Positions 1 through 64,000 of a stretch of DNA of 64,000 nt are shown here, piece after piece. The stretch is taken from the NCBI GenBank assembly GCA_051872655.1, contig JBJEEB010000041.1, positions 2,656 to 66,655 of the forward strand. Reading direction: 5' to 3'. A program made the position numbers and the translations under genes. Every line of letters starts with the position of its first letter. Within the stretch, counting starts at the first letter, position 1. The DNA comes from Bacilli bacterium (lineage in GTDB: Bacteria > Bacillota_I > Bacilli_A > RF39 > UBA660). The notes beneath the pieces were generated by a model. That model saw only the letters and a program-made list of their open reading frames with translations, did no database searches and had not been told where the DNA came from.

Positions 1-1044
1 AATTTGATATAAAAAACTATCTTTACCCTCTTTTAATATATACTCATCAGGATCCATTTTATTAGGAAGTCTAACTATTTTAATATTAACCCCAGTATCT
101 TCAAGCAACTCAATAGCACTAAGTGTAGCCTTCTCACCAGCAGCATCACCATCAAAACATAAAACTATATTTTTTGCCATATTTTTAAGTATTATTTTAT
201 GATCTTTAGTCAGTGCAGTTCCCATCGTAGCTATACAATTATTAATACCAACAGTACTAGCCCTAATAACATCCATTTGTCCTTCCATAATAATAATGGT
301 GTCATTCTTTTTAAGATGTTCTTTAGCTATATGGTAATTATATAATATCTTACCCTTCTTAAATTTATCAGTTTCCTTAGTATTAACATACTTAGAATTA
401 TCTTTAGTATTATATATTCTACCAGAAAAAGCTACTACATTACCACTTAAATCATATATAGGAAACATAATCCTACTAATAAATATATCATTACCATTAT
501 CATTAGTAAGACCAATATCAATAAGTTTATCTAATGAATATTTCTTATTAGTAAGATATTCAGTAAGAGATACCTTTTGAATAGAAAGACCAATACCAAA
601 TTTTTTAATAGTTTCTTTATCAATACTTCTATTTTCCAAATACTCTATAGCATTCTTACCCAAACTACTATTTAAACTATTTTGATAAAACTTATTAGCT
701 AAGTCATATATCTCATAGTAGTCATCTTTCTTAGTATTAACCTTAACATCTCCAGATATACTAATACCAACTTTTTCACCTAATAAACGAACTGCTTCAG
801 CAAAAGATATTTTTTCAAAATCTGAAACAAAAGTAAAAACATTACCTGAAGCACCACAAGAAAAACAAGTATATATTTGTTTTTCTGGACTAACACTCAT
901 ACTTGGTGAATGATCATCATGAAATGGACATACACCAATATAATTTTTACCCGTTTTTGTAAGATTCACATATCTTGATACTACATCTACTATATCAGTT
1001 TTATTTCTTATTTCATTAATAACTTCATTACTGATATAAGCCAT
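1..1044 (-). CDS. dnaG: DNA primase DnaG, N-terminal 348 codons; the gene runs off the left edge of the window
   Basis: Own reverse-strand translation from the ATG at 1042-1044: MAYISNEVINEIRNKTDIVDVVSRYVNLTKTGKNYIGVCPFHDDHSPSMSVSPEKQIYTCFSCGASGNVF... This is the CHC2 zinc finger (CPFHDDHSPS...CFSCG) followed by a TOPRIM-type primase core (IIIMEGQMDVI, VLCFDGDAAG). The frame is open to position 1. It is absent from the ORF track because it is edge-truncated. Confidence 0.85.
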   Translation of the reverse strand, partial: MAYISNEVINEIRNKTDIVDVVSRYVNLTKTGKNYIGVCPFHDDHSPSMSVSPEKQIYTCFSCGASGNVFTFVSDFEKISFAEAVRLLGEKVGISISGDVKVNTKKDDYYEIYDLANKFYQNSLNSSLGKNAIEYLENRSIDKETIKKFGIGLSIQKVSLTEYLTNKKYSLDKLIDIGLTNDNGNDIFISRIMFPIYDLSGNVVAFSGRIYNTKDNSKYVNTKETDKFKKGKILYNYHIAKEHLKKNDTIIIMEGQMDVIRASTVGINNCIATMGTALTKDHKIILKNMAKNIVLCFDGDAAGEKATLSAIELLEDTGVNIKIVRLPNKMDPDEYILKEGKDSFLYQI

Positions 1045-1191
1045 AATATCTCTCCTTACAAAAAACCAATATAATTATATAACAAAAGTCATTTTTTGTA
1101 AAGAAAAAGTTTTAACCTAATTTAATATAGTCAAAAGGAAGAAAAACCCCTACTTTTCTTCCTTCATTCTTATAAATAATTATGTATATTT

Positions 1192-2175
1192 CTACCTAGC
1201 ATAACCATATACCTTACCTTCTTCTAAAGTTATACCTTTATAATAAAAAAGTTCTGGTATTGTAACAAAAGTATAACCCTTACTTTGAAGTTCTGGAATA
1301 ATAATATTCAAACTATTCGCAGTGGCACTATATATATCATGCATAAGAATAATATCACCATCTTTAACTTTATTTATAACTCTACTTGCTATCTTCTTAG
1401 AATTATGATATTTCCAGTCTAAAGTATCAATATCCCAAATAATAATTGGCATATTAGATATTTTTTTAATTCTATTATTATATGCCCCATAACTTGGTCT
1501 TAAAAGCTTAGGATATTTACCAGTAACTTCAAATATTAAATTACTCGTATCATTAATTTCTTTCTTGATTTTATCTTCTTTATACTTGGTTAAAAGAAGA
1601 TGACTAAAAGTATGATTACCTATTTCCATACCACTATTAAATTCTTTCTTAAGTATATATTCATTATTCTTTATCTTACTACCTAGTACAAAAAAAGTAG
1701 CCTTGACATTATACTTATTAAGTATATCAATAACCTTATTAGTATTATAATTAGGTCCATCATCAAAAGTAAGAGCAATTAACTTATTATTATCTTCTAT
1801 TTTCCTATTAGTAATAATATCATAATCAAATACCTCAGTATATATTTTTTCAACGCTATCATTATTCATATCAATTAAAAAATTATCACTATCATTAACT
1901 ACAATATTATTATCAAAAAAGTACTTATAAAAAACAATATAATACTTATCATTTATATTATAATAGTCATAGTCAATAATACCATTATTATCAATATAAT
2001 AATTTAAATAATCACTAATATAACTATCTATTTTTACATTATCAAAAAAAGGATAACTAATTTCAATATTATTACTAATAATTTCCTTATTAACTAAACA
2101 ATCCTTATCATTATCAATTATCCATATCATTAAAGAAATAATAATCATCGGAAGTAAAATATATCTTAATTTCAT
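1192..2175 (-). CDS. Secreted or membrane-anchored polysaccharide deacetylase (NodB-homology domain, PgdA/CDA1 family) with an N-terminal Tyr/Asn-rich domain
   Basis: NodB motifs: LTFDDGP, ATFFVLG, the His-His motif GNHTFSH, LLRPSYG, ILMHD. I place the start at MKLRYILLPMIIISLM (ATG 2173-2175), which reads as a signal/anchor; the track start at 2244 adds 23 unlikely residues. Confidence 0.75.
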   Translation of the reverse strand: MKLRYILLPMIIISLMIWIIDNDKDCLVNKEIISNNIEISYPFFDNVKIDSYISDYLNYYIDNNGIIDYDYYNINDKYYIVFYKYFFDNNIVVNDSDNFLIDMNNDSVEKIYTEVFDYDIITNRKIEDNNKLIALTFDDGPNYNTNKVIDILNKYNVKATFFVLGSKIKNNEYILKKEFNSGMEIGNHTFSHLLLTKYKEDKIKKEINDTSNLIFEVTGKYPKLLRPSYGAYNNRIKKISNMPIIIWDIDTLDWKYHNSKKIASRVINKVKDGDIILMHDIYSATANSLNIIIPELQSKGYTFVTIPELFYYKGITLEEGKVYGYAR

Positions 2176-2218
2176 AATATCACAATAAATAGTATGAAAA
2201 AAGACTTCAAATAGAAGT

Positions 2219-2794
2219 CTAATATTTAATATTAATATCATCAAATTCTACATTAATAAATTTTTTACTAGATAAATAATCACACATATGAACAAATCTC
2301 TCATACTTATCTTTAGGTACAGGAAGTACTTCATTATCATTAAAGTCTTTATTCCAAATACCCATATGTGAAGATATTATTCTAGTAAGTAAATCAAGTT
2401 CTTCATTATTTAAAGATAATTTGTCTTTTCTTTCCCTAATAAATGAAGCCGATAGTAATGGATGATCAACCCTAGTATATTTTTCCTCAGGATTACCTTT
2501 TTTTAAACCATCATGAAGAGTAAGAGCCATAATAATAATATCTCTCTCATTATCTTTAAAATTATTAAGCCCAGGATTATCAAGAAGTTCTTTAGCAATC
2601 CTAATTGCTACTTTAGTATGTTTAACAAGTCCATTCTTAGTACTAGCAAACTCAGGATGATATTTACCAGTACTTGAAGCAGGTATTTCAAAGAAATAAT
2701 CAGGAAGTTCACTAACTAAATATTTTAAATCTTCTCTTTTTTTATAATCTTTAATATAACAATATTCTTTATCAAAATAACTAACCTTATCCAT
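2219..2794 (-). CDS. HD-domain metal-dependent phosphohydrolase
   Basis: H...HD pattern (GKYHPEFA...HTKVAIRIAKEL...LTLHDGLKKG...SSHMG) typical of small HD superfamily hydrolases. Confidence 0.55.
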   Translation of the reverse strand: MDKVSYFDKEYCYIKDYKKREDLKYLVSELPDYFFEIPASSTGKYHPEFASTKNGLVKHTKVAIRIAKELLDNPGLNNFKDNERDIIIMALTLHDGLKKGNPEEKYTRVDHPLLSASFIRERKDKLSLNNEELDLLTRIISSHMGIWNKDFNDNEVLPVPKDKYERFVHMCDYLSSKKFINVEFDDINIKY

Positions 2795-2796
2795 AA

Positions 2797-3597
2797 CTAT
2801 TTTCTAACATTAATATCCACAGTCGTATATGGAATATTAATTCCTTCCTTATCAAATACTTTCTTAATCATTTTTAGTGCCTCTCTTTTAATAGCAAAAT
2901 TAGTCATAGCTTTACATGTAATATCTACAATATAAACAATACTAGAACTACCAAATTCATCCACTCCTAAAAGTTTATAATCTTTTACATTATCTATCTT
3001 AAGAATATCTTCTTTCATACCCGCAAGTACCTTTTCTAATTTATCAATATCAGTATCATATGCTACATTAAGTTTAAGAAAAATATCACAATCAGCTAAA
3101 TTATAATTAATAACCTCACTAAAAGAAGAATTACCAATTGATTTAACTTCACCAGTAAAAGCCTTTATCTTCGTAGTTCTAAGACCAAATTCAATAACAG
3201 TACCCTTAAAATCATTTATTGAAACAGTATCACCAACAGCGTACTTATTTTCAAATAAAATAGTTATCCCCGCTAGAAGATCTTTAATAATATCCTGAAA
3301 AGCAAGTCCAATAACAGCAGCAAATACACCTAATGAAGCAATAATACTCGTAGTATCAATTCCATATAATTTCAAAATACCAAGTACAACAAATATAAGA
3401 ATCAAATATTTAAATATACTTTTACATAAATTAATAATAGTATCTTTTTTCTTATCCCTACCACTAGTACCAGTATGCCTATTAGTAATTTTATCAATAA
3501 CCTTTTTTAATATAAAATATAACACCAAGCCAATAATAACATATATAATTGGCAAATAAAATTTTTCATTAGTAATAAATTTTATAAATTTATCCAT
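2797..3597 (-). CDS. Small-conductance mechanosensitive channel (MscS family)
   Basis: Three N-terminal TM helices, then the MscS beta-domain signature FENKYAVGDTVSINDFKGTVIEFGLRTTKIKAFTGEV; 266 aa. Confidence 0.75.
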   Translation of the reverse strand: MDKFIKFITNEKFYLPIIYVIIGLVLYFILKKVIDKITNRHTGTSGRDKKKDTIINLCKSIFKYLILIFVVLGILKLYGIDTTSIIASLGVFAAVIGLAFQDIIKDLLAGITILFENKYAVGDTVSINDFKGTVIEFGLRTTKIKAFTGEVKSIGNSSFSEVINYNLADCDIFLKLNVAYDTDIDKLEKVLAGMKEDILKIDNVKDYKLLGVDEFGSSSIVYIVDITCKAMTNFAIKREALKMIKKVFDKEGINIPYTTVDINVRK

Positions 3598-3639
3598 AAT
3601 ACCTACCTCACATACTAATTATAAAATATTTAAACAAAT

Positions 3640-3682
3640 AAGTAAACAAAAAGATAGTCAAAACATTAAATTTTGACTATCT
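3640..3682 (-). terminator. Rho-independent terminator of the small gene 3677..3922
   Basis: Perfect 12-bp inverted repeat agatagtcaaaa / ttttgactatct (3652-3663 / 3671-3682) with a 7-nt loop. On the minus-strand transcript it is followed by UUUUGUUU. The stem includes the stop codon. Confidence 0.6.
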
Positions 3683-3922
3683 ATTAATATCTATTTCCAT
3701 CTTACGAACTCTACTTTTTCCATCATAATTAGTTTTATTTAAAAACCCACTATTTATATTTTCACCATCAAAGTCAAGACTACTAACTCTACTTATTTCA
3801 CTTTCAACATATAAAAGAGATTCATTTAACAATGCAATCTTATTTTCACACTCGAATATTTCCCCAGTTATACTTGACTTTAAATCATATAAACCTTTTA
3901 ATACTTCATTTTTATTATTCAT
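3677..3922 (-). CDS. Small hypothetical protein (81 aa)
   Basis: ORF with its own strong terminator; no recognisable motif. Confidence 0.4.
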   Translation of the reverse strand: MNNKNEVLKGLYDLKSSITGEIFECENKIALLNESLLYVESEISRVSSLDFDGENINSGFLNKTNYDGKSRVRKMEIDINR

Positions 3923-3970
3923 AATAACCCTTCCCTTTCATGGAATAATATTCTATCATAAAAACAAATA

Positions 3971-5047
3971 TTATTCAAGTATTCTAACAATTATTTCATT
4001 AGAGATATACATATACTTCTTATTAATCTTAAGATAATTATTTTCTTTTATTAAATAACCATCTTTTAATAAATTATCTATATTATATACTTCCTCTAAA
4101 GATATATTAAATTTATTTTTAAATATGTCTAAATTAATACCATCTAATTTTCTAAGTCCAAGCATAATCTCATTTTCCATTCTAATATCTTTATCTTCAT
4201 AATCTATACTATCTAAATAAATACCACCTAAATATTTATGTAAATTCTTAGTATTGACCATTCTCTTATTATCAATATAACTAGTACTAGATAAACCAAA
4301 ACCATAATAATCTTCATTATTCCAATATACTAAATTATGTTTAGACTGATATCCATCTTTAGCATAATTACTAATCTCATAATGAATATATGCATTAGCC
4401 TCAAGAGTATTCTCTATATATTTATACATTTCATAATCAATATCTTCATCTATATTTTTCATACCCTTAATCTTTAATATAGTATTATTTTCAATTATCA
4501 AACTATATGTAGAAATATGTGGAATATCAAGTTTCAAAAAATTATTAATATCTTCTTTTAATATATTAATATCATCATAAGCAGCATATATTAAATCAAT
4601 ATTAATATTATTAAAATATTTTTTAATGAGTTTAATTTTATCAAATGCTTCTTCCTTAGTATGTCTTCTTCCAAGTAATTTAATAATATCTTCATTAAAA
4701 GATTCCACACCTATACTAATTCTATTTACTCCATAATCTTTCATTATCTTAAGTTTATTTTCAGTAATAGATTCAACATTACACTCTAATGTAAACTCAC
4801 AATCACTATTAACATTAAATAGTTTAATAATATTAAATAGTTTAACTAACTCTTCTTCATTCAAACTACTAGGAGTACCTCCACCTATAAAAATAGTATT
4901 AACAATTTCTCCTTTATATCTAGATTTGATCTCTTCTTTTAAATTATTCAAATAATTATCCACATATTTTTCATTATAAAATATTTTACAAAAATCACAA
5001 TAAGTACAAATACTATTACAGAAAGGAATATGAATATATATAGACAT
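3971..5047 (-). CDS. hemW: Radical SAM family heme chaperone HemW (oxygen-independent coproporphyrinogen III oxidase-like)
   Basis: CxxxCxxC radical-SAM motif directly after the start (MSIYIHIPFCNSICTYCDFC), the GGGTPS glycine-rich SAM motif, and HemN-like length. I place the start at the ATG at 5045-5047 (MSIYIHIPFC), not the track start. Confidence 0.8.
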   Translation of the reverse strand: MSIYIHIPFCNSICTYCDFCKIFYNEKYVDNYLNNLKEEIKSRYKGEIVNTIFIGGGTPSSLNEEELVKLFNIIKLFNVNSDCEFTLECNVESITENKLKIMKDYGVNRISIGVESFNEDIIKLLGRRHTKEEAFDKIKLIKKYFNNINIDLIYAAYDDINILKEDINNFLKLDIPHISTYSLIIENNTILKIKGMKNIDEDIDYEMYKYIENTLEANAYIHYEISNYAKDGYQSKHNLVYWNNEDYYGFGLSSTSYIDNKRMVNTKNLHKYLGGIYLDSIDYEDKDIRMENEIMLGLRKLDGINLDIFKNKFNISLEEVYNIDNLLKDGYLIKENNYLKINKKYMYISNEIIVRILE

Positions 5048-5137
5048 AATATCACCAATCAATAGAATAACATAATAATAATCAAAATACAATGAATAAA
5101 ATAACAAATATTATATCATCATATAAATGGTGATATT

Positions 5138-5344
5138 ATGAATAATATAGATGTAAGAGAGTATATTAAAAATAATTTTAAAGATTCAAATACCGAAGAA
5201 TTACAAAAATCAATAGAAGAATCAATATCTTCTCATGAAGATGATCCACTAATAGGACTAGGAGTACTATTTGAATTACTTTGGAACAATTCAAGTAGTG
5301 AAGAAAAAGAGAGTATACTTTCTAACATAAAAAAGGGTATGTAA
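5138..5344 (+). CDS. sspI: Small acid-soluble spore protein SspI
   Basis: 68 aa. The core LIGLGVLFELLWNNSSSEEKESILSNIKKG matches the conserved SspI block (LPGLGVLFEV.W.....EK.E.L) as I recall it from Bacillus SspI. It is one of the few plus-strand genes. Confidence 0.6.
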   Translation: MNNIDVREYIKNNFKDSNTEELQKSIEESISSHEDDPLIGLGVLFELLWNNSSSEEKESILSNIKKGM

Positions 5345-5346
5345 AA

Positions 5347-6303
5347 TTACATATCCTTTCCTGCTATAAAAAGTTCTAAAAGTACACTACCATCAACATT
5401 ATTAATCTTAATATCCCTATCAATATCTGATAATTTAGATAAATATTTAATAAGCATATCTTCACTATAATAATAACAATCACTAAGTAAATATTTTACT
5501 CTATATACACTTTTAAATTCTAATATTTTAGCAATTTCATCATTAGATTTACCACTATTATATAATCTTTTAACTTGAAATAATAATCTAATTTGACTAG
5601 CAATAACAGCAATAACTTGACTAGGATCCATTCCATTTAATATAAAATTCTTATATAATTTAATAGCCTTATCATTTTCATTTTTAAGTATAAAACTAAC
5701 CAAATCATATATAGTATTATCACTATTTTCTTCAGTAAGAAGAACAATATCATTACCATTAATGTTTTTATCATCTATCTTATATAACATAAGTTTATCA
5801 AGTTCATTTTTAATATTATCAATATTATTTCCAACTCTATTAATAAACAAATTAATATCACTATTACTCATTATATAATCATTATTTTTAATATAATCAG
5901 ATACAAAATTACTTAAATATTCATAATTAGCTTCTACTTTTTTAATAGTACCATTATTACTAATAAGTTTAACTAATTTTTTCTTAGAGTCTATACTATC
6001 ACTATTAGAAATAAATACTAAATAACTATTAGAATTATACCCATTAAAATAATTTTCAAGTAAATCAATATCATTAATATCTTTCTTTTGAGACAAGTAA
6101 CTAGTACTATCAATAATAATAAATTTATTCAAAGAAAACATACTAACTGTCAAAGCTTCTTCAACAATACCATTAATATCCTCAATATTATAATAAATAA
6201 CATCATTATCTTTAATAAGTAATTTATCTTTAATAATATCAATTTCTCTATTAATAATAGACTTATCTAATCCATACAGCAAATAAAAATTCATAGCCAT
6301 CAC
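5347..6303 (-). CDS. holA: DNA polymerase III delta subunit
   Basis: N-terminal IYLLYG-type start (FYLLYGLDKSI) and a HolA-like C-terminal region (IAVIASQIRLLFQVKRLYNSGKSNDEIAKILEFKSVYRVKYLL); 318 aa. Confidence 0.75.
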   Translation of the reverse strand: MMAMNFYLLYGLDKSIINREIDIIKDKLLIKDNDVIYYNIEDINGIVEEALTVSMFSLNKFIIIDSTSYLSQKKDINDIDLLENYFNGYNSNSYLVFISNSDSIDSKKKLVKLISNNGTIKKVEANYEYLSNFVSDYIKNNDYIMSNSDINLFINRVGNNIDNIKNELDKLMLYKIDDKNINGNDIVLLTEENSDNTIYDLVSFILKNENDKAIKLYKNFILNGMDPSQVIAVIASQIRLLFQVKRLYNSGKSNDEIAKILEFKSVYRVKYLLSDCYYYSEDMLIKYLSKLSDIDRDIKINNVDGSVLLELFIAGKDM

Positions 6304-7163
6304 TCTATCTCTATATTTTTACATTTATAATTATTTCCCTCATAATATTCTATCAAAACATTTTCTTTATCAGAAGAAAAATATTCATCTAAATTATCTA
6401 TTTTAGATATAACTCTATAAGTATTATCATCGTCAATAAACTTATAAGTGTCACCATCATTCATATATTTATAAAACTTACCATTATCTTTAAATTTAAC
6501 ATACTGAGTATTATCAGTAAAAATATAATCATTAGTAACAACACTATTTTTAATTTTACCAACACCATTAAAAGTTAATTTTACTTCTTCCCTAACACTA
6601 GCAGAAAGTTCCTTATGATTATATTCCTTTATACAACTATAAATTTTATCTTTACCAATAATAACTTCAGGATTAAAAAAGAAAAATAAAGCAAGAACAA
6701 TAAGAAGAATCATAAATGATATTGCAGAAAAAGATATTTTTTTCTTTTTCTTAGTAGTAACTACTTCTTTTTTTATATTTTCTTTAGGTATTGTTAAATC
6801 ATATAATTTAACAATATCAAAATTATTAGTAATAATACCCTCATCTATTATTTGTACATCAGTAATATTATCTAACGAAATAATTTCAAAATCATTATTA
6901 ATATTATTATTAAGTAAATTAGTAATAAACTGATCAAATAAAATTTCATTATCATCTTTAGATAACATAACAACTATTTCTTTATCTCTAATAAACAATG
7001 AACCATAATATATCTTAGTATTATCATAACTATAAATTATATATTTATTACCATTTTTTTTATATTTAAAAGCCGCAAATACATTAATATATATAGTTTC
7101 TTGTCCATATTTAAATTTAAAATCATTAACCTTTATTCTTTTTCCAATCATAATGACCTCCAA
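6300..7163 (-). CDS. Hypothetical single-pass membrane protein (cytoplasmic N-domain, TM ISFSAISFMILLIVLALFFFF, small extracellular C-domain)
   Basis: Hydropathy only. It is the last gene of the TasA-like gene string, and its end overlaps the holA start by 4 nt. Confidence 0.45.
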   Translation of the reverse strand: MEVIMIGKRIKVNDFKFKYGQETIYINVFAAFKYKKNGNKYIIYSYDNTKIYYGSLFIRDKEIVVMLSKDDNEILFDQFITNLLNNNINNDFEIISLDNITDVQIIDEGIITNNFDIVKLYDLTIPKENIKKEVVTTKKKKKISFSAISFMILLIVLALFFFFNPEVIIGKDKIYSCIKEYNHKELSASVREEVKLTFNGVGKIKNSVVTNDYIFTDNTQYVKFKDNGKFYKYMNDGDTYKFIDDDNTYRVISKIDNLDEYFSSDKENVLIEYYEGNNYKCKNIEIE

Positions 7164-7199
7164 AATAATTATAATATAATTAAAAGAAAAAAACTAGTC

Positions 7200-7760
7200 T
7201 TATTTATATTTTATTTGACTAGCAGTTATATCAAATCCTCCTGTAAAAGTTTTACCCATTTCATAATCTTGCTGTTTATTATTTTCTTTAAGCCACATTA
7301 AAACAGTAAACTTTTTCTCCTCATTACTTTTTAAATATATACCAGAACCTAATAATATTTTACCATTCTTTGGTATATCACCTTTAGAAAGTTTATTACC
7401 AGCACTATCATACAAAGAATAACCCAATATATTATCATCAAATTCATTATTAGTTATATACATATATATATCTAATGTTTGATCCAAAGTACCAGTACTT
7501 TTAACAGAAAAATTCTTTTTATATACTGAATATTTAGTACTTAAATCAGGCTCATTAATTGGCATAAGAGCATAAGTATCAATAGCATTACCATCAATAT
7601 AATTAATAGCCAAAGTACCTGTCTTAATAATGGTACTATCTTCCTTATCACTAGCAATTAAAGAAAAATAAGTAAAAGTAACTCCTATTACCATTATTAT
7701 TAGTGTTAATATTAATACAATAAAATAAAATAAATCAGATTTACTCTTACTATTATTCAT
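7200..7760 (-). CDS. TasA/camelysin-like secreted protein with a SipW-cognate-type signal peptide
   Basis: N-terminus MNNSKSKSDLFYFIVLILTLIIMVIGVTFTYFSLIA: positive stretch, hydrophobic helix, then an A/T-x-[AYF]-F-S motif like the TasA/CalY signal (GGTWAFFND). The size (~186 aa) fits camelysin/TasA. Start placed at ATG 7758-7760. Confidence 0.5.
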   Translation of the reverse strand: MNNSKSKSDLFYFIVLILTLIIMVIGVTFTYFSLIASDKEDSTIIKTGTLAINYIDGNAIDTYALMPINEPDLSTKYSVYKKNFSVKSTGTLDQTLDIYMYITNNEFDDNILGYSLYDSAGNKLSKGDIPKNGKILLGSGIYLKSNEEKKFTVLMWLKENNKQQDYEMGKTFTGGFDITASQIKYK

Positions 7761-7829
7761 ACTATCACCTAGTATAATAATATCAAAAACATAAAAAAAA
7801 AGCAATATATAAATTGCTTTTAAAGAATA

Positions 7830-8558
7830 TTATTCAGTTGCTGTACCAGTAATAGTTTGAGAACCTTTAACTTCAATACTTACAGTACCTTTAAATATAG
7901 CGCCTTGTTCAGCATCATTTTCTGCACCAGCTTCATCAAGCCAAACAAACAAACGAAGATTTTTTGTAGTATTATTTCCAGCTATTGATAAAGTCTCATC
8001 ACCAGTAGCACCAAGTAATCCAAAATCACTATAGCCTACAGTACCAGTATATAACTCAGTACCATTATCAAAATCATCAGTTACACTTGTTCTATCATAT
8101 AAAACAAATTTCAAATTGCTAAAAGGTACTTCAGCAGGAGTAACTACATTACCCTCGCCATCTTTTACTTCTGTTTGTAATGGAGTAGGAATAACTTTAG
8201 CAGTAACTTCCATAGTAGTAGGGCCACCATTAGTTAAAGTAAAATCATAATAACCACAAGTAGTATAACCATTATCATCAACGCAAGTTTTATATGCACT
8301 TTCAGTATCAGTTACAGGATTAGCCCTAGTAAAAGTTCTAAGAGCAATTTCCTGAGTAGAAGGTATAATATTAGTTACATTTAATTGATCACCATCTTCA
8401 TAAACTATCTTAACAGTAGCAGCTTGTACTGTTAAAGCATTTTCTCTACTTCTTGCATTAATAGAAAAATAAGCTAAAGAAGCACCAATTATAGCAACAA
8501 TTAAAGTAAGTACTCCTATTACTCCAAAAAATATTCCTCTCTTATCTTCTCTTTCCAT
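7830..8558 (-). CDS. TasA/camelysin-like secreted protein with a SipW-cognate-type signal peptide (paralogue of 7200..7760)
   Basis: N-terminus MEREDKRGIFFGVIGVLTLIVAIIGASLAYFSINARS carries the same ...A-S-L-A-Y-F-S motif. 242 aa, Thr/Gly-rich beta protein. Confidence 0.55.
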   Translation of the reverse strand: MEREDKRGIFFGVIGVLTLIVAIIGASLAYFSINARSRENALTVQAATVKIVYEDGDQLNVTNIIPSTQEIALRTFTRANPVTDTESAYKTCVDDNGYTTCGYYDFTLTNGGPTTMEVTAKVIPTPLQTEVKDGEGNVVTPAEVPFSNLKFVLYDRTSVTDDFDNGTELYTGTVGYSDFGLLGATGDETLSIAGNNTTKNLRLFVWLDEAGAENDAEQGAIFKGTVSIEVKGSQTITGTATE

Positions 8559-8696
8559 TTTTTCTTCTCCTCTCTTCTATCATAATAATAATAACAAATT
8601 TTACATAAAATTACAATAGTTTTTATTTAAAAAAATTAAAAGAATGGCCTTAGCCATTCCTATATTTTTCAAGTAATAATCTAAAATTAATCACAA

Positions 8697-10472
8697 TTAT
8701 TTTATATTATCATATCTATAAATCATTGTAATTACTTGTTCCCTAGTACAACTATCATTAGGATAAAAAGTATTATCGCTAATTATACCTTTACTATAAG
8801 CCCAGTTAATAGCATCATAATAAAATGAATCTGTAGAAACATCAGTAAACACATTATTTGTATTTGTTTCAGGTTTTCCTGCATATCTCCATAGAACTGT
8901 AATAAATTGTGCTCTAGTTATATAAGAATTAGGGCTAAATATTGTCTTTGAGACTCCATTAATTATATTATTATCAACACCCCATTTTACTGCCCCAACA
9001 TACCAAGAAGAATTATCAATATCATTGAATCCAGTGTTTATATTAGATAATTTTGAATTACTACTATTCAGTAGTGAACCAACTAATACATCACCAGGTC
9101 TTCCCGCATATCTCCATAAAAGAGTTATAGCTTCAGCCCTACTAGCAAAGCCACCTACTCCAAATCTATTTTTATCAACACCATAAGTAATACCATTAAT
9201 ATATCCCCATTTTACAGCAGAATAAAAATAATCAGAGTTTTTAATATCATCAAATATATAATCTGTTTGGAAATTCACAATATTTGTTCTTCTAGTTTGA
9301 TCATCAAAATAAATATCAAATTTAGTATAATTTTCTGGAGTACCATCATTACTATTATCATCAATAGTGGTAAAACAATTTATATATGATACATCATTAG
9401 CCCTCAAGCCACCAAAATTATACAAATTTCCGCTAGCACTACTATTTACTACAGAAAATCCTTTAGATTTATTAGCAGTATAATACTTACTAAAACGTCC
9501 TTGATGTTCAAAAAAGAAACCAAACTTTGTATTACCAATCGACTTGCAATTTTCAATATACATAGATTCATCATTACTATACCCAGTTCCAATGCCAAAT
9601 CCAGAAGCTCCTTCACTAGAGGAACTAGCATTTTTTCCACAGTTAATAGCAGTACTATTAGTAATTTTACCATTAATTACATTATCCATACCAAATCCAG
9701 TTCCATCAGTATTCTTTACAACAACATTATCCCAATAGCAATTTCGACATAAATTAATCATAAATCCCTTACCAGAAGAATTATAACTATTTCCTCTAAC
9801 ATTTTCACCATCTATAATAAAATCATTAAAACTAACATTTTCTAAATAAATAGCATTAGTACCACCAGAATCCATCAGTTCATTCCAATAAAACATATCT
9901 AAACCATACTTAATAGTCCCAGCTTCAGCATAAGGCTTTAAAATAGTATAACTATCATCTGAAGTACCTGCTCCAGTAATAATAACACCATTTTTTGGCT
10001 TAATTACATAATCTTCAGTACCTCTTTTTGCAGAACCTCCCCTATAAAAATAATATACACCTTTAGGTATTTGAATATTTTGATTATATGAAGCATTGTC
10101 TATTAAATATTGTAGAGTTGCAGTATTATGCTTCATAGCGGTTCTTTCTTCTTCAGTAACATTATCATCTTCAAGAAAATCACCATCAATTAAATAATTA
10201 TAATTACCATTAATAGTAATATTACCATTACTACTACTATTGTTATTATTATTATATTCATTACCATTTTCAATATTATTATCAACAATATCTTCATCTA
10301 TACTCTTTTTTTCTACATAAAGAGTAGTAGAATCTAAATGATTATTTTCAAAATCAAGATTATCACTAATAGACTTCTTATGTCTCACATAAAAAAATAA
10401 AACAAGAAAAAACATTAAAACTAAAAGCACACTAATTATTATTAAAATTCTTTTTTTACCACCATTTTCCAT
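8697..10472 (-). CDS. Cell-wall-anchored surface protein: signal/TM, Asn-rich linker, right-handed parallel beta-helix domain, three C-terminal SLH domains
   Basis: Beta-helix repeats (NVVVKNTDGTGFGMDNVINGKITNSTAINCGKNASSSSEGASGFGIGTGYSNDESMYIENCKSIGN). Three SLH-like repeats at the C-terminus (FYSAVKWGYINGITYGVD..RAEAITLLWRYAG; WYVGAVKWGVDNNIINGVS..RAQFITVLWRYAG; FYYDAINWAYSKGIISDNTFYPNDSCTREQVITMIYRY). Confidence 0.7.
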   Translation of the reverse strand: MENGGKKRILIIISVLLVLMFFLVLFFYVRHKKSISDNLDFENNHLDSTTLYVEKKSIDEDIVDNNIENGNEYNNNNNSSSNGNITINGNYNYLIDGDFLEDDNVTEEERTAMKHNTATLQYLIDNASYNQNIQIPKGVYYFYRGGSAKRGTEDYVIKPKNGVIITGAGTSDDSYTILKPYAEAGTIKYGLDMFYWNELMDSGGTNAIYLENVSFNDFIIDGENVRGNSYNSSGKGFMINLCRNCYWDNVVVKNTDGTGFGMDNVINGKITNSTAINCGKNASSSSEGASGFGIGTGYSNDESMYIENCKSIGNTKFGFFFEHQGRFSKYYTANKSKGFSVVNSSASGNLYNFGGLRANDVSYINCFTTIDDNSNDGTPENYTKFDIYFDDQTRRTNIVNFQTDYIFDDIKNSDYFYSAVKWGYINGITYGVDKNRFGVGGFASRAEAITLLWRYAGRPGDVLVGSLLNSSNSKLSNINTGFNDIDNSSWYVGAVKWGVDNNIINGVSKTIFSPNSYITRAQFITVLWRYAGKPETNTNNVFTDVSTDSFYYDAINWAYSKGIISDNTFYPNDSCTREQVITMIYRYDNIK

Positions 10473-10738
10473 AATTATTTTCTCCTTATAAATAACATTT
10501 TAATTTATATACAATTTGATATTTTACTCATACGATACAAATATATCACATTCCTATTAAAAAAGTCAATTACTTTTATCAGACCTATAAAACTTAATTT
10601 TTCTTTCTGCAAAAAGATATTACAGATTACTCATATATCTTTTTCAATAGTAAAGTGTTGCACTTCAAATTTATATTAATGACTAAAAAAATTGTTTGCA
10701 ATTTTTACTTAGGAATTAAAAAAACTTTTCTTATAAAT

Positions 10739-10768
10739 AAAAAATAGTTAAAAAACTATTTTAAAAAT
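10739..10768 (-). terminator. Rho-independent terminator of trxA
   Basis: aaaatagtt / aactatttt inverted repeat overlapping the trxA stop. It is followed on the minus-strand transcript by a U-run. Confidence 0.5.
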
Positions 10769-11049
10769 TCTATAAACTCATCTTTTGACATAAAACCAGT
10801 AAATCTCTTTACTTCATTACCATTTTCAAATAAAATAACTGTAGGTATAGACATAACCCCATATTCTCTAGCAATATCCGAATACTTATCAACATCCAAC
10901 TTTACAAAGTTAAAATCTTTATCCTTAGAAACTTCTTCAAAAACCGGTCCAAACATTCTACAAGGACCACACCAAGTAGCATAAAAATCTACTACCACTC
11001 TATCCTTAATTAAAGTAGAAAAGTCATTTTCATAATGAATTAAACCCAT
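10756..11049 (-). CDS. trxA: Thioredoxin
   Basis: 97 aa, WCGPC active site (FYATWCGPCRM), thioredoxin fold length. Confidence 0.9.
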   Translation of the reverse strand: MGLIHYENDFSTLIKDRVVVDFYATWCGPCRMFGPVFEEVSKDKDFNFVKLDVDKYSDIAREYGVMSIPTVILFENGNEVKRFTGFMSKDEFIEFLK

Positions 11050-11059
11050 AATATTCCTC

Positions 11060-11755
11060 CTAATCTAATATACTTTTATCATTCAAATGAATTTTATTTC
11101 TATCAACTAACTTATTTAATGACTCTTTAGTAATAACTTTTTTATCAAGTAATAATTTAATTACTTCATCATTTAATTCTTCATTACTCTTACTATCTTT
11201 ATCCTTTACTACTTTATATATATCATTATAAGTATCAACCATTTCTTCCGAAACACTAGATAATATTGGTGTATTATGTAGTATAAAATTACTAACCTTA
11301 GAATCTCTTACATAAGGTACATTTATAATTGGAAGAGTAATAACAACTAAAACCAAGAAGACATAAACATACATTTCAATAGCACCAACAACAATTCCTA
11401 ATATTTTTGAAGGAATACTAAGTATAACAGTAACTTTAAGTATTTTTTCTATTAATCCAGTAAGCATAAGAACAATTTTAAGAATTAACATTAATAATGA
11501 AAATACAATAATAAAAGCCAAAACTTCATAAAATAAAATATTAATTGCTTCAATTCCTTTTATAAAACCTCCAAAATTAATAAAAGGTAAATTTTCATAC
11601 ATTATAACTGATAAATAATTTTTTAAGTAAAAAGATAGAATAATAACCAAAAATATACCAACAAAGTCAGCAGTTTTCTTTATTACTCCTGCTTTAAATC
11701 CACCTATTGCACCAAGAACTAATGCTATTACTATTATTATATCCGCAACATTCAT
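11060..11755 (-). CDS. cvpA: CvpA-family membrane protein (colicin V production protein-like)
   Basis: MNVADIIIVIALVLGAIGGFKAGVIKKTADFVGIFLVIILSFYL is a typical CvpA N-terminus; four TM helices. Confidence 0.7.
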   Translation of the reverse strand: MNVADIIIVIALVLGAIGGFKAGVIKKTADFVGIFLVIILSFYLKNYLSVIMYENLPFINFGGFIKGIEAINILFYEVLAFIIVFSLLMLILKIVLMLTGLIEKILKVTVILSIPSKILGIVVGAIEMYVYVFLVLVVITLPIINVPYVRDSKVSNFILHNTPILSSVSEEMVDTYNDIYKVVKDKDSKSNEELNDEVIKLLLDKKVITKESLNKLVDRNKIHLNDKSILD

Positions 11756-11817
11756 AATTTATCCTCCTAATATTATTATATACTAGATTTAAAAAAAAGA
11801 AAAGAAAAAAGAGGCAT

Positions 11818-12561
11818 TTAAGCATCTTCATTAGAATTAGTTACCTTAAATATCAAAGTATTTTCTTCCCATAAATTTTCTTTGTAATGTATTTCAAATT
11901 CCTTCCATGTTTTATCAACTTCAAAAGCAACAAAACCTTTAGCCTTTTTACCAGGTGCTAAATCAGAAGATAAAGCCTCAATTCCATCAACATCATTAAA
12001 TAAAATTGTAATTGAAGTTTGTATATCATCAGCATAACCATTAAAATCATAATAGGAAATATATTTATTATCATCAGAAATATTTTCTACATCAAAGAAA
12101 AATAATAAATATTCTTTTCCTTCATCAGGCGTATCAACAATATATTCATCACCAATAGACTCATACATATATGCCCCATTCAAAGTAATTCTTATATCTT
12201 CTCCAGTTAAAGTATCACCAATAGTACCAGAAACTGAATATTCACCAGCATTTTCTTCTATATAATCATTAAAATCATCCTTAATTTTATCAATATCAAC
12301 ATCTTTTAAAGAATTATACCCTATAAAAAATAATATAGCTAGAATAATTAATGGTATTAAAACTACACATCCCACTACTATTAAAACTATTGCCCAAGTA
12401 GGTAATCCTTTCTTCTTACCACCATTATTAGTATTAGTATTAGTATTAGTATTAGAATTAAAATTTTCTTTTTTAACATTTCCTACCATAGTACCACATT
12501 TAACACACATTACAGCCTCATCAACCATTTCATTTCCGCAATTAGAACAAAATTTTGCCAT
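11818..12561 (-). CDS. Zinc-ribbon membrane protein with an extracellular Ig-like (DUF4352-type) domain
   Basis: N-terminal CxxC...CxxC ribbon (MAKFCSNCGNEMVDEAVMCVKCG), (NT)n low-complexity linker, one TM, then a C-terminal beta domain (LLFFFDVENISDD...KAKGFVAFEVDK). Confidence 0.55.
   Translation of the reverse strand: MAKFCSNCGNEMVDEAVMCVKCGTMVGNVKKENFNSNTNTNTNTNNGGKKKGLPTWAIVLIVVGCVVLIPLIILAILFFIGYNSLKDVDIDKIKDDFNDYIEENAGEYSVSGTIGDTLTGEDIRITLNGAYMYESIGDEYIVDTPDEGKEYLLFFFDVENISDDNKYISYYDFNGYADDIQTSITILFNDVDGIEALSSDLAPGKKAKGFVAFEVDKTWKEFEIHYKENLWEENTLIFKVTNSNEDA
12426..12455. repeat. Hexanucleotide microsatellite (TATTAG)x5 inside the coding sequence; it encodes the (NT)n run
   Basis: Five perfect tandem copies of tattag read directly at 12426-12455. 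The unit length is a multiple of 3, so slippage would stay in frame. Confidence 0.8.
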
Positions 12562-12619
12562 TTTATCACTCCTCTCTATAATAATTATATACTAGAATAA
12601 AAGAAAAAGAAAGTATTTT

Positions 12620-15181
12620 TTAAATATTTTCTTCTCTTATTTGTTCAATAATATTATGTTTTTTTATCTTATTAGTAGAATACATCATAGTAATTAGAAC
12701 AATTATAAATACCGAAACAATTGATATAATAATAGCTTTCCAAGGAATAATAATACTACTAATACTCATCACATCAGATAAAGCAAGATGTATAAGGACT
12801 GTTACTCCTATACCTACAGGAATAGCAAATACTAATGACTTAAAACCAAAGAATAAACTTTCAAAAAATAATATCTTATTAAATCCTCTTTTAGTAAGAC
12901 CAATACTTCTAAGTACTGCAAACTCCCTTTTTCTAAGAGCCATACTCGTAGATATAGTATTAAATACAGAAGTAACACCTATCAAAGTAATTAGTCCAAT
13001 AAAACCATACATAAGAATTTTAATAACCAATATTAAATTATTAGTTTGCTTAAATTCTTCTTTCAAATTAGTATAATTAACATTTTCATATTTATCAAAA
13101 TCTTTAGTTAAATTATCAATACTACTTGTATTATCACTAACAATATTAATTACGCTATAGTCAATTTTATTATTAAATATAACATCATACATCTTTTTAT
13201 TGACAATTAATTTATAATTACTATTATAAGAAAGTTCTTCTAATAAATCATAAGACTTATCAGTAACAAAAATATTATTAATATTTTTACTACAATATTT
13301 ATTATAATTATCATTTATTTCTTTTTCATCAAGACCATTAAAATTACATATCTTAATATTACCAGAATCCCTATTATCAATAAAAGGAATATTATAATTA
13401 ACTCTTTTATTATCACTATAACTAACACCCTTAAATTTATTAAATATTATAACTTTATCACTAGTAAGTCCAATACTTTGTTTAAAATTTTGATAAGAAT
13501 TATCATCAAGAACAAAAACTTCTGCATAAGCATATTGTTTATTTTTTAATTCTTTTAAAGCGTCAATACCATAATTATTCTCATAAAACTCTAAATACTC
13601 TTTCGAATAATCATAATTACTTATAATATTCACATTAGAAACATCATACCTAACATAATTCTTAACATCAGAACTAGATACAATTTCATCTAATTTATTA
13701 TTTATTTCTGTACTATCAGTACCATTATCATAATAATAAATTTGATAGTCATAAGGTATTTCTCCTATAACATCAGATGCAGTATTAATAGTATAATTCA
13801 TATATGAAGAAAAAGAGATAAATAAAACAATACTAATAAATAAACTAATAACAGTAACTCTATATTTCTTTTTATTTCTCTTAATATTCTTAAGAGCAAT
13901 TTCTCCTTCTATTCCAAATAACTTAGTAATAATCTTACTTGTCTTAATCTTTTTCTTATTAATTTTAATATCATCATTCTGTCTAATAGCTTCAATTGGT
14001 GACACCTTACTAGCTCTTCTAGAAGGAATAATTGAAGAAATAATTATAACAACAATCATAAATATAATAGGAATAATAACAAACAATAAATTAGTAACAA
14101 GATCTAATCTAAATTCTAAAATATCACTAATTAAATTATTAATAATAAGAATAACAATTCCTATTCCAATATAAGCACTAAATATTCCAAGAATAATACC
14201 AATAGTACCAACAACCAATGCCTCAAAAAACACAGTATAAGATAATTGTCTTCTAGTAGCACCAATACTAGATAGTAATCCAAATTCCTTTTTTCTTTCC
14301 ATTACTGAAATAGCAAAAGAATTATATATAACAATCGTGCATCCAATAGATACCAAAGATAACATAATAACAATCATCATAATCATAGAGGACATAATAT
14401 TACCATAAGTACTCTCACCATACAAAGCTAATAAAGTAGAATTATAATCAATAGAATCATTATAATCAATATCTTTAGCTAACTTTTCAGATTGTTTAAT
14501 AATTTTTCTATTACTATCAAAAACAACATATAAATTTACATTACCATCATTTTCATTCATATCTAAAGTAAAAGCACTATATCCACAAGCTGAGTAATTT
14601 TCATAATTACTTCTCTTAACTATACCAACAATTTTATACTCTTTTTTATTTAAATAATTTAAATATTCACCTTCAACATACTGACTATTATCAAGAACAA
14701 TATCTCCTTCTATCACCCTTTCTCCATAAGAAAGAGTAATATTGTCACCAACCTTATATGAAGCACCACCATTAGTATTAATATGTTCAGAAATAATTAT
14801 TTCATCATCATTATTTGGAAATCTACCATCAATTAATTTAAGTTCATTAAAAAATTCCTTATTAACACCTGCAATATAAATATAAGGTTTATACTCATTT
14901 TTAGATTCAAATTTACTAAAACCTATAGTTTTTTCATAAAAATATACAAATTTCTTAACTTTCAAATTACTTACTTTAGACAAATCTGCATTTTCATAAT
15001 TAGCTTCATATCTACCATTATAACTAATAGTTTCCCTAATCATATAATCCTGAAAAGAAGAAAACAATAGTCCAATACCTACCATTAAAGCAGTAGATAA
15101 AATAATACCAATAATAGTAACAATAGTTCTCTTTTTGTTAAGTTTCAAGTTCTTAATAGTTAACTTATTCAAAATACTCAT
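12620..15181 (-). CDS. ABC transporter permease with two FtsX domains (MacB/YtrF-like), 853 aa
   Basis: N-terminal MacB-type start (LTIKNLKLNKKRTIVTIIGIILSTALMV), two 4-TM FtsX modules, each with large extracytoplasmic domains (second module LAVLRSIGLTKRGF...). 4-nt overlap with the upstream ATPase gene. Confidence 0.8.
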   Translation of the reverse strand: MSILNKLTIKNLKLNKKRTIVTIIGIILSTALMVGIGLLFSSFQDYMIRETISYNGRYEANYENADLSKVSNLKVKKFVYFYEKTIGFSKFESKNEYKPYIYIAGVNKEFFNELKLIDGRFPNNDDEIIISEHINTNGGASYKVGDNITLSYGERVIEGDIVLDNSQYVEGEYLNYLNKKEYKIVGIVKRSNYENYSACGYSAFTLDMNENDGNVNLYVVFDSNRKIIKQSEKLAKDIDYNDSIDYNSTLLALYGESTYGNIMSSMIMMIVIMLSLVSIGCTIVIYNSFAISVMERKKEFGLLSSIGATRRQLSYTVFFEALVVGTIGIILGIFSAYIGIGIVILIINNLISDILEFRLDLVTNLLFVIIPIIFMIVVIIISSIIPSRRASKVSPIEAIRQNDDIKINKKKIKTSKIITKLFGIEGEIALKNIKRNKKKYRVTVISLFISIVLFISFSSYMNYTINTASDVIGEIPYDYQIYYYDNGTDSTEINNKLDEIVSSSDVKNYVRYDVSNVNIISNYDYSKEYLEFYENNYGIDALKELKNKQYAYAEVFVLDDNSYQNFKQSIGLTSDKVIIFNKFKGVSYSDNKRVNYNIPFIDNRDSGNIKICNFNGLDEKEINDNYNKYCSKNINNIFVTDKSYDLLEELSYNSNYKLIVNKKMYDVIFNNKIDYSVINIVSDNTSSIDNLTKDFDKYENVNYTNLKEEFKQTNNLILVIKILMYGFIGLITLIGVTSVFNTISTSMALRKREFAVLRSIGLTKRGFNKILFFESLFFGFKSLVFAIPVGIGVTVLIHLALSDVMSISSIIIPWKAIIISIVSVFIIVLITMMYSTNKIKKHNIIEQIREENI

Positions 15182-15858
15182 TTTATCTTCTCGTCCTTAA
15201 CAATATGACCATCTTCTAAAGTAATAATCCTATTAGCAAATTTAGCAAGATTCATATCATGTGTAATCATAATAATAGTCTGTTTATATTTTTCATTAGA
15301 AAGTTTAAGTAAATCAATAATTTCTCTACTAGCTTTAGAATCTAAGTTACCAGTAGGTTCATCCGCCAATATAATATCAGGTCTAGAAATAAGAGCTCTC
15401 CCTATAGAAACTCTCTGTTGTTGTCCACCAGAAAGCTCATTAGGTAAATGATTAACCCTTTTTTCTAATCCTAATATATCAATAAGTTCATTCAAATATT
15501 TCTTATCAACACTTTTACCATCCAATAATATTGGTAAAGTCATATTTTCTTCAACATTAAGAATAGGAATTAAATTATAAAATTGATAAATAAGACCAAC
15601 CTTTCTTCTTCTAAATACTGCAAGAGCATCATCCTTTTGTTTAAAAACATCTACTCCACCAACAATAACCTTTCCACTAGTAGGTTTATCAACTGCTCCA
15701 AGAATATGAAGTAAAGTACTCTTTCCACTACCTGATGAACCTACTATTGCAACAAAATCTCCCTCTTCAACAGAAAAAGAAACATTATCAAGAGCTTTAA
15801 CCAAAGTAGTACCCTTTCCATAATTCTTACATAAATCATTAACTTCTAATATTTTCAT
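15178..15858 (-). CDS. ABC transporter ATP-binding protein (MacB/LolD-type)
   Basis: Walker A GSSGSGKST, Q-loop, signature LSGGQQQRVSIGRAL, Walker B IILADEPTGNLD, H-loop ITHD. Confidence 0.85.
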   Translation of the reverse strand: MKILEVNDLCKNYGKGTTLVKALDNVSFSVEEGDFVAIVGSSGSGKSTLLHILGAVDKPTSGKVIVGGVDVFKQKDDALAVFRRRKVGLIYQFYNLIPILNVEENMTLPILLDGKSVDKKYLNELIDILGLEKRVNHLPNELSGGQQQRVSIGRALISRPDIILADEPTGNLDSKASREIIDLLKLSNEKYKQTIIMITHDMNLAKFANRIITLEDGHIVKDEKIK

Positions 15859-16220
15859 TTTTTTATCCTTTCTATAATTTCTTCGTAACTAATACCCATC
15901 TTAGTAAGATTAATAATTTTTTCCTTAATAATATTAATTTCCTTATCAATCTTATCATTAGTAGCTTTCTTAGTATCATCTGCTATAAAAGTACCTTTAG
16001 TACTAATAGTAGTAATAATACCCTTATTTTCCAATATATCATAACTCTTCTTAACAGTATTAGGATTAATTCCTAAATTACTAGCCATCTCTCTAATAGA
16101 AGGAATTTGAGTTTTTTCCTTTAATATACCCAAAGCAACATAATTTTCAATACCATTAACAATCTGCTCATATATTGGAATTCTACTTTGATAATCCAAA
16201 TTAATCATTATCTGTTTCAT
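15855..16220 (-). CDS. GntR-family transcriptional regulator (YtrA subfamily, short C-terminal domain)
   Basis: 121 aa with a winged HTH (IPSIREMASNLGINPNTVKKSYDILENKGIITTISTKGTFIA). It is embedded between the two ABC systems, as ytrA is in B. subtilis. Confidence 0.75.
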   Translation of the reverse strand: MKQIMINLDYQSRIPIYEQIVNGIENYVALGILKEKTQIPSIREMASNLGINPNTVKKSYDILENKGIITTISTKGTFIADDTKKATNDKIDKEINIIKEKIINLTKMGISYEEIIERIKK

Positions 16221-16231
16221 TCACATTCCTC

Positions 16232-18163
16232 CTATGCATCTTCGGTATCTTTAATAATAGATTTATTAATAATTTCATTAATATCATTTACCTTATTAGT
16301 AACAAATACATGTTTACCTTTATCACTATGTAAAACTATATAACTATATTCTTTATTAATATCAATATCATCATCAACATTATTAATAATAAAACTATTA
16401 ATTTCAGAATAAGAGTATCCATAATAATTACCATTAATATAATAAGAATAAATATCGTCATCATTACTCATATTATCAAAAAATTTCTTAGTATTAGAAT
16501 TATAATATTTCAAAATATTTAAAGATAAATCCTTATCATCACTAACATTAATATCAATACTTCTAACTTTATAATCATTATAAATATATAAAGTTACATT
16601 AAATAAATCATTATCTTCATCAATATTAAAATTATTTACTTCCCCTTTATATTTATCAATAATCATTTTAGATAAATTATCATCATCTACTCCAATATAA
16701 CCATCCTTAAAACCAATTCCAAATACCTTACTATTTCTATATTCACTTGAAGTTTTCAAATAATCTTTATCATTTAAAAGTTTACCTGTAATATAATTAT
16801 AGTTTTCTAATGTAGCATAAATATTAAAGCGATAAGTACCACTTTTAGTATTAGTCTTAACATGATAAGTATAATATACATCACCTTGAGGACTACTATC
16901 TAACAAGAGAGAAATAACATAATTAATAATATCCTTATTTTTAGTAGAACCAATATTAGTATTATCATAATCCTCAAAAGTAAGCATTTCTATATCTTTA
17001 GAATCAATAATATAATCTTTATCATCAAAGAAATAACCTGTAAGTACTGCAAACACAAAAACAATAACTAAACAAAAAGCCATCTTAAAGAAATTAGTAA
17101 CTTTCTTTCTAGTAATTAAATCATAAATAATTAAATAAGTAAATATAAGTACTAATAAAAGAATAATTGAAAACAAATCATAACTAGATATATCAAAATC
17201 TCTAATTATTATATATGAAATACATACAATAGGAATTGTAGTTAAAGTTCTAACAAAAATATGTACATTATCACTTCTAAAAGAAGTACCAACAACCTCA
17301 TATTTCTTTTTACCAAAAAGAATAAGTCCTACAAATATATATATAATACTTAAAACCGACATTTTAATAAGAGAAACATTAATATTATCTTCCGATTCAA
17401 TGCCAAACATAGTATCTTTAATAAGTTCATAAGGCATAGTATAAGTAATATCATCTACTTTAGTAACATATCCACTATAAATATTATTTTTCTTATCAAT
17501 TTCACATCTAATATCATTACATTCATATATAGTTGGAGTACACTCATCACTAATACACTCAATTTTAGCATTACCACCTGCATTATAATCAAAACCATCA
17601 GTGGTAATAAAAGTACTAACAAAAGGAATTAAAAATAATATAAGTAAAGTAACCACAATTGTTGTAATTTTATTTGAAGATACACTAACTGCTATATTAG
17701 TACAAGTAAATACAAATATATAAGAAATAGAATATATAAGTAATATATCAAAAAACATTCTATAATCAATAATAATATTACTATATATTAAACTAATAGC
17801 AAACATAATAATAAAATTAATAAGTTGCATTAATAGTAATATAACAATACCTCCAACAGTATTAGTAAGAAATATTTGCTTTTTACTAATAGGCATTGAT
17901 AAAGTAAAATCAATAGATCCCTTTTTATAAACAAAACTAAATAAAGTAATAGAAAGAATGACAGGAACAATATACATTCCAAATAAAATAACACCAGATA
18001 ATTCATAAATATTAGGCATAAAATTATTATCAAGACTACAATTCATAAGTAAAATAATACCATTAATAATAGGTAATAAAAGAATACATAAAAGAATAAT
18101 AGCTTTAGATTTCTTAATATTTTCTTTCAAATAATTAAAATTAAACAAATTTGTTAAACTCAT
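16232..18163 (-). CDS. Polytopic membrane protein, putative ABC-2-type permease with a large C-terminal extracellular domain (643 aa)
   Basis: At least 8 predicted TM helices in residues 1-380, then a soluble Asn/Asp/Tyr-rich domain. It overlaps the upstream ABC ATPase by 23 nt (translational coupling). Confidence 0.5.
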   Translation of the reverse strand: MSLTNLFNFNYLKENIKKSKAIILLCILLLPIINGIILLMNCSLDNNFMPNIYELSGVILFGMYIVPVILSITLFSFVYKKGSIDFTLSMPISKKQIFLTNTVGGIVILLLMQLINFIIMFAISLIYSNIIIDYRMFFDILLIYSISYIFVFTCTNIAVSVSSNKITTIVVTLLILFLIPFVSTFITTDGFDYNAGGNAKIECISDECTPTIYECNDIRCEIDKKNNIYSGYVTKVDDITYTMPYELIKDTMFGIESEDNINVSLIKMSVLSIIYIFVGLILFGKKKYEVVGTSFRSDNVHIFVRTLTTIPIVCISYIIIRDFDISSYDLFSIILLLVLIFTYLIIYDLITRKKVTNFFKMAFCLVIVFVFAVLTGYFFDDKDYIIDSKDIEMLTFEDYDNTNIGSTKNKDIINYVISLLLDSSPQGDVYYTYHVKTNTKSGTYRFNIYATLENYNYITGKLLNDKDYLKTSSEYRNSKVFGIGFKDGYIGVDDDNLSKMIIDKYKGEVNNFNIDEDNDLFNVTLYIYNDYKVRSIDINVSDDKDLSLNILKYYNSNTKKFFDNMSNDDDIYSYYINGNYYGYSYSEINSFIINNVDDDIDINKEYSYIVLHSDKGKHVFVTNKVNDINEIINKSIIKDTEDA

Positions 18164-19058
18164 ATCCTAAAGCCTCCATTTCATAAATAAATACTTCTTC
18201 CAAAGTAAGAGAAAGATAATCAAGTATTAAAGGTTTCATTTTTTCTAACTTCTTCTTACTCTTACCATCACTATCCTTAATAATAATTGTAGCAACACTA
18301 CCCTGTTTTTTAAAACTCAAAATATCAAAATCATCAAAATCATCTCTATCAAAATTCTTTTCAAAAGATATTTGAACCTTAAACATATTAGTCTTTATTG
18401 TATCAACATCACTTTCAAATAAAATACCACCTTGATATAGTAGTCCTAAATTATCACAAATATCTTCAAGTTCTCTAAGATTATGACTTGTCATAACAAT
18501 AGTAGTATTCTTTTTATTCATCTGCTTAATTAAAATTTTTTTCATAGTATTTCTAATAACCGGATCTAATCCATCAAAAGTCTCATCAAAAAACATATAA
18601 TCAGCATTAGTACAAATAGCACATATAAGTGCACATTGTCTCTTCATACCCTTAGAAAAAGTACTAACTTTTTTATTAAGACTAAGATTAAGCATACCCG
18701 CTAAATCCTTAAGATAACCCATATCAAAATCCTTATACATAGATTGATAATATTTAGCAGTATCCATTAAAGTATAGCCAGGATAAAAAAACAAATCATC
18801 TGCTACAAAAACCATTTTTTGTTTCATAATTTCATTATCATATACTTCATTACCATCAACAGATATAGTACCACCATCAGTTTCATATATTCCCATAATA
18901 GTTCTAAGAAGTGTACTTTTACCTGAACCATTAGCTCCTACTAACCCATAAATAGAATTATCTTTAATATTACAGCTAAGATCTTTTAGTACATAATCTT
19001 TATCATATTTTTTTGATAATTTATCTATTTTTATCATATAAACTCTCCCTTCATTCAA
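18141..19058 (-). CDS. ABC transporter ATP-binding protein
   Basis: Walker A GANGSGKST, signature-like FSKGMKRQCAL, Walker B MFFDETFDGLDP, H-loop TSHN. A possible alternative start is MIKIDKL at 19037. Confidence 0.8.
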   Translation of the reverse strand: MNEGRVYMIKIDKLSKKYDKDYVLKDLSCNIKDNSIYGLVGANGSGKSTLLRTIMGIYETDGGTISVDGNEVYDNEIMKQKMVFVADDLFFYPGYTLMDTAKYYQSMYKDFDMGYLKDLAGMLNLSLNKKVSTFSKGMKRQCALICAICTNADYMFFDETFDGLDPVIRNTMKKILIKQMNKKNTTIVMTSHNLRELEDICDNLGLLYQGGILFESDVDTIKTNMFKVQISFEKNFDRDDFDDFDILSFKKQGSVATIIIKDSDGKSKKKLEKMKPLILDYLSLTLEEVFIYEMEALGYEFNKFV

Positions 19059-19142
19059 ATATATGACTGTACTATTTGTGCTAGTACAAATAAATCATAC
19101 TACATAACAATTTATTTGTCAACAATTTAAATTAAATTTATA

Positions 19143-19172
19143 ATTAAAAAAGCAAGGATAATTACTTATCCC
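19143..19172 (-). terminator. Putative rho-independent terminator after the M16 peptidase pair
   Basis: 6-bp G/C-anchored stem ggataa/ttatcc with a 4-nt loop. It is followed on the minus-strand transcript by UUGCUUUUUU. Confidence 0.4.
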
Positions 19173-19197
19173 TATTTTTATTTATAATAATACCAAA

Positions 19198-20445
19198 CTA
19201 TTTATTTTTTCTATAAAAAACACAATAATTAGAAAAATCAATGTTATTAATAATTTTTACATATTCATCATAATTAAAACTACTTATTACATCAATATCA
19301 TCTTCTTCAGCATATCCAAATAATATAAAATTATCCTCTATTGGACTAACATAATTACATATACTATCCTTTCTAACAGAAATATGAGTAATAGCATTCT
19401 TCTTAGCAAGTTCAAATAATTCTTTTTCTTCAATATTTCTATTATTAATAGTAGATAATACCATATTTTCAAATTCATTCATTTTTGAAGTAAAAGCAAT
19501 AACATCAATCACATAGTAGCCATTACAATGATATAAAGACCCAGATATATCATCTATATAATTAGAATCATTATTTATATACTCATTAATTTTTGAATAC
19601 ATAGAAAAGTTAATTTCTAAGAAAAAATTCAAATACCAATCCAATTTATATTTATCAAAACTAGATAAATTACTAACATCAATTTTAAAAGATAAAATAA
19701 CTTCATCCATTAAATCAGAATTATAAACAGTATTCTTCTTAACAATTTCTTTCTTATCTATAATTCTAGGAAGGATTCTATTACATTTAAAATTCATATT
19801 ATCATAAAACTTTTTAATTATATTTAATACATTTTCATAATCAAAATTACCCGCAACAACTAAAAATTGATTACATGGAATATAAATACTATCATATATA
19901 TTTTTCAATTCATTTATAGTAATATTATCAACACTACTTTTACTACCGAGAGTTTTTCTATTAATACTAAATAGCCCACCCAACTTCTTAAAAATAATCT
20001 TTTTTCTCACATCATTTTTTTCATCCCTAATTTCACTAAAAATAGCCATCTTAGTTTTATTAAGTCTTTCCCTAGTAAATACTACATTATATATACCATT
20101 TAAAAATACTTCTAAACATTCATAAAAATTATTCACAGTATTAAAATAATAAGAAGTAGTTTCACTATTAGTACCGGCATTACAACTTAAAATATTATTT
20201 TTTCTTAAATTATCAATTAAATTACCATCTATGGTATTTTCACATACATAATGTTCAAGCAAATGTGCACTACCATCTTTAATTTTCTTTTTACTACCAG
20301 TATAATCTACATAATCAGTATAGTTACCACCAAAAAAATTATATAGTTCTACATGATTAGTAGTCTTACTATAATCAGTATATATAAGAATAGTAAGACC
20401 ATTATCTAAAGTAATAAATTTAGCTTTATTCATCATCATCACCAA
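19198..20445 (-). CDS. M16-family zinc metallopeptidase (pitrilysin/insulinase-like), catalytically competent subunit
   Basis: Inverted zinc-binding motif HxxEH (GSAHLLEHYVCEN) and the downstream Glu-containing block (FSEIRDE); 415 aa. Confidence 0.7.
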   Translation of the reverse strand: MVMMMNKAKFITLDNGLTILIYTDYSKTTNHVELYNFFGGNYTDYVDYTGSKKKIKDGSAHLLEHYVCENTIDGNLIDNLRKNNILSCNAGTNSETTSYYFNTVNNFYECLEVFLNGIYNVVFTRERLNKTKMAIFSEIRDEKNDVRKKIIFKKLGGLFSINRKTLGSKSSVDNITINELKNIYDSIYIPCNQFLVVAGNFDYENVLNIIKKFYDNMNFKCNRILPRIIDKKEIVKKNTVYNSDLMDEVILSFKIDVSNLSSFDKYKLDWYLNFFLEINFSMYSKINEYINNDSNYIDDISGSLYHCNGYYVIDVIAFTSKMNEFENMVLSTINNRNIEEKELFELAKKNAITHISVRKDSICNYVSPIEDNFILFGYAEEDDIDVISSFNYDEYVKIINNIDFSNYCVFYRKNK

Positions 20446-21667
20446 CTCCTATATATTTACTTACCAAAACAAGTCTATTATCAACAAAATCTTTAACTTC
20501 ACTAGCAGTAATATTTTTAATAACATCATAATATTTCTTATCAAGATATTCTAAATATTTATCAACATAAGAAAATAAAATAGATCCCAAATATTCTTTA
20601 TCAAGTTCACTGTCAACCCTCGCTTTTTCCACAAATAATGGAAGTTTACTGTCAATATAAGTAATATCAGAAATACTTTTCATAGCTTTATCATATATTT
20701 CAAACACCCTATCAACATTACTATTCCCAGTGAAAGAAACAAGAGTAAGTGTACCAAAATCATAATTATAAGCACCTGTTCTATATACTAAATCATTATC
20801 CTTTCTTAAATAATTAAATAAAATATTAGAATTACTTGAACTTAAAAGTTCTTTAACAATACTAAGTAAAACAGTGTCTTTATAATTATTCATATTTCTT
20901 ACTTTATAATTACAATAAACTCCAGTTGTAGAAAAATTTGTCTTTTCTCTTACAACTAACACCTCATCTGGAATATCTTTAACATAAATAAAATAATCTT
21001 TTTTAAATTTAATATTACTGACCTTATTATCAAGAAGAATCTCCTTAATTAACTTTTTAGACTTAATTTCATCAACATTACCTATTAAAAATACCAAAGG
21101 AGGATTACTAATAATATTTTTATAAAAATCATATAAATTCTTACCATTAATATTATCAAGTAAAGACAAATCTTTAAATACTGGTGAAATAATATAATTA
21201 TCTTCATCAATTAAAAGTTCATTTTTATAATTATAGTAGCCATCATAATTTTTAAGTTTTCTTTTAACTTTTTCTTTATATAATTTTATAGTTTCTTCTA
21301 CTTTACTTTCAGGAAAAATACCATCTTCTAAATAAGGATTAAAAATCATTTCCTTAGCAAACATCAAATTATCTTCAAGAACATCTTCCTTTAAACTATC
21401 ATAGCAAGGATAACTCAAAGTGAACTCTAAAAAAGCATTATTACCAATAAAAGAAATCTTACCATCATAAGATAAACAATAATTATTAATATTAGCTACC
21501 GCTATTTTTCTTTTTGTATTATACTTCGTACTCCTATCAAAAATAATATTACCAAGTATTTTTAAGTATTCTTCATTATATTCATTTATAGGAAAAGAAA
21601 TAAACAACATACATTTCTTAAAATCAGTATTCTTAATTATTATAGGTTCATTATTTTTATTAAACAT
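20426..21667 (-). CDS. M16-family peptidase homologue lacking the HxxEH motif (non-catalytic partner subunit)
   Basis: Same length and architecture as the downstream M16 gene (413 aa) but no HxxEH. It overlaps it by 20 nt. This is the classic active/inactive M16B pair arrangement. Confidence 0.5.
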   Translation of the reverse strand: MFNKNNEPIIIKNTDFKKCMLFISFPINEYNEEYLKILGNIIFDRSTKYNTKRKIAVANINNYCLSYDGKISFIGNNAFLEFTLSYPCYDSLKEDVLEDNLMFAKEMIFNPYLEDGIFPESKVEETIKLYKEKVKRKLKNYDGYYNYKNELLIDEDNYIISPVFKDLSLLDNINGKNLYDFYKNIISNPPLVFLIGNVDEIKSKKLIKEILLDNKVSNIKFKKDYFIYVKDIPDEVLVVREKTNFSTTGVYCNYKVRNMNNYKDTVLLSIVKELLSSSNSNILFNYLRKDNDLVYRTGAYNYDFGTLTLVSFTGNSNVDRVFEIYDKAMKSISDITYIDSKLPLFVEKARVDSELDKEYLGSILFSYVDKYLEYLDKKYYDVIKNITASEVKDFVDNRLVLVSKYIGVGDDDE

Positions 21668-21782
21668 ATATATACCTCCAAAATCTATAAAAATTATATT
21701 TTAATAAAAAGGTTTTGTCAATATAGGTATATTCCCATACACATATTAATCAGTATCATAACCTATTTTAGGAGGGAAAATA

Positions 21783-22286
21783 ATGAATAATTTTAACGAT
21801 TATTATAATTATTTAAACAATAACTATAATGATATGAATTTTATGACAGATTCAAATAATATGATCTATGACATGAATACTATGACAGCATTTCCAAATA
21901 CTTTTATGATGCCAAATAATAATATAAGTGATAATTCCAATATAACAGATTCACAAACTGGTTTTAAAAGAGGTAACTTATTTAACAATCTATATAGCGA
22001 ATATAAAAACTATAAACCAAATGATTTAAAAGCAAATAGTGAAAGAGAAGATTTAATCATGCAAATTGATGAACAGAGATTTGCAATTATTGAAATGAAC
22101 CTATATCTAGATATATATCCAAATGATAAAAATGCATTAAATAAATTCAATAATTACCTAAGAAAAGAAAAAGAATTAATAAATTTATATGAAAGTAAAT
22201 ATGGTCCAATGACAATATCAAGTCCTGTTCAAACAGATAATTGGCTTTGGAATAATTCACCATGGCCATGGGAGGTGCAAAACTAA
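21783..22286 (+). CDS. cotJB: Spore coat peptide assembly protein: CotJA-like N-terminal half fused to CotJB
   Basis: The C-terminal half REDLIMQIDEQRFAIIEMNLYLDIYPNDKNALNKFNNYLRKEKELINLYESKYGPMTISS...NSPWPWEVQN matches CotJB (ELNLYLDTHP...YGPL...PWPW). The N-terminal half has the CotJA-like GTLFPELY-type motif (FKRGNLFNNLYSEYKNYKP). The stop overlaps the cotJC start by 25 nt. Confidence 0.7.
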   Translation: MNNFNDYYNYLNNNYNDMNFMTDSNNMIYDMNTMTAFPNTFMMPNNNISDNSNITDSQTGFKRGNLFNNLYSEYKNYKPNDLKANSEREDLIMQIDEQRFAIIEMNLYLDIYPNDKNALNKFNNYLRKEKELINLYESKYGPMTISSPVQTDNWLWNNSPWPWEVQN

Positions 22287-22843
22287 TGTGGAAATATGTT
22301 AAATCACTAGAATATCCTATTAATATTAAAAGAAAAGATATAAAAATGGCAAAATACTTAGTTACACAATATGGTGGACCAAATGGAGAACTAGCTGCTG
22401 CATGGAGATACTTAAACCAAAGATATACTATGCCAGATGACAAAGGAAAAGCACTTCTTACTGATATAGGAACAGAAGAACTTGCTCATGTTGAAATGAT
22501 ATCCGCAATGGTATATCAATTATTAAGTGGAGCCACAATGAAAGAATTAAAAGAAGCAGGATTAGAATCACATTATGCTGAGCATGGAAAGAGTTTATAT
22601 CCAACAAATGCTGATGGAATACCATTTACTGTAGCATATTTTGCTTCAACAGGAGATCCAATTGCAGACTTATCAGAAGATATGGCAGCAGAACAAAAAG
22701 CAAGAGCTACATATGAAAACCTAATTAATTTAACTGATGACCCAGATGTCATAGGACCACTTCTATTCTTAAGACAAAGAGAAATTATACATTTTACTAG
22801 ATTTAAAGAATTATATGATGAATATAGAAAAAAATATAAATAA
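22262..22843 (+). CDS. cotJC: Spore coat protein CotJC (manganese catalase / ferritin-like family)
   Basis: Near-identical blocks to B. subtilis CotJC as I recall it: AKYLVTQYGGPNGELAAAWRYLNQRYTMPD, LLTDIGTEELAHVEMI, DPIADLSEDMAAEQKARATY. Confidence 0.85.
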   Translation: MAMGGAKLMWKYVKSLEYPINIKRKDIKMAKYLVTQYGGPNGELAAAWRYLNQRYTMPDDKGKALLTDIGTEELAHVEMISAMVYQLLSGATMKELKEAGLESHYAEHGKSLYPTNADGIPFTVAYFASTGDPIADLSEDMAAEQKARATYENLINLTDDPDVIGPLLFLRQREIIHFTRFKELYDEYRKKYK

Positions 22844-22848
22844 CATTA

Positions 22849-22877
22849 AATACCTACATACCTAGGTATTTTTTATA
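22849..22877 (+). terminator. Rho-independent terminator after cotJC (between the convergent cotJC and typA)
   Basis: aataccta / taggtatt 8-bp stem with a 6-nt loop, followed by tttttat. Confidence 0.55.
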
Positions 22878-22889
22878 TTAAAAAAGAAG

Positions 22890-24698
22890 TTATTTCTTTG
22901 CATCAAACTTCTTTCTTAATTCAGTATTTAAAATAAACTTTCTAAGTCTAATATTTTGTGGGGTAATTTCAACAAGTTCATCGCTATTTATATAATCTAG
23001 ACAATACTCCAAAGTAAGAGGTCTAGGTCTTTTTAATACGACAGTATGGTCAGATCCAGATGCTCTAGTATTAGTAAGTTGTTTACCCTTAACTACATTA
23101 ATAGCTAAATCATTTTCCCTATTACATTCACCAACAATCATACCTTCATATACTTCAGTACCAGGTTCAATAAACATTACTCCCCTATCTTCTAATTGTC
23201 CTAAAGCATAGGCAGTAGCTTTACCAGCTTCAGTAGATACCAAAACACCAACTTTTCTTTCAGTAGAACTTATATCTTCAACAGGTAAATACTCTTTAAA
23301 ACTATGATTTAAAATACCATAACCTCTAGTTAAAGTCATAAAATTAGTATTAAAGCCAATTAATCCTCTTGAAGGAATAGTATAGTTAAGTCTAATTAAA
23401 TTATTAACATTAGACATATTTTCCATTTTACCACCACGTAAACCTAATGCCTCAATAACATTACCCACACAGTCATCACTAACTTCAATTTGAACATCCT
23501 CATAAGGTTCACATTTAACACCATCAATCTCTTTTATAATAACCTCAGGTTTAGACACTTGAAGTTCAAATCCTTCTCTTCTTAAATTTTCAATTAAAAT
23601 AGATAAATGAAGTTCTCCTCTACCAGAAACAGTCCAAGATTCATTACTAGCTTCCTCAACTTTTAAACTAACATCCCTTTGAGTTTCTTTAAATAATCTC
23701 TCTCCTATTTTTCTAGCGGTAACAATTTTACCCTCTCTACCAACAAATGGACTATTATTAACCATAAAAGTCATCTTCAAAGTAGGTTCATCAATTCTAA
23801 GTATAGGTAGTGCTTTCTCCTTACCAATATTACAAACAGTCTCGCCAACAGAAATATCCATAAGTCCAGCAACAGCAACTATATCTCCAGCATCAGCCTC
23901 ATTAATTTCAATTCTCTTAAGTCCTTCAAAACCAAATAATTTTTGAATTCTAAATTGTTTTATGCTACCATCTAATCTAACACAAGAAACCATTTCATTA
24001 ACTTTAATAGTACCACTATGAACCTTACCAATACCTATTCTACCAACATATTCATTATAATCTAAAAGTGCTGGTTGAAATTGTAAATCACCTTCTATAT
24101 TAGCGTTAGGTTCAGGTATTTCATCAATTATTAATTTAAAAATATCATCATAGTTTTCACTTTGCGTACTAATATCAGGATCTAAACTAGCAGTCCCATT
24201 TAAAGCACTAACATATGCAACTTTAAAATCAAGTTGTTCTTCACTAGCACCAAGTTCAATAAATAAATCAATTACTTCATCTAATACTTTATCAACTCTT
24301 GCAGTAGGCTTATCAACCTTATTAATAACAACAATAGGTTTAACACCAGCTTCTAGAGCCTTCTTTAAAACAAATCTAGTCTGTGGCATTGTACCTTCAT
24401 ATGCATCAACAAGTAAAAGTACACCATCCACCATATTCATAATTCTTTCTACTTCACCGCCAAAGTCAGCATGACCTGGAGTATCCAATATATTAATTTT
24501 ATATCCATTATAATGAATTGAAGTAGTTTTAGCAAGGATAGTAATACCTCTTTCTCTTTCAATATCATTAGAATCCATAGCTCTAACTTCTACTTGTTCA
24601 TTATCCCTAAAAGTACCAGATTTCTTAAGTAATTGATCAACCAAAGTAGTTTTACCATGATCAACATGAGCAATAATAGCAATATTTCTAATTTTCAT
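22890..24698 (-). CDS. typA: Translational GTPase TypA/BipA
   Basis: MKIRNIAIIAHVDHGKTTLVDQLL, DTPGHADFGGEVER, NKVDK, EF-G-like domains; ~600 aa. I place the start at ATG 24696-24698. Confidence 0.9.
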   Translation of the reverse strand: MKIRNIAIIAHVDHGKTTLVDQLLKKSGTFRDNEQVEVRAMDSNDIERERGITILAKTTSIHYNGYKINILDTPGHADFGGEVERIMNMVDGVLLLVDAYEGTMPQTRFVLKKALEAGVKPIVVINKVDKPTARVDKVLDEVIDLFIELGASEEQLDFKVAYVSALNGTASLDPDISTQSENYDDIFKLIIDEIPEPNANIEGDLQFQPALLDYNEYVGRIGIGKVHSGTIKVNEMVSCVRLDGSIKQFRIQKLFGFEGLKRIEINEADAGDIVAVAGLMDISVGETVCNIGKEKALPILRIDEPTLKMTFMVNNSPFVGREGKIVTARKIGERLFKETQRDVSLKVEEASNESWTVSGRGELHLSILIENLRREGFELQVSKPEVIIKEIDGVKCEPYEDVQIEVSDDCVGNVIEALGLRGGKMENMSNVNNLIRLNYTIPSRGLIGFNTNFMTLTRGYGILNHSFKEYLPVEDISSTERKVGVLVSTEAGKATAYALGQLEDRGVMFIEPGTEVYEGMIVGECNRENDLAINVVKGKQLTNTRASGSDHTVVLKRPRPLTLEYCLDYINSDELVEITPQNIRLRKFILNTELRKKFDAKK

Positions 24699-24827
24699 AA
24701 AATACACCTTCTTTTTTTCACAAGTCATAATTATATCACTAAATTATCTTTTTGAGAAGAATTTTAATAAAAAAAAGAAAAAAATACCTAAAAATAGGTA
24801 TTAAATAATAATTATAAATATACTTTA

Positions 24828-25406
24828 TTACTTTTCCTTATTATTCTTCTTATAATCAATAAAATCTAAAATAATCATAATAATTATATATACTCCAACT
24901 ACTTTAAATAAAATATACATAACACTCTTCGGTACAAATATTAAAAGTATACCAAGCACTATTGAAATAATTGATACAATTAGATTACCAGTAATCTTTC
25001 TATCAAAATATTTAGTAATACTACTCGTAGCCATAATAAATAATAATAAACTAACAAGTACCGGAAGCATTTCTAAAAATAAAAAGTCTCCATACTTAAA
25101 TACAAACATAGCTATCCATACACACATAATACCAACAATTAAACTAGAATAATTTCTTTTAATATAATCCTTTTCCATAATAAAACTAATTAACTGTACC
25201 ACTGCAATAATAGCAAATATTACAACAAACAAATAATTAATTGTACTAAGTAATTCTTCAGTAGCAAATATAAGTACAATACCAATAACTAATCCAAGTA
25301 GATAATAAAATACCTCCGAAACATAATTAGTCTTTCTATTATCTTCTTTTTCAATTTTTTCTAATACTACAACTTCTTCTTCATTTTCTTTTTTCTTTCT
25401 TCCCAT
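24828..25406 (-). CDS. HdeD/DUF308-like small membrane protein
   Basis: Six TM helices with repeated G-[IV]-L-L-I-x-x-P-type motifs (LGILLIFVPKS). Confidence 0.45.
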   Translation of the reverse strand: MGRKKKENEEEVVVLEKIEKEDNRKTNYVSEVFYYLLGLVIGIVLIFATEELLSTINYLFVVIFAIIAVVQLISFIMEKDYIKRNYSSLIVGIMCVWIAMFVFKYGDFLFLEMLPVLVSLLLFIMATSSITKYFDRKITGNLIVSIISIVLGILLIFVPKSVMYILFKVVGVYIIIMIILDFIDYKKNNKEK

Positions 25407-25436
25407 TATAACACCTTCCTTTATAATTATATAATA

Positions 25437-25476
25437 ATTAAAACAAAAAGGAAAGACCTAAGTATTATCTTTCCTT
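25437..25476 (-). terminator. Rho-independent terminator downstream of cdaR
   Basis: Perfect 10-bp stem aaaggaaaga / tctttccttt (25446-25455 / 25467-25476). A U-rich tract follows on the minus-strand transcript. Confidence 0.45.
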
Positions 25477-25636
25477 TTCAAATAACTATTTAACTTAATA
25501 TAAGTAATATTCTGACTCATCTCATCAAATATATCATCTACTAGTACATATCCCATATATTATCCTCCTTTTCTATAGGATAACACATATTTACATACTT
25601 TACATCACATTCGACAAAACTTGTCAATATAAGACA

Positions 25637-27043
25637 TTAACTCTTAGTAATTCTTACCTTTATTGTAGTAGTCTTAGCAAAATAACTTGCTTTAACTTCA
25701 TCACCAACAACATTAACTTTAACAGTATGTTCTCCTTCACCTAATCCAGACAAATCAACAGTAGCTTTAATAGTAGTATTATCAATTGCATCAAGTACTT
25801 CTTGTGTACCTTTAACAATAACCGTTGTTTTAGAAGAATTCTCACCTATTGCACCAGCCTTTAAATTTGGTCCAAGATTAATAGCATCTATTTTAATATC
25901 TTCTACTTCAATACTCTTTTCTTCTCCAAGTGAAACCTTAACAGTAATAGTCTTTTCAGATACTTCTCTTACTCCTTCTGGCTTAGGTACTACAATAGTA
26001 TAAGTTTTATTTTCAGAAAGACCAGTAACATCAACTTCAACAGGAATATAAGATTCTATATACTTACTAACAATTTCTTGATCACCATAAATACTAATCT
26101 CATTGACTGAAGAACTAATAGAACTGATAGCCTTACCAAAAGCAACGTTACCCTTAGGTATAACTTTTATTTTAGCAGTACCACTATAAGATTCAATATT
26201 AATAGTAGCAGTAACTTTTTCAGGTACAATTTCAACATCAACAACATTACCATATTTATCATATGCTACAAGTTTAACATCCTTAAGAGTATTAACTCCT
26301 GAAGTAGGATCAACAAGTTCACCAACATCCACTAAAGCTTTTACAGTAGCAACATTATTAATATTATGTATAGATTTTTCATCTTCTGTACCTTTTATTA
26401 TAACTTCATCTTTATCAATAGTAACAGATTGTATTGATAATTTACTATCTAATCTATCTTTATTAATTACATCTACAGTAATTGACTTAGTCGCAGATAC
26501 TTTAGGATAAACATTAACAGTAATTGAAGAAGGATCTAATTTATAATTAACAGAATTAATTGGACTTTCATAATTTAATTCAATCTTATGAGTTCCCTCT
26601 TTTAAATTAGATAAGTCAGCAGTTACTTTTCCAGTAGATAATTGTTTAGCTAAATATAAATCAACAGTTCTACCAATTAAAGTAACATCAGCAGTCTCAG
26701 GCAATCCCTCAATAATATAAGCTTCTTTATTATATGTAACATCAACCACTTGATTATGTAGTACCTCTGCTGCACTATCAATAACATTACTAGCTTGACT
26801 ATCAACATAAAAGAATATTAATAGTGACATTAACAAAGATAAAAATATCAAAGTATTTCTCTTGTTTAGCCATCTTTCAAATTTTCCTGCACCCTTATCA
26901 ACTTTTTCACCAATAAACAAAGCAAATTTAGTAATTGGAGTTACAATAAACTTATCTATAAAACTAGCTACTCTTCTAAATATATTCTTAAATACCTTAA
27001 TAATTTTTTTAAGCATCTTCATTATTATCATCCTCCTTTTCAT
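25637..27043 (-). CDS. cdaR: CdaA regulatory protein CdaR (YbbR-like domain repeats)
   Basis: N-terminal TM, then four repeated YbbR-type beta domains. It lies immediately downstream of and overlapping cdaA, which is the conserved cdaA-cdaR arrangement. Confidence 0.7.
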   Translation of the reverse strand: MKRRMIIMKMLKKIIKVFKNIFRRVASFIDKFIVTPITKFALFIGEKVDKGAGKFERWLNKRNTLIFLSLLMSLLIFFYVDSQASNVIDSAAEVLHNQVVDVTYNKEAYIIEGLPETADVTLIGRTVDLYLAKQLSTGKVTADLSNLKEGTHKIELNYESPINSVNYKLDPSSITVNVYPKVSATKSITVDVINKDRLDSKLSIQSVTIDKDEVIIKGTEDEKSIHNINNVATVKALVDVGELVDPTSGVNTLKDVKLVAYDKYGNVVDVEIVPEKVTATINIESYSGTAKIKVIPKGNVAFGKAISSISSSVNEISIYGDQEIVSKYIESYIPVEVDVTGLSENKTYTIVVPKPEGVREVSEKTITVKVSLGEEKSIEVEDIKIDAINLGPNLKAGAIGENSSKTTVIVKGTQEVLDAIDNTTIKATVDLSGLGEGEHTVKVNVVGDEVKASYFAKTTTIKVRITKS

Positions 27044-27839
27044 CTACAAATTCATCATCAAGAAGGACTTCTTTTTTAGGTTTTAATTCCTCTACTAAAA
27101 TCATTCTAGCATCATCTAGAGAAAGATTATAATTTAAATTACCATCTACAGCTATAGAAATTTTACCAGTTTCTTCACTAACAACAATAGCAATAGCATC
27201 AGACTCTTCACTTATTCCAATAGCAGCTCTATGTCTAGTACCAAGTTTCTTACTAATTTTACTATTTATACTAATTGGAAATACAGCACCAGCAGAAGTA
27301 ATTTTATTACCTTGAATTATAACACCACCATCATGAAGTGGATTTCTAGGGAAAAATATCGAAATAAGAAGTTCTGAAGAAATATCTCCATATATAGGCT
27401 TACTTCTTTCAATATATTCATTAAGACTAATATCTCTTTCAATTACTATAAGTGCCCCTATTCTTGATTTTCTAAGATAATCAACCGCAGACATAACCTC
27501 ATAAACAAGTTTTTCTCTTTCATCCAAAGTAAGTACTTTATGTCTACCAAGTAACTGTTTTCTACCAATATGTTCAAGAATACTCCTAATTTCAGGTTGA
27601 AATATAATAATAAGTGCCAAAGGTCCCCACATAATAACATACTCAAGAAGTAACCCTATTGTTGTCAAATTAAGTGTATCACTAAGTATCTTTATAATCA
27701 AAATAACAAGAACACCTTTAAATAATAATATAATCTTAACATTATTTTTAATATTCTTTAATATAAAATAAACAAGCATCCATACTAAAGAAATATCAAT
27801 AATTTTTTGTAATATAACTAATAAACTATTAATTGACAT
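27009..27839 (-). CDS. cdaA: Diadenylate cyclase CdaA (DisA_N/DAC domain, membrane-anchored)
   Basis: Three N-terminal TM helices. DAC motifs GALIVIERD, HDGGVII, RHRAAIGISEESDAIAIVVSEETGKISIA. Confidence 0.85.
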   Translation of the reverse strand: MSINSLLVILQKIIDISLVWMLVYFILKNIKNNVKIILLFKGVLVILIIKILSDTLNLTTIGLLLEYVIMWGPLALIIIFQPEIRSILEHIGRKQLLGRHKVLTLDEREKLVYEVMSAVDYLRKSRIGALIVIERDISLNEYIERSKPIYGDISSELLISIFFPRNPLHDGGVIIQGNKITSAGAVFPISINSKISKKLGTRHRAAIGISEESDAIAIVVSEETGKISIAVDGNLNYNLSLDDARMILVEELKPKKEVLLDDEFVDEKEDDNNEDA

Positions 27840-27853
27840 ATAATATCTCCCTT

Positions 27854-28348
27854 CTATTTAACCAAAGAAATAGCCCCTTCTACACATAAATAGCACAATA
27901 AAATTATTCCGCCAAATAAAAGTATCATATTGCTAACAAATCCAGAATTAGAATTAATTACTTTAGTTTTACCTTCCTCTTTTTTATTTTCCACCTTATT
28001 ATCCTCCATCAATTTATTTAAAAAATCACTCTTAGTCATAATTCCATAACACTTATACATAGATTTATCTTTTTCACCACTAAATAAATAATTTAACTTA
28101 TTTACATCATAATATGATAAAACAAAGCCAAAATCTTGATAAATCTTCTTTTTATTCTCAATATTTCTAGCAGTAATATTAATATAAGAAATATCATTTT
28201 CATCAATAATTAATGATAGTTTTTTTCCTATAATTTTAATATCAGTTTCACTAAAATTATATTCATCTTGAAATAAATAGATAGTATTATCACTAATATA
28301 ATAAGAAATATGATCAGTAAGTTTAACTTTTTTTATATTCTTCTTCAT
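27854..28348 (-). CDS. Hypothetical protein with a C-terminal TM anchor
   Basis: ORF only. Hydrophobic C-terminus ILLFGGIILLCYLCV. Confidence 0.4.
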   Translation of the reverse strand: MKKNIKKVKLTDHISYYISDNTIYLFQDEYNFSETDIKIIGKKLSLIIDENDISYINITARNIENKKKIYQDFGFVLSYYDVNKLNYLFSGEKDKSMYKCYGIMTKSDFLNKLMEDNKVENKKEEGKTKVINSNSGFVSNMILLFGGIILLCYLCVEGAISLVK

Positions 28349-28423
28349 AATTCTTAATTACCTTCCTATCTACTAATAATTTTATCATGTTACATACAAA
28401 ATTGCAAGAAAAAAAGAAGCAGT

Positions 28424-31423
28424 TTATTGCTCCCTTAAATAAGATTCTTCACCCCTTAAATATCCAATATAAACAACCTGAGCATCATCGCTATCTTCTT
28501 TACACGTAATTAAAATTATACTTTTAACATCATCATTAACATAAATACTAGCATAACCATCCTTCTTAATTTCATAACTATCACTATATATATATTGATA
28601 CTTATTGCCACCATCATAAAGATAGATTTCATCACCAAGTTCCATTTTATATAAATTACCAAAATAAGAATTATAATTATTACCATTATGTGATGCTAAT
28701 ATTATTCTATTATCGTTTTTTTCAATAATTTCAATATTATCTTTAACATTATTATGACTATTATTAACATCTACTAATCCTCTTTTTAAATTAATACTAG
28801 GTATTTCTATAAATGATGTATAACCATATTTATCATTTTCAGCAATGTCATTAACATCATTATTAAGTACTTTATCTATAGCTAACATATTTTTTTTATT
28901 ATCACTAATATAATTATAAAAATATATTCCAAAGTAAATAATACCAATAATAATAAATAAACTACTAAAAATTACTATCTTCTTATTATCCAAAAATAAT
29001 ATTAAAATAAATATAAATAAAATAATAATAACAATAATAATAAAATTTCTCATACCAACATTCATTCCAGTATTAGGAACATTTAATCTTTCATTATATA
29101 TTGTAGTTTCATATTCATCACTATCTAAAGTAAAATATATATTATTATCTAATATTCTATATCCAGTACTAGCTTCTACCTCTGCTATATAATAATCTCC
29201 ATAAGGTAAATCATCAATAACAATCATACCATTTTTATCAGTATAACCTTTATATACAACAATATTATCAGAATTTCTTATTTCAATCAAAGTATTAGAT
29301 ATTACCTCATTCGTTTTTAAATCCAATTTATGAATAATAACTTTACCTTTCTTAATATAATTATTAATATCAATCTCATAATTAATCTTTTCAGTATACT
29401 GATCCTTATATTTCAAGTCAATATCATAACTAATATCATCAAATACGTTCCCATTACTAGATTTAATTTCCTTCAAATAATACTTACCAAGGGGAATATT
29501 ATCTATTATTCCTCTTCCTTTACTATCAGTAACAATTTTATCTATTAAATCATCTTTATTATATATTAATTTATTATTTTCATATATATCATCTTTAGCA
29601 TATAACTCAAATTCAACATTATCAAGCATTATATTTTTATAATAATAACTATTATCTACATAACTAATATCTTCTCCATATTTATTAATAATAATCTTAC
29701 CCTTAACAATTTTATTATAAAAAGGAACCTCTAACATAACACCATAATTTTCATCATTAATAAAATTAGAATCTTCACCTATATAAAAATGTACACCATC
29801 TTTATTATACAAATAACCATTCATACTTTGATCAAATTCATACAAAACATACTCACCAGAATGAAGAACACTAGGTGTAATAAATTCACCATTACTAGAA
29901 ATATCAAAAGTATCTATTTCCTTAACCTCAGGGTAAGTAATTTTAAAAGAAACATATTTATTTTCTCTAACATCAAATATTTTAAATTTAATATTACTAT
30001 TAACAATATTATCTAAAGTATCAAAATCTTTCTTTACAATCTTCACTCTAGCAGTAACTTCACTATCAGATAATAGTCTATATATAGGTCTATCATCATA
30101 TTCATCAATATTAATCTTAAAATCATCAACTTTATAGTAATCCTTAGTACTAGTAATTTGTTTAAAAGTATAAATGCCATAATCTAGTTCTATACTAGCA
30201 TAACCATCATTATCTGTAACGATACTACCAATTTTATTATTATCTTTATTATATATATCAAAGACAATACCACTTTCAGTATTAAGAATACCAGTTTCAC
30301 TACTAGCAAAAACCTTAAATATATCCACTCTTCTCTTTATTATATCCTCATATACTATGATTTCTTTATTCAAATTATTTTCATCAATAACAACCTCATA
30401 AGTATTTAAATCAATCATATACCCCTCACTAGGAGTTCTTTCTTTAATATAATATTTTCCAATAGATAATTTATCTATAGTATCCTTTTTACCTGTAACA
30501 AAACTATCCACTAATTTCATATCAGAATCATATAAATCATAAATAGCACCACTTAAACTACCATCACCGCTAGGTACATTACCATTATCTCTATCAAGTT
30601 TAACTAATTTAATACTACCACTAATAATATTAAAATTAATCTTAATATTATCTTTATCTAAACCACCAGAAGACATCATTTTTTGATTATTACCAGAAGA
30701 ATATAGGAAAAATTGCTTGTCAGTATAATTAACCCTATTCAAAGTAATATAATTATTTTTAAATCCACTTTTAATAACAAGTTTATTATTATCAATAACA
30801 ACATTATCATTATCACAAACATATCTATCAAGCACATCATTAGAATCATAGAAAGAATACTCTTTTCCCAATATAACATCAATATTATCTTCAGCAAAAG
30901 AAGGTCTAGTCTTATGTTTAGTCATAAGTAAATAAATATCATTCTTCTCTTTAGATACATCGAGGTAATTATTTGTATCTATTCCAACCATATACTTAAT
31001 TGAAGCATTAGATAACCTATTCCAAATAATTTCCTGTGTAGCCATATAATATTTATCAGTATTATGTCCAGGATAGTTATAACCATAATAACTAGCTAAT
31101 TTAATATATTCTTCATCATTACTACTAAGGTTAGCTCCTTCAAAAGAATCTGTATAGGTATAATTAAAACTATCTATAGCCTTTCCAAGTTCTATGCAAT
31201 AAGCTACATCGTTTCCAAAAATATATTTACTAGCATATAAATACCTATTTCTTCCTAAATTATTATCATAATAATAAACATAAATATTATCGAATTTTTC
31301 CTTAATCAAGGTAGCATTATTTGCTCTTACTACATTACATAATGAAAACAAAAAAAATACAAATAACAAAATTTTTTTCAATAAAAACCCTCCTAAAAAA
31401 TTAATTAATTTTTGATTTTGCAA
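28424..31423 (-). CDS. Thioester-domain / Cna-B-repeat surface adhesin with a (V)PNTG sorting signal, fused in frame to a C-terminal sortase catalytic domain (999 aa)
   Basis: Signal peptide. TED signatures AYCIELGK and MATQEIIWN. Prealbumin-like Cna-B/SpaA repeats (GKYYIKERTPSEGY; GKYYLKEIKSSNGN; LPYGDYYIAEVEASTGYR). Sorting signal LNVPNTG, then TM and DNKK. A second TM follows, then sortase motifs (FIEIPSINLKRG, IILASHNG, FGNLYKMELGDEIYL, IILITCKED, YIGYLRGEE). There is no stop codon between the adhesin and sortase parts (junction nucleotides 28990-29070 read by eye). Confidence 0.7.
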   Translation of the reverse strand: MQNQKLINFLGGFLLKKILLFVFFLFSLCNVVRANNATLIKEKFDNIYVYYYDNNLGRNRYLYASKYIFGNDVAYCIELGKAIDSFNYTYTDSFEGANLSSNDEEYIKLASYYGYNYPGHNTDKYYMATQEIIWNRLSNASIKYMVGIDTNNYLDVSKEKNDIYLLMTKHKTRPSFAEDNIDVILGKEYSFYDSNDVLDRYVCDNDNVVIDNNKLVIKSGFKNNYITLNRVNYTDKQFFLYSSGNNQKMMSSGGLDKDNIKINFNIISGSIKLVKLDRDNGNVPSGDGSLSGAIYDLYDSDMKLVDSFVTGKKDTIDKLSIGKYYIKERTPSEGYMIDLNTYEVVIDENNLNKEIIVYEDIIKRRVDIFKVFASSETGILNTESGIVFDIYNKDNNKIGSIVTDNDGYASIELDYGIYTFKQITSTKDYYKVDDFKINIDEYDDRPIYRLLSDSEVTARVKIVKKDFDTLDNIVNSNIKFKIFDVRENKYVSFKITYPEVKEIDTFDISSNGEFITPSVLHSGEYVLYEFDQSMNGYLYNKDGVHFYIGEDSNFINDENYGVMLEVPFYNKIVKGKIIINKYGEDISYVDNSYYYKNIMLDNVEFELYAKDDIYENNKLIYNKDDLIDKIVTDSKGRGIIDNIPLGKYYLKEIKSSNGNVFDDISYDIDLKYKDQYTEKINYEIDINNYIKKGKVIIHKLDLKTNEVISNTLIEIRNSDNIVVYKGYTDKNGMIVIDDLPYGDYYIAEVEASTGYRILDNNIYFTLDSDEYETTIYNERLNVPNTGMNVGMRNFIIIVIIILFIFILILFLDNKKIVIFSSLFIIIGIIYFGIYFYNYISDNKKNMLAIDKVLNNDVNDIAENDKYGYTSFIEIPSINLKRGLVDVNNSHNNVKDNIEIIEKNDNRIILASHNGNNYNSYFGNLYKMELGDEIYLYDGGNKYQYIYSDSYEIKKDGYASIYVNDDVKSIILITCKEDSDDAQVVYIGYLRGEESYLREQ

Positions 31424-31580
31424 TTGCAGCCAAAGTATATAATATTTAGAAGGACAAAGTCAATATTATTTATCTTTTTTTTCAATTAAAATCTAAATAT
31501 AAAGCATTTATAAACATTTACAAGTTAAATTTGATACACTTATTCGTCCAAACAAAAGTATGAAAAAAAACATAACCAAA

Positions 31581-31949
31581 TTATGTTTTATAAAATCTAA
31601 TCTCTCTATAAATCCAAGTAATTATAACATCAACAACATAATCTACATCTTCATTAGACATATTCCTATTTTTACTTATATGATGCCATTTTTCCAAGCA
31701 TCCCCTACAACACGTACCTGTAGCATGTTGTGCTATAAATACAGGATGTCCTTTCATAGGAGTCTGTTTTCCATCATTAATATTAGAAATATTTTTAAGT
31801 CTCTTATTAACAAAATCATAAGCATGTTCTTTAATCTTATCCATTCCTTTACCTTCTATATATACAAAATCTTTCTCTTTTAAATGAAAACTATTTCTAA
31901 AAGTAGATTTAGATAACCTATCTAATACATCATTAATATCATTATTCAT
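31581..31949 (-). CDS. Small Cys-rich hypothetical protein (possibly DUF4186-like)
   Basis: 122 aa, HATGTCCRGCLEKWH motif. The family assignment is from memory only. Confidence 0.4.
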   Translation of the reverse strand: MNNDINDVLDRLSKSTFRNSFHLKEKDFVYIEGKGMDKIKEHAYDFVNKRLKNISNINDGKQTPMKGHPVFIAQHATGTCCRGCLEKWHHISKNRNMSNEDVDYVVDVIITWIYREIRFYKT

Positions 31950-31990
31950 AAGTATTACCTCTACATTATTATATCATTATTAATAAATTA

Positions 31991-32019
31991 ATTCAAAAAG
32001 AAAAGAGCATTTTGCTCTT
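31991..32019 (-). terminator. Rho-independent terminator after the cotD-like gene
   Basis: aagagca / tgctctt stem with a short loop. It is followed on the minus-strand transcript by UUCUUUUUG. Confidence 0.5.
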
Positions 32020-32043
32020 AAGTAATAAATAAATTTACTAATA

Positions 32044-32394
32044 TTATCTGAATTGACAACAAGATCCACATTGTTCATTAGTAACAACATTTTCTTCACA
32101 GCAAGTATATCTTGGTTGATAAGTATGTTTATAAATATGATTATTAACAATTCTAGTATTTATAGGACATACATGAGGTACAGTATGATAAATATTTCTA
32201 TATACAACTCTTTCTCTAGGAGTCTCTACTACTGGAGAACTAATTCCTCCCATTATAGGACCTCCCATCATTGGAGCACCAACATTATTATAATTCATAT
32301 TAGTGTTATCATTAACATTTTGATTAGTATTAGTTATATTGATATCAATATCACCATCATACATACCTTGATTAAAACCATCAGTATAATTCAT
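32044..32394 (-). CDS. CotD-family spore coat protein
   Basis: His/Pro/Val-rich C-terminal core VVYRNIYHTVPHVCPINTRIVNNHIYKHTYQPRY, then a Cys cluster (TCCEEN...CGSCCQF), as in the inner coat protein CotD family. Asn-rich N-terminus. Confidence 0.55.
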   Translation of the reverse strand: MNYTDGFNQGMYDGDIDINITNTNQNVNDNTNMNYNNVGAPMMGGPIMGGISSPVVETPRERVVYRNIYHTVPHVCPINTRIVNNHIYKHTYQPRYTCCEENVVTNEQCGSCCQFR

Positions 32395-32472
32395 AATTTA
32401 TCCTCCTATCTACACATATAATATGTTTTAATTAAATGTGTAAATAGTAAAGAAGTCCAAATTTAATATAAA

Positions 32473-32859
32473 TTAATTATTAATATCATAGTTCCATAAA
32501 CCCAATTTACCTTTGCAAGGAATTTTATTATCATACTTAATAACATTTTCTAATTTCCAAGCATAATTCCTAATATGATTACTTTTTTCATATACAAGAG
32601 GATTAGCTCTATATAATTTATCTTCAAACTCACTAGTAACAGGAATACATTCAGTTAATATTGCTTCCCCAATAATTTCACCAAAGCCATAATTAAGATT
32701 ATAATCTCTAAATCTTAAAGCATTATCTTTCTCTAAAGTAAGACCAGCATGTATTAGTATTTTACCTCTATAATTAGTTTTCCAACTTCTAAATTCATAT
32801 TCTTTATAACCATTAACAATCAAACTAGCCCATGGTTCTTTTATCGTAAGTACTTTCAT
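32473..32859 (-). CDS. ASCH-domain (PUA-like) protein
   Basis: MKVLTIKEPWASLIVNGYKEYEFRSW is the canonical ASCH N-terminus; 128 aa. Confidence 0.65.
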   Translation of the reverse strand: MKVLTIKEPWASLIVNGYKEYEFRSWKTNYRGKILIHAGLTLEKDNALRFRDYNLNYGFGEIIGEAILTECIPVTSEFEDKLYRANPLVYEKSNHIRNYAWKLENVIKYDNKIPCKGKLGLWNYDINN

Positions 32860-32867
32860 ATTTTTAC

Positions 32868-34175
32868 CTAAAATGGCATCTTAAAATTACCATTACCCAT
32901 CATCTTCATCATCTTCTTCATTTCTTCAAATTGAGTAAGAAGTTTATTGACATCAGTAACAGTAGTACCAGATCCATCTGCTATTCTCTTTTTACGACTA
33001 GCCTTCAAAATACTAGGATTTCTTCTTTCTTCAACAGTCATAGATAAAACAATAGCTTCCGTTCTCTTCATAATTTTAGGATCTATATTTACATTATTAA
33101 GTCCCATCTTCTTTGCTCCAGGTAGAAGTTTAAGAAGATTCTCTAATGGTCCAAGTTTCTTAATTTGATTAAGTTGTACTAAAAAATCTTCTAAATCAAA
33201 ATTACCCTTCATCATTTTTTTAGCAGTTTTTTCAGCTTCCTTTTCATCAATTTCATTTTGTACCTGTTCAACTAATGATAAAACATCACCCATTCCAAGT
33301 ATTCTAGAAGCCATTCTTTCAGGATAAAAAAGAGTAAGACCATCCATCTTTTCACTAACACCAACAAACTTTATTGGTAAATTAGTAAGATGTTTAACTG
33401 ATAAAGCAACACCACCTCTAGTATCACCATCAAGCTTAGTCAAAATAACACCACTAAGATTAATCTTATCATTAAATCCATTAATAACATTTATAGCATC
33501 TTGACCCATCATAGAATCAATAACTAAAATAGTTTCATTAGGATTAATTTCATTTTGAATATTAGATAATTCTTCCATCAATACATCATCAATCTGAAGT
33601 CTACCAGCAGTATCAATAAGAACATAATCATATCCATTATCCTTAGCATATTTAATACTATTCTTAGATATTTCTACAGGATTACCTTTACCTTCAGAAT
33701 AAACTTCAATACCAAGTTCTTTGCCAATTTGTTTTAACTGTTCAATAGCAGCAGGTCTATATACATCACAAGCTACAAGTAAAGGTTTCTTCTTATTATT
33801 CTTTCTAAGATAATTAGCAAGTTTTCCAATAGTAGTAGTTTTTCCACTACCCTGAAGACCCACTAACATCAGAGTGGCAGGATTACCATTAACATTTAAA
33901 GGAGTATTCTCTCCACCAAGTAAAGAAGTAAGTTCATCTTTAACAATTTTAACAAATACTTCGCCAGGAGATAAACTCTTATTAACCTCTTCACCCAAAG
34001 CCTTTTCCTTTACATTATTTGTAAACTCTTTTACAACTTTATAATTAACATCAGCCTCCAAAAGAGAAAGTCTAATCTCTCTCATCATTTCACTAATATT
34101 ATCTTCAGTTATTTTTCCATATCCCCTAATTTTATGAATCACATCTTGCAATCTATCACTTAAATTTTCAAACAT
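32868..34175 (-). CDS. ffh: Signal recognition particle protein Ffh
   Basis: N-domain (MFENLSDRLQDVIHKIRG), G-domain GLQGSGKTTT, DTAGR, TKLDGD, and a Met-rich M-domain tail (MMKMMGNGNFKMPF). Confidence 0.9.
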   Translation of the reverse strand: MFENLSDRLQDVIHKIRGYGKITEDNISEMMREIRLSLLEADVNYKVVKEFTNNVKEKALGEEVNKSLSPGEVFVKIVKDELTSLLGGENTPLNVNGNPATLMLVGLQGSGKTTTIGKLANYLRKNNKKKPLLVACDVYRPAAIEQLKQIGKELGIEVYSEGKGNPVEISKNSIKYAKDNGYDYVLIDTAGRLQIDDVLMEELSNIQNEINPNETILVIDSMMGQDAINVINGFNDKINLSGVILTKLDGDTRGGVALSVKHLTNLPIKFVGVSEKMDGLTLFYPERMASRILGMGDVLSLVEQVQNEIDEKEAEKTAKKMMKGNFDLEDFLVQLNQIKKLGPLENLLKLLPGAKKMGLNNVNIDPKIMKRTEAIVLSMTVEERRNPSILKASRKKRIADGSGTTVTDVNKLLTQFEEMKKMMKMMGNGNFKMPF

Positions 34176-34231
34176 AAATTATCACCTAATAACTATTATA
34201 CAATATTTTTATATTTTTTCACAAAAAATAG

Positions 34232-34260
34232 TTGATTTTTTTATTGATTTTTAATATAAT
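34232..34260 (+). promoter_or_regulatory. Sigma-A-type promoter for the tRNA-Gly gene
   Basis: TTGATT (34232-34237), 17-nt spacer, TATAAT (34255-34260). The tRNA 5' end is 16 nt downstream. Confidence 0.55.
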
Positions 34261-34275
34261 ATGTATATATCTGAT

Positions 34276-34350
34276 GCAGATGTGGTTCAACGATTAGAAT
34301 TCGGCCTTGCCAAGGCTGTGACGGGGGTTTGACTCCCCTCATCTGCTCCA
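34276..34350 (+). tRNA. tRNA-Gly (anticodon GCC) with a non-canonical D-loop and T-loop
   Basis: Hand-folded cloverleaf: acceptor gcagatg/catctgc, D-stem gttc/gaat, anticodon stem cggcc/ggctg with loop ttGCCaa, 4-nt variable loop, T-stem ggggg/cccct, T-loop tttgact, discriminator t, encoded CCA. The D-loop aacgatta lacks G18G19 and the T-loop has U at position 56. Confidence 0.6.
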
Positions 34351-34360
34351 TGTGAAATTT

Positions 34361-34389
34361 AACTAGTGCTTCACAGTACTAGTTTTTTT
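34361..34389 (+). terminator. Rho-independent terminator of the tRNA-Gly transcript
   Basis: aactagtgc ttcaca gtactagtt hairpin (about 9 bp including one G-U) followed by ttttttt. Confidence 0.6.
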
Positions 34390-34589
34390 ATGGAACAAAT
34401 GAGGGAAACAACACCAATCTTTTTTAGACAATTATTAAAATTAATAATTTTATCCCTTATAAAGTTCCATCTTACACATACTAAAGTATTAATATCATAT
34501 TCACTATTATTATTATCTTATTTATATATTCATTACCCTCTAATTTTTTATATTAATTAGCACTTAATAATTTAAAATTCATATTTACA

Positions 34590-37487
34590 TTAAATTACTT
34601 TTTTCAATATTTTATCAGTTTTTAAATCTATTGAACTTATTTCACATTCAGCTCTTCTATCAAATGAATTACTAAATATTTCAATACTACCATCTAAATA
34701 ACTAATAACATACCAATCATCATTGCAATAAACTTCTTTTAAATCTAATACATCTATTGTTTCATATTGTTCCAAAGAATTATTCTTTTCTGCTTTCACA
34801 TATCTTAATGCATTAACTTTTTTATTAATTTCAATCAAATAATTTTCTTCATAAGATTTATCTGATAAATAATGCATAATCTCTTTTCTATCATCTTGAT
34901 AACTAAAATAACTTTGTCCTAAATTAAATATACCATTTCCTCTAATTAAATATTGGACATTTTTAGAATCAGAATATTCTACCGCCTCAATCGGTTGTGG
35001 TAAAATATCAACAAACTTTCTTTTAATTCCCAATTTACTTCCAAAGTCCTTATCTTTAAGATTACAAGTTTTAGCTATTAAGCAAGGATATTTTTCTATA
35101 CCTTTTATTTCTTTATCAAAATTAGTAAACCCAATAGTTACATTTTTAATACAACTATCTATTCCTTCAAATTCAAATGAAATTCTTATTAATTCATCAA
35201 TAGCTTGTAAATATACATCAAAGAAATCAACACAATCTATCTTTTTTGAAATTTCAATATTATCAAAGCACAATAAATCTCCATTTCTCCAAACCCAACT
35301 ATGTGCTAAAATCTCATTATCTTTTTTAACAACAAATATTCTTCCATTAAAACTAGTTACAGCATGTTTTAAACATGAATATCCATTACCTAACACAGTA
35401 AAACAGCAATCAGTCTTATTACCAACACATAAAGCTTCCATATTATCTAATCTTAATATTTCATAAGAATATTTATCTTTTGTTCCTGTAATTCTTGGTA
35501 TTGTAGAAGATATTCTACCTAAAATCTGATCATGTAATATTAAAGTTTCATTTACAATACTATTTGTACATCCAATAAATTTAAATATTCCCTCTAAACG
35601 ATAATATTTAGGTGGTAGTGTTATTTCATCACTTTTTAAAAATTCTATTATTGTCTTTAATGATTTATCCTTATTATTCATCTCAATCATTTTCCATTCA
35701 CTAAATATTCTAGGAAAATATTTATATAAATCACTATCTTTATTAGATAACATTCCTTTAATCCTAGAATAATTTCTATCACTAAATAATAAATTAATTA
35801 TCTTAGTATTTAGTATTGGATTACCTTGTTTATCTAAAATTACATTCTTAATATCAACATTACCTACTAAATGCTCTAATACAGGTAATGTATCATCAAT
35901 TTCTAATAAAACTCTAGCGTTATTAAATCCAACCATTAACATTAATTTTAAAATTAATTGTTTATAATTTCTAAAATGCCAGTCGCTATTTTCAAACTTT
36001 TTACATAACTGTTTATGTTGTTTAACATTATAATTTTCTAATTGTTCTACAGTAAAATCTTCTACTTTAAAATCTATACTTCCTAATCTATTTAAGATTG
36101 TTATTTCTTCAATACTAGACAGCTCATATAAAACAGTAATTGACTTACCCATAACAATTTTATAAAATAATTTTTCTATTTCTATAAAATTATTATTTTC
36201 AATATTGTTAACAATATTTTGATTTCTTAAGAACAATATAAAATTTGATAAGTGTTGTTTATAATTTTTATCACTTTTTGTAATAATATTACTTTTTAAC
36301 ATTTCTCTAAGTTCACTTAAATTTTTAAAATATTTTTCCGAAAAAATAGAAGTCATTTCATCAATTTCCTCTAATATACCATTAGTTTTAATATTACTTC
36401 TATATTTTGTTTCAACATATCTCAATGCTGATACAGATTTTTTATGCCAATAAGAAATATAAAAGTTTGTGTCAAAAAGCAATTCAATATTACCAATTTC
36501 AAAAGTATCCAATATTTCTTTAAATTTATCATTAAATATTCCAGAATTAGAACATGCTATGATCCAATCATTTAAAGTTAATGAATTAAACACTTCTTTA
36601 TCATCACTATATAAATTAATAATAATTTTTGGTTTAATACTATTATTAATTTTCTTGATATCATGGTCTTGTATTATATTTTCAAAAAAATTAGATATTA
36701 AAATTTCTTGCTTCGTTTCATCAGTTTCACTCAAATACTCTTTTAAATCATATTCAGAAATATTACTAAATGTAGTATTTAATTTATCATAATGATCACT
36801 TACAAATTCTCTATATACATCTATATCTTCAATATACCTTATAAATGTTAATAGTTCTCTTGGTTTAAATTCATTAATTTTATCTATATATTTTTCTAAT
36901 ATAAAATCCATAAATTCTTTATTATAAATTCTTTGTTGTTCAAAAGCATTATTTATATCATGCATAGTAGCCTTATCATAACAACATCTATTATGAAAAC
37001 ATAATCCATTAATAAATTTTATATTTTCTACTTGCATTAATTCAGTATAAAATTCAGTATAAAAAGAATAATACTCTTCATGTGTAAATCCATAAAATAA
37101 ATTTTCAGGATTTTGACTTATAACTTTTCTAAATACATCAATATCAATATTTCTCAATTCCTTTAATACATTAAAAGAAAGAAAATATGATAAAGATCTA
37201 GGAGCCAACATTGTATAAAGAAATATATCTTCATCATGCTCTTTAATATATTTAATATTCTCTTTTATAAATATTATTTGCTTATCTTCTGGTAATTTAC
37301 TAATAATAAAATAAACAGAAAGAGGATTCATATCGTTAATATCTTTATTACCAGTTCTAATATATTCATCGCACTCTTTAAGAGCTTTTTCTTCATTTTC
37401 TTTACTTACATTTAATGAAAGCAGTATAGATTTTTTCCCAAGTTCTTCTAACAACACTTCAATTTGTTCACTAGTTAATTCTGGCAC
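34590..37487 (-). CDS. Large hypothetical protein (965 aa), mostly alpha-helical, with a possible transglutaminase-like Cys-His-Asp core near residues 690-750
   Basis: No family recognised overall. The segment GYSCLKHAVTSFNGRIFVVKKDNEILAHSWVWRNGDLLCFDN resembles the transglutaminase-like cysteine-protease core (G.C...A...G.PAR.V.G.....HAW.E....GW...D). It starts 22 nt after the upstream AAA+ gene, so co-transcription is likely. Confidence 0.5.
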   Translation of the reverse strand: MPELTSEQIEVLLEELGKKSILLSLNVSKENEEKALKECDEYIRTGNKDINDMNPLSVYFIISKLPEDKQIIFIKENIKYIKEHDEDIFLYTMLAPRSLSYFLSFNVLKELRNIDIDVFRKVISQNPENLFYGFTHEEYYSFYTEFYTELMQVENIKFINGLCFHNRCCYDKATMHDINNAFEQQRIYNKEFMDFILEKYIDKINEFKPRELLTFIRYIEDIDVYREFVSDHYDKLNTTFSNISEYDLKEYLSETDETKQEILISNFFENIIQDHDIKKINNSIKPKIIINLYSDDKEVFNSLTLNDWIIACSNSGIFNDKFKEILDTFEIGNIELLFDTNFYISYWHKKSVSALRYVETKYRSNIKTNGILEEIDEMTSIFSEKYFKNLSELREMLKSNIITKSDKNYKQHLSNFILFLRNQNIVNNIENNNFIEIEKLFYKIVMGKSITVLYELSSIEEITILNRLGSIDFKVEDFTVEQLENYNVKQHKQLCKKFENSDWHFRNYKQLILKLMLMVGFNNARVLLEIDDTLPVLEHLVGNVDIKNVILDKQGNPILNTKIINLLFSDRNYSRIKGMLSNKDSDLYKYFPRIFSEWKMIEMNNKDKSLKTIIEFLKSDEITLPPKYYRLEGIFKFIGCTNSIVNETLILHDQILGRISSTIPRITGTKDKYSYEILRLDNMEALCVGNKTDCCFTVLGNGYSCLKHAVTSFNGRIFVVKKDNEILAHSWVWRNGDLLCFDNIEISKKIDCVDFFDVYLQAIDELIRISFEFEGIDSCIKNVTIGFTNFDKEIKGIEKYPCLIAKTCNLKDKDFGSKLGIKRKFVDILPQPIEAVEYSDSKNVQYLIRGNGIFNLGQSYFSYQDDRKEIMHYLSDKSYEENYLIEINKKVNALRYVKAEKNNSLEQYETIDVLDLKEVYCNDDWYVISYLDGSIEIFSNSFDRRAECEISSIDLKTDKILKKVI

Positions 37488-37509
37488 AGTATAATCCCCC
37501 TTTCTTTTT

Positions 37510-39093
37510 TTATTTTCTAAATTTATTAAAGTCTATTCTTAAAACTCTTTGTGCGGATTTAGATATACTTTTATCTAAACTCCTTAATCTCTCTATTGCT
37601 TGTTCTCTAGTAGATTCATAAATTCTATCACAGTATTCAAAACTTTCAATAAAATGTTCTGCTGTTATAAACTCACTATCATAAACTTTAGCAAATGCAA
37701 ACGCTTTATCAACAATAGATATTGATAAGTCAGGATTATTAACCATATCGTTATAAACTCTATGATTTTTTTCAGTAGCACTTACAATAATATCAACAAC
37801 TTGATTTCTTATATTTTCATTTTCAAATTGTATTCCATTTTTTAAATAGTAATCACCAATTACTTTATCAATTATTTGACATAAAATATCTTCAGTAGGC
37901 TCTTTAACTATAATTTTTTCAAATCTTCTTTTTAATGCATCACCACTAAAAAATTCATTATACTCTTTTTCAGTTGTTGTTCCAATTACCTTTAAATTTG
38001 ATCTATCTATATAGTGTTTTAACATAGATGCCATATCATTATCCTTACTTTTAGATGAACCAATACCATATATTGTATGAATCTCATCAATGAAAACTAT
38101 TACATCTAATTTTTCACATAACTTCATTAATTTAGTCATGTTATCTTCAAACATTCCTACATATTGACAGCCTGCAACAACATCACTAGGATTAACCTCT
38201 AAAATTATTTTCCCTTGTAAGAAACTAGGTACTTGTCCTATTTTAATTCTATATGCTAGTTCATCCACTAATGCAGTTTTTCCTACACCTGACTCTCCAA
38301 CAATTAAAGGTCTCTTTTTATCTTGTGCTAAAGTAATCATAAGATTTTTTAATTCTTTTTCTCTTCCAATAGTTGGAGGTACCATATAATTTTTCATATT
38401 TAATACTTTTCCATATTTTTCAAGTTCTAATATTTCCTTATCAGATATTTGTTGAGTCATAGTAGTAACAGTTGATCCTTGGCTTCTTGGAATATTACTT
38501 ATGTTAGAAGTTTGTATTTCAACTTCTTCTTTTTTTTCAAATTTACCATTAGTATTTTTCTTGAACATCTTATCAAATCTTTCAATTTGTATTGCCGTAT
38601 ATTGTTTTTGATAACGCATAGCTTCAATTAAATTTCTTCCTTCAGAACAAACCTTACTAGAATCAAATCCATTAGCACATAATAATTCATAAATTCCTTC
38701 TACTTCTCCTAAATAATCATCACTATAAATTGCAGTATGCATAATAGTATCTTTATCACTATCAACGTGATTAACATTTAAATTATATTTTAATGCTTCA
38801 GTAATGATACTTAAAATAAATTCTTCACTATATCCTGCATATAAAGCAGTTTGAATAAAGTTATAGTTAAAATCATCTTCTAAATTTGGATTTAGTCCTA
38901 TTTGTAATAATGATTTAATGGCAAGAAAACACTTTGTCTCATCATATTTATCATCCACTAAAATATGTAATAATGATTGATTATCTTCATCAGTATATTC
39001 TAAACTACCAAATGCTTTCTTAATCTTTCTTAAATTAGAATTTGTATCATCAGTCATCTTTGATAATAACTCTCTTATATTATTATTTAACAT
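37510..39093 (-). CDS. Ankyrin-repeat protein fused to a ClpA/ClpB-type AAA+ D1 ATPase module (single nucleotide-binding domain, 527 aa)
   Basis: N-terminus has 3-4 ANK-like repeats (QSLLHILV, NFIQTALYAGYSEE, TIMHTAIYS...ELLCANGFD). The C-terminal region aligns with ClpB NBD1: Walker A LIVGESGVGKTALVDELAYRI, GKIILEVN...VAG, Walker B VIVFIDEIHT, sensor-1 VIGTTT, arginine finger ALKRRFE. No second AAA domain. Confidence 0.7.
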   Translation of the reverse strand: MLNNNIRELLSKMTDDTNSNLRKIKKAFGSLEYTDEDNQSLLHILVDDKYDETKCFLAIKSLLQIGLNPNLEDDFNYNFIQTALYAGYSEEFILSIITEALKYNLNVNHVDSDKDTIMHTAIYSDDYLGEVEGIYELLCANGFDSSKVCSEGRNLIEAMRYQKQYTAIQIERFDKMFKKNTNGKFEKKEEVEIQTSNISNIPRSQGSTVTTMTQQISDKEILELEKYGKVLNMKNYMVPPTIGREKELKNLMITLAQDKKRPLIVGESGVGKTALVDELAYRIKIGQVPSFLQGKIILEVNPSDVVAGCQYVGMFEDNMTKLMKLCEKLDVIVFIDEIHTIYGIGSSKSKDNDMASMLKHYIDRSNLKVIGTTTEKEYNEFFSGDALKRRFEKIIVKEPTEDILCQIIDKVIGDYYLKNGIQFENENIRNQVVDIIVSATEKNHRVYNDMVNNPDLSISIVDKAFAFAKVYDSEFITAEHFIESFEYCDRIYESTREQAIERLRSLDKSISKSAQRVLRIDFNKFRK

Positions 39094-39194
39094 ATAAAAT
39101 TCCCCCTTAAATAGTTGGTTAATATTATAACATAAGATTTAATAAATAACAACGTAATTTTAATTAGATAGTTATAAAAAAAGTACTTTATAAT

Positions 39195-40106
39195 CTAAGT
39201 ACTTTTTATAATATTACTATTTGCACTATTTAAAATTCTAATAAAATGATTTGCCTCTCTTAAAACATGATCTGCTAGTAAAGGAATAATTATACTTTTA
39301 ACTTTACAATTCAAAATCCCCTCTTCACCTGCTATTTTAAATTTCCTAAAGTCAATTGTTTCATTTAAACTAATGCCAGTTAAATAAGAAGGATTATTTT
39401 TATACTTTTGCATAATAACCTCATATTCAGTTACATACTTACCAGCAGTAAGAATTAAATCTTTTTCACTAGGATCTAGTAATCCTCTTATAAATTCAGC
39501 ATGTTCTTTCATAATATTATTCCAAAACAATTCTTGTTCATATATAAAATTACTACTAAAAGGTTCCTTATTTTCAACTTTACTAAGTAAATTATAATAC
39601 ATTTTAGCCTCATTAATTATATGGGTAATAAGTAAAGGATAATTAGAAGTATACATATTACAAGATAAAACCTTATTTAAAATATCATTTTTAAAATAAA
39701 TCAAATTTTTAATAATAGGTAATGTCTGTTTATTAATATTACTAATGGTATTAACTAATTCATCACTTATAATTAAATTTCCACTTTTTAATTGACTTTC
39801 CATCATAGTAATATTTGTATCTATTTGTATTTGAGTTAAATCACTACTTTTCTTTTCAGCTTCTAATGTTTTATCAGTAACAATTTCTCCAGAATTAAGT
39901 AAATTACTACTAACTTTTCCATTAGCTAAAACAACTACTTTCTCTAAAATATTAGAAAAAAATTTTTGAAAATTATTTGCAATTGTCTTTTCTTCCTTAT
40001 TTTTTTCAGTAAAAGACATTTCAATAAAAAAACTATGTTCTTTCATAATACGATCAAAAAACAAATGTAACTCTAATGACATGCCAACATACTCTTTATA
40101 ATTCAT
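39195..40106 (-). CDS. Hypothetical helical protein with an internal duplication (possibly hemerythrin-like/DUF2935-type)
   Basis: Two copies of a W-x-x-I-M-K-E-H-[AS]-x-F-I motif (FFDRIMKEHSFFIEM ; FWNNIMKEHAEFIRGLLDP). I place the start at ATG 40104-40106, 5 nt downstream of a GGAGGG Shine-Dalgarno sequence. Confidence 0.45.
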   Translation of the reverse strand: MNYKEYVGMSLELHLFFDRIMKEHSFFIEMSFTEKNKEEKTIANNFQKFFSNILEKVVVLANGKVSSNLLNSGEIVTDKTLEAEKKSSDLTQIQIDTNITMMESQLKSGNLIISDELVNTISNINKQTLPIIKNLIYFKNDILNKVLSCNMYTSNYPLLITHIINEAKMYYNLLSKVENKEPFSSNFIYEQELFWNNIMKEHAEFIRGLLDPSEKDLILTAGKYVTEYEVIMQKYKNNPSYLTGISLNETIDFRKFKIAGEEGILNCKVKSIIIPLLADHVLREANHFIRILNSANSNIIKST

Positions 40107-40272
40107 TATTTCCCTCCAATTAAATATATGTAATATCATCTAAAAAATATCAAAAGAAATTATATACAAATATTGTCAAATAAATTTTTTATTATAGTTT
40201 TACTTCGACATACAAAAATCCCATTCCTAAATTCAAGGAATGGAATTCATAACATACAAAATTACTTAGTAA

Positions 40273-41745
40273 TTAATGAGCAACTTGTAATATAAGAGAA
40301 AATAAACAAAGTATAAATATATTAGCAATTGCAATAGTTACAACTATTTTAAATGCCCACTTAAACCAAGTAGAATATTCTACTTTAGCAAGAGCAAGTC
40401 CACCCATAATAGCTCCACAAGTTGGAGTAATCAAGTTAACAAGTCCATTAGCAGATACTAAAGTCATGATAGTAACTTCAACATTATAACCAAGTTGTGC
40501 TGCTAAAGGAGCAATAATAGGTGTAGATAAAGTAGCAAGTCCTGATGAAGAAGGAACTAATATAGATAATACTATATGTAATATATAGTTAAGAGGTATA
40601 AATAACATCTGAGGCATCTTAGATAATATATTAGCGGCATTATAAATAATATAATTATCTAAATATGTCTGTTTCATAAGTACACTAGCACCTCTAGCAA
40701 TAGCTATAACTAATATGACACCAATCATATCATCAGCACCATCTACAAATGTATCAACAAACCCTTTTTCTCCAAACCTATTAATAATAGCAATAATTAT
40801 TGACATTATTAAGAACCATAAAGCAGCTTCATAGAACCACCAATTACCAAGCGATGATCCAGTAAGCCATCCAGTGAATTTATCAAATATAGTTACTCCA
40901 AATTCACCCCATGGAATAAATCCTATAATCATTACAAGGAATGTTAATCCAAATAATACTAAAGTAACTTTTTGTTTACCAGATAATTTAACTTCTTTTT
41001 GTTCTGTTTTGCCATTTTCTTCATGTTCTTCAAAACTACCAAATTTCTTTTCAGCAGCTTTTTGTTCTCTTAAAGATAGGAAAGTAGACCCTTTATCTTT
41101 TTGTACTTTTTTAGCATATTTTACTACAAAGAAAGTACAAATAGCATAAGTAGTAAGCCATAAAAATACTCCTATTAAAATAACTACTCCCTGATTAGAA
41201 CTAATAGAATCTGGAAGTGCACTTAGTGCCACACCAGTAGCAAATGGATTTACTGTTGAACCTAAGCAACCCGCTCCTGCACCTAAAAGTACTACAGCAG
41301 ATCCAACAAGAGGATCCATACCAGCAGCCATCATAGTAGCGGCAAGTAATACATAGAATCCTACAGTTTCTTCAAGCATACCATAAGTTGTTCCACAAAT
41401 AGAGAATATAAACATTAAAATAGGTATTAATAATATTTCTCTTCCTTTTAATTTACGTACTAGAACCTTAATTCCTGTTTCTAATGCTCCAGTTTTATTA
41501 ACAACAGCAAGTAATCCACCAAGCATCATAATGAAAATACCAACATCTATAGCATCTTCAAAGCCTAATATTGGTGCCATTAAAATTTGTGATAATTTAG
41601 CACCTACTGTACCACTTCCATTTACAATTTCTTCACCTATAAATTTTGCATTAGGAAGAACATGAGATAATATTCCTAAAACAAATATTAATATAAGTAT
41701 GATAGAAAATGAAGAAAGTAATACCTTTTTCCTTTTTTTAGCCAT
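40273..41745 (-). CDS. YfcC-family transporter, putative arginine/ornithine antiporter of the ADI locus
   Basis: 490 aa polytopic protein of the DcuC/YfcC-like family (GALETGIKVL..., MMAAGMDPLVGSAVVLLGAGAGCLGSTVNPFATGVA). The basic N-terminus MAKKRKK and the position as last gene of the arc operon support the call. Confidence 0.6.
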   Translation of the reverse strand: MAKKRKKVLLSSFSIILILIFVLGILSHVLPNAKFIGEEIVNGSGTVGAKLSQILMAPILGFEDAIDVGIFIMMLGGLLAVVNKTGALETGIKVLVRKLKGREILLIPILMFIFSICGTTYGMLEETVGFYVLLAATMMAAGMDPLVGSAVVLLGAGAGCLGSTVNPFATGVALSALPDSISSNQGVVILIGVFLWLTTYAICTFFVVKYAKKVQKDKGSTFLSLREQKAAEKKFGSFEEHEENGKTEQKEVKLSGKQKVTLVLFGLTFLVMIIGFIPWGEFGVTIFDKFTGWLTGSSLGNWWFYEAALWFLIMSIIIAIINRFGEKGFVDTFVDGADDMIGVILVIAIARGASVLMKQTYLDNYIIYNAANILSKMPQMLFIPLNYILHIVLSILVPSSSGLATLSTPIIAPLAAQLGYNVEVTIMTLVSANGLVNLITPTCGAIMGGLALAKVEYSTWFKWAFKIVVTIAIANIFILCLFSLILQVAH

Positions 41746-41753
41746 CTTTCTTT

Positions 41754-42689
41754 TTACCTCCTCTTTATTATTGTACCTGTTTTTCCATTTATAGCATCTT
41801 TAGCTTTATCAAGTGAACTAATAATAGCTATCCTATCATTAGAATTATCTATAAAATCAAGACAAGCTTCTATTTTAGGAAGCATACTTCCTTTAGCAAA
41901 ATGTCCTTCTTTTATATACTCTTCTGCCTCTTCAATAGTTAAACTATCAAGCATAACCTCATTATCAGTATTGTAGTTCAAACATACTTTTTCAACAGCA
42001 GTTAATATAAGGAAAGTATCAGCATTTATTTCTTTAGCAAGTAAAGCTCCAGATCTATCCTTATCAATAACAGCCTCTACTCCTTTTAATCCCTCATCAG
42101 TTTTAACTACAGGTATACCACCACCACCTACTGCTATTACAATACTACCATTATCAAGAAGTTTTATTATAGAATTCTTCTCAATAATACTTTTAGGAAT
42201 TGGAGAAGGTACAACTCTCCTATAACCACGTCCAGCATCCTCAGTAAATACATAGTGTTTTTCTTTCTCTATTTCCATAGCTTTTTCTTTGCTATAGAAC
42301 ATTCCAATAGGCTTAGTTGGATTTTGAAAAGCACTATCATTACTATCTACTAGAACCTGTGTTACCAAGGATACACATTCCTTTTTAATACCTTGTCTAT
42401 TTAATTCATTTAAAATAGACTGTTGCATGTGATATCCTATATAACCTTGACTCATACTTCCACATTCAGGAAATGGCATACTAGGAGTACCAGCCTCACC
42501 ACTAGAAGCATATTCCATAGCAAGCGCTATTTGCCCCACCTGTGGACCATTACCATGTGTAAGAACTATTTCATTACCATCATTAATAAGTTCTACTATA
42601 ATTTTAGCTACATTAGATAAAAGATTTAATTGTTCATCTGGAGTTTTGCCTAAAGCATTACCACCTAATGCAATAACAATTCTACTCAT
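41754..42689 (-). CDS. arcC: Carbamate kinase
   Basis: [14 protein letters not shown] start, [21 protein letters not shown] motifs. 311 aa. Overlaps the arcAB stop by 8 nt. Confidence 0.85.
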
Positions 42690-44997
42690 TATCTTCCCTC
42701 ATAGTAGCATAAACTACAGCTTTAATAGTATGTAATCTATTTTCTGCTTCATCAAATACTTTAGACTTACTCGAAGTAAATACTTCATCAGTAACTTCCA
42801 TTTCTTTAATTCCAAATTTATCATAAATATCTTTACCAATAGTAGTCTTTAAATCATGAAAAGATGGAAGACAATGTAAGAATATAGCATTAGAATTAGC
42901 ATTATTCATGATATCCATATTAACTTGATAAGGCTTAAGCAAGTTAATCCTTTCATTCCATACTTCATCAGGTTCTCCCATAGATACCCAAACATCAGTA
43001 TAAATAACATCTGCATCTTTAGAAGCTTCCATAACATCATCTGTCATTTCTATACTACCACCAGTATTGTTAGCTATTTCTCTACATTTATTAGCAAGTT
43101 CTTCACTTGGCCATAATTCCTTTGGTCCACATGCAACAAAATGCATTCCCATTTTAGCACACACAACCATAAGAGAATTAGCAACATTATTTCTAGCATC
43201 ACCCATAAATACAAGTTTAATGCCATCCAAATGCCCAAAATTTTCTTCAACAGTCATAACGTCTGCTAACATTTGAGTTGGATGGAACTGTGTAGTAAGA
43301 CCATTCCATACGGGCACACCAGCACATCTAGCTAATTCCTCAACAATTTCTTGGTCATAACCTCTATACTCAATACCATTATACATTCTTCTCAATACTT
43401 TAGCAGTATCTTCAATACTTTCTTTTTTACCCATTTGAGAACTACCTGGATCTAAGTAAGTAACTCCCATACCCAAATCCAATCCTGCAACTTCAAAAGC
43501 ACATCTTGTTCTTGTCGAAGTTTTTTCAAATAACAAAACAATATTTTTATTATTTAAATATCTATGAGGAATACCATTATGCTTCTTTTCCTTAAAATCT
43601 TTAGCTAAATCAAGTAAATATCTAATTTCCTCAGAACTATAATCAAGTAAAGTCAAAAAGTTTCTTCCTCTTAAATCAATTTTATTACCAACTTTCTTTA
43701 CATCAGTATTATTAGAAAAATAAATATTTTCTGTTTCCACCTTAGTATCATCAAGATTATCTCTTACCAAAGGCATACTCATACATCTTGGACCGCCACG
43801 ACCACGAGATAATTCAGCACTGCTCATTTCAATTACCTTAATACCATGCTCCCTTAATATATTATTAGTAATATTATTTCTATCATAAACTACAACAACT
43901 CCAGGAGCAATACACAAAGTATTAGTACCATCATTCCACTGCTCTCTTTCAGAAGAAATTCTCTCTCCACCAGCACATGGAATCAAAGTAATCTTTCTAC
44001 CTAAATATCTTTCAAGTATCTCTTCAAGACTACCCTCAACTTTTTTAACATTCAAATCTTCATCACTATCTGGAACATCTCCTTCAGTAATTTCAAATAC
44101 CTCCAAAGTATCCATAATACCCGGATGAAATGTAAATTTATCATAATCAATTTGTGTAAATACAGTATCTAAGTGCATAAATGCTCTAGATTCTGGTATA
44201 TTAAATACCAAAATAGTATCAATTTCACAATCAGGATTCCTAAACATATTCTTAGCAAGTTCATCTATAGCTCCAGATTCAGTTCTTTGAGATATACCCA
44301 CTGCAAGGACATGATTACTTAAATTAAGAACATCGCCTCCTTCAATGTGGTAAGGCAAATATCTATCATAATATTTATTAATCTTGCCTTTATAATCAGG
44401 ATGATAATTAAATATATATTCAGCATAAATAGTCTCTCTATTTCTTGTTACAGAATACATCTTATTTAAAATAACACCATTACCTGCACTAGCAAATGGA
44501 TCCCTAGTAAAATACAAATTAGGCATAGGATCTGCCAAAAATTCAGATTCATCACTAACCAAATCAACAAGTGACTTTTCTACTTCTCTCTTTTTTCTAG
44601 GTATTTCCTCTATTTTAATACCTTCCATAGTCTTAAGAACTAGTTCTTTCTTATTAATAAAACTCTTTAAATAATCGAAAACAAGTTCTTTATATTTAGG
44701 AGTTCTAATACCAGCTTCAAAAATAAATTGTCTAATAAATTTATTTTCAATATCATCTCCAAGTTCTAGTACCTCAGCCATTAAATCTTCTAAATAAACA
44801 ACCTCAATACCATTTTCTTTTAATATGTGTGCAAATTCATCATGCTCCTTTTGTGCTTCAGGTAAAAAAGGAATATCATCAAAAAGTAATCTATTCAAAG
44901 TATCAGGAGTTAAATTAAGAAGTTCATTTCCTGGTCTATGAAGTAATACTTTTCTTAAAGTTCCAATCTCACTCTTTACATTAATAACATTATCCAT
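42682..44997 (-). CDS. arcA: Bifunctional arginine deiminase - ornithine carbamoyltransferase (ArcA-ArcB in-frame fusion, 771 aa)
   Basis: Residues 1-420 are ADI ([22 protein letters not shown]..., catalytic Cys in [13 protein letters not shown]). A 25-aa linker follows with no stop or start. Residues ~445-771 are catabolic OTCase ([53 protein letters not shown]). Junction DNA was read by eye and is in frame. Confidence 0.8.
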
Positions 44998-45067
44998 TTT
45001 ACTCTCCTTTCGTAGAACCCTACTATAATAAGTATATCAATTTTTTACTATTTTTACAAATATAATT

Positions 45068-45793
45068 TTAATTATTTGTTTTATTCAAAAATTCTCTCAA
45101 TCTTTCATTATCTTTATTTTCAAATACATCTTTAGGAAAACCATCTATAACAATCTTACCATTATCCATAAATAATACTCTACTAGCACATTTCTTAACA
45201 AAATTCATTTCATGTGATACTACTAACATTGTCATACCAGTATCACCAACTTTTTTAATAAGTTCTAATACTTCTCCAACCATTTCTGGATCAAGTGCAC
45301 TAGTTGGTTCATCAAATAAAATAATATCTGGATTCATAATAAGAGATCTAACAATAGCCACTCTTTGCTTTTGCCCGCCAGATAATTCGTCAGGATAATT
45401 ATCTTTCTTATCAATTAAACTAGTATCTCTAAGTAAATCACAAGCTTTTTTAATTGCCACCTTTTTATCCATTATTCCTAACTTAACAGGAGCAAGTATT
45501 ATATTATCAAGTACTGTTAAATGAGGAAACAAATTAAATTGCTGAAATACCATACCAATTTTTTCTCTTATCTTAGGTAAATCAACATTTTTATCAGTAA
45601 TATCTATGCCCTCAAATAATACCTTCCCACTACTAGGCTTTTCTAACATATTAATACATCTAAGTAAAGTACTCTTACCACAACCCGAAGGACCTATTAT
45701 TGATATAACTTCTCCCTTTTTAACATTAAAAGTAACTCCTTTAAGAACACTAAGTTTACCAAAATTCTTTTTCAAATTTTTAACTTCTAACAC
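45068..45793 (-). CDS. Polar amino acid ABC transporter ATP-binding protein (GlnQ/ArtP-like)
   Basis: GPSGCGKSTLLRCIN, LSGGQKQRVAIVRSL, ILFDEPTSALDPE, SHEM. Confidence 0.85.
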   Translation of the reverse strand: MLEVKNLKKNFGKLSVLKGVTFNVKKGEVISIIGPSGCGKSTLLRCINMLEKPSSGKVLFEGIDITDKNVDLPKIREKIGMVFQQFNLFPHLTVLDNIILAPVKLGIMDKKVAIKKACDLLRDTSLIDKKDNYPDELSGGQKQRVAIVRSLIMNPDIILFDEPTSALDPEMVGEVLELIKKVGDTGMTMLVVSHEMNFVKKCASRVLFMDNGKIVIDGFPKDVFENKDNERLREFLNKTNN

Positions 45794-46511
45794 GATTTAG
45801 TCTCCTTTCCATCATATTAACAAGTTTAGATAGTCCTAAAGTCATAATTAAATATATAATTGCTACAATAATAAGTGGAAAAAAATAATCATATGTTCTT
45901 GAAGCAATAATATCAGAAGCCTTAGTAAGTTCAATTATACCAATATATGCTCCTACCGAAGTTTCTTTTAGCAAAGTAATAAATTCATTTCCAAGTGCAG
46001 GTAATATATTTCTTATAGACTGAGGTAAAATAATTTCTTTCATAATTGTTCTATATCTAAGTCCAAGAGAAAATCCAGCTTCCATCTGACCCTTAGGTAT
46101 AGAATTAATACCCGCTCTTATAATCTCAGAAACATATGCACCAGAATTAATACCAAATGCAATAATACCCACAATAACAATATTAATATTAATAGATTTA
46201 AATATAACATAATAAATAATCATAAGCTGTAAAATTACTGGAGTTCCTCTTATAATATCAACATAAATTTTAGCTATTCTATTTAAAATTTTATTCTTAC
46301 CATTAATTTCATAATTATTTCTAATAAGTGCTACCAAAATACCAATTACAATACCAATTATAACAGCAAAGAAAGCAATAATTATAGTATGAAATAATCC
46401 TTCTAATATATATTTATACCTATCATCATAAATAACAGTCTTATAAAAAGAATTACCTATTTTTTCAAAGAAATTAAATATCTTACTAAAAAAATTTAAA
46501 TATTCATTCAT
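45780..46511 (-). CDS. Polar amino acid ABC transporter permease (HisM/GlnP family)
   Basis: Five TM helices and an EAA-like loop (MEAGFSLGLRYRTIMKEIILPQS). Overlaps neighbouring genes, which points to an operon. Confidence 0.8.
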   Translation of the reverse strand: MNEYLNFFSKIFNFFEKIGNSFYKTVIYDDRYKYILEGLFHTIIIAFFAVIIGIVIGILVALIRNNYEINGKNKILNRIAKIYVDIIRGTPVILQLMIIYYVIFKSININIVIVGIIAFGINSGAYVSEIIRAGINSIPKGQMEAGFSLGLRYRTIMKEIILPQSIRNILPALGNEFITLLKETSVGAYIGIIELTKASDIIASRTYDYFFPLIIVAIIYLIMTLGLSKLVNMMERRLNRVRS

Positions 46512-46522
46512 TCAATTCCTCC

Positions 46523-47239
46523 TTAAGAAGTATGACTAATAACAAATTGTTCTATTTTCCCTTCCTGAATTAATCTATCAAGAACCTTATTAATCACACT
46601 AAGCATTTCACTATTACCCTTTTTAACTATCATTCCATAACTATCATTTGTAAGTGAACCATCAAGTATCTTAAGTCCATTATTACTATTAATTATCTCT
46701 TTAGCAGGTAGTTCATCCATAACTACAGCATCCACTTTATCAGACTTTAAATCTTCAATTGCGGCTAGATATTTCTTTTGTCTAATAATATTTGCATTTT
46801 TATAATTATCAGTAACATAAGTATCAGCAATACTACCAAGTTGTACCGCTATTTTTTTATTACTAATATCATTAACATTAGTAATAGAACTATTATCTTT
46901 TACAATAACAATTTGTTTACTAACAGAATAATTAATAGAAAAGTCAACTTCTTCTGCCCTTTCCTCACTATAACTTATACCAGCAGCGCCAAAATCAGCT
47001 TTACCAGTTTTAACTTCATTAATAATAGAATCAAAAGACACATCCTTAATAACCAACTTTTTACCCATTTCTTTAGCTATTTCTCTGGCTATGTCAATAT
47101 CAACCCCAACAATTTCACCACTATCATAATATTCATATGGAGCAAATCCAGCCTCTGTAACCATAACAATCTCATTATTATTTTTTCCACAACCAACTAA
47201 AAGAAATAACATAGAAATAAGTAACATAATTTTTTTCAT
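46523..47239 (-). CDS. Amino acid ABC transporter substrate-binding lipoprotein (family 3 SBP), likely arginine-specific
   Basis: Lipobox LLVGCG, then a PBPb-type domain (APYEYYD...GVDIDIAREIAKEMG, ADFGAAGISYSEER). It lies upstream of the arc operon. Confidence 0.75.
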   Translation of the reverse strand: MKKIMLLISMLFLLVGCGKNNNEIVMVTEAGFAPYEYYDSGEIVGVDIDIAREIAKEMGKKLVIKDVSFDSIINEVKTGKADFGAAGISYSEERAEEVDFSINYSVSKQIVIVKDNSSITNVNDISNKKIAVQLGSIADTYVTDNYKNANIIRQKKYLAAIEDLKSDKVDAVVMDELPAKEIINSNNGLKILDGSLTNDSYGMIVKKGNSEMLSVINKVLDRLIQEGKIEQFVISHTS

Positions 47240-47435
47240 TCAAAGCACCCTCCTATTATCATTTACATTGTATCAAATTTATAACAAAAAGTCATTAATT
47301 TTAACTAAAAAATATTTAGAAAATAATATTCTAAATATTTTATTTAAATAATTAACACACCTAGTTTTATAGTTTTAAAAGAGTAAAAACTATCAAAGTC
47401 AGAAATATAATATTAAATTGTAAATGTCAATAATA

Positions 47436-48980
47436 TTATAAAATTTTATACTTATAATTAACAAATGTTAAATCTTCATTAGTAATGCCTTCTCCCTTGT
47501 TAGGTCCTTTAAATAAATAAAATCCAAAATCTATAAGAAAAATAATTACTAGAAAAATCCCAAATAATTTAATAAATTTAATATTACATTTATGAAATAA
47601 ATTTAAAAGAAATGGAATCAAAATATAAATAGCCACAGTACATCCGAATCCAAAAAACAAAAGTCCCTCTAGACATACTCTCCCATTAATATTGAAAAAA
47701 TATCCTGTGTAGTCCCACCATCTTGAATCAAAGATAAGTTCCATAAACAATGAACTAAAATATTCTATAAGCCCACAAACAAGAACTGACATAAAAAATA
47801 CTTTAACAGGCTTATCACGATACTTATATAGTAATAGAAAAGAAATAATTCCACCGCAACCATATATTGGAAGCCATGGTCCATATAAAGAACCCCTATT
47901 AACAAACACACCATCAGAAAATAAATGAAGTAATACTTCCCATAAATATCCTATGAAAGAAAAAGCAAAAAATAGTAAAATAAGATCCCAAAAATTATAT
48001 TTAACATTATCAATACCAATTCTCTTACCATTTACTTTACATTCCATAGGATATTCAGCATCACAAATATCAACATTTAATTCAGATAAACATAAATTTA
48101 AATATCCTTCATCTTTATTTTTTATATAATTATTTCTAATATTCATATAAAACTCAGTATATGAGCATTCCCTATAAGGAATAGTAACTAATAAATTAAA
48201 AATATTAAAACTTAAAATACCAAATATATAATATAATCCGAAATAAACATCAAGTAAAAACATCTTTTTCTTATATCCATATGTCATTTTTTTAGATAAT
48301 TTTACTGCATCCTTAAATTTTATATCAGGATTTTCTGCTAAAATATAAGGAATAAAATAATAAGAATAATGCTTAATAATACCACCAATTATAGTAAAAG
48401 ACCATAAAAATGTATATAATTCCTTCTTAAACATAACAAAAGCAACATTTTTATATTTCTTATCCTCATAAGCAAATAATATTTTTCTTAATTTAGTCTT
48501 TTTATATCTTCTATTTTCCAAAAAAAATCGTGATTTACCTACTTTAATAACATTACTAATAAATAACCAACAACAAATTTTTATCAAAACACCAATAAAA
48601 ATAATAATACTAGAAGTAACCCTATCTTTAAATACCATTTCATTAACAGCATTTAATATTCCAAAAACAATAGAATTAGATTTACTAATATTATTAATAA
48701 ATGTTGCAATAACTCCTTCGGTAGCAGTTCCCAAATAATTATCAGCCTTATCTTTAACCTTAATTAAAGAATCAGTAAAATCACTAATTATTTCAGAATT
48801 ATTTTTTATATGTAAAATACCACCATTGCTAATAATATTATTATTATAAACATTACTAAAATTAACAAAATAAACAGTAGAACTACCAGTCATAATCGCA
48901 GTAATAAAACAAACTGCTACTACTTTCCAAAAATTACTTTTAAATACTTTTTTGCCTTCTTTTTTTACTTCTTTTATCAT
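47436..48980 (-). CDS. Polytopic membrane protein, DUF975-like N-terminal half plus a CmpB-like (ABC-transporter type IV) C-terminal half
   Basis: Hydropathy plus the C-terminal motif GPWLPIYGCGG. Family names are from memory only. Confidence 0.45.
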   Translation of the reverse strand: MIKEVKKEGKKVFKSNFWKVVAVCFITAIMTGSSTVYFVNFSNVYNNNIISNGGILHIKNNSEIISDFTDSLIKVKDKADNYLGTATEGVIATFINNISKSNSIVFGILNAVNEMVFKDRVTSSIIIFIGVLIKICCWLFISNVIKVGKSRFFLENRRYKKTKLRKILFAYEDKKYKNVAFVMFKKELYTFLWSFTIIGGIIKHYSYYFIPYILAENPDIKFKDAVKLSKKMTYGYKKKMFLLDVYFGLYYIFGILSFNIFNLLVTIPYRECSYTEFYMNIRNNYIKNKDEGYLNLCLSELNVDICDAEYPMECKVNGKRIGIDNVKYNFWDLILLFFAFSFIGYLWEVLLHLFSDGVFVNRGSLYGPWLPIYGCGGIISFLLLYKYRDKPVKVFFMSVLVCGLIEYFSSLFMELIFDSRWWDYTGYFFNINGRVCLEGLLFFGFGCTVAIYILIPFLLNLFHKCNIKFIKLFGIFLVIIFLIDFGFYLFKGPNKGEGITNEDLTFVNYKYKIL

Positions 48981-49039
48981 AATTACAAAATACTCCTAAC
49001 AATATTTTAACATATTTAATGAAAGAAAAAAAGAACTAT

Positions 49040-49474
49040 TTAAAGTTCTAATAAATTTAGCATTGAAGCAAAAATAATCCACAATATATAAGGAATAAGC
49101 AAATAAGAAGATAACTTATTTTCTCTATAAAATTCATATATCATATATCCCACAATTAAAATTAAAGTAAGGATCCAGAAAAAAGCAAATGCTTTTAATC
49201 TAAACAAAAAGAATATAATTGGCCATAATAAATTAACAGCTAAACTAATTTTATAAATATTTAATAATTTTTTATTATCACTAATAAAATAACTAGAAAT
49301 ACCCATAAGTATATATAATATACTCCACACTATTGGAAATATCCATCGAGGTATAGGTCCATTATAACTTAAACTTACTTTCATTGTAATAAGACCTACA
49401 ATTACTCCTAATACTAAAGGAATGGAAATATATAAAGCCAACTTTTTATAATCAATTTTTTTCATATCTATCAC
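49040..49474 (-). CDS. tspO: TspO/MBR-family tryptophan-rich sensory protein
   Basis: Five-TM 144-aa protein with PIPRWIFPIVWSILYILMGIS and LWPIIFFLFRLK motifs. Confidence 0.7.
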   Translation of the reverse strand: MIDMKKIDYKKLALYISIPLVLGVIVGLITMKVSLSYNGPIPRWIFPIVWSILYILMGISSYFISDNKKLLNIYKISLAVNLLWPIIFFLFRLKAFAFFWILTLILIVGYMIYEFYRENKLSSYLLIPYILWIIFASMLNLLEL

Positions 49475-49546
49475 ATTATACTAATATGATAAAATTTAAC
49501 AAATATTCAATTTATAAAATACAAAATAACATATATTAAATAAAGT

Positions 49547-50155
49547 TTACAGTACCTTCTTCTCAAAAAAATCACTAGATACTCCGCAAACAGGACACAC
49601 AAAATCCTTTGGAAGCTCTTCCCCATAGTAGACATATCCACAAATAGTACAAACATAAGCCGTCTTACCACTTTCAGTTTTAACTTTTATAATATCATCT
49701 TTATGTTCCTGATAATAATTATATGTCATAGGCTTCTCATCATTAAATTTATCTGCACCAATTAGTTTACCAATAAATATTGTATGAGTATCAGCATCTA
49801 TCATATCGACAACTTCACAAATCATATATCCAATTGAATCTTTAATAACTTCAATTTCATCAACTAAAATAGTATCAACATTCTCAAATTTATTAATATT
49901 TCTAGAAGAATTAAATCCAAAAGTTTTAATAAGATTGCCACTAGTATTCATTCCAAGAACAGAAATACCAAATTTTTTATTCCTAGTTATCATTTCATTT
50001 GTATAATTATTCTTATTAACAGCAACTGAAATAAGAGTAGGATCTCCAGAAGAAACTTGCATTACAGTATCAACCATACATCCAGCTCCCATAGTAGAAA
50101 GAACATACATACCAGCACTAATATTACGTGTTATTTTTTTATTTTTAATCATCAA
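49547..50155 (-). CDS. Flavin reductase-like domain fused to a C-terminal rubredoxin (high-molecular-weight rubredoxin, Hrb-type)
   Basis: N-terminal flavin-reductase fold ([19 protein letters not shown]...). C-terminal CxxC...CxxC rubredoxin knuckles ([25 protein letters not shown]). Confidence 0.7.
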
Positions 50156-50222
50156 TTATCACTCCTTTTCTCTAAAAAGAAAATTTAAAATAAAAGACCT
50201 AAACATAAGTCTTCTATTTTAA

Positions 50223-50969
50223 TTACATCATAAGTCCGCCATCAACTTTAATAATAGTTCCCGTTGTAAAAGCTGCTCTATCGCTAGCTAAATATAAATA
50301 AGCCCCAGCTAAATCTTCAGGACTAGCCATTTTTTTAAGTGGAGTCATTCCAATTAACATCTTTTTCATATCATCATTTACAGAATCGCGCATCATATCA
50401 GTACCTACGACACCAGGGGCTACAGCATTAACTCTTATATTATAACCGCCAAGTTCTTTGGCTAGTGAAATAGTAAGACCATTAATTGCAGACTTAGAAG
50501 AAGCATACGCAGCCTGTCCTCTTCCGCCATTGATACCAACCATACTAGAAGTATTAATAATAGATCCGCCGCCATTTTCCTTCATATATTTAACAACTTC
50601 TCTCGTTAAATCAACAACACCAAAGAAATTTATTTTAAACATTTCCATAAATTCTTCACTAGTTGAATGAGTAAAAGGAACATTTGAAGTTATTCCAGCA
50701 TTATTAACTAAAATGTCTATTTTTCCCCATTTATCAATAACCTTATTAATAACATTATTAAAAGTATCAGGTTTACTAACATTAAGTTCTAAAGGCATAA
50801 CATTATCAGCATACCATTCATTAGAAAAGGTATCACAAGCCTTCAAAGCACTATCAAGTTTAGATCCACAAATTACAACTTTAGCTTTTTCTTCTAAAAA
50901 TAATTTAGCAATTGCATAACCAATACCTCTTGAGGAACCAGTAATTAATGCAACTTTACCCTCTAACAT
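50223..50969 (-). CDS. Short-chain dehydrogenase/reductase (FabG-like 3-oxoacyl-ACP reductase family)
   Basis: TGSSRGIGYAIA Rossmann motif, NNAG, catalytic S...YxxxK (YASSKSA). Confidence 0.75.
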   Translation of the reverse strand: MLEGKVALITGSSRGIGYAIAKLFLEEKAKVVICGSKLDSALKACDTFSNEWYADNVMPLELNVSKPDTFNNVINKVIDKWGKIDILVNNAGITSNVPFTHSTSEEFMEMFKINFFGVVDLTREVVKYMKENGGGSIINTSSMVGINGGRGQAAYASSKSAINGLTISLAKELGGYNIRVNAVAPGVVGTDMMRDSVNDDMKKMLIGMTPLKKMASPEDLAGAYLYLASDRAAFTTGTIIKVDGGLMM

Positions 50970-50979
50970 AATTTATCTC

Positions 50980-51519
50980 CTAATAATTTTCTTTCTTTAT
51001 TTCAAAATAAGATTGTGGATGATTACATACAGGACATACTTTAGGAGCTTCTTTTCCTATAACAATATGTCCACAATTTCTACATTGCCATATTCTATCT
51101 CCATCGCGAGAGAATACTAAACCATCCTCAACATTAGCAAGAAGTTTTCTATATCTCTCTTCATGTTCCTTTTCAATTTTAGCAACTTCTTCAAATAAAT
51201 ATGCAAGTCTAGTAAATCCTTCTTCTCTTGCTGTTTCAGCAAAACCTTTATACATATCTGTCCATTCATAGTTTTCACCTTCAGCAGCATCTAATAAATT
51301 TTCACTAGTACTAGGAACTTCACCACCATGTAATTCTTTAAACCACATCTTAGCGTGCTCTTTTTCATTATTAGCAGTCTCCTCAAATATTGCAGCTATT
51401 TGCTCATAACCATCTTTCTTAGCTTTTGATGCATAATAAGTATACTTATTTCTAGCTTGAGATTCACCAGCAAAAGCGGTCATCAAATTTTGTTCTGTTT
51501 TACTTCCTTTTAATTCCAT
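50980..51519 (-). CDS. rbr: Rubrerythrin
   Basis: Ferritin-like di-iron domain (ExxH pairs: [15 protein letters not shown]) plus a C-terminal rubredoxin domain ([10 protein letters not shown]...VCPVCNHP). I place the start at [12 protein letters not shown] (ATG 51517-51519), which avoids the overlap with perR. Confidence 0.85.
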
Positions 51520-51521
51520 AA

Positions 51522-51884
51522 TCAATTCTTCCTTTCCAAACATTCTTTACAAATGCCTCTATATTTTATTTCATAATCAACTACTAAATTACCATCAATA
51601 TATTTATCATTATTCTTTTTTCTATGTATATCAATAACATTATTACATTCTTTACATATAAAATGATCATGTTCATCTTTCCTATCATATCTTACAATTC
51701 CATCCACTATAAAGTATTTAATCTTATTATTTTCACATAGCCAAGATAAATTACGATAAACAGTTCCTAAACTAATATTAGAGATGACTTCTCGAGCCAT
51801 ATCATATACCTGATAAGCATTTAAATGATCATAACTACTATTAACTATATCAAATATACAATCTCTTTGCCTAGTATTTCGCAT
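51522..51884 (-). CDS. perR: Fur-family peroxide-responsive repressor (PerR-like)
   Basis: Winged-helix N-domain ([12 protein letters not shown]...LNAYQVY), regulatory His cluster HDHF, structural zinc CxxC...CxxC (CKECNNV ... CKEC). It is immediately upstream of rbr. Confidence 0.7.
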
Positions 51885-51899
51885 AATTACAGCTCCCTA

Positions 51900-51916
51900 T
51901 TAGTAATGATTACTAA
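51900..51916. promoter_or_regulatory. Candidate Fur/PerR-type operator: perfect 8-1-8 palindrome TTAGTAATgATTACTAA upstream of perR
   Basis: Read directly. Centred at 51908, 16-32 nt upstream of the perR ATG and adjacent to its AGGGAG Shine-Dalgarno sequence. It resembles the 7-1-7 PerR box TTATAATnATTATAA. Confidence 0.5.
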
Positions 51917-52022
51917 ATATAGTATAAATTATCTCTAAATAAAAGTCAATAATTTTATAGCAAAAATATTTTAAATAAATAAAAAGACTATCAACAAATA
52001 TATTGTCAATAGTCAAAATTAT

Positions 52023-53114
52023 TTATAATTTGTTTGCCTCTCTAATAATTTTATTATTTTTTATCAATCTTTCATCATCGGGAGACATTTCTAAAGCTTG
52101 TTTTGAATAGAATAAGGATTCTTCTAATTTACCTTGATAAAATGTACTAATAGATAACAAATCATAAATTGTATAATCCCAACTAAAAGGTTCATTTATA
52201 TAGGTTTTTTCATGTTTTTCTATTTTTAAAGCTTCCTTAGCATATTTTTCTACTGCTTCATAATTGCCTAATTTATATTCCAATAAAGCTCTTTCTACAT
52301 AAGGATCTCTTAAATATGGTGTTTCATTTATAGCTTTATCAAGCCACATTCTTGCCTCATCATATCTTTTTAAATTTACATATGATCTAGCTATAAAACG
52401 CATTGAAGCACTTCGTTCATCTTTCCAAGTAGCTGATGGTAAATTTAAATGCCTAATTAAAGTATCAATACATTCATTCCATTTTCCATAATACATATAT
52501 TCTCTACCCAAATAATGCATATTTCTATCATCATCAGGAGATTCCTTTACTGATAATTCAAGCAGTGGTAAATAATTACTTCGTGATTTTTTACTATCTG
52601 GATAATGATTTACTGTTATACTATCAGTAGTAATAAATTTTTCTATTCCATTTCCAGTATATTTTAATACCTCATGAACAGGATGTGTCCATTTATAATT
52701 ATTTCTAGTATGAATTTTTTCAATATAAAAATTTACAATAGGATTATTTTTATCATCTAAACTCCAATTATAATTATATCTAAGCCTATCAGTATCTTTC
52801 TTCCAAACCATTTCTAATTTTTTACGCCATCCTTCTTCTAAAACTTCATCCAAATCTATACAAACACAAATATCTACATCTTTTGGAACCATATCTAGAG
52901 ATAAATTACGTGCCACATCAAATCGCCATGGTTTTATTTCTTTTTGAGATACAACTATTCCTCTCTTTTTTAATTCCTCTACAGTATTATCTGTTGATCC
53001 TGTATCTAAAACATATACTTCATCAGCTTCTTTAACAGAATTTACCCAGCGTTCTACAAACTTTTCTTCATTTTTACAAATTGCATAGACACACACTTTA
53101 TATTTATTCACCAA
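52023..53114 (-). CDS. Glycosyltransferase (GT-A, family 2-like) with C-terminal TPR repeats; SgtA-like exosporium glycoprotein glycosyltransferase
   Basis: N-terminal GT-A nucleotide-binding fold (KVCVYAICKNEEKFVERWVNS...VLDTGSTDNT). C-terminal TPR helices (YEAVEKYAKEALKI...). It starts 1 nt after the collagen-like gene's stop. Confidence 0.65.
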   Translation of the reverse strand: MVNKYKVCVYAICKNEEKFVERWVNSVKEADEVYVLDTGSTDNTVEELKKRGIVVSQKEIKPWRFDVARNLSLDMVPKDVDICVCIDLDEVLEEGWRKKLEMVWKKDTDRLRYNYNWSLDDKNNPIVNFYIEKIHTRNNYKWTHPVHEVLKYTGNGIEKFITTDSITVNHYPDSKKSRSNYLPLLELSVKESPDDDRNMHYLGREYMYYGKWNECIDTLIRHLNLPSATWKDERSASMRFIARSYVNLKRYDEARMWLDKAINETPYLRDPYVERALLEYKLGNYEAVEKYAKEALKIEKHEKTYINEPFSWDYTIYDLLSISTFYQGKLEESLFYSKQALEMSPDDERLIKNNKIIREANKL

Positions 53115-56587
<3,473 letters not shown>

Positions 56588-56647
56588 AAAAATAACATCT
56601 CCTTATTTTTAATCATAAATCCAAGCTCAAAAAAATTATAACGCGCT

Positions 56648-56818
56648 TTATCCAAAATTACAGCCCCCAAGCATACGTTTTTCATTTCTTTTTATATAAT
56701 TAAAATATTTCTTATTAAAAATAGTTTTTAACTCTTGTTCCGTAGGATTAGTCGTCCTAGTAATAAATTCTTCACTATAATTAAAATTAGTTTTTTTCTT
56801 TTCCTTTTTATTCTTCAT
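56648..56818 (-). CDS. Small basic ORF (56 aa) with a strong Shine-Dalgarno sequence upstream of the recombinase gene
   Basis: Own translation MKNKKEKKKTNFNYSEEFITRTTNPTEQELKTIFNKKYFNYIKRNEKRMLGGCNFG. AAGGGGG lies 5 nt before the ATG. It is below the ORF-track length cutoff. Confidence 0.3.
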   Translation of the reverse strand: MKNKKEKKKTNFNYSEEFITRTTNPTEQELKTIFNKKYFNYIKRNEKRMLGGCNFG

Positions 56819-56837
56819 TTTTACCCCCTTAAAGTAA

Positions 56838-56903
56838 AAAAGAACTATGATAGTCCTAATCTAATTTATGAGACAAAATATGATTTGATACAATACCATA
56901 GTT
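56838..56903. other. 11-bp inverted repeat aaagaactatg ... catagttcttt flanking a 44-nt spacer
   Basis: Read directly. It lies between cargo gene 56924..57799 and the small ORF/recombinase. Candidate terminator or recombination/transfer site. Confidence 0.4.
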
Positions 56904-56923
56904 CTTTTAACTTTTATTTTTAT

Positions 56924-57799
56924 TCAAATTGTTAAAGTATAATCGTCATATAAAGATACATTTTCATAAGGATAATATTTTTCTTCCATATCAAAAAATC
57001 TGTTGAAATTATCAACAAATCTACGTCCTTTTGAAGATATCAATTTTAATGTTTTATCAACACTTTTAATATCAGTTTTCTTATACCAATCTATTAGACT
57101 ATATTTATCATCAAACTCATCATCAATTCCGATTCCTTTACTTATAACGTGCTTTAATAAGTCTTTTTCAAAGTTATTATTAGATAGTTCATTAACATAA
57201 ACATCTAATAGTGAAAATATTTTTATTTGATTATTTAATCCATTTTTTATATAAATAGTTTTATCATCTTTATCATAAGAAAATTTAGTATCTAAATTAT
57301 CACAATATTTAACCTTATAACCGTCTGCATACATAGCTTTAACAAACGAATTATAAATATCATTATAATTATTTTGAAAAAGCGCCGGATATTCAAAATG
57401 TTTATAATCTTTTAAAGTCATAGAAGTATCTTTACAATCAAATAATTCAATAATATTTAATCCTTTAAATTCTTTATGATGTAGAGTAATACTTTTATCG
57501 TTAGGATCATTATATTTTTGTAGTTCATCATTAGTTAGATTATCCAACAATTCCACACGTTCATCATTTCCATTTTTAATATTTACATATACATCATTGT
57601 TAGGTGAAAGTATATTAATACCTTTAGCGTCATTTGAAATAGTAAATCCATTTTTTATATACTTTTGTTTAGTAGCCAAATCTAAAAAGTTTGGATATTG
57701 ATAATCAACTAATAATGTATTAAAAAAAGAATAATTACTATAAAAAGTAATATTATCAATTAATCTTTTAAAATCCATATTACTTTTGTAATTATCCAA
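56924..57799 (-). CDS. Hypothetical protein (291 aa), element cargo
   Basis: ORF with a TTG start at 57797-57799 (the alternative ATG is 21 nt downstream). No recognisable domain. Confidence 0.4.
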   Translation of the reverse strand: MDNYKSNMDFKRLIDNITFYSNYSFFNTLLVDYQYPNFLDLATKQKYIKNGFTISNDAKGINILSPNNDVYVNIKNGNDERVELLDNLTNDELQKYNDPNDKSITLHHKEFKGLNIIELFDCKDTSMTLKDYKHFEYPALFQNNYNDIYNSFVKAMYADGYKVKYCDNLDTKFSYDKDDKTIYIKNGLNNQIKIFSLLDVYVNELSNNNFEKDLLKHVISKGIGIDDEFDDKYSLIDWYKKTDIKSVDKTLKLISSKGRRFVDNFNRFFDMEEKYYPYENVSLYDDYTLTI

Positions 57800-57912
57800 A
57801 ATTTCTTTCTCTATATTTAACGTAGTAGTTTTAATTTTATCAAATTCATTATTAGCAGTATAATTACTAATTTCTTTTAATTTATTTATTATATCTATAA
57901 TTTCCCCCCCTT

Positions 57913-57943
57913 AAAAAGCATAAAAAAAAGACTAACTTATGCT
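57913..57943 (-). terminator. Rho-independent terminator after gene 57932..58435
   Basis: agcataa / ttatgct 7-bp stem with a 13-nt loop, spanning the stop codon. It is followed on the minus-strand transcript by UUUU. Confidence 0.4.
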
Positions 57944-58435
57944 AGTCAATTCTTCATATTTCTTTTTTAGATTACTAATATTATTATTTATATCAACAAT
58001 AATATTTTCAAATATATAATTTAAAGTATTGTTAATAATATCATTTTTTAGTTTTTCATTATAAGACAATGCTTGTTCTTTATCAGTAGTTTTATTACCA
58101 TATAAATTTTGTAATACATCATTATTTATTAAATTCTTAATAGACATATAAGTAATGAATTTATTATCGTTTTTAAAAGTATAAATATAGAAAAAATAAT
58201 CATCTTTAGTTATTTCTTCAGTTTTAATCATCTCGCCACTCATAGCAGTTTTTTCTTCATTAAATATGTAATCTAATTCGCCATTTATTACTTTGCGTTC
58301 AAATTCTTTCATTTCATCAACAGAATCAAATTTAGGCCCGTCATCTTTGTTCCATTCTAACAAATTGACTTCATCATTAATCCGGTTTAATTCTAATAAC
58401 TTACTTTTTATATCAGCATAAATGTTGTTTCCCAT
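57932..58435 (-). CDS. Hypothetical protein (167 aa), element cargo
   Basis: ORF only; acidic, helical. Confidence 0.4.
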   Translation of the reverse strand: MGNNIYADIKSKLLELNRINDEVNLLEWNKDDGPKFDSVDEMKEFERKVINGELDYIFNEEKTAMSGEMIKTEEITKDDYFFYIYTFKNDNKFITYMSIKNLINNDVLQNLYGNKTTDKEQALSYNEKLKNDIINNTLNYIFENIIVDINNNISNLKKKYEELTSIS

Positions 58436-58736
58436 AATTACAGCTCCTTGAAAACATAAATTGTCGTTTTTAAGTATAATTATCTTACTTTAAAACTATC
58501 TTAAAGTCAACGAATAATCGTAATTTTCTACTTATTATTATACACACTAATTATTAAAAAAGATATACAATTCATAAAAATAAAAATAGTCCTATACCAG
58601 CGACTATTTACAATCTTTACTGTATTGCAATAAGGCAGTGCAATGATCGGTAAAGTAAAATGGTTTAACAGCCAGTTCATCACTGACAATATAATTGTAT
58701 CACTTAACAATTAGTCTTGCAAGACTAAAAAACTAA

Positions 58737-58946
58737 TTACTTATTATTTTTTAACAAAGTCAATATATAAGTTTTTATTTTGTATAATAATATTTCTAAA
58801 GTTTTAACATCTATAATATCTTCACTAGATAAAGAATTTTTAACTACATCTAATATTTCATCAATTTCACAAGAAAAATAGTTATCTGTTTTTTCTAGAT
58901 TAGTTTTTACTTTATTTAAAAATATTTCATATTTCATTTTTTGCAC
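58737..58946 (-). CDS. Small hypothetical protein (69 aa)
   Basis: ORF immediately downstream of the methyltransferase gene. Confidence 0.35.
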   Translation of the reverse strand: MQKMKYEIFLNKVKTNLEKTDNYFSCEIDEILDVVKNSLSSEDIIDVKTLEILLYKIKTYILTLLKNNK

Positions 58947-58950
58947 TCCC

Positions 58951-60087
58951 TTAAAATAATTTTTTCAAAATATAATAAATAACATTAGTCGCTATACTAT
59001 TACCAGCTTGTTTAAATAATTGCCTATTAGAAATACCAACACTTTTTGCTTTATAAAAATCTTCATCACTAAACCCCATAAAACGCCAAGACTCTAAAGG
59101 ACTGATTTTTTTCACAAAAAAACAATTATCCTTATAGATAATCATTTTACTTGTATCTTCAGTAGAGTTAGCGGTTAATGTGGGACAATATCCATTCATA
59201 GACCAAAGTCGAGCAGTTTGATTATATTTAGATGATGTATCGCGACCACAATGATTTTTACCGTCTATAAATCTATATAGATTAATAATGTATTTTCTTC
59301 TTCTATCTTTTAAATTCTTACACACTAATTTACTATTTTTAGTGTAATTCTTATTTTCTACAAAGCTATGCAAATCAAAAGGAACTTTCTCTGATAAAAC
59401 TAAATTAGGATCAATTTCTTTTTCTAATAAATCTTTAAGTCGTAATTTTAGTTTAATTTTATCTGGAAAATAATATAAATAATTCCCTTTGATAGCTATT
59501 AAAAAATATCTTTCTCTATTTTGTGGAGTACCATAATCTAAAGCTGTTAATACGTGATCGTATAAAGAATATCCTAAATTTTCTAAATCTTCTTTAAATA
59601 AATTAAGTGTTTTTCTCATTTTAACATTAGTAATAGCAGCCACATTTTCAAATATAACAACTTTAGGTGGATCTTTTACTTCTTTTAAAAATTGTATCAT
59701 CTTCCAACCTAAAGATGATCTAGTATTACTATTAAAATCAAATCCACGACGAACACCAGCCATAGAAATATCTTGACAAGGAAATCCTCCGATCCAAATA
59801 TCGCAATAAGGTAAATCAGCACCATTAATTTTAGTTATATCCCCAAGATTTTTATTAGGGGATTGACCGTGAATAGCACAATAACTTTTAATAGCGTATT
59901 TATCTACTTCACAAAAAAACACAGATTCATAATTATTTATAACACCATTATCCTTTAATCTTTTAAATGCCATTTCTGGACTACCTATACCACTAAAGAA
60001 AGTACCGACCTTAACATTTTCTTTATCTAACTTTATAATAGGATAATTAAAATTAAAAAGATTGACAGTAGGATTATTAACTGTCAT
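58951..60087 (-). CDS. DNA (cytosine-5)-methyltransferase; orphan (no restriction endonuclease partner visible)
   Basis: Motif I GTFFSGIGSPEMAF, motif IV GGFPCQDISMAG (PCQ), motif VI ENV, motif X QAGNSIATNVI. Confidence 0.85.
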   Translation of the reverse strand: MTVNNPTVNLFNFNYPIIKLDKENVKVGTFFSGIGSPEMAFKRLKDNGVINNYESVFFCEVDKYAIKSYCAIHGQSPNKNLGDITKINGADLPYCDIWIGGFPCQDISMAGVRRGFDFNSNTRSSLGWKMIQFLKEVKDPPKVVIFENVAAITNVKMRKTLNLFKEDLENLGYSLYDHVLTALDYGTPQNRERYFLIAIKGNYLYYFPDKIKLKLRLKDLLEKEIDPNLVLSEKVPFDLHSFVENKNYTKNSKLVCKNLKDRRRKYIINLYRFIDGKNHCGRDTSSKYNQTARLWSMNGYCPTLTANSTEDTSKMIIYKDNCFFVKKISPLESWRFMGFSDEDFYKAKSVGISNRQLFKQAGNSIATNVIYYILKKLF

Positions 60088-61756
60088 TATTCTTTTTCTT
60101 TCTAGTCGGATTTGCTTTTTTAGTAGGTATAGATTTAGGTATAGGTTGTTCTTCTGTAAATAATTCCTTTTCTATTCTAAAAGTATCTAAATCAAATATT
60201 TCAAGCTTATAAAAATCTTTATGTTTAACCTTAATATTATCAATAACTTTATACTTAATAGGATAATCTTTTATTTGTTTTAAATTACTTTTAACTGGAT
60301 TCATACGAGCCATTAAAAATAGAGCTTCGCCAAACTTAAAATTCATAAGTTCATCTGGTGTAAGTAAATCTCTACCAGTTAAGGAACTATCAGAAGATAA
60401 ATGAAAATCAGCTTTACCATATCTATTAGATGATGAAGTTCTAGTAGTTAGTATCGTATATTTTCCGATACGATTTGAAATTTCGCGAGCAGTCTGATAC
60501 TCATTTGTCAGTAAATAAACAAGATTCATATTTGCTTTAATAGTAGCCGCTTGTTCTTTATAACTTTCTTGAAGTTGTCCGAAATCTTGAATTACACTAT
60601 ATATACGTATCTGTCTTGATCTTGCTACTGTTAGTTTTTTAGAAAATTCTGGAATATGAATTGTATTACATAATTCTTCTAATATAAAATTAACTCTAAT
60701 AGGTAAAGTACCTGCTTTAGTTTTCTGTGCTTCTTCAACTAATGTTTGATACATTTGATTAAAAAACAATGTTCCTACAAAATGACGAGAAATCTTTTCA
60801 TCTGGAACAATTAAGAAAATAGCAGTTTTTTTCTTGCCAATATCTTTTATATTGAATGAAGTTCTACTTGTAATATAACTAACACCAGTATCCCCAAAAA
60901 CTCTTAATTTTGAAGCTAGAATTGAAAATATAGTAGCTCTAGTTTCGCCACGTGCAAAATTACCAGCAGAATATAAATTTTTAGCAGTACTACCAAAAGG
61001 ACGATCATCAAAATATTTGTCTAGTGAATTCTGATCGCCATACTTTTTACCGCCGTGTTCTACAAGTAAATTATATATAGAATGAAAATGTACTTGATTT
61101 TCATTTTTACAATCTTCAATTAAAGCAAGACATAAAGCACTTAATACCGAAGAAGATGATTCTTGCCAATACTTATCACGACTATTAACTTCTTCACATA
61201 TAGCATTTGATAAGTCATTAATAGTTTCAATTTCTTTTTCAAAATTGTTTTCTTTATGATATTCATAAGCTAAAGTAAGAGGATTCCAAAAATCACTATT
61301 TGAAGTATCCCTTAAATTAATAACTTTAATATCATATTTTTTTCTTTTTAAATAATCATAAGTAGTCTTATATAATTCGCCTTTAACATCATTAATAATC
61401 ATTGATTCCCCAGCGTCAGCAAGATTAAATATTAAAGGAAATATTACACTTGCAGTTTTACCAGATCCCGTGTTTCCAATTATTAATGAATGATTTGAGC
61501 TAGTATCTACATAGTATTTATTATTTTCTATTGCAACAACCATTCCACCTGATTTATTATCTTTTCCAAATTTCCAAGTAGTAAAATGATCTTTAATTTC
61601 TTTCATAGAAGCAAACTTGCTACTACCAAACTCATTACTTTCAACTCGTTTAGGAATACCATTAACAGAGTTAGAATTTCTAATCTTAAAATTATATTTA
61701 TAATATAATAAAAGTAAAATAAAAAAGAATTCCATAAGCAGAATTCCCATAATCAT
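60077..61756 (-). CDS. Type IV secretion coupling protein (TraG/VirD4/TraD-like ATPase)
   Basis: N-terminal TM, Walker A IIGNTGSGKTASVIFP, and Walker B-like hydrophobic-DE (ILEELCNTIHIPEF region). 559 aa. Overlaps the methyltransferase start by 11 nt. Confidence 0.65.
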   Translation of the reverse strand: MIMGILLMEFFFILLLLYYKYNFKIRNSNSVNGIPKRVESNEFGSSKFASMKEIKDHFTTWKFGKDNKSGGMVVAIENNKYYVDTSSNHSLIIGNTGSGKTASVIFPLIFNLADAGESMIINDVKGELYKTTYDYLKRKKYDIKVINLRDTSNSDFWNPLTLAYEYHKENNFEKEIETINDLSNAICEEVNSRDKYWQESSSSVLSALCLALIEDCKNENQVHFHSIYNLLVEHGGKKYGDQNSLDKYFDDRPFGSTAKNLYSAGNFARGETRATIFSILASKLRVFGDTGVSYITSRTSFNIKDIGKKKTAIFLIVPDEKISRHFVGTLFFNQMYQTLVEEAQKTKAGTLPIRVNFILEELCNTIHIPEFSKKLTVARSRQIRIYSVIQDFGQLQESYKEQAATIKANMNLVYLLTNEYQTAREISNRIGKYTILTTRTSSSNRYGKADFHLSSDSSLTGRDLLTPDELMNFKFGEALFLMARMNPVKSNLKQIKDYPIKYKVIDNIKVKHKDFYKLEIFDLDTFRIEKELFTEEQPIPKSIPTKKANPTRKKKNNDS

Positions 61757-61928
61757 ATTTCTATCATTTATAATAATCTTAATTAATTTAACTATATTAA
61801 AGGTAAAATCAAACTTAAAATTATTTTGAATTGCATTAATGAAGTTAGGAAGAAAAAATATGATTGCTAATAGAGAAATAATAACTACTATAATATAGTT
61901 AATATATTTCTTTATAACAATAACCCCC

Positions 61929-63356
61929 TTAAATTTCTTTTCCTTGTAGTTCCTTTTCTATAATTTCTAATAAATAAGCTTCTTCCTTTTTATTTTCACT
62001 TTCTAAAAAGTCATTAGCTTTTTTTATAAATTGTTTAAATTTAACATTTTTATAAAATGATTTGTTTTTATAATTATCATATCTTTTTTTAGAATATCCA
62101 AAATGAGATAGAGCTTTGTAAAAATCAGTAGCATTCATATCTTCACGACCACGATTAACACTCATAAATAATAGCTCAGCGTCGTAATTTAGATTAGAAT
62201 TTTTAAGCCATTTATTAAGTAGTTTCTTGATATCACTATCAGACAAGTCAGCTAATTTTCCTAATTTATATAACTCTGAAGCATATTTAAAAACTGTTGA
62301 TTTCTTTTTTACTGGTACACTTTTAAAATTAATATTCATTATATTAACTTTTAAAAATTCTTTCTGACGTTCCAAAAAATCTTTAGAATTATAAACTTTA
62401 AAATTATATAAAATATCATTACCAATTTTTGAATATAAACGTTTCATTTTGTTTTCTATATATTTGTTATCTTTAGAATTACCATACATCTTTTTTTGTT
62501 CTCGTTCTATTTCTTCCAAGTGATGATAATACTTTTCAAATTCATATTTTATAGTATCGTGATATAAAATCTTTTCTATAATCTTATCTATATCAGATCT
62601 ACAATAATCCAAATTTCTTGAATTATATTGTAGTCTGCCTTTTTTCGGTAATTCATTATAAAGTTTTAATAAATCTTTATTAAGACTCTTTCTAAATTTA
62701 TCACTAAAAAATAAATCTTTATCGATTTTAGTAAAATTATTTTTTCTAATTTTATAATCTAATCCTAAAAATAAATAATCCTGTTCTTTATAAAAAGACG
62801 TATTATCTATTAAATAAGAAGCAATATTACTTTTTAAATGTTTCATAGATGTTTTTTCTAAAGTATCTTTCTTATGTCTTTGTTCTTTTTCAAATATGCA
62901 AATATGAAGATGTGGATTATCAGTGTCTCTATGAAGTGATGAATACCAACAAGTATTAGTTAAATCCATATCATTATCTAATATAAATTTAGGCATAATA
63001 GCTTTAGTCATCAAATAATAATCTTGTTTAGTTTTAAGACCGGATTCTAAAGCAAAATCTGGTGGGAATGATATAACTAAAGTCCATATTCTACCAGATT
63101 TGTCATTAGGTAAATCTTTAAGAATGTCTTTTTTATCAATATCGCCGTTTTTATCCCAAATAAAATGTGTGTCTATATCTTCGGTATCATCAAACAAGTC
63201 AAATTCCTTATTTATTAATTCATCATAAGACGACATATCTTTAAGACTTTTTCCGTCAGATCCGTCTTTAGATACATACTTACACCAGCCACTAACTAAT
63301 CTCTGAAAATTCACATCTTTTTTATATCTTAATCTTGTAATAATATTACTACTCAT
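61929..63356 (-). CDS. Relaxase (MobA/VirD2-type mobilisation nuclease domain)
   Basis: 3-His motif HxDxxxPHxH in SLHRDTDNPHLHICIF, with the preceding conserved acidic/Trp block. 475 aa with a C-terminal helical domain. Confidence 0.7.
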   Translation of the reverse strand: MSSNIITRLRYKKDVNFQRLVSGWCKYVSKDGSDGKSLKDMSSYDELINKEFDLFDDTEDIDTHFIWDKNGDIDKKDILKDLPNDKSGRIWTLVISFPPDFALESGLKTKQDYYLMTKAIMPKFILDNDMDLTNTCWYSSLHRDTDNPHLHICIFEKEQRHKKDTLEKTSMKHLKSNIASYLIDNTSFYKEQDYLFLGLDYKIRKNNFTKIDKDLFFSDKFRKSLNKDLLKLYNELPKKGRLQYNSRNLDYCRSDIDKIIEKILYHDTIKYEFEKYYHHLEEIEREQKKMYGNSKDNKYIENKMKRLYSKIGNDILYNFKVYNSKDFLERQKEFLKVNIMNINFKSVPVKKKSTVFKYASELYKLGKLADLSDSDIKKLLNKWLKNSNLNYDAELLFMSVNRGREDMNATDFYKALSHFGYSKKRYDNYKNKSFYKNVKFKQFIKKANDFLESENKKEEAYLLEIIEKELQGKEI

Positions 63357-63780
63357 CTGGATAATCCTTTTTACTTCGTAGTTCTCTAATATTTTTCAAA
63401 ACTTGTTCCCTTGCTACTTCTGTAATAGGGTGATTGACAAGATGTGTATTAAGTTCAGCTCTAGTTTGTGGTATGTCAAAATATTTATAAGTCATATCAT
63501 TTTGTAATATGATTGTTTCTATACCAATATTATTTTTATTTAACATAGTTAATATTTTATAAAATTGTTTTTCATTAGCATTCTGTACTGTTTCTGTTAT
63601 TAGTTCAACAAGTTTCTTTTGTGTATCTAATAACATTGTTTGATCCATATAATCAAGTAAAACGTTTTTACAATATTCGCTAACTTTCATATTATTTTTT
63701 TCGGCCATTTCTTGAAGTAATTTTTTCTTATTAAGATCTAATCTAAAGGCAACAATATTTGAATTTTTATTTTCATTCAT
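63349..63780 (-). CDS. MobC-like ribbon-helix-helix relaxosome accessory protein
   Basis: N-terminus IVAFRLDLNKKKLLQEMAEKNNMKVSEYCKNVLL has the MobC/RHH pattern (RLT.EE...L...A...G.S.S.Y.R). Overlaps the relaxase start by 8 nt. Confidence 0.5.
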   Translation of the reverse strand: MNENKNSNIVAFRLDLNKKKLLQEMAEKNNMKVSEYCKNVLLDYMDQTMLLDTQKKLVELITETVQNANEKQFYKILTMLNKNNIGIETIILQNDMTYKYFDIPQTRAELNTHLVNHPITEVAREQVLKNIRELRSKKDYPDE

Positions 63781-63947
63781 TATTTACCATTCATTACACA
63801 ATCCAAGTTTTCAAATATATAATCTCTCAATAATCTATCTAAAACATTTTGAATTGTTAAACCTTTAATCTCTAATATTTTTCTAAATGCTTGTTCTGTT
63901 TTAGGATCAACTAAAACTTTTAAATATACAGATTTCTTTTCATTCAT
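63780..63947 (-). CDS. Small ribbon-helix-helix-like protein (55 aa), first gene of the mobilisation operon
   Basis: Own translation MNEKKSVYLKVLVDPKTEQAFRKILEIKGLTIQNVLDRLLRDYIFENLDCVMNGK. AAAGGGGG lies 8 nt upstream. Its stop overlaps the next start (TAATG). Confidence 0.35.
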   Translation of the reverse strand: MNEKKSVYLKVLVDPKTEQAFRKILEIKGLTIQNVLDRLLRDYIFENLDCVMNGK

Positions 63948-64000
63948 TCGCATAACCCCCTTTAAACATTATTTATTATCTTCGACTATATCATTATCAA

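What the first reader, a model, noticed from the sequence alone, without database searches (positions are those of the whole stretch)
28424..31423. Thioester-domain adhesin fused in frame to its own sortase
Sortase substrates and sortases are normally separate genes. Here a single 999-codon ORF encodes the following, in order. A signal peptide, a TED with both signature motifs (AYCIELGK Cys motif; MATQEIIWN Gln motif), then several Cna-B/SpaA-type isopeptide-fold repeats. Next come the sorting motif LNVPNTG (fits the clostridial [SP]PxTG class), a hydrophobic helix and a DNKK tail. Then, with no stop codon, there is a second TM helix and a complete sortase catalytic domain with the catalytic His (ILASHNG), Cys (LITCKED) and Arg (YIGYLRGEE) in SrtA order. 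The predicted topology places both adhesin and sortase outside, linked by a 2-TM hairpin. One self-contained polypeptide could therefore cleave its own VPNTG in cis or in trans and attach the TED adhesin to the wall while the sortase stays in the membrane. The junction DNA (28990-29070) reads straight through.
Basis: partly seen in the sequence, partly recalled or inferred. Interest (0 to 1): 0.85.

Follow-up and report, generated by a model that had tools for sequence, protein, structure and literature searches.

The report
Surface adhesin naturally fused to its sortase
A gut bacterium of the uncultured RF39 group makes a sticky surface protein and the enzyme that normally staples such proteins to the cell wall as one continuous chain; the fusion is real, is conserved in over a hundred related genome assemblies, and I found no paper describing it.

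Summary
Window 28424..31423 (-) is one open frame (probable start TTG 31381, 985 aa). It encodes a signal peptide, a class II thioester domain, SpaA/CnaB repeats, a VPNTG sorting motif, TM1, a DNKK loop, TM2 and a sortase domain.

It is not an assembly artefact. Twenty-two species-representative genomes and at least 118 protein clusters (at 90% identity) carry the same uninterrupted ~975-1009 aa gene. In the genomes it sits at one syntenic core locus (ffh ... cdaA-cdaR) of RF39-type gut Bacilli.

Relatives keep the two parts as separate, overlapping genes: a TED adhesin ending in VPxT[GNSA]-TM-KKRK-stop, then a ~200 aa sortase. Two of those pairs lie in conjugative elements. At least one other lineage fused them independently.

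In the fused proteins VPNTG is an island of conservation between poorly conserved TM helices, and the catalytic His and Cys are kept. Continued self-processing is therefore the likeliest function, but it is untested.

- The proposed catalytic Arg is not conserved. A conserved Gln sits at the canonical Arg position across this sortase subfamily.
- The motif is [VIL]PxT[G/S/M], not [SP]PxTG.
- TQEIIW is the accessory thioester-domain motif, not the bond-forming Gln.

This is a new variant of a known system.

The parts
28424..31423 (-). Whole open reading frame (999 codons from the first TTG; the end coordinate includes the stop). The probable CDS is 28424..31381, 985 aa.
31434..31463 (-). Promoter-like site, TTGACT-18-TATACT, just upstream of the gene
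   Evidence: This is a consensus match only; promoter-like matches in the region are no more frequent than in shuffled sequence.
31389..31394 (-). Shine-Dalgarno AGGAGG, 7 nt before the TTG start at 31381
31322..31381 (-). Sec-type signal peptide, (M)KKILLFVFFLFSLCNVVRA
   Evidence: hydropathy
30629..31321 (-). Class II thioester domain (TED). Cys motif YCIE (C76, 31196..31198). Accessory motif TQEIIW (Q130, 31034..31036). Putative bond-forming Gln in NQKMM (Q247, 30683..30685).
   Evidence: Pfam TED 31.4 bits. C, Q and W are invariant in 47 orthologues. The AF2 model (pLDDT 83) matches 6fx6, the SaTIE TED, at E 6.6e-11 and TM 0.70. Motif definitions come from PMC6194298.
29090..30628 (-). Stalk of SpaA/CnaB-type (prealbumin-like) Ig-fold repeats
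   Evidence: Pfam SpaA, 5 stretches, 155 bits. The last repeat is modelled as a beta-sandwich and matches CnaB2 8bdw.
29066..29080 (-). Sorting motif VPNTG (residues 782-786), in a flexible linker
   Evidence: Column conservation is 0.8-0.9 across 119 aligned sequences, against 0.44-0.45 for the TM helices. Census: [VIL]P[NDSIK]T[GSM]. The ten-residue pLDDT block containing the motif averages 63.
28991..29047 (-). TM1, the hydrophobic segment of the former cell-wall sorting signal
   Evidence: (helix 100-120 of the model)
28979..28990 (-). Short basic cytoplasmic loop DNKK, the former charged tail of the sorting signal
   Evidence: K/R are retained in orthologues (DNKK, RNKK, ENKR, KNKY, RRVK ...)
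28916..28978 (-). TM2, the former N-terminal membrane anchor of the sortase
   Evidence: It aligns with the N-terminal TM of the standalone sortases.
28814..28915 (-). Extracellular stalk or linker between TM2 and the sortase barrel
   Evidence: helix continues to model residue 164; conservation 0.51
28427..28813 (-). Sortase catalytic domain. His912 (28688..28690), Cys974 (28502..28504), invariant Lys975, and Gln982 (28478..28480) at the canonical Arg position.
   Evidence: Pfam Sortase 44.5 bits. TIGR01076 42.6 bits against a cut-off of 39.35. Foldseek 5hu4/2kw8, E ~5e-10. Profile alignments to the PDB. Invariant columns.
28413..28436 (-). Terminator-like hairpin plus T-run overlapping the stop codon
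   Evidence: 3 such sites in the region, against 0.1 expected

Best explanation
The gene encodes a self-contained, 'self-sorting' surface adhesin.

Origin. An ancestral two-gene cassette consisted of a class II thioester-domain/SpaA-stalk adhesin with a C-terminal sorting signal, followed by an overlapping gene for its dedicated sortase. Homologous cassettes are found today in conjugative elements. A frame-joining change in the short overlap merged the two genes. The adhesin's hydrophobic segment and charged tail became TM1 and the cytoplasmic loop. The sortase's N-terminal anchor became TM2.

Proposed pathway:
1. Sec exports the adhesin.
2. The TM1-DNKK-TM2 hairpin inserts into the membrane, leaving the sortase domain outside next to the flexible VPNTG linker.
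3. The sortase Cys attacks the Thr-Gly bond of its own chain or a neighbouring chain and forms a thioacyl intermediate.
4. The intermediate is resolved by the peptidoglycan precursor amine. Published genome annotation predicts an m-DAP-type wall for RF39.
5. The adhesin ends up wall-linked and a two-TM sortase fragment stays in the membrane.

Shown here: the architecture, the folds, the topology-compatible hydropathy, the conservation, the unfused ancestral-type pairs and the vertical inheritance.

Inferred: cleavage at VPNT|G, cis versus trans, the acceptor, and the thioester-mediated adhesion itself.
For: Architecture and folds:
- One ORF with TED, SpaA x5 and Sortase.
- The AF2 model has a helical hairpin (helices 100-120 and 125-164) between a SpaA sandwich and a sortase barrel, pLDDT 88.5.
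- The sortase fold is confirmed against class A sortases and the TED fold against SaTIE.

The fusion is real and under selection:
- 22 species-representative genomes carry an uninterrupted 975-1009 aa ORF.
- 118 of the 120 listed full-length clusters keep both the motif and the sortase domain. Some clusters have more than 3000 members and lie on contigs up to 1.68 Mb.
- Synteny ffh ... fusion-hyp164-cdaA-cdaR is conserved in all of them.

The motif is still constrained:
- VPNTG scores 0.8-0.9 conservation between TM helices at about 0.45. P and T are invariant in every motif recovered. His and Cys are retained in nearly all.
- K/R are retained in the loop.

The sortase is the adhesin's cognate enzyme:
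- In L026, L027, L039 and L041, homologous adhesins end in VPKTS, VPDTA, VPNTG or VPDTN, then a TM and a basic tail, then a stop that overlaps the start of a homologous sortase gene.
- The adhesin is collinear with the conjugative-element adhesin right up to VPNTG.

Other support:
- The overlap in L039 contains an A7 run, so a 1-nt indel would join the two frames.
- Independent fusions exist, for example P0322, which has 4 members on 7 contigs at a different locus.
- Engineered sortase-LPXTG fusions are used as self-cleaving tags, which shows the chemistry is feasible within one chain (PMC2901362).
- Most RF39 species are predicted to have a peptidoglycan wall (PMC10868615). CAG-302 is placed in order RF39 (PMC7676259).
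Against: - There is no experimental or proteomic evidence of cleavage.
- The canonical catalytic Arg is replaced by Gln, so activity cannot be assumed from textbook residues. The same Gln occurs in the standalone relatives that have normal sorting-signal substrates, which softens this point.
- The residue after the scissile Thr varies: G, S or M within the clade, and F, K or Y in other fused lineages. That is looser than classical LPXTG.
- I could not read model coordinates, so nothing shows the motif can reach the active site in cis.
- The wall type of this particular organism is inferred from the literature, plus an SLH-domain protein and a polysaccharide deacetylase in the window. It was not shown directly.
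- A stoichiometric enzyme-substrate fusion is an odd economy for a multi-turnover enzyme.
Confidence: 0.6

Rival explanations
1. The protein is a permanently membrane-anchored adhesin and the chain is never cut. The two-TM hairpin is the anchor. The sortase domain either works only on other substrates in trans or is a retained, non-catalytic module.
For: - The canonical Arg is missing.
- The P1' residue is variable.
- TIEpLS20, a class II TED conjugation adhesin, functions without any sortase or sorting signal (PMC8092201).
- No other sorting-signal protein is present in the 64 kb window, but the rest of the genome was not seen.
Against: - The V-P-x-T core is an island of conservation in an otherwise fast-evolving linker and TM region. 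That is hard to explain if the motif is never recognised.
- His and Cys are kept in nearly all orthologues.
- The Gln variant is shared with standalone sortases that sit next to ordinary sorting-signal substrates, so it is a family trait and not decay.
Confidence: 0.17
2. The protein polymerises like a pilus. The tethered sortase joins the Thr of one adhesin to a Lys of the next membrane-held adhesin, building covalent fibres from the base, as class C sortases do.
For: - The best class-specific NCBIfam hit is class C sortase (32 bits).
- SpaA-type domains are typical of pilins.
- The membrane-tethered geometry would suit base-growth polymerisation (inference).
Against: - The class C score is far below the 160-bit cut-off.
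- The nearest structures are class A housekeeping sortases.
- The AF2 secondary-structure map shows one long helix running from TM2 into the stalk and no separate helix that would suggest a class C lid, but the coordinates were not inspected.
- I did not notice a YPKN-type pilin motif when reading the sequence; no systematic search was run.
- The 800-aa TED-tipped stalk matches monomeric TIE adhesins such as BaTIE (PMC6194298).
Confidence: 0.1
3. The protein releases itself. The sortase domain uses water or a small amine as nucleophile and sheds the adhesin from the cell.
For: Sortases hydrolyse slowly when no nucleophile is present (established enzymology, from my own knowledge). Some relatives of this bacterial group lack peptidoglycan (PMC10868615).
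Against: - Most RF39 species are predicted to be walled.
- The window encodes an SLH-domain protein and a polysaccharide deacetylase, which suggests a wall.
- A shed covalent adhesin has no obvious use.
Confidence: 0.05
4. The fusion is an artefact: a sequencing or assembly indel, or a decaying pseudogene, joining two genes that are really separate.
For: - In unfused relatives the overlap contains A-runs prone to indel errors.
- The fused singletons P0284 and P0320 rest on one contig each.
- Two apparently long-read assemblies (judged from record names), L001 and L025, show broken frames.
Against: - The window junction has no homopolymer of 6 or more bases.
- The same read-through is seen in 22 genomes and at least 118 clusters from ENA, NCBI, JGI and Logan, at 50-93% identity.
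- In L001 the neighbouring cdaA is split as well, which points to assembly noise.
Confidence: 0.01

Closest known systems
Adhesin plus dedicated sortase cassettes of Firmicute conjugative elements. Loci L039-L042 here; C. perfringens pCW3 SrtD is a characterised case of a conjugation-linked sortase (PMC8225981).
   Same: - Homologous TED/SpaA adhesin (39% identity, collinear to the VPNTG motif) and homologous sortase (40% identity), in the same order.
- The same [VI]PxT-type motif.
- The same TCK...Q sortase signature.
   Different: - There, the two are separate genes overlapping by about 23 nt and embedded among T4SS genes.
- Here, they form one ORF at a conserved chromosomal housekeeping locus with no adjacent transfer genes.
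- I did not test whether pCW3 SrtD/CnaC itself is a close homologue. C. perfringens SrtD (4d70) retains the catalytic Arg.
Class II TED 'TIE' adhesins: BaTIE, SaTIE, EfmTIE86, TIEpLS20 (PMC6194298, PMC8092201)
   Same: - An N-terminal class II thioester domain; the only significant PDB fold match is SaTIE-TED 6fx6.
- A CnaB/SpaA stalk and an LPXTG-like motif near the C-terminal end of the adhesin part.
   Different: - Known TIE proteins end after the sorting signal and rely on a separately encoded sortase. TIEpLS20 uses none.
- This protein continues into the sortase itself.
Class A (housekeeping) sortases, such as B. anthracis SrtA 2kw8 and L. monocytogenes SrtA 5hu4
   Same: - Best sequence and fold matches.
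- A single N-terminal TM anchor followed by a linker and an 8-stranded barrel.
- His and TLxTC Cys are present.
   Different: - No class-level NCBIfam model reaches its cut-off.
- Gln replaces the catalytic Arg and an invariant Lys follows the Cys.
- The motif is VPxT rather than LPxTG.
- The enzyme is fused to its substrate.
Engineered self-cleaving sortase-LPXTG fusion tags (for example the BISOP method, PMC2901362)
   Same: Enzyme and recognition motif are in one polypeptide, and the sortase cuts the motif of the fusion protein.
   Different: Those are artificial, soluble, use S. aureus SrtA, and have no membrane hairpin. This is a natural membrane protein with the opposite order (substrate first, enzyme last).
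Autotransporters (type V secretion) of Gram-negative bacteria, as a conceptual analogue (from my own knowledge)
   Same: A surface passenger and the machinery that displays it are encoded in one chain, and the passenger is often cleaved off afterwards.
   Different: The fold, chemistry and envelope are unrelated. There is no homology.

Membership tests
Sortase superfamily (Pfam PF04203 / TIGR01076) | Profile match above the curated cut-off | tested here: met
   PF04203 scores 44.5 bits against 26.6. TIGR01076 scores 42.6 against 39.35 for the C-terminal 208 aa, but 38.9, just under the cut-off, for the whole protein.
Sortase superfamily (Pfam PF04203 / TIGR01076) | Eight-stranded beta-barrel sortase fold | tested here: met
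   AF2 pLDDT 88.5. Foldseek hits 5hu4, 2kw8 and 7f87 at E ~1e-9 to 1e-10, TM (target) 0.66-0.72.
Sortase superfamily (Pfam PF04203 / TIGR01076) | Catalytic His and TLxTC Cys | tested here: met
   H912 (LASHNG) and C974 (LITC) are invariant in 58 homologues and align to the catalytic residues of solved sortases.
Sortase superfamily (Pfam PF04203 / TIGR01076) | Catalytic Arg about 9-13 residues after the Cys | tested here: not met
The profile position aligned to the Arg of the B. anthracis SrtA, C. perfringens SrtD and L. monocytogenes SrtA chains is a nearly invariant Gln (Q982). The whole subfamily shares this, with rare H or R variants.
Sortase classes A-F (NCBIfam class models) | Class-specific model above its cut-off | tested here: not met
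   Class C scores 32 against 160. Class D scores 14-21 against 140-165. No other class-level model appeared at E <= 0.1. It is an unclassed subfamily, closest in fold to class A.
Cell-wall sorting signal (LPXTG-type) | Pentapeptide motif with invariant P and T | tested here: met
   VPNTG. P and T are invariant in every motif recovered from 118 orthologue clusters. Position 1 is V/I/L and position 5 is G/S/M.
Cell-wall sorting signal (LPXTG-type) | Hydrophobic segment followed by a positively charged tail | tested here: met
   TM1 (793-811), then DNKK. K/R are retained in orthologues.
Cell-wall sorting signal (LPXTG-type) | Located at the extreme C terminus of the substrate | tested here: not met
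   184 further residues follow the charged loop: TM2, stalk and sortase. This is the point of novelty.
Cell-wall sorting signal (LPXTG-type) | Cleaved after Thr and linked to peptidoglycan | not testable with these tools
   Needs biochemistry or mass spectrometry.
Class II thioester domain (TIE adhesins) | [YFL]C(phi)(zeta) Cys motif, TQxx(phi)W motif, and (phi)Q(zeta)(phi)(phi) bond-forming Gln | tested here: met
   YCIE (C76), TQEIIW (Q130, W134) and NQKMM (Q247). C, both Q and W are invariant in 47 orthologues. The Cys-Gln spacing of 171 residues equals that of SaTIE Cys296/Gln467. Assigning Q247 as the bond-forming Gln is an inference.
Class II thioester domain (TIE adhesins) | Class II TED fold (head domain plus inserted beta-sandwich) | tested here: met
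   The model (pLDDT 83) has one significant PDB hit, 6fx6 SaTIE-TED: E 6.6e-11, 248 columns, TM 0.64/0.70. Pfam TED scores 31.4 against 22.
Class II thioester domain (TIE adhesins) | An internal Cys-Gln thioester actually forms | not testable with these tools
   Needs intact-mass measurement (-17 Da) or a crystal structure.
Conjugative-element adhesin/sortase cassette | Embedded among T4SS or transfer genes | tested here: not met
   The neighbours are ffh, ASCH, DUF4186, a 164-aa protein, cdaA and cdaR, syntenic in 22 species. The window's own transfer genes lie more than 25 kb away at about 54-63 kb. Relatives L039-L042 do meet this feature.

The most novel reading that the evidence does not exclude
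These proteins form a distinct, recurrently evolved class of 'autosortases'. In this reading the adhesin is processed obligatorily in cis by its own tethered sortase. That sortase would be a single-turnover enzyme using a His-Cys-Gln(-Lys) active site and needing only [VI]PxT. A genome-reduced RF39 symbiont would then decorate its wall with a covalent-binding adhesin from one gene, with no separate housekeeping sortase.
Probability: 0.3. Interest if true: 0.8.

Novelty: new variant of a known kind. Interest (0 to 1): 0.66.

Why it matters
Sortase biology assumes a separate, multi-turnover enzyme that meets its substrates in the membrane. A natural, conserved and repeatedly evolved fusion of substrate and enzyme has several consequences.

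- **A one-gene model system.** It allows direct tests of how a sortase engages a membrane-retained sorting signal, including cis versus trans action, linker geometry, and the fate of the C-terminal fragment.
- **An unusual active site.** A whole sortase subfamily appears to work with Gln in place of the 'essential' Arg and tolerates many residues after the scissile Thr. That bears on mechanism and on protein-ligation tools.
- **Domestication of a mobile-element cassette.** It is consistent with a conjugation-type adhesin cassette having been taken over as a core surface protein in RF39, an abundant, uncultured, genome-reduced human-gut lineage whose surface biology is unknown.
- **Annotation.** Surveys that look for standalone srtA/srtB genes, and substrate predictors that require a C-terminal sorting signal, may miss this protein. 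That could distort inferences about surface display in these lineages.

Tried and rejected
- **Artefact hypothesis.** I looked for stops, frameshifts and homopolymers at the junction in the window and 22 loci. None were found in the window. Broken copies occur only in two assemblies whose record names suggest long-read data, where neighbouring genes are also broken, and in one collapsed scaffold (L001, L025, L002).
- **Separate internal translation start for the sortase.** There is no Shine-Dalgarno sequence at the junction in most orthologues. Only L017 and L018 have a strong AGGAGG there, from Gly codons; a few others have incidental 4-5 nt matches.
Rejected by alignment.
- **Membership of sortase class C or D.** Scores are far below the cut-offs.
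- **A second sortase substrate in the window.** Scanning all ORFs for xPxT[GSANM] followed by a hydrophobic stretch found only this gene.
- **Peptidoglycan synthesis genes in the window.** None were found. Only an SLH-domain protein and a polysaccharide deacetylase point to a wall.
- **Literature.** Searches for natural sortase-substrate fusions returned only engineered fusions. A 2021 sortase review does not contain the word 'fused'. The library lacks most subscription journals, so absence is not proof.
- **Source names.** No cluster read carries a name.
- **dN/dS.** Not attempted. The closest DNA-level orthologues are about 72% identical in protein in a 24% GC genome, so synonymous sites would be saturated.


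Full report
**1. The observation**

The minus strand of window 28424..31423 carries one 999-codon ORF with no stop between the sorting-signal-like segment and the sortase-like segment. An AGGAGG lies 7 nt before an in-frame TTG at 31381. Starting there gives MKKILLFVFFLFSLCNVVRA..., a typical Sec signal peptide, and a 985-aa product, the same length as the nearest orthologues.

A promoter-like site (31463..31434) and a terminator-like hairpin over the stop codon (28436..28413) bracket the gene, so it looks monocistronic. The promoter hit is a consensus match only.

Hydropathy finds exactly three hydrophobic segments: the signal peptide, residues 793-811 and residues 816-836.

Profile results:
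- Pfam TED: 31.4 bits against a cut-off of 22.
- Pfam SpaA: five stretches, 155 bits.
- Pfam Sortase: 44.5 bits against 26.6, at residues 872-978.
- NCBIfam general sortase model TIGR01076: passes on the C-terminal 208 aa (42.6 against 39.35). No class-specific model comes near its cut-off.

**2. Structure**

An AlphaFold2 model of residues 690-999, built on 58 homologues, is confident (pLDDT 88.5). It shows a SpaA beta-sandwich, then a lower-confidence linker holding VPNTG. Two helices follow, joined by a four-residue turn at DNKK, the second extending about 20 residues beyond the membrane. Last comes a beta-barrel. Foldseek against the PDB returns class A sortases first: L. monocytogenes SrtA 5hu4, B. 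anthracis SrtA 2kw8 and L. rhamnosus SrtA 7f87, at E about 1e-9 to 1e-10 and target TM 0.66-0.72. CnaB2 domains match the first part.

A model of the N-terminal 261 residues (pLDDT 83) has a single significant PDB match, the class II thioester domain of the S. aureus TIE protein 6fx6 (E 6.6e-11, 248 aligned columns).

**3.

(a) *The catalytic Arg.* The proposed Arg (YLRGEE, R990) is K, E, D or I in homologues. In HMMER alignments to solved sortases, the column that holds the catalytic Arg (R196 in B. anthracis SrtA numbering, from my own knowledge) and the equivalent Arg of C. perfringens SrtD and L. monocytogenes SrtA is occupied by Gln982 (DDAQVVY). This Gln is at least 90% conserved across 58 homologues. 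The residue right after the catalytic Cys is an invariant Lys (TCK). Among the homologues printed, most carry TCK...Q, with rare H or R variants. The more distant L028 sortase has TCT...QRR. So the domain is a sortase with a His-Cys-Gln signature rather than His-Cys-Arg.

(b) *The motif class.* VPNTG does not literally fit [SP]PxTG. In 118 full-length orthologue clusters the motif is [VIL]-P-[NDSIK]-T-[GSM], with whole sub-clades carrying VPNTS or VPNTM.

(c) *The Gln motif.* TQEIIW is the accessory TQxx(phi)W motif of thioester domains. [quoted passage not shown] Invariant Q247 (NQKMM) fits. It lies 171 residues after the invariant Cys76, the same spacing as SaTIE Cys296/Gln467. This assignment is an inference.

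**4. Is the fusion real?**

A search with the C-terminal 224 aa found fragments at 47-93% identity that read through the motif, TM, basic loop, second TM and sortase.

A scan of one genome per GTDB species returned 22 genomes with one uninterrupted 975-1009 aa ORF of the same architecture. They include human-gut MAGs labelled uncultured Bacilli or Tenericutes, Clostridium sp. CAG:302, Firmicutes CAG:321 and UBA3620.

The full-length search gave 486 hits at E < 1e-30. The top 120 clusters at 90% identity are all 940-1008 aa, and all but a few carry precomputed SpaA plus Sortase domains. Some have more than 1000-3000 member sequences and lie on contigs up to 1.68 Mb. Of these 120, one is an assembly chimera and one is truncated. 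The other 118 keep both the motif and the sortase domain.

The only broken copies are in two assemblies whose record names suggest long-read data, where cdaA is also fragmented in one, and in one collapsed scaffold. The window junction has no homopolymer of 6 or more bases. An artefact is excluded for practical purposes.

**5. Genomic setting**

In every one of these genomes the gene lies between ffh (with small ASCH, CotD-like and DUF4186 genes) and a conserved 164-aa membrane protein followed by cdaA and cdaR.

CdaA is 89-96% identical across the set and Ffh 86-95%. The C-terminal ~300 residues of the fusion are only 49-76% identical. The gene is thus a vertically inherited, fast-evolving but intact core gene.

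CAG-302 is placed in order RF39 (PMC7676259). Most RF39 species are predicted to keep an m-DAP-type peptidoglycan wall (PMC10868615). The window itself (about 24% GC) encodes an SLH-domain protein and a polysaccharide deacetylase.

**6. Where it came from**

The nearest standalone sortases (about 40% identity, ~211 aa) lie immediately downstream of 816-835 aa TED/SpaA adhesins and overlap them by about 23 nt. Those adhesins end ...EVPNTG-TM-GIKKRK-stop or ...EVPDTN-TM-GQNRKK-stop. The pairs sit inside conjugative elements with a T4SS pilin, a VirB4-like ATPase, SSB and DUF3846.

The window's adhesin part is collinear with such an adhesin over 796 residues (39% identity, E 5e-163), ending exactly at VPNTG.

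Rabbit-gut relatives show the same split, overlapping arrangement in a chromosomal-looking context: L026, L027 and L028, with motifs VPKTS, VPDTA and MPVTS.

The overlap in L039 reads GGCATCAAAAAAAGAAAATAG. A one-base indel in the A-run would place the sortase frame behind the adhesin frame, producing TM1-basic loop-TM2, which is exactly what is seen here (inference).

**7. Recurrence**

An exhaustive HMMER search of 1.84 billion cluster representatives found 997 relatives, mostly 170-230 aa standalone enzymes. It also found other long proteins with the sortase at the C terminus:
- P0322: 896 aa, VPNTY.
- P0284: 1184 aa, VPNTF.
- P0320: 680 aa, IPDTK.

A rough neighbour-joining tree of sortase domains puts the window's clade as one monophyletic fused group. 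The other three each nest among standalone sortases.

P0322 is backed by four members on seven contigs from NCBI, ENA and Logan, and sits at a different locus next to a Mur ligase. P0284 and P0320 are singletons and could be indel errors. At least one further independent fusion is therefore credible.

**8. Is the sorting motif still used?**

Column conservation was measured in an alignment of the window protein with 118 full-length orthologues:

| Region | Mean conservation |
|---|---|
| V, P, N, T, G of the motif | 0.9, 0.9, 0.8, 0.9, 0.8 |
| TM1 | 0.44 |
| TM2 | 0.45 |
| Extracellular stalk | 0.51 |
| Sortase domain | 0.70 |

The loop keeps K/R. His and Cys are present in nearly all orthologues. 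There is no conserved internal ribosome-binding site that would make a separate sortase.

These patterns fit continued recognition of the motif by an active sortase. They do not fit a relic motif in a permanently membrane-anchored protein.

**9. Mechanism proposed**

The model is export, hairpin insertion, attack of Cys974 on the Thr785-Gly786 bond of the same or a neighbouring chain, and transfer to the peptidoglycan precursor. A two-TM sortase fragment is left behind.

The topology is right for both halves. The adhesin and the sortase are both outside, the basic loop is inside, and TM2 aligns with the N-terminal anchor of the standalone sortases. The distances of the motif and the barrel from the membrane look comparable to those in ordinary substrate-sortase pairs (read from the sequence and from my own knowledge of SrtA). 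Engineered sortase-LPXTG fusions are used as self-cleaving tags (PMC2901362).

The steps not shown are cleavage itself, cis versus trans, the acceptor, the effect of Arg-to-Gln, and thioester formation.

**10. Rivals**

- An uncleaved membrane adhesin: about 0.17.
- Pilus-like polymerisation in trans: about 0.10.
- Self-shedding: about 0.05.
- Artefact: about 0.01.

Evidence for and against each is given in the rival explanations.

**11. Novelty**

Every component is known: class II TED adhesins, SpaA stalks, LPXTG-like signals, sortases, and adhesin/sortase cassettes on conjugative elements. What I could not find described is their natural fusion into one polypeptide through a hairpin.

Full-text searches returned only engineered fusions. 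A 2021 review of sortase roles does not contain the word 'fused'. No database source names these proteins. The library omits most subscription journals, so prior mention cannot be ruled out.

I rate it a new variant of a known kind. It is of real interest to sortase and surface-protein specialists and to those studying RF39. The His-Cys-Gln signature is a second point worth following.

Noticed in passing
window 28478..28504 (-), and homologues P0001-P0107: The whole sortase subfamily, standalone and fused, has a conserved Gln where the canonical catalytic Arg sits, and an invariant Lys right after the catalytic Cys (TCK...Q). Rare members have H or R. The distant L028 sortase has TCT...QRR.
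   Followed up: partly
window 42682..44997 (-): A 771-aa ORF fuses arginine deiminase (residues 36-412) to ornithine carbamoyltransferase (445-764). Carbamate kinase (41754..42689) and a DcuC-type carrier (40273..41745) follow. This is an ADI-pathway operon with its first two enzymes in one chain, a second enzyme fusion in the same window.
   Followed up: no
window ~53100..63400 (-): A block that looks like an integrative/conjugative element: a collagen-triple-helix repeat protein (53115..54536), a large serine recombinase (54518..56587), a C-5 DNA methylase (58951..60087), a VirD4/TraG-type coupling protein (60077..61756) and a MobL relaxase (61929..63356). It contains no adhesin/sortase pair of its own.
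   Followed up: no
window 8697..10472 (-) and 1192..2244 (-): An SLH-domain protein and a polysaccharide deacetylase, which are indirect signs that this reduced-genome organism keeps a wall with secondary polymers.
   Followed up: no
window 27854..28348 (-): A 164-aa protein with a C-terminal TM helix and no Pfam family lies immediately downstream of the fusion gene. It is conserved at that position in 22 of the 23 related loci (49-79% identity; L021 ends before it). A functional link to the adhesin is possible but untested.
   Followed up: partly
L039 5980..6040 (also L041 and L026): In unfused relatives the adhesin stop and the sortase start overlap by 17-23 nt in a Lys-codon A-run (A7 in L039). 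A 1-nt slip would fuse the frames. This explains the origin of the fusion, and raises the untested possibility of occasional slippage-derived fused products even in 'split' systems.
   Followed up: partly
window 34590..37487 (-) and 37510..39093 (-): A 965-aa ORF with no Pfam match lies next to a 527-aa AAA/STAND-like ATPase. The pair was not characterised.
   Followed up: no
L001, L025, L002; proteins P0009, P0144: Two assemblies whose record names suggest long-read data show the fusion gene broken into pieces; in L001 cdaA is split too. One scaffold has collapsed SpaA repeats. Two database proteins are chimeras of the sortase or adhesin with unrelated sequence. These are assembly noise to keep in mind when counting 'split' versus 'fused' states.
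   Followed up: partly

Follow-up and report, generated by a model that had tools for sequence, protein, structure and literature searches.

An ankyrin-Clp D1-type ATPase and a large protein with a divergent GNAT-fold domain form an accessory two-gene cassette in uncultured gut Bacilli

What might a Clp-like ATPase and the 965-residue protein encoded directly after it do together? The question is raised by two minus-strand genes in the window, the 64,000-nucleotide stretch of DNA analysed here, whose source is a 'Bacilli bacterium' MAG and not one of the Clostridia across which the first-pass annotation had proposed to compare the gene neighbourhood. Both predicted open reading frames were recovered: the ATPase gene (37510..39093) has an ATG start and encodes 527 residues, the large gene (34590..37487) has a GTG start and encodes 965 residues, and the two are separated by 22 nt, with a GGGGGA-type ribosome-binding site ahead of each. 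Some 30 nt before the ATPase start codon, at the point where the conserved cassette begins, lies a promoter-like site; it is weak evidence, since such sites do not occur above chance in this AT-rich DNA (49 found, 47.5 expected). Together with this site, the two translationally close genes make 34599..39150 a self-contained operon (Table 1). The sole terminator-like site within 34200..39400 is a hairpin, which is regarded as context and not as a proven part of the cassette.

Table 1. Positions of the cassette features in the window, with the evidence for each.
Feature	Position	Strand	Evidence
Promoter-like site: TTGTTA, 17-nt spacer, TG-extended TATAAT	39124..39152	-	10/12 hexamer matches with TG
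ATPase protein: ankyrin-type module, residues 1-175	38569..39093	-	Pfam Ank_2 E 2e-3; PDB ankyrin protein EMB506 E 6e-4
ATPase protein: variable linker, residues 176-225	38419..38568	-	mean column conservation 0.44-0.54, against 0.8-0.9 in the flanking domains
ATPase protein: single Clp/Hsp100 D1-type AAA+ module (large and small subdomains), residues 226-475	37669..38418	-	profile and PDB matches
ATPase protein: C-terminal helical tail, residues 476-527, and stop codon	37510..37668	-	4hse alignment, ORF end
Large protein: N-terminal alpha-solenoid, residues 1-465	36093..37487	-	
Large protein: helical middle region, residues 466-655	35523..36092	-	pLDDT 31-57, low-confidence model
Large protein: divergent GNAT-fold domain, residues ~656-860	34908..35522	-	
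Large protein: C-terminal helix and small three-stranded beta unit, residues 861-965, and stop codon	34590..34907	-	model secondary structure
Terminator-like hairpin just after tRNA-Gly, before the cassette 3' end	34361..34384	+	site scan

Of the ANK-like repeats first proposed for the ATPase, an ankyrin-type module of about 175 residues stands, the call being marginal in the 527-residue protein itself and above threshold in a stand-alone homologue (L028:9409-9984; Ank_5 29.1 bits, Ank_4 28.2 bits). The assignment of its single AAA+ module to the ClpA/ClpB NBD1 type was confirmed by NCBIfam ClpA (E 5.9e-49 over residues 186-473, equivalent to ClpA positions 128-413), ClpB (3.5e-43) and TssH (4.8e-40), all partial matches far under the full-length cut-offs (166.9 bits versus 993 for ClpA), and by the best PDB match, the ClpB NBD1 fragment 4hse (E 2.7e-36). 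The catalytic motifs named earlier, Walker A (266-273), Walker B (334-339), sensor-1 (371-374) and the RRF arginines (389-391), were all found, together with a pore loop at residues 308-316, and motif positions are mostly at least 95% conserved among 118 homologues (77% for the pore-loop Tyr). This conservation argues that the protein is not a truncated clpB remnant, and the AAA+ module, joined to the ankyrin-type module by a variable linker, is predicted to be catalytically intact. As had been noted, no D2 follows it; no Clp_N domain was matched in the 527-residue protein, and the tail can be aligned, though weakly, to the beginning of the ClpB middle-domain helix, the 4hse alignment reaching residue 517 at low confidence.

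The large protein, described at first as without known family, indeed gave no Pfam, NCBIfam, PADLOC, PHROGs or PDB sequence match. Neither protein of the pair has a transmembrane segment, and the large one is a soluble, cytoplasmic chain of alpha-solenoid, helical linker, divergent GNAT-fold domain and small C-terminal unit. The last ~65 residues of the middle region (from about residue 580 on) are conserved across the wide family, and the end of this region gives weak TPR-like matches to designed TPR proteins that are perhaps compositional; the C-terminal unit is absent from the 869-887-residue versions of one subclade (orthologs L021-L024 and L091). Two AlphaFold models and three search routes led exclusively to GNAT (acyl-CoA N-acyltransferase) folds, the top structural neighbours, including RimI, PanZ, Naa40/50/60/80, Gcn5, PaiA and AtaT, being GNATs without exception.

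The domain shares with the GNAT superfamily both fold and strand-helix order (beta1, alpha1, alpha2, beta2-4, alpha3, beta5). It differs in matching no GNAT HMM, in lacking the canonical CoA-binding motif A (Q/R-x-x-G-x-G/A) and in the variable length of its beta4-alpha3 loop, on which grounds it could be non-catalytic. It also carries a signature of its own, CC...R...SWxWRN...CxDxxE (R658, P664, Y675, C694-C695, R716, S730-W-x-W-R-N735, C740, D742 and E745), and is embedded in a protein of about 1000 (up to about 1870) residues. In the structure models, the conserved core looks like an acyltransferase, not a protease.

Comparison with relatives upheld the view that the two genes are a real, tightly coupled unit that no described system matches. 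When species of uncultured gut Bacilli are compared, a DNA identity of 85-95% extends over only about 4.5-4.65 kb, between unrelated flanks, homology to the relative L006 starting at window position 39150; the promoter-like site and the two genes make up a discrete cassette of about 4.55 kb. The genes co-occur outside the window genome at every ortholog locus with a recovered upstream region, the ATPase gene being intact in 22 and decayed in two lineages, and at every such locus of at least 48% identity it precedes the large gene by 6-30 nt. Decay takes the form of nonsense mutations in L008, identical in the independent assembly L009, and of an internal deletion in L024; the large gene is kept intact in all three, so the ATPase is not strictly needed for its retention. 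The identities of the two proteins correlate (r = 0.96, 18 loci), and, judged from sequence, the two genes are inherited and diverging together.

The flank comparison that had been proposed points to accessory, movable DNA, in which the cassette alone is conserved. Mob_Pre relaxases, serine recombinases or integrases occur near the pair at some loci (Mob_Pre at 8 of 85), and in L091 it sits amid serine recombinases, a Mob_Pre relaxase, an integrase and a methylase/ResIII pair; no mobile-element gene lies beside the window copy. The tRNA-Gly(GCC) at 34276..34350 (+) is the window's sole tRNA, as stated earlier, and 239 nt separate its 3' end from the stop of the large gene, which runs convergently. 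Insertion of an island at this tRNA found no support: att-like repeats are absent, the 3' end of the tRNA is not repeated anywhere else in the window, and only among the closest relatives is a tRNA adjacent to the pair; the pair has no tRNA within 3 kb in L001, L003, L006 or L008. In L006, the closest relative, the region around the pair is roughly syntenic and lacks the tRNA, and vertical descent explains this comparison; the ~240-nt 3' spacer is common to L017 and the window and is not found in L006.

The large protein belongs to a multi-copy, fast-diversifying family of 1177 cluster representatives at 50% identity, whose members reach about 1870 residues against the ~1000-residue type; none of nine sampled representatives contained a Pfam domain. 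Its constant partner is the ankyrin module, which is single, tandem or AAA+-fused and nearly always encoded directly 5' of a family member, and the AAA+ part is a fusion specific to one clade; homologues at 36-40% identity have upstream ankyrin-only genes with one to three modules. In L087, a 322-residue D1-like ATPase is encoded at a distance of 1.9 kb from a giant member, an independent link of the family to Clp D1. Distant members have tightly coupled downstream partners of their own, of about 220-490 residues (34 loci) or about 330 residues (6 loci).

Among the closest known systems, the D1 of the class I Clp/Hsp100 proteins ClpA, ClpB and ClpC shows clear sequence homology, with both subdomains and all motifs shared. 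Unlike these, the window ATPase has one AAA+ module, hence no D2 and no ClpP-docking loop, carries an ankyrin module in place of Clp_N, and shows no more than a short helix at the position where the middle domain of ClpB starts. Skd3 (human CLPB) is a mitochondrial disaggregase with an ankyrin domain and a single AAA+ module (PMC7343390, PMC9934407). The overall layout of N-terminal ankyrin domain, linker and one Clp-family AAA+ module is shared, which suggests by analogy a stand-alone unfoldase whose ankyrin part may serve substrate or partner binding. The ATPase module of Skd3 is of the D2 type, whereas the best matches here are to D1, which makes an independent origin of the two architectures probable; Skd3 is also not known to have a dedicated neighbouring partner gene, as the window ATPase has. 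The anti-phage system Dodola consists of DolA, of unknown function, and DolB, with a ClpB domain (PMC11514479). It likewise comprises two genes for a Clp-like ATPase and a larger uncharacterised protein at scattered genomic positions, but neither the ankyrin module nor the GNAT-fold domain figures in its description; this sets it apart, and nothing labelled Dodola was returned by PADLOC (E <= 0.1).

The best explanation, an operon for an ankyrin adaptor, a Clp unfoldase and a GNAT-like working end, is tentative, with a probability of about 0.4. Going by co-occurrence alone, the ankyrin module would be a dedicated adaptor that binds the large protein, with the N-terminal solenoid as the likeliest docking site, and in the fused clade it would deliver a ring-forming Clp-type unfoldase. 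ATP-driven threading could then remodel or activate the large protein, or feed it a bound protein substrate. The GNAT-like domain would be the working end, with the invariant Cys695, Arg716, Arg734, Asp742 and Glu745 predicted to fall in the loop between alpha1 and alpha2 and on strands beta2-beta4; as these elements line the donor/acceptor cleft in GNAT enzymes, transfer of an acyl or aminoacyl group or binding of such a ligand is probable, from a donor site that would not be the canonical acetyl-CoA pyrophosphate loop.

A role in anti-phage defence or abortive infection, in which the ankyrin-AAA+ protein would sense, or be triggered by, a phage component and the large protein act as effector, is doubtful; the effector, for instance a GNAT-type modifier, might then halt growth by acting on aminoacyl-tRNA or another essential target. 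In keeping with such a role are the 'ATPase plus large effector' layout, as in Dodola (PMC11514479), the variable contexts that at times adjoin mobile-element genes and a methylase/ResIII pair, the decay in some lineages, the diversification of a multi-copy family and the GNAT toxin AtaT among the Foldseek matches. On the other hand, PADLOC (E <= 0.1) left the large protein unmatched and gave only marginal mad8 and IetA matches for the ATPase, no recurrent defence or Pfam family was found among the 125 nearest neighbours (25 loci), and the genes around the window copy serve metabolism or housekeeping (the arginine deiminase pathway, tRNA, ffh and a DUF2935 protein previously called hemerythrin-like). 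The pair was found on 1 of 2.9 million viral contigs.

It is improbable that the large protein is a GNAT-type toxin neutralised by the ankyrin module encoded ahead of it, whether or not the ATPase takes part, in a toxin-immunity or addiction system. Small ankyrin-only proteins do directly adjoin family members, the downstream partners of distant members resemble swappable immunity genes, and there is a link with mobilisable elements. However, the large gene persists at full length (965 residues) behind the mutated upstream gene in two independent assemblies and is also kept behind the internally deleted one in L024, losses that would be lethal were the partner an essential antidote; moreover, the conserved domain of giant paralogues is internal instead of C-terminal, no secretion signal was found, and the protein is far bigger than known GNAT toxins.

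Lineage-specific protein quality control or tagging likewise has a low probability: the GNAT-fold domain would tag proteins, much as GNAT-fold aminoacyl-tRNA protein transferases do in the N-degron pathways supplying ClpS-ClpAP, and the Clp D1-type ring would then unfold them. The coupling of a Clp-type unfoldase to a GNAT-fold protein would fit, the missing CoA loop is compatible with a non-CoA donor, and the conserved arginines could serve to bind a donor that is a nucleic acid or nucleotide. Against this, FemA and ATE1 ranked below dozens of ordinary acetyltransferases, and the better model placed neither in its top 60; the pair has no protease partner, its ATPase lacks a D2 with a ClpP-docking loop, and the patchy distribution, variable location and pseudogenes are unlike a housekeeping role. 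A transglutaminase-like or papain-like Cys-His-Asp protease partnered with a Clp ATPase, the core suggested by the first-pass annotation, is already contradicted and most improbable: Cys694, Cys695 and Asp742 are conserved with a spacing that superficially fits C...H...D, but Gln replaces His729 in 73% of 114 diverse relatives, the residue is not invariant in A2, A3 or A4, the strand-helix order is of GNAT type, and searches with the structure models returned only GNAT folds.

We conclude that the pair is an undescribed accessory module. Its mobility and decay, and the rapid diversification of the family, point to an accessory, possibly conflict-related role rather than a housekeeping one.

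Two adjacent reading frames called by the first-pass annotation, one for an ATPase and one for the protein at its 3′ side (the large protein), are both borne out; they are separated by 22 nt, and a GGGGGA-type ribosome-binding site lies ahead of each. The operon combines an ankyrin-adaptor/Clp-D1 unfoldase with an alpha-solenoid protein bearing a non-canonical GNAT-fold core. The pair is real and undescribed, and is built from known kinds of parts. Its GC content (20-27%) does not differ from that of the surroundings, and the large protein has a match at 100% identity, a hypothetical protein of a 'Bacilli bacterium' MAG. Among known systems the pair comes nearest to Clp D1 modules, to Skd3-type ankyrin-AAA+ proteins and to the GNAT superfamily; as a whole system it comes nearest to Dodola (PMC11514479). 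It fits none of them in defining sequence features.

The AAA+ module of the ATPase is of the D1 type. Its residues 186-473 align with positions 128-413 of ClpA (NCBIfam, E = 5.9e-49), with further partial matches to ClpB, TssH/ClpV, ClpK and ClpG that all fall far under the full-length cut-offs. The best PDB match is a Thermus ClpB NBD1 fragment (4hse, E = 2.7e-36), and all 44 Clp/Hsp100-type PDB matches align through D1. The class I Clp/Hsp100 proteins ClpA, ClpB and ClpC share this module, but the ATPase has neither their D2 nor their Clp_N domain: the chain ends at residue 527, about 50 residues past the D1 small subdomain, the Clp matches are D1-only, and a Pfam search at E ≤ 0.1 found no Clp_N, the N-terminus matching ankyrin repeats instead. 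Residues 1-175 are ankyrin-type, with marginal matches in this protein itself (to Ank_2 at E = 2e-3 and to EMB506, an ankyrin protein, at E = 6e-4); a stand-alone homologue of this module lies above the Pfam thresholds for Ank_5 and Ank_4, and precomputed ankyrin domains are present in several homologues. Across 118 full-length homologues the nucleotide-binding and pore motifs are all conserved, with most positions at 95% or above and the pore-loop tyrosine at 77%. This conservation indicates a working enzyme and not a truncated clpB pseudogene.

An ankyrin N-terminus followed by a linker and one Clp-family AAA+ module is also the layout of the human disaggregase Skd3/CLPB (PMC7343390, PMC9934407). 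The strong ATPase alignments, however, are all to D1 of ClpA, ClpB and ClpC, and no Skd3/CLPB chain occurs among the 45 PDB matches. Since the ATPase module of Skd3 is D2-type, the resemblance is probably convergent, and the ankyrin plus single Clp-D1 layout represents a bacterial counterpart of the human CLPB/Skd3 architecture.

Coordinates of the cassette, its motifs, neighbouring genes and related loci in other genomes
Feature	Sequence	Position	Strand	Detail
Ankyrin-AAA+ ATPase gene	window	37510..39093	-	527 aa, ATG start
Large-protein gene	window	34590..37487	-	965 aa, GTG start
Walker A	ATPase	residues 266-273		GESGVGKT
Pore loop	ATPase	residues 308-316		GCQYVGMFE
Walker B	ATPase	residues 334-339		FIDEIH
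Sensor-1	ATPase	residues 371-374
RRF arginines	ATPase	residues 389-391
DNA shared with L006	window	39150..34599
tRNA-Gly(GCC)	window	34276..34350	+
DUF2935 gene	window	39195..40139	-	tandem domains
DcuC-type carrier gene	window	40273..41745
Carbamate kinase gene	window	41754..42689
Arginine deiminase/ornithine carbamoyltransferase fusion	window	42682..44997	-	771 aa; ADI 36-412, OTCace_N + OTCace 445-764
Adhesin- or pilin-sortase fusion	window	28424..31423	-	999 aa
Prophage-like block	L006	13286..22973
ATPase pseudogene	L008	8393..9978
~220-490-aa partner gene	L056	11482..12273
~220-490-aa partner gene	L035	11656..13131
Giant member and ~330-aa partner gene	L084	6272..11125 and 11109..12134
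~2170-aa ORF	L028	1310..7804	-
~2170-aa ORF	L032	1285..7806	-

The large protein has no match in Pfam, NCBIfam, PADLOC, PHROGs or, by profile search, PDB sequences, and contains no membrane-compatible hydrophobic segment. A full-length AlphaFold model (pLDDT 72.5) consists of a confident alpha-solenoid (residues 1-465), a poorly modelled helical region (466-655) and alpha/beta domains. In the predicted structure the core follows the GNAT order of strands and helices, beta1-alpha1-alpha2-beta2-beta3-beta4-alpha3-beta5. No sequence-level link connects the core to solved structures; the only matches, weak ones to designed TPR proteins, fall in the helical stretch ahead of the GNAT-like domain and may be compositional. 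Profile searching of 1.84 billion cluster representatives (clusters at 50% identity) recovered 1177 relatives, many of 1100-1870 aa, which have residues ~580-790 in common; none of nine sampled relatives carries a Pfam domain, and a third search, seeded with the core alignment, contributed little, recovering nothing but short or fragmentary proteins.

Conserved positions of the core comprise R658, P664, Y675, C694/C695, R716, S730-W-x-W-R-N735, C740, D742 and E745, which the model places on the alpha1-alpha2 loop and strands beta2-beta4. These are the elements that border the acyl-donor/acceptor cleft of GNAT enzymes, and by analogy the conserved residues of the large protein may line such a cleft. 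Motif A of the superfamily (Q/R-x-x-G-x-G/A, the acetyl-CoA pyrophosphate loop between beta4 and alpha3) is absent from the core in alignment A3 of the relatives, where the loop following C-F-D-N-I-E is variable in both sequence and length and lacks conserved glycines. Because motif A is missing and the beta4-alpha3 loop is variable in length, the core is best filed, on its predicted structure, under the GNAT fold and not as a demonstrated acetyl-CoA-dependent acetyltransferase.

Scanning species-representative genomes yielded 197 relatives of the large protein, in some genomes as several copies. Nearly all carriers are gut MAGs (human, mouse, rabbit and ruminant) that bear the label uncultured Bacilli, Tenericutes or 'Mycoplasma sp. 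CAG:877', and they appear to belong to the RF39-type lineage. An ankyrin-AAA+ gene lies 6-30 nt upstream at every locus where the large protein is at least 48% identical and the upstream region was recovered, and the identities of the two proteins correlate closely (r = 0.96, 18 loci). Next to homologues at 36-40% identity the upstream genes encode the ankyrin module only, so that this module is the constant partner and the ATPase a clade-specific fusion; across loci the module occurs singly (192-216 aa), doubly (409-412 aa) or as a triple form fused to AAA+ (919 aa). Where the first ~440 residues of the large protein can be aligned, an ankyrin gene lies upstream in every informative locus (27 of 27).

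More distant members share the C-terminal half only and mostly have no ankyrin gene, being tightly coupled to other downstream genes of a ~220-490-aa family (34 loci) or a ~330-aa family (6 loci), neither of which gave a convincing Pfam, NCBIfam or PDB match. The ~220-490-aa proteins (L035-L080) carry the conserved motif DKAEVLAxLYNxSxPxGMGxxQYDPxPMT and are encoded as obligate partners directly downstream of the paralogue, usually after 3-20 nt. The conserved ~330-aa gene, with an aldehyde-dehydrogenase-like match below threshold, overlaps the 3′ end of giant members (1290-1620 aa; L083-L088), one of which (L087) has a separate gene for a 322-aa Clp-D1-like ATPase 1.9 kb downstream. In two sheep/faecal MAGs, an ORF of ~2170 aa lies divergently upstream of an ankyrin-gene array and a large-protein homologue. 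The neighbourhoods of two distant members are almost wholly unannotated.

Comparison between species-representative genomes (blastn) delimits the pair as a discrete cassette, a mobile, accessory and co-evolving operon. DNA identity of 85-95% is limited to ~4.5-4.65 kb, from 50-60 nt upstream of the ATPase start to 0-90 nt past the stop of the large gene, with unrelated flanks in most comparisons (e.g. L013/L014, 95%; L008/L015, 91%; L022/L091, 93%). In L006, an 88% relative, the pair stands downstream of the same FUR/rubrerythrin/SDR/DUF975/flavin-reductase block as in the window; instead of the arginine-deiminase genes and the tRNA, both missing there, this locus contains a prophage integrase. 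Within 10 kb of the pair, Mob_Pre relaxases occur at 8 of 85 loci, serine recombinases at 5 and integrases at 3, and the pair of L091 is set between two large serine recombinases, a Mob_Pre relaxase, a tyrosine integrase and a methylase/ResIII pair. The ATPase gene of L024 has an internal deletion; that of L008 is a pseudogene with in-frame TAA stops (e.g. codons 82 and 264) and a frameshift, and the same disruptions recur at the same coordinates in an independent metagenome assembly (L009), the downstream 965-aa gene remaining intact. The pseudogene locus is bordered by fragments of Mutator-family transposases and by a Mob_Pre gene.

The first-pass annotation had suggested that the pair might lie on a tRNA-anchored island. 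The tRNA-Gly is indeed the sole tRNA of the window; it is oriented convergently to the large gene, and 239 nt separate it from that gene's stop codon. Its 28-nt 3′ end occurs only once in the window with up to three mismatches allowed, no integrase lies between 34351 and 39194, L001, L003, L006 and L008 have no tRNA within 3 kb of the pair, and this tRNA-Gly 3′ end is shared by just two loci, the near-identical L005 and L017, an 89% relative. With the att-like repeat missing and the tRNA adjacency not recurring, such an island is rejected. A phage or plasmid origin is likewise rejected: phage and plasmid collections gave no tblastn match to the pair, the large protein has no PHROG, and the single IMG/VR contig carrying the pair has recombinase, relaxase and integrase genes at its flanks and no recognisable phage genes.

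Several features of the surroundings deserve record. The neighbour first described as hemerythrin-like carries DUF2935 in tandem (two stretches, Pfam E = 2.3e-60), and a hairpin follows its stop codon just ahead of the putative cassette promoter. Both enzymes of the deiminase-carbamoyltransferase fusion are complete; the fusion is followed by the carbamate kinase and DcuC-type carrier genes, a block missing from the otherwise syntenic L006. The L006 prophage-like block begins ~300 nt past the large gene and encodes an integrase, an M78 peptidase/HTH pair, a DnaB-type helicase and an ERCC4 nuclease; it takes the position of the spacer and tRNA-Gly of the window, the spacer not being alignable between the two. 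The 999-aa ORF joins a thioester domain and four SpaA-type domains to a C-terminal sortase domain, an adhesin or pilin fused with its own sortase.

As to function, the ankyrin module would dock onto the large protein, the ATPase ring would remodel the latter or hand substrates to it, and the GNAT-like cleft would perform acyl or aminoacyl transfer from a non-canonical donor. To this joint mechanism we assign a probability of roughly 40%. A bolder and rather doubtful extension takes the pair as the first representative of a novel type of conflict system in uncultured gut Bacilli. A dedicated ankyrin adaptor would recruit a Clp-type unfoldase, which would activate a giant, non-canonical enzyme of GNAT fold; this enzyme would modify a target, either essential or belonging to an invader, with a donor that is not acetyl-CoA. 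With more than 1000 sequence clusters and swappable partner genes, the wider family might then be a large, unexplored arsenal in these bacteria. Defence or abortive infection, in line with the phage-defence or toxin-type role first suggested, is similarly doubtful: among the 125 nearest neighbours at 25 loci no Pfam family recurs (the commonest reaches 3 of 125 at most) and no PADLOC system is consistent, and the pair is missing from the phage and plasmid collections. Known defence systems are rejected, with no PADLOC match to the pair and no recurrent defence genes beside it; a PADLOC search, which served also as the comparison with Dodola (DolA/DolB), matched nothing to the large protein and only mad8 (E = 7.5e-4) and IetA (E = 2.7e-3) to the ATPase. 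A toxin-immunity pair is improbable, being weakened by the survival of the large gene after partner loss. GNAT/RHH type II toxin-antitoxin systems couple a small GNAT toxin of ~160-190 aa to an adjacent small DNA-binding antitoxin, whereas here the GNAT-like domain is embedded in a 965-aa protein whose partner is an ankyrin-AAA+ protein. A quality-control pathway of tagging plus unfolding is equally improbable. Scarcely credible is the protease first proposed: in its Cys-His-Asp core Cys695 and Asp742 are conserved but His729 is Gln in 73% of 114 diverse relatives, and the predicted fold is GNAT with no transglutaminase or papain-like structure among the structural matches, so that such a core is rejected on residue conservation and fold together.

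No relevant literature was found on systems combining ankyrin, Clp-like and GNAT components. The large-protein family is sizeable, unannotated in any library and almost confined to uncultured Bacilli with small genomes from the guts of humans, rodents, rabbits and ruminants, and the GNAT-like fold, the signature motif and the set of obligate partner genes are new for it. Even if the function proves mundane, a tempting mis-annotation, that of a protease on a tRNA island, is corrected. Should the ATPase control or feed an acyl or aminoacyl transferase of a new type, the pair would reveal a new regulatory logic for GNAT-fold enzymes, and it could also represent a class of mobile modules, accessory or conflict-related, that is itself new.
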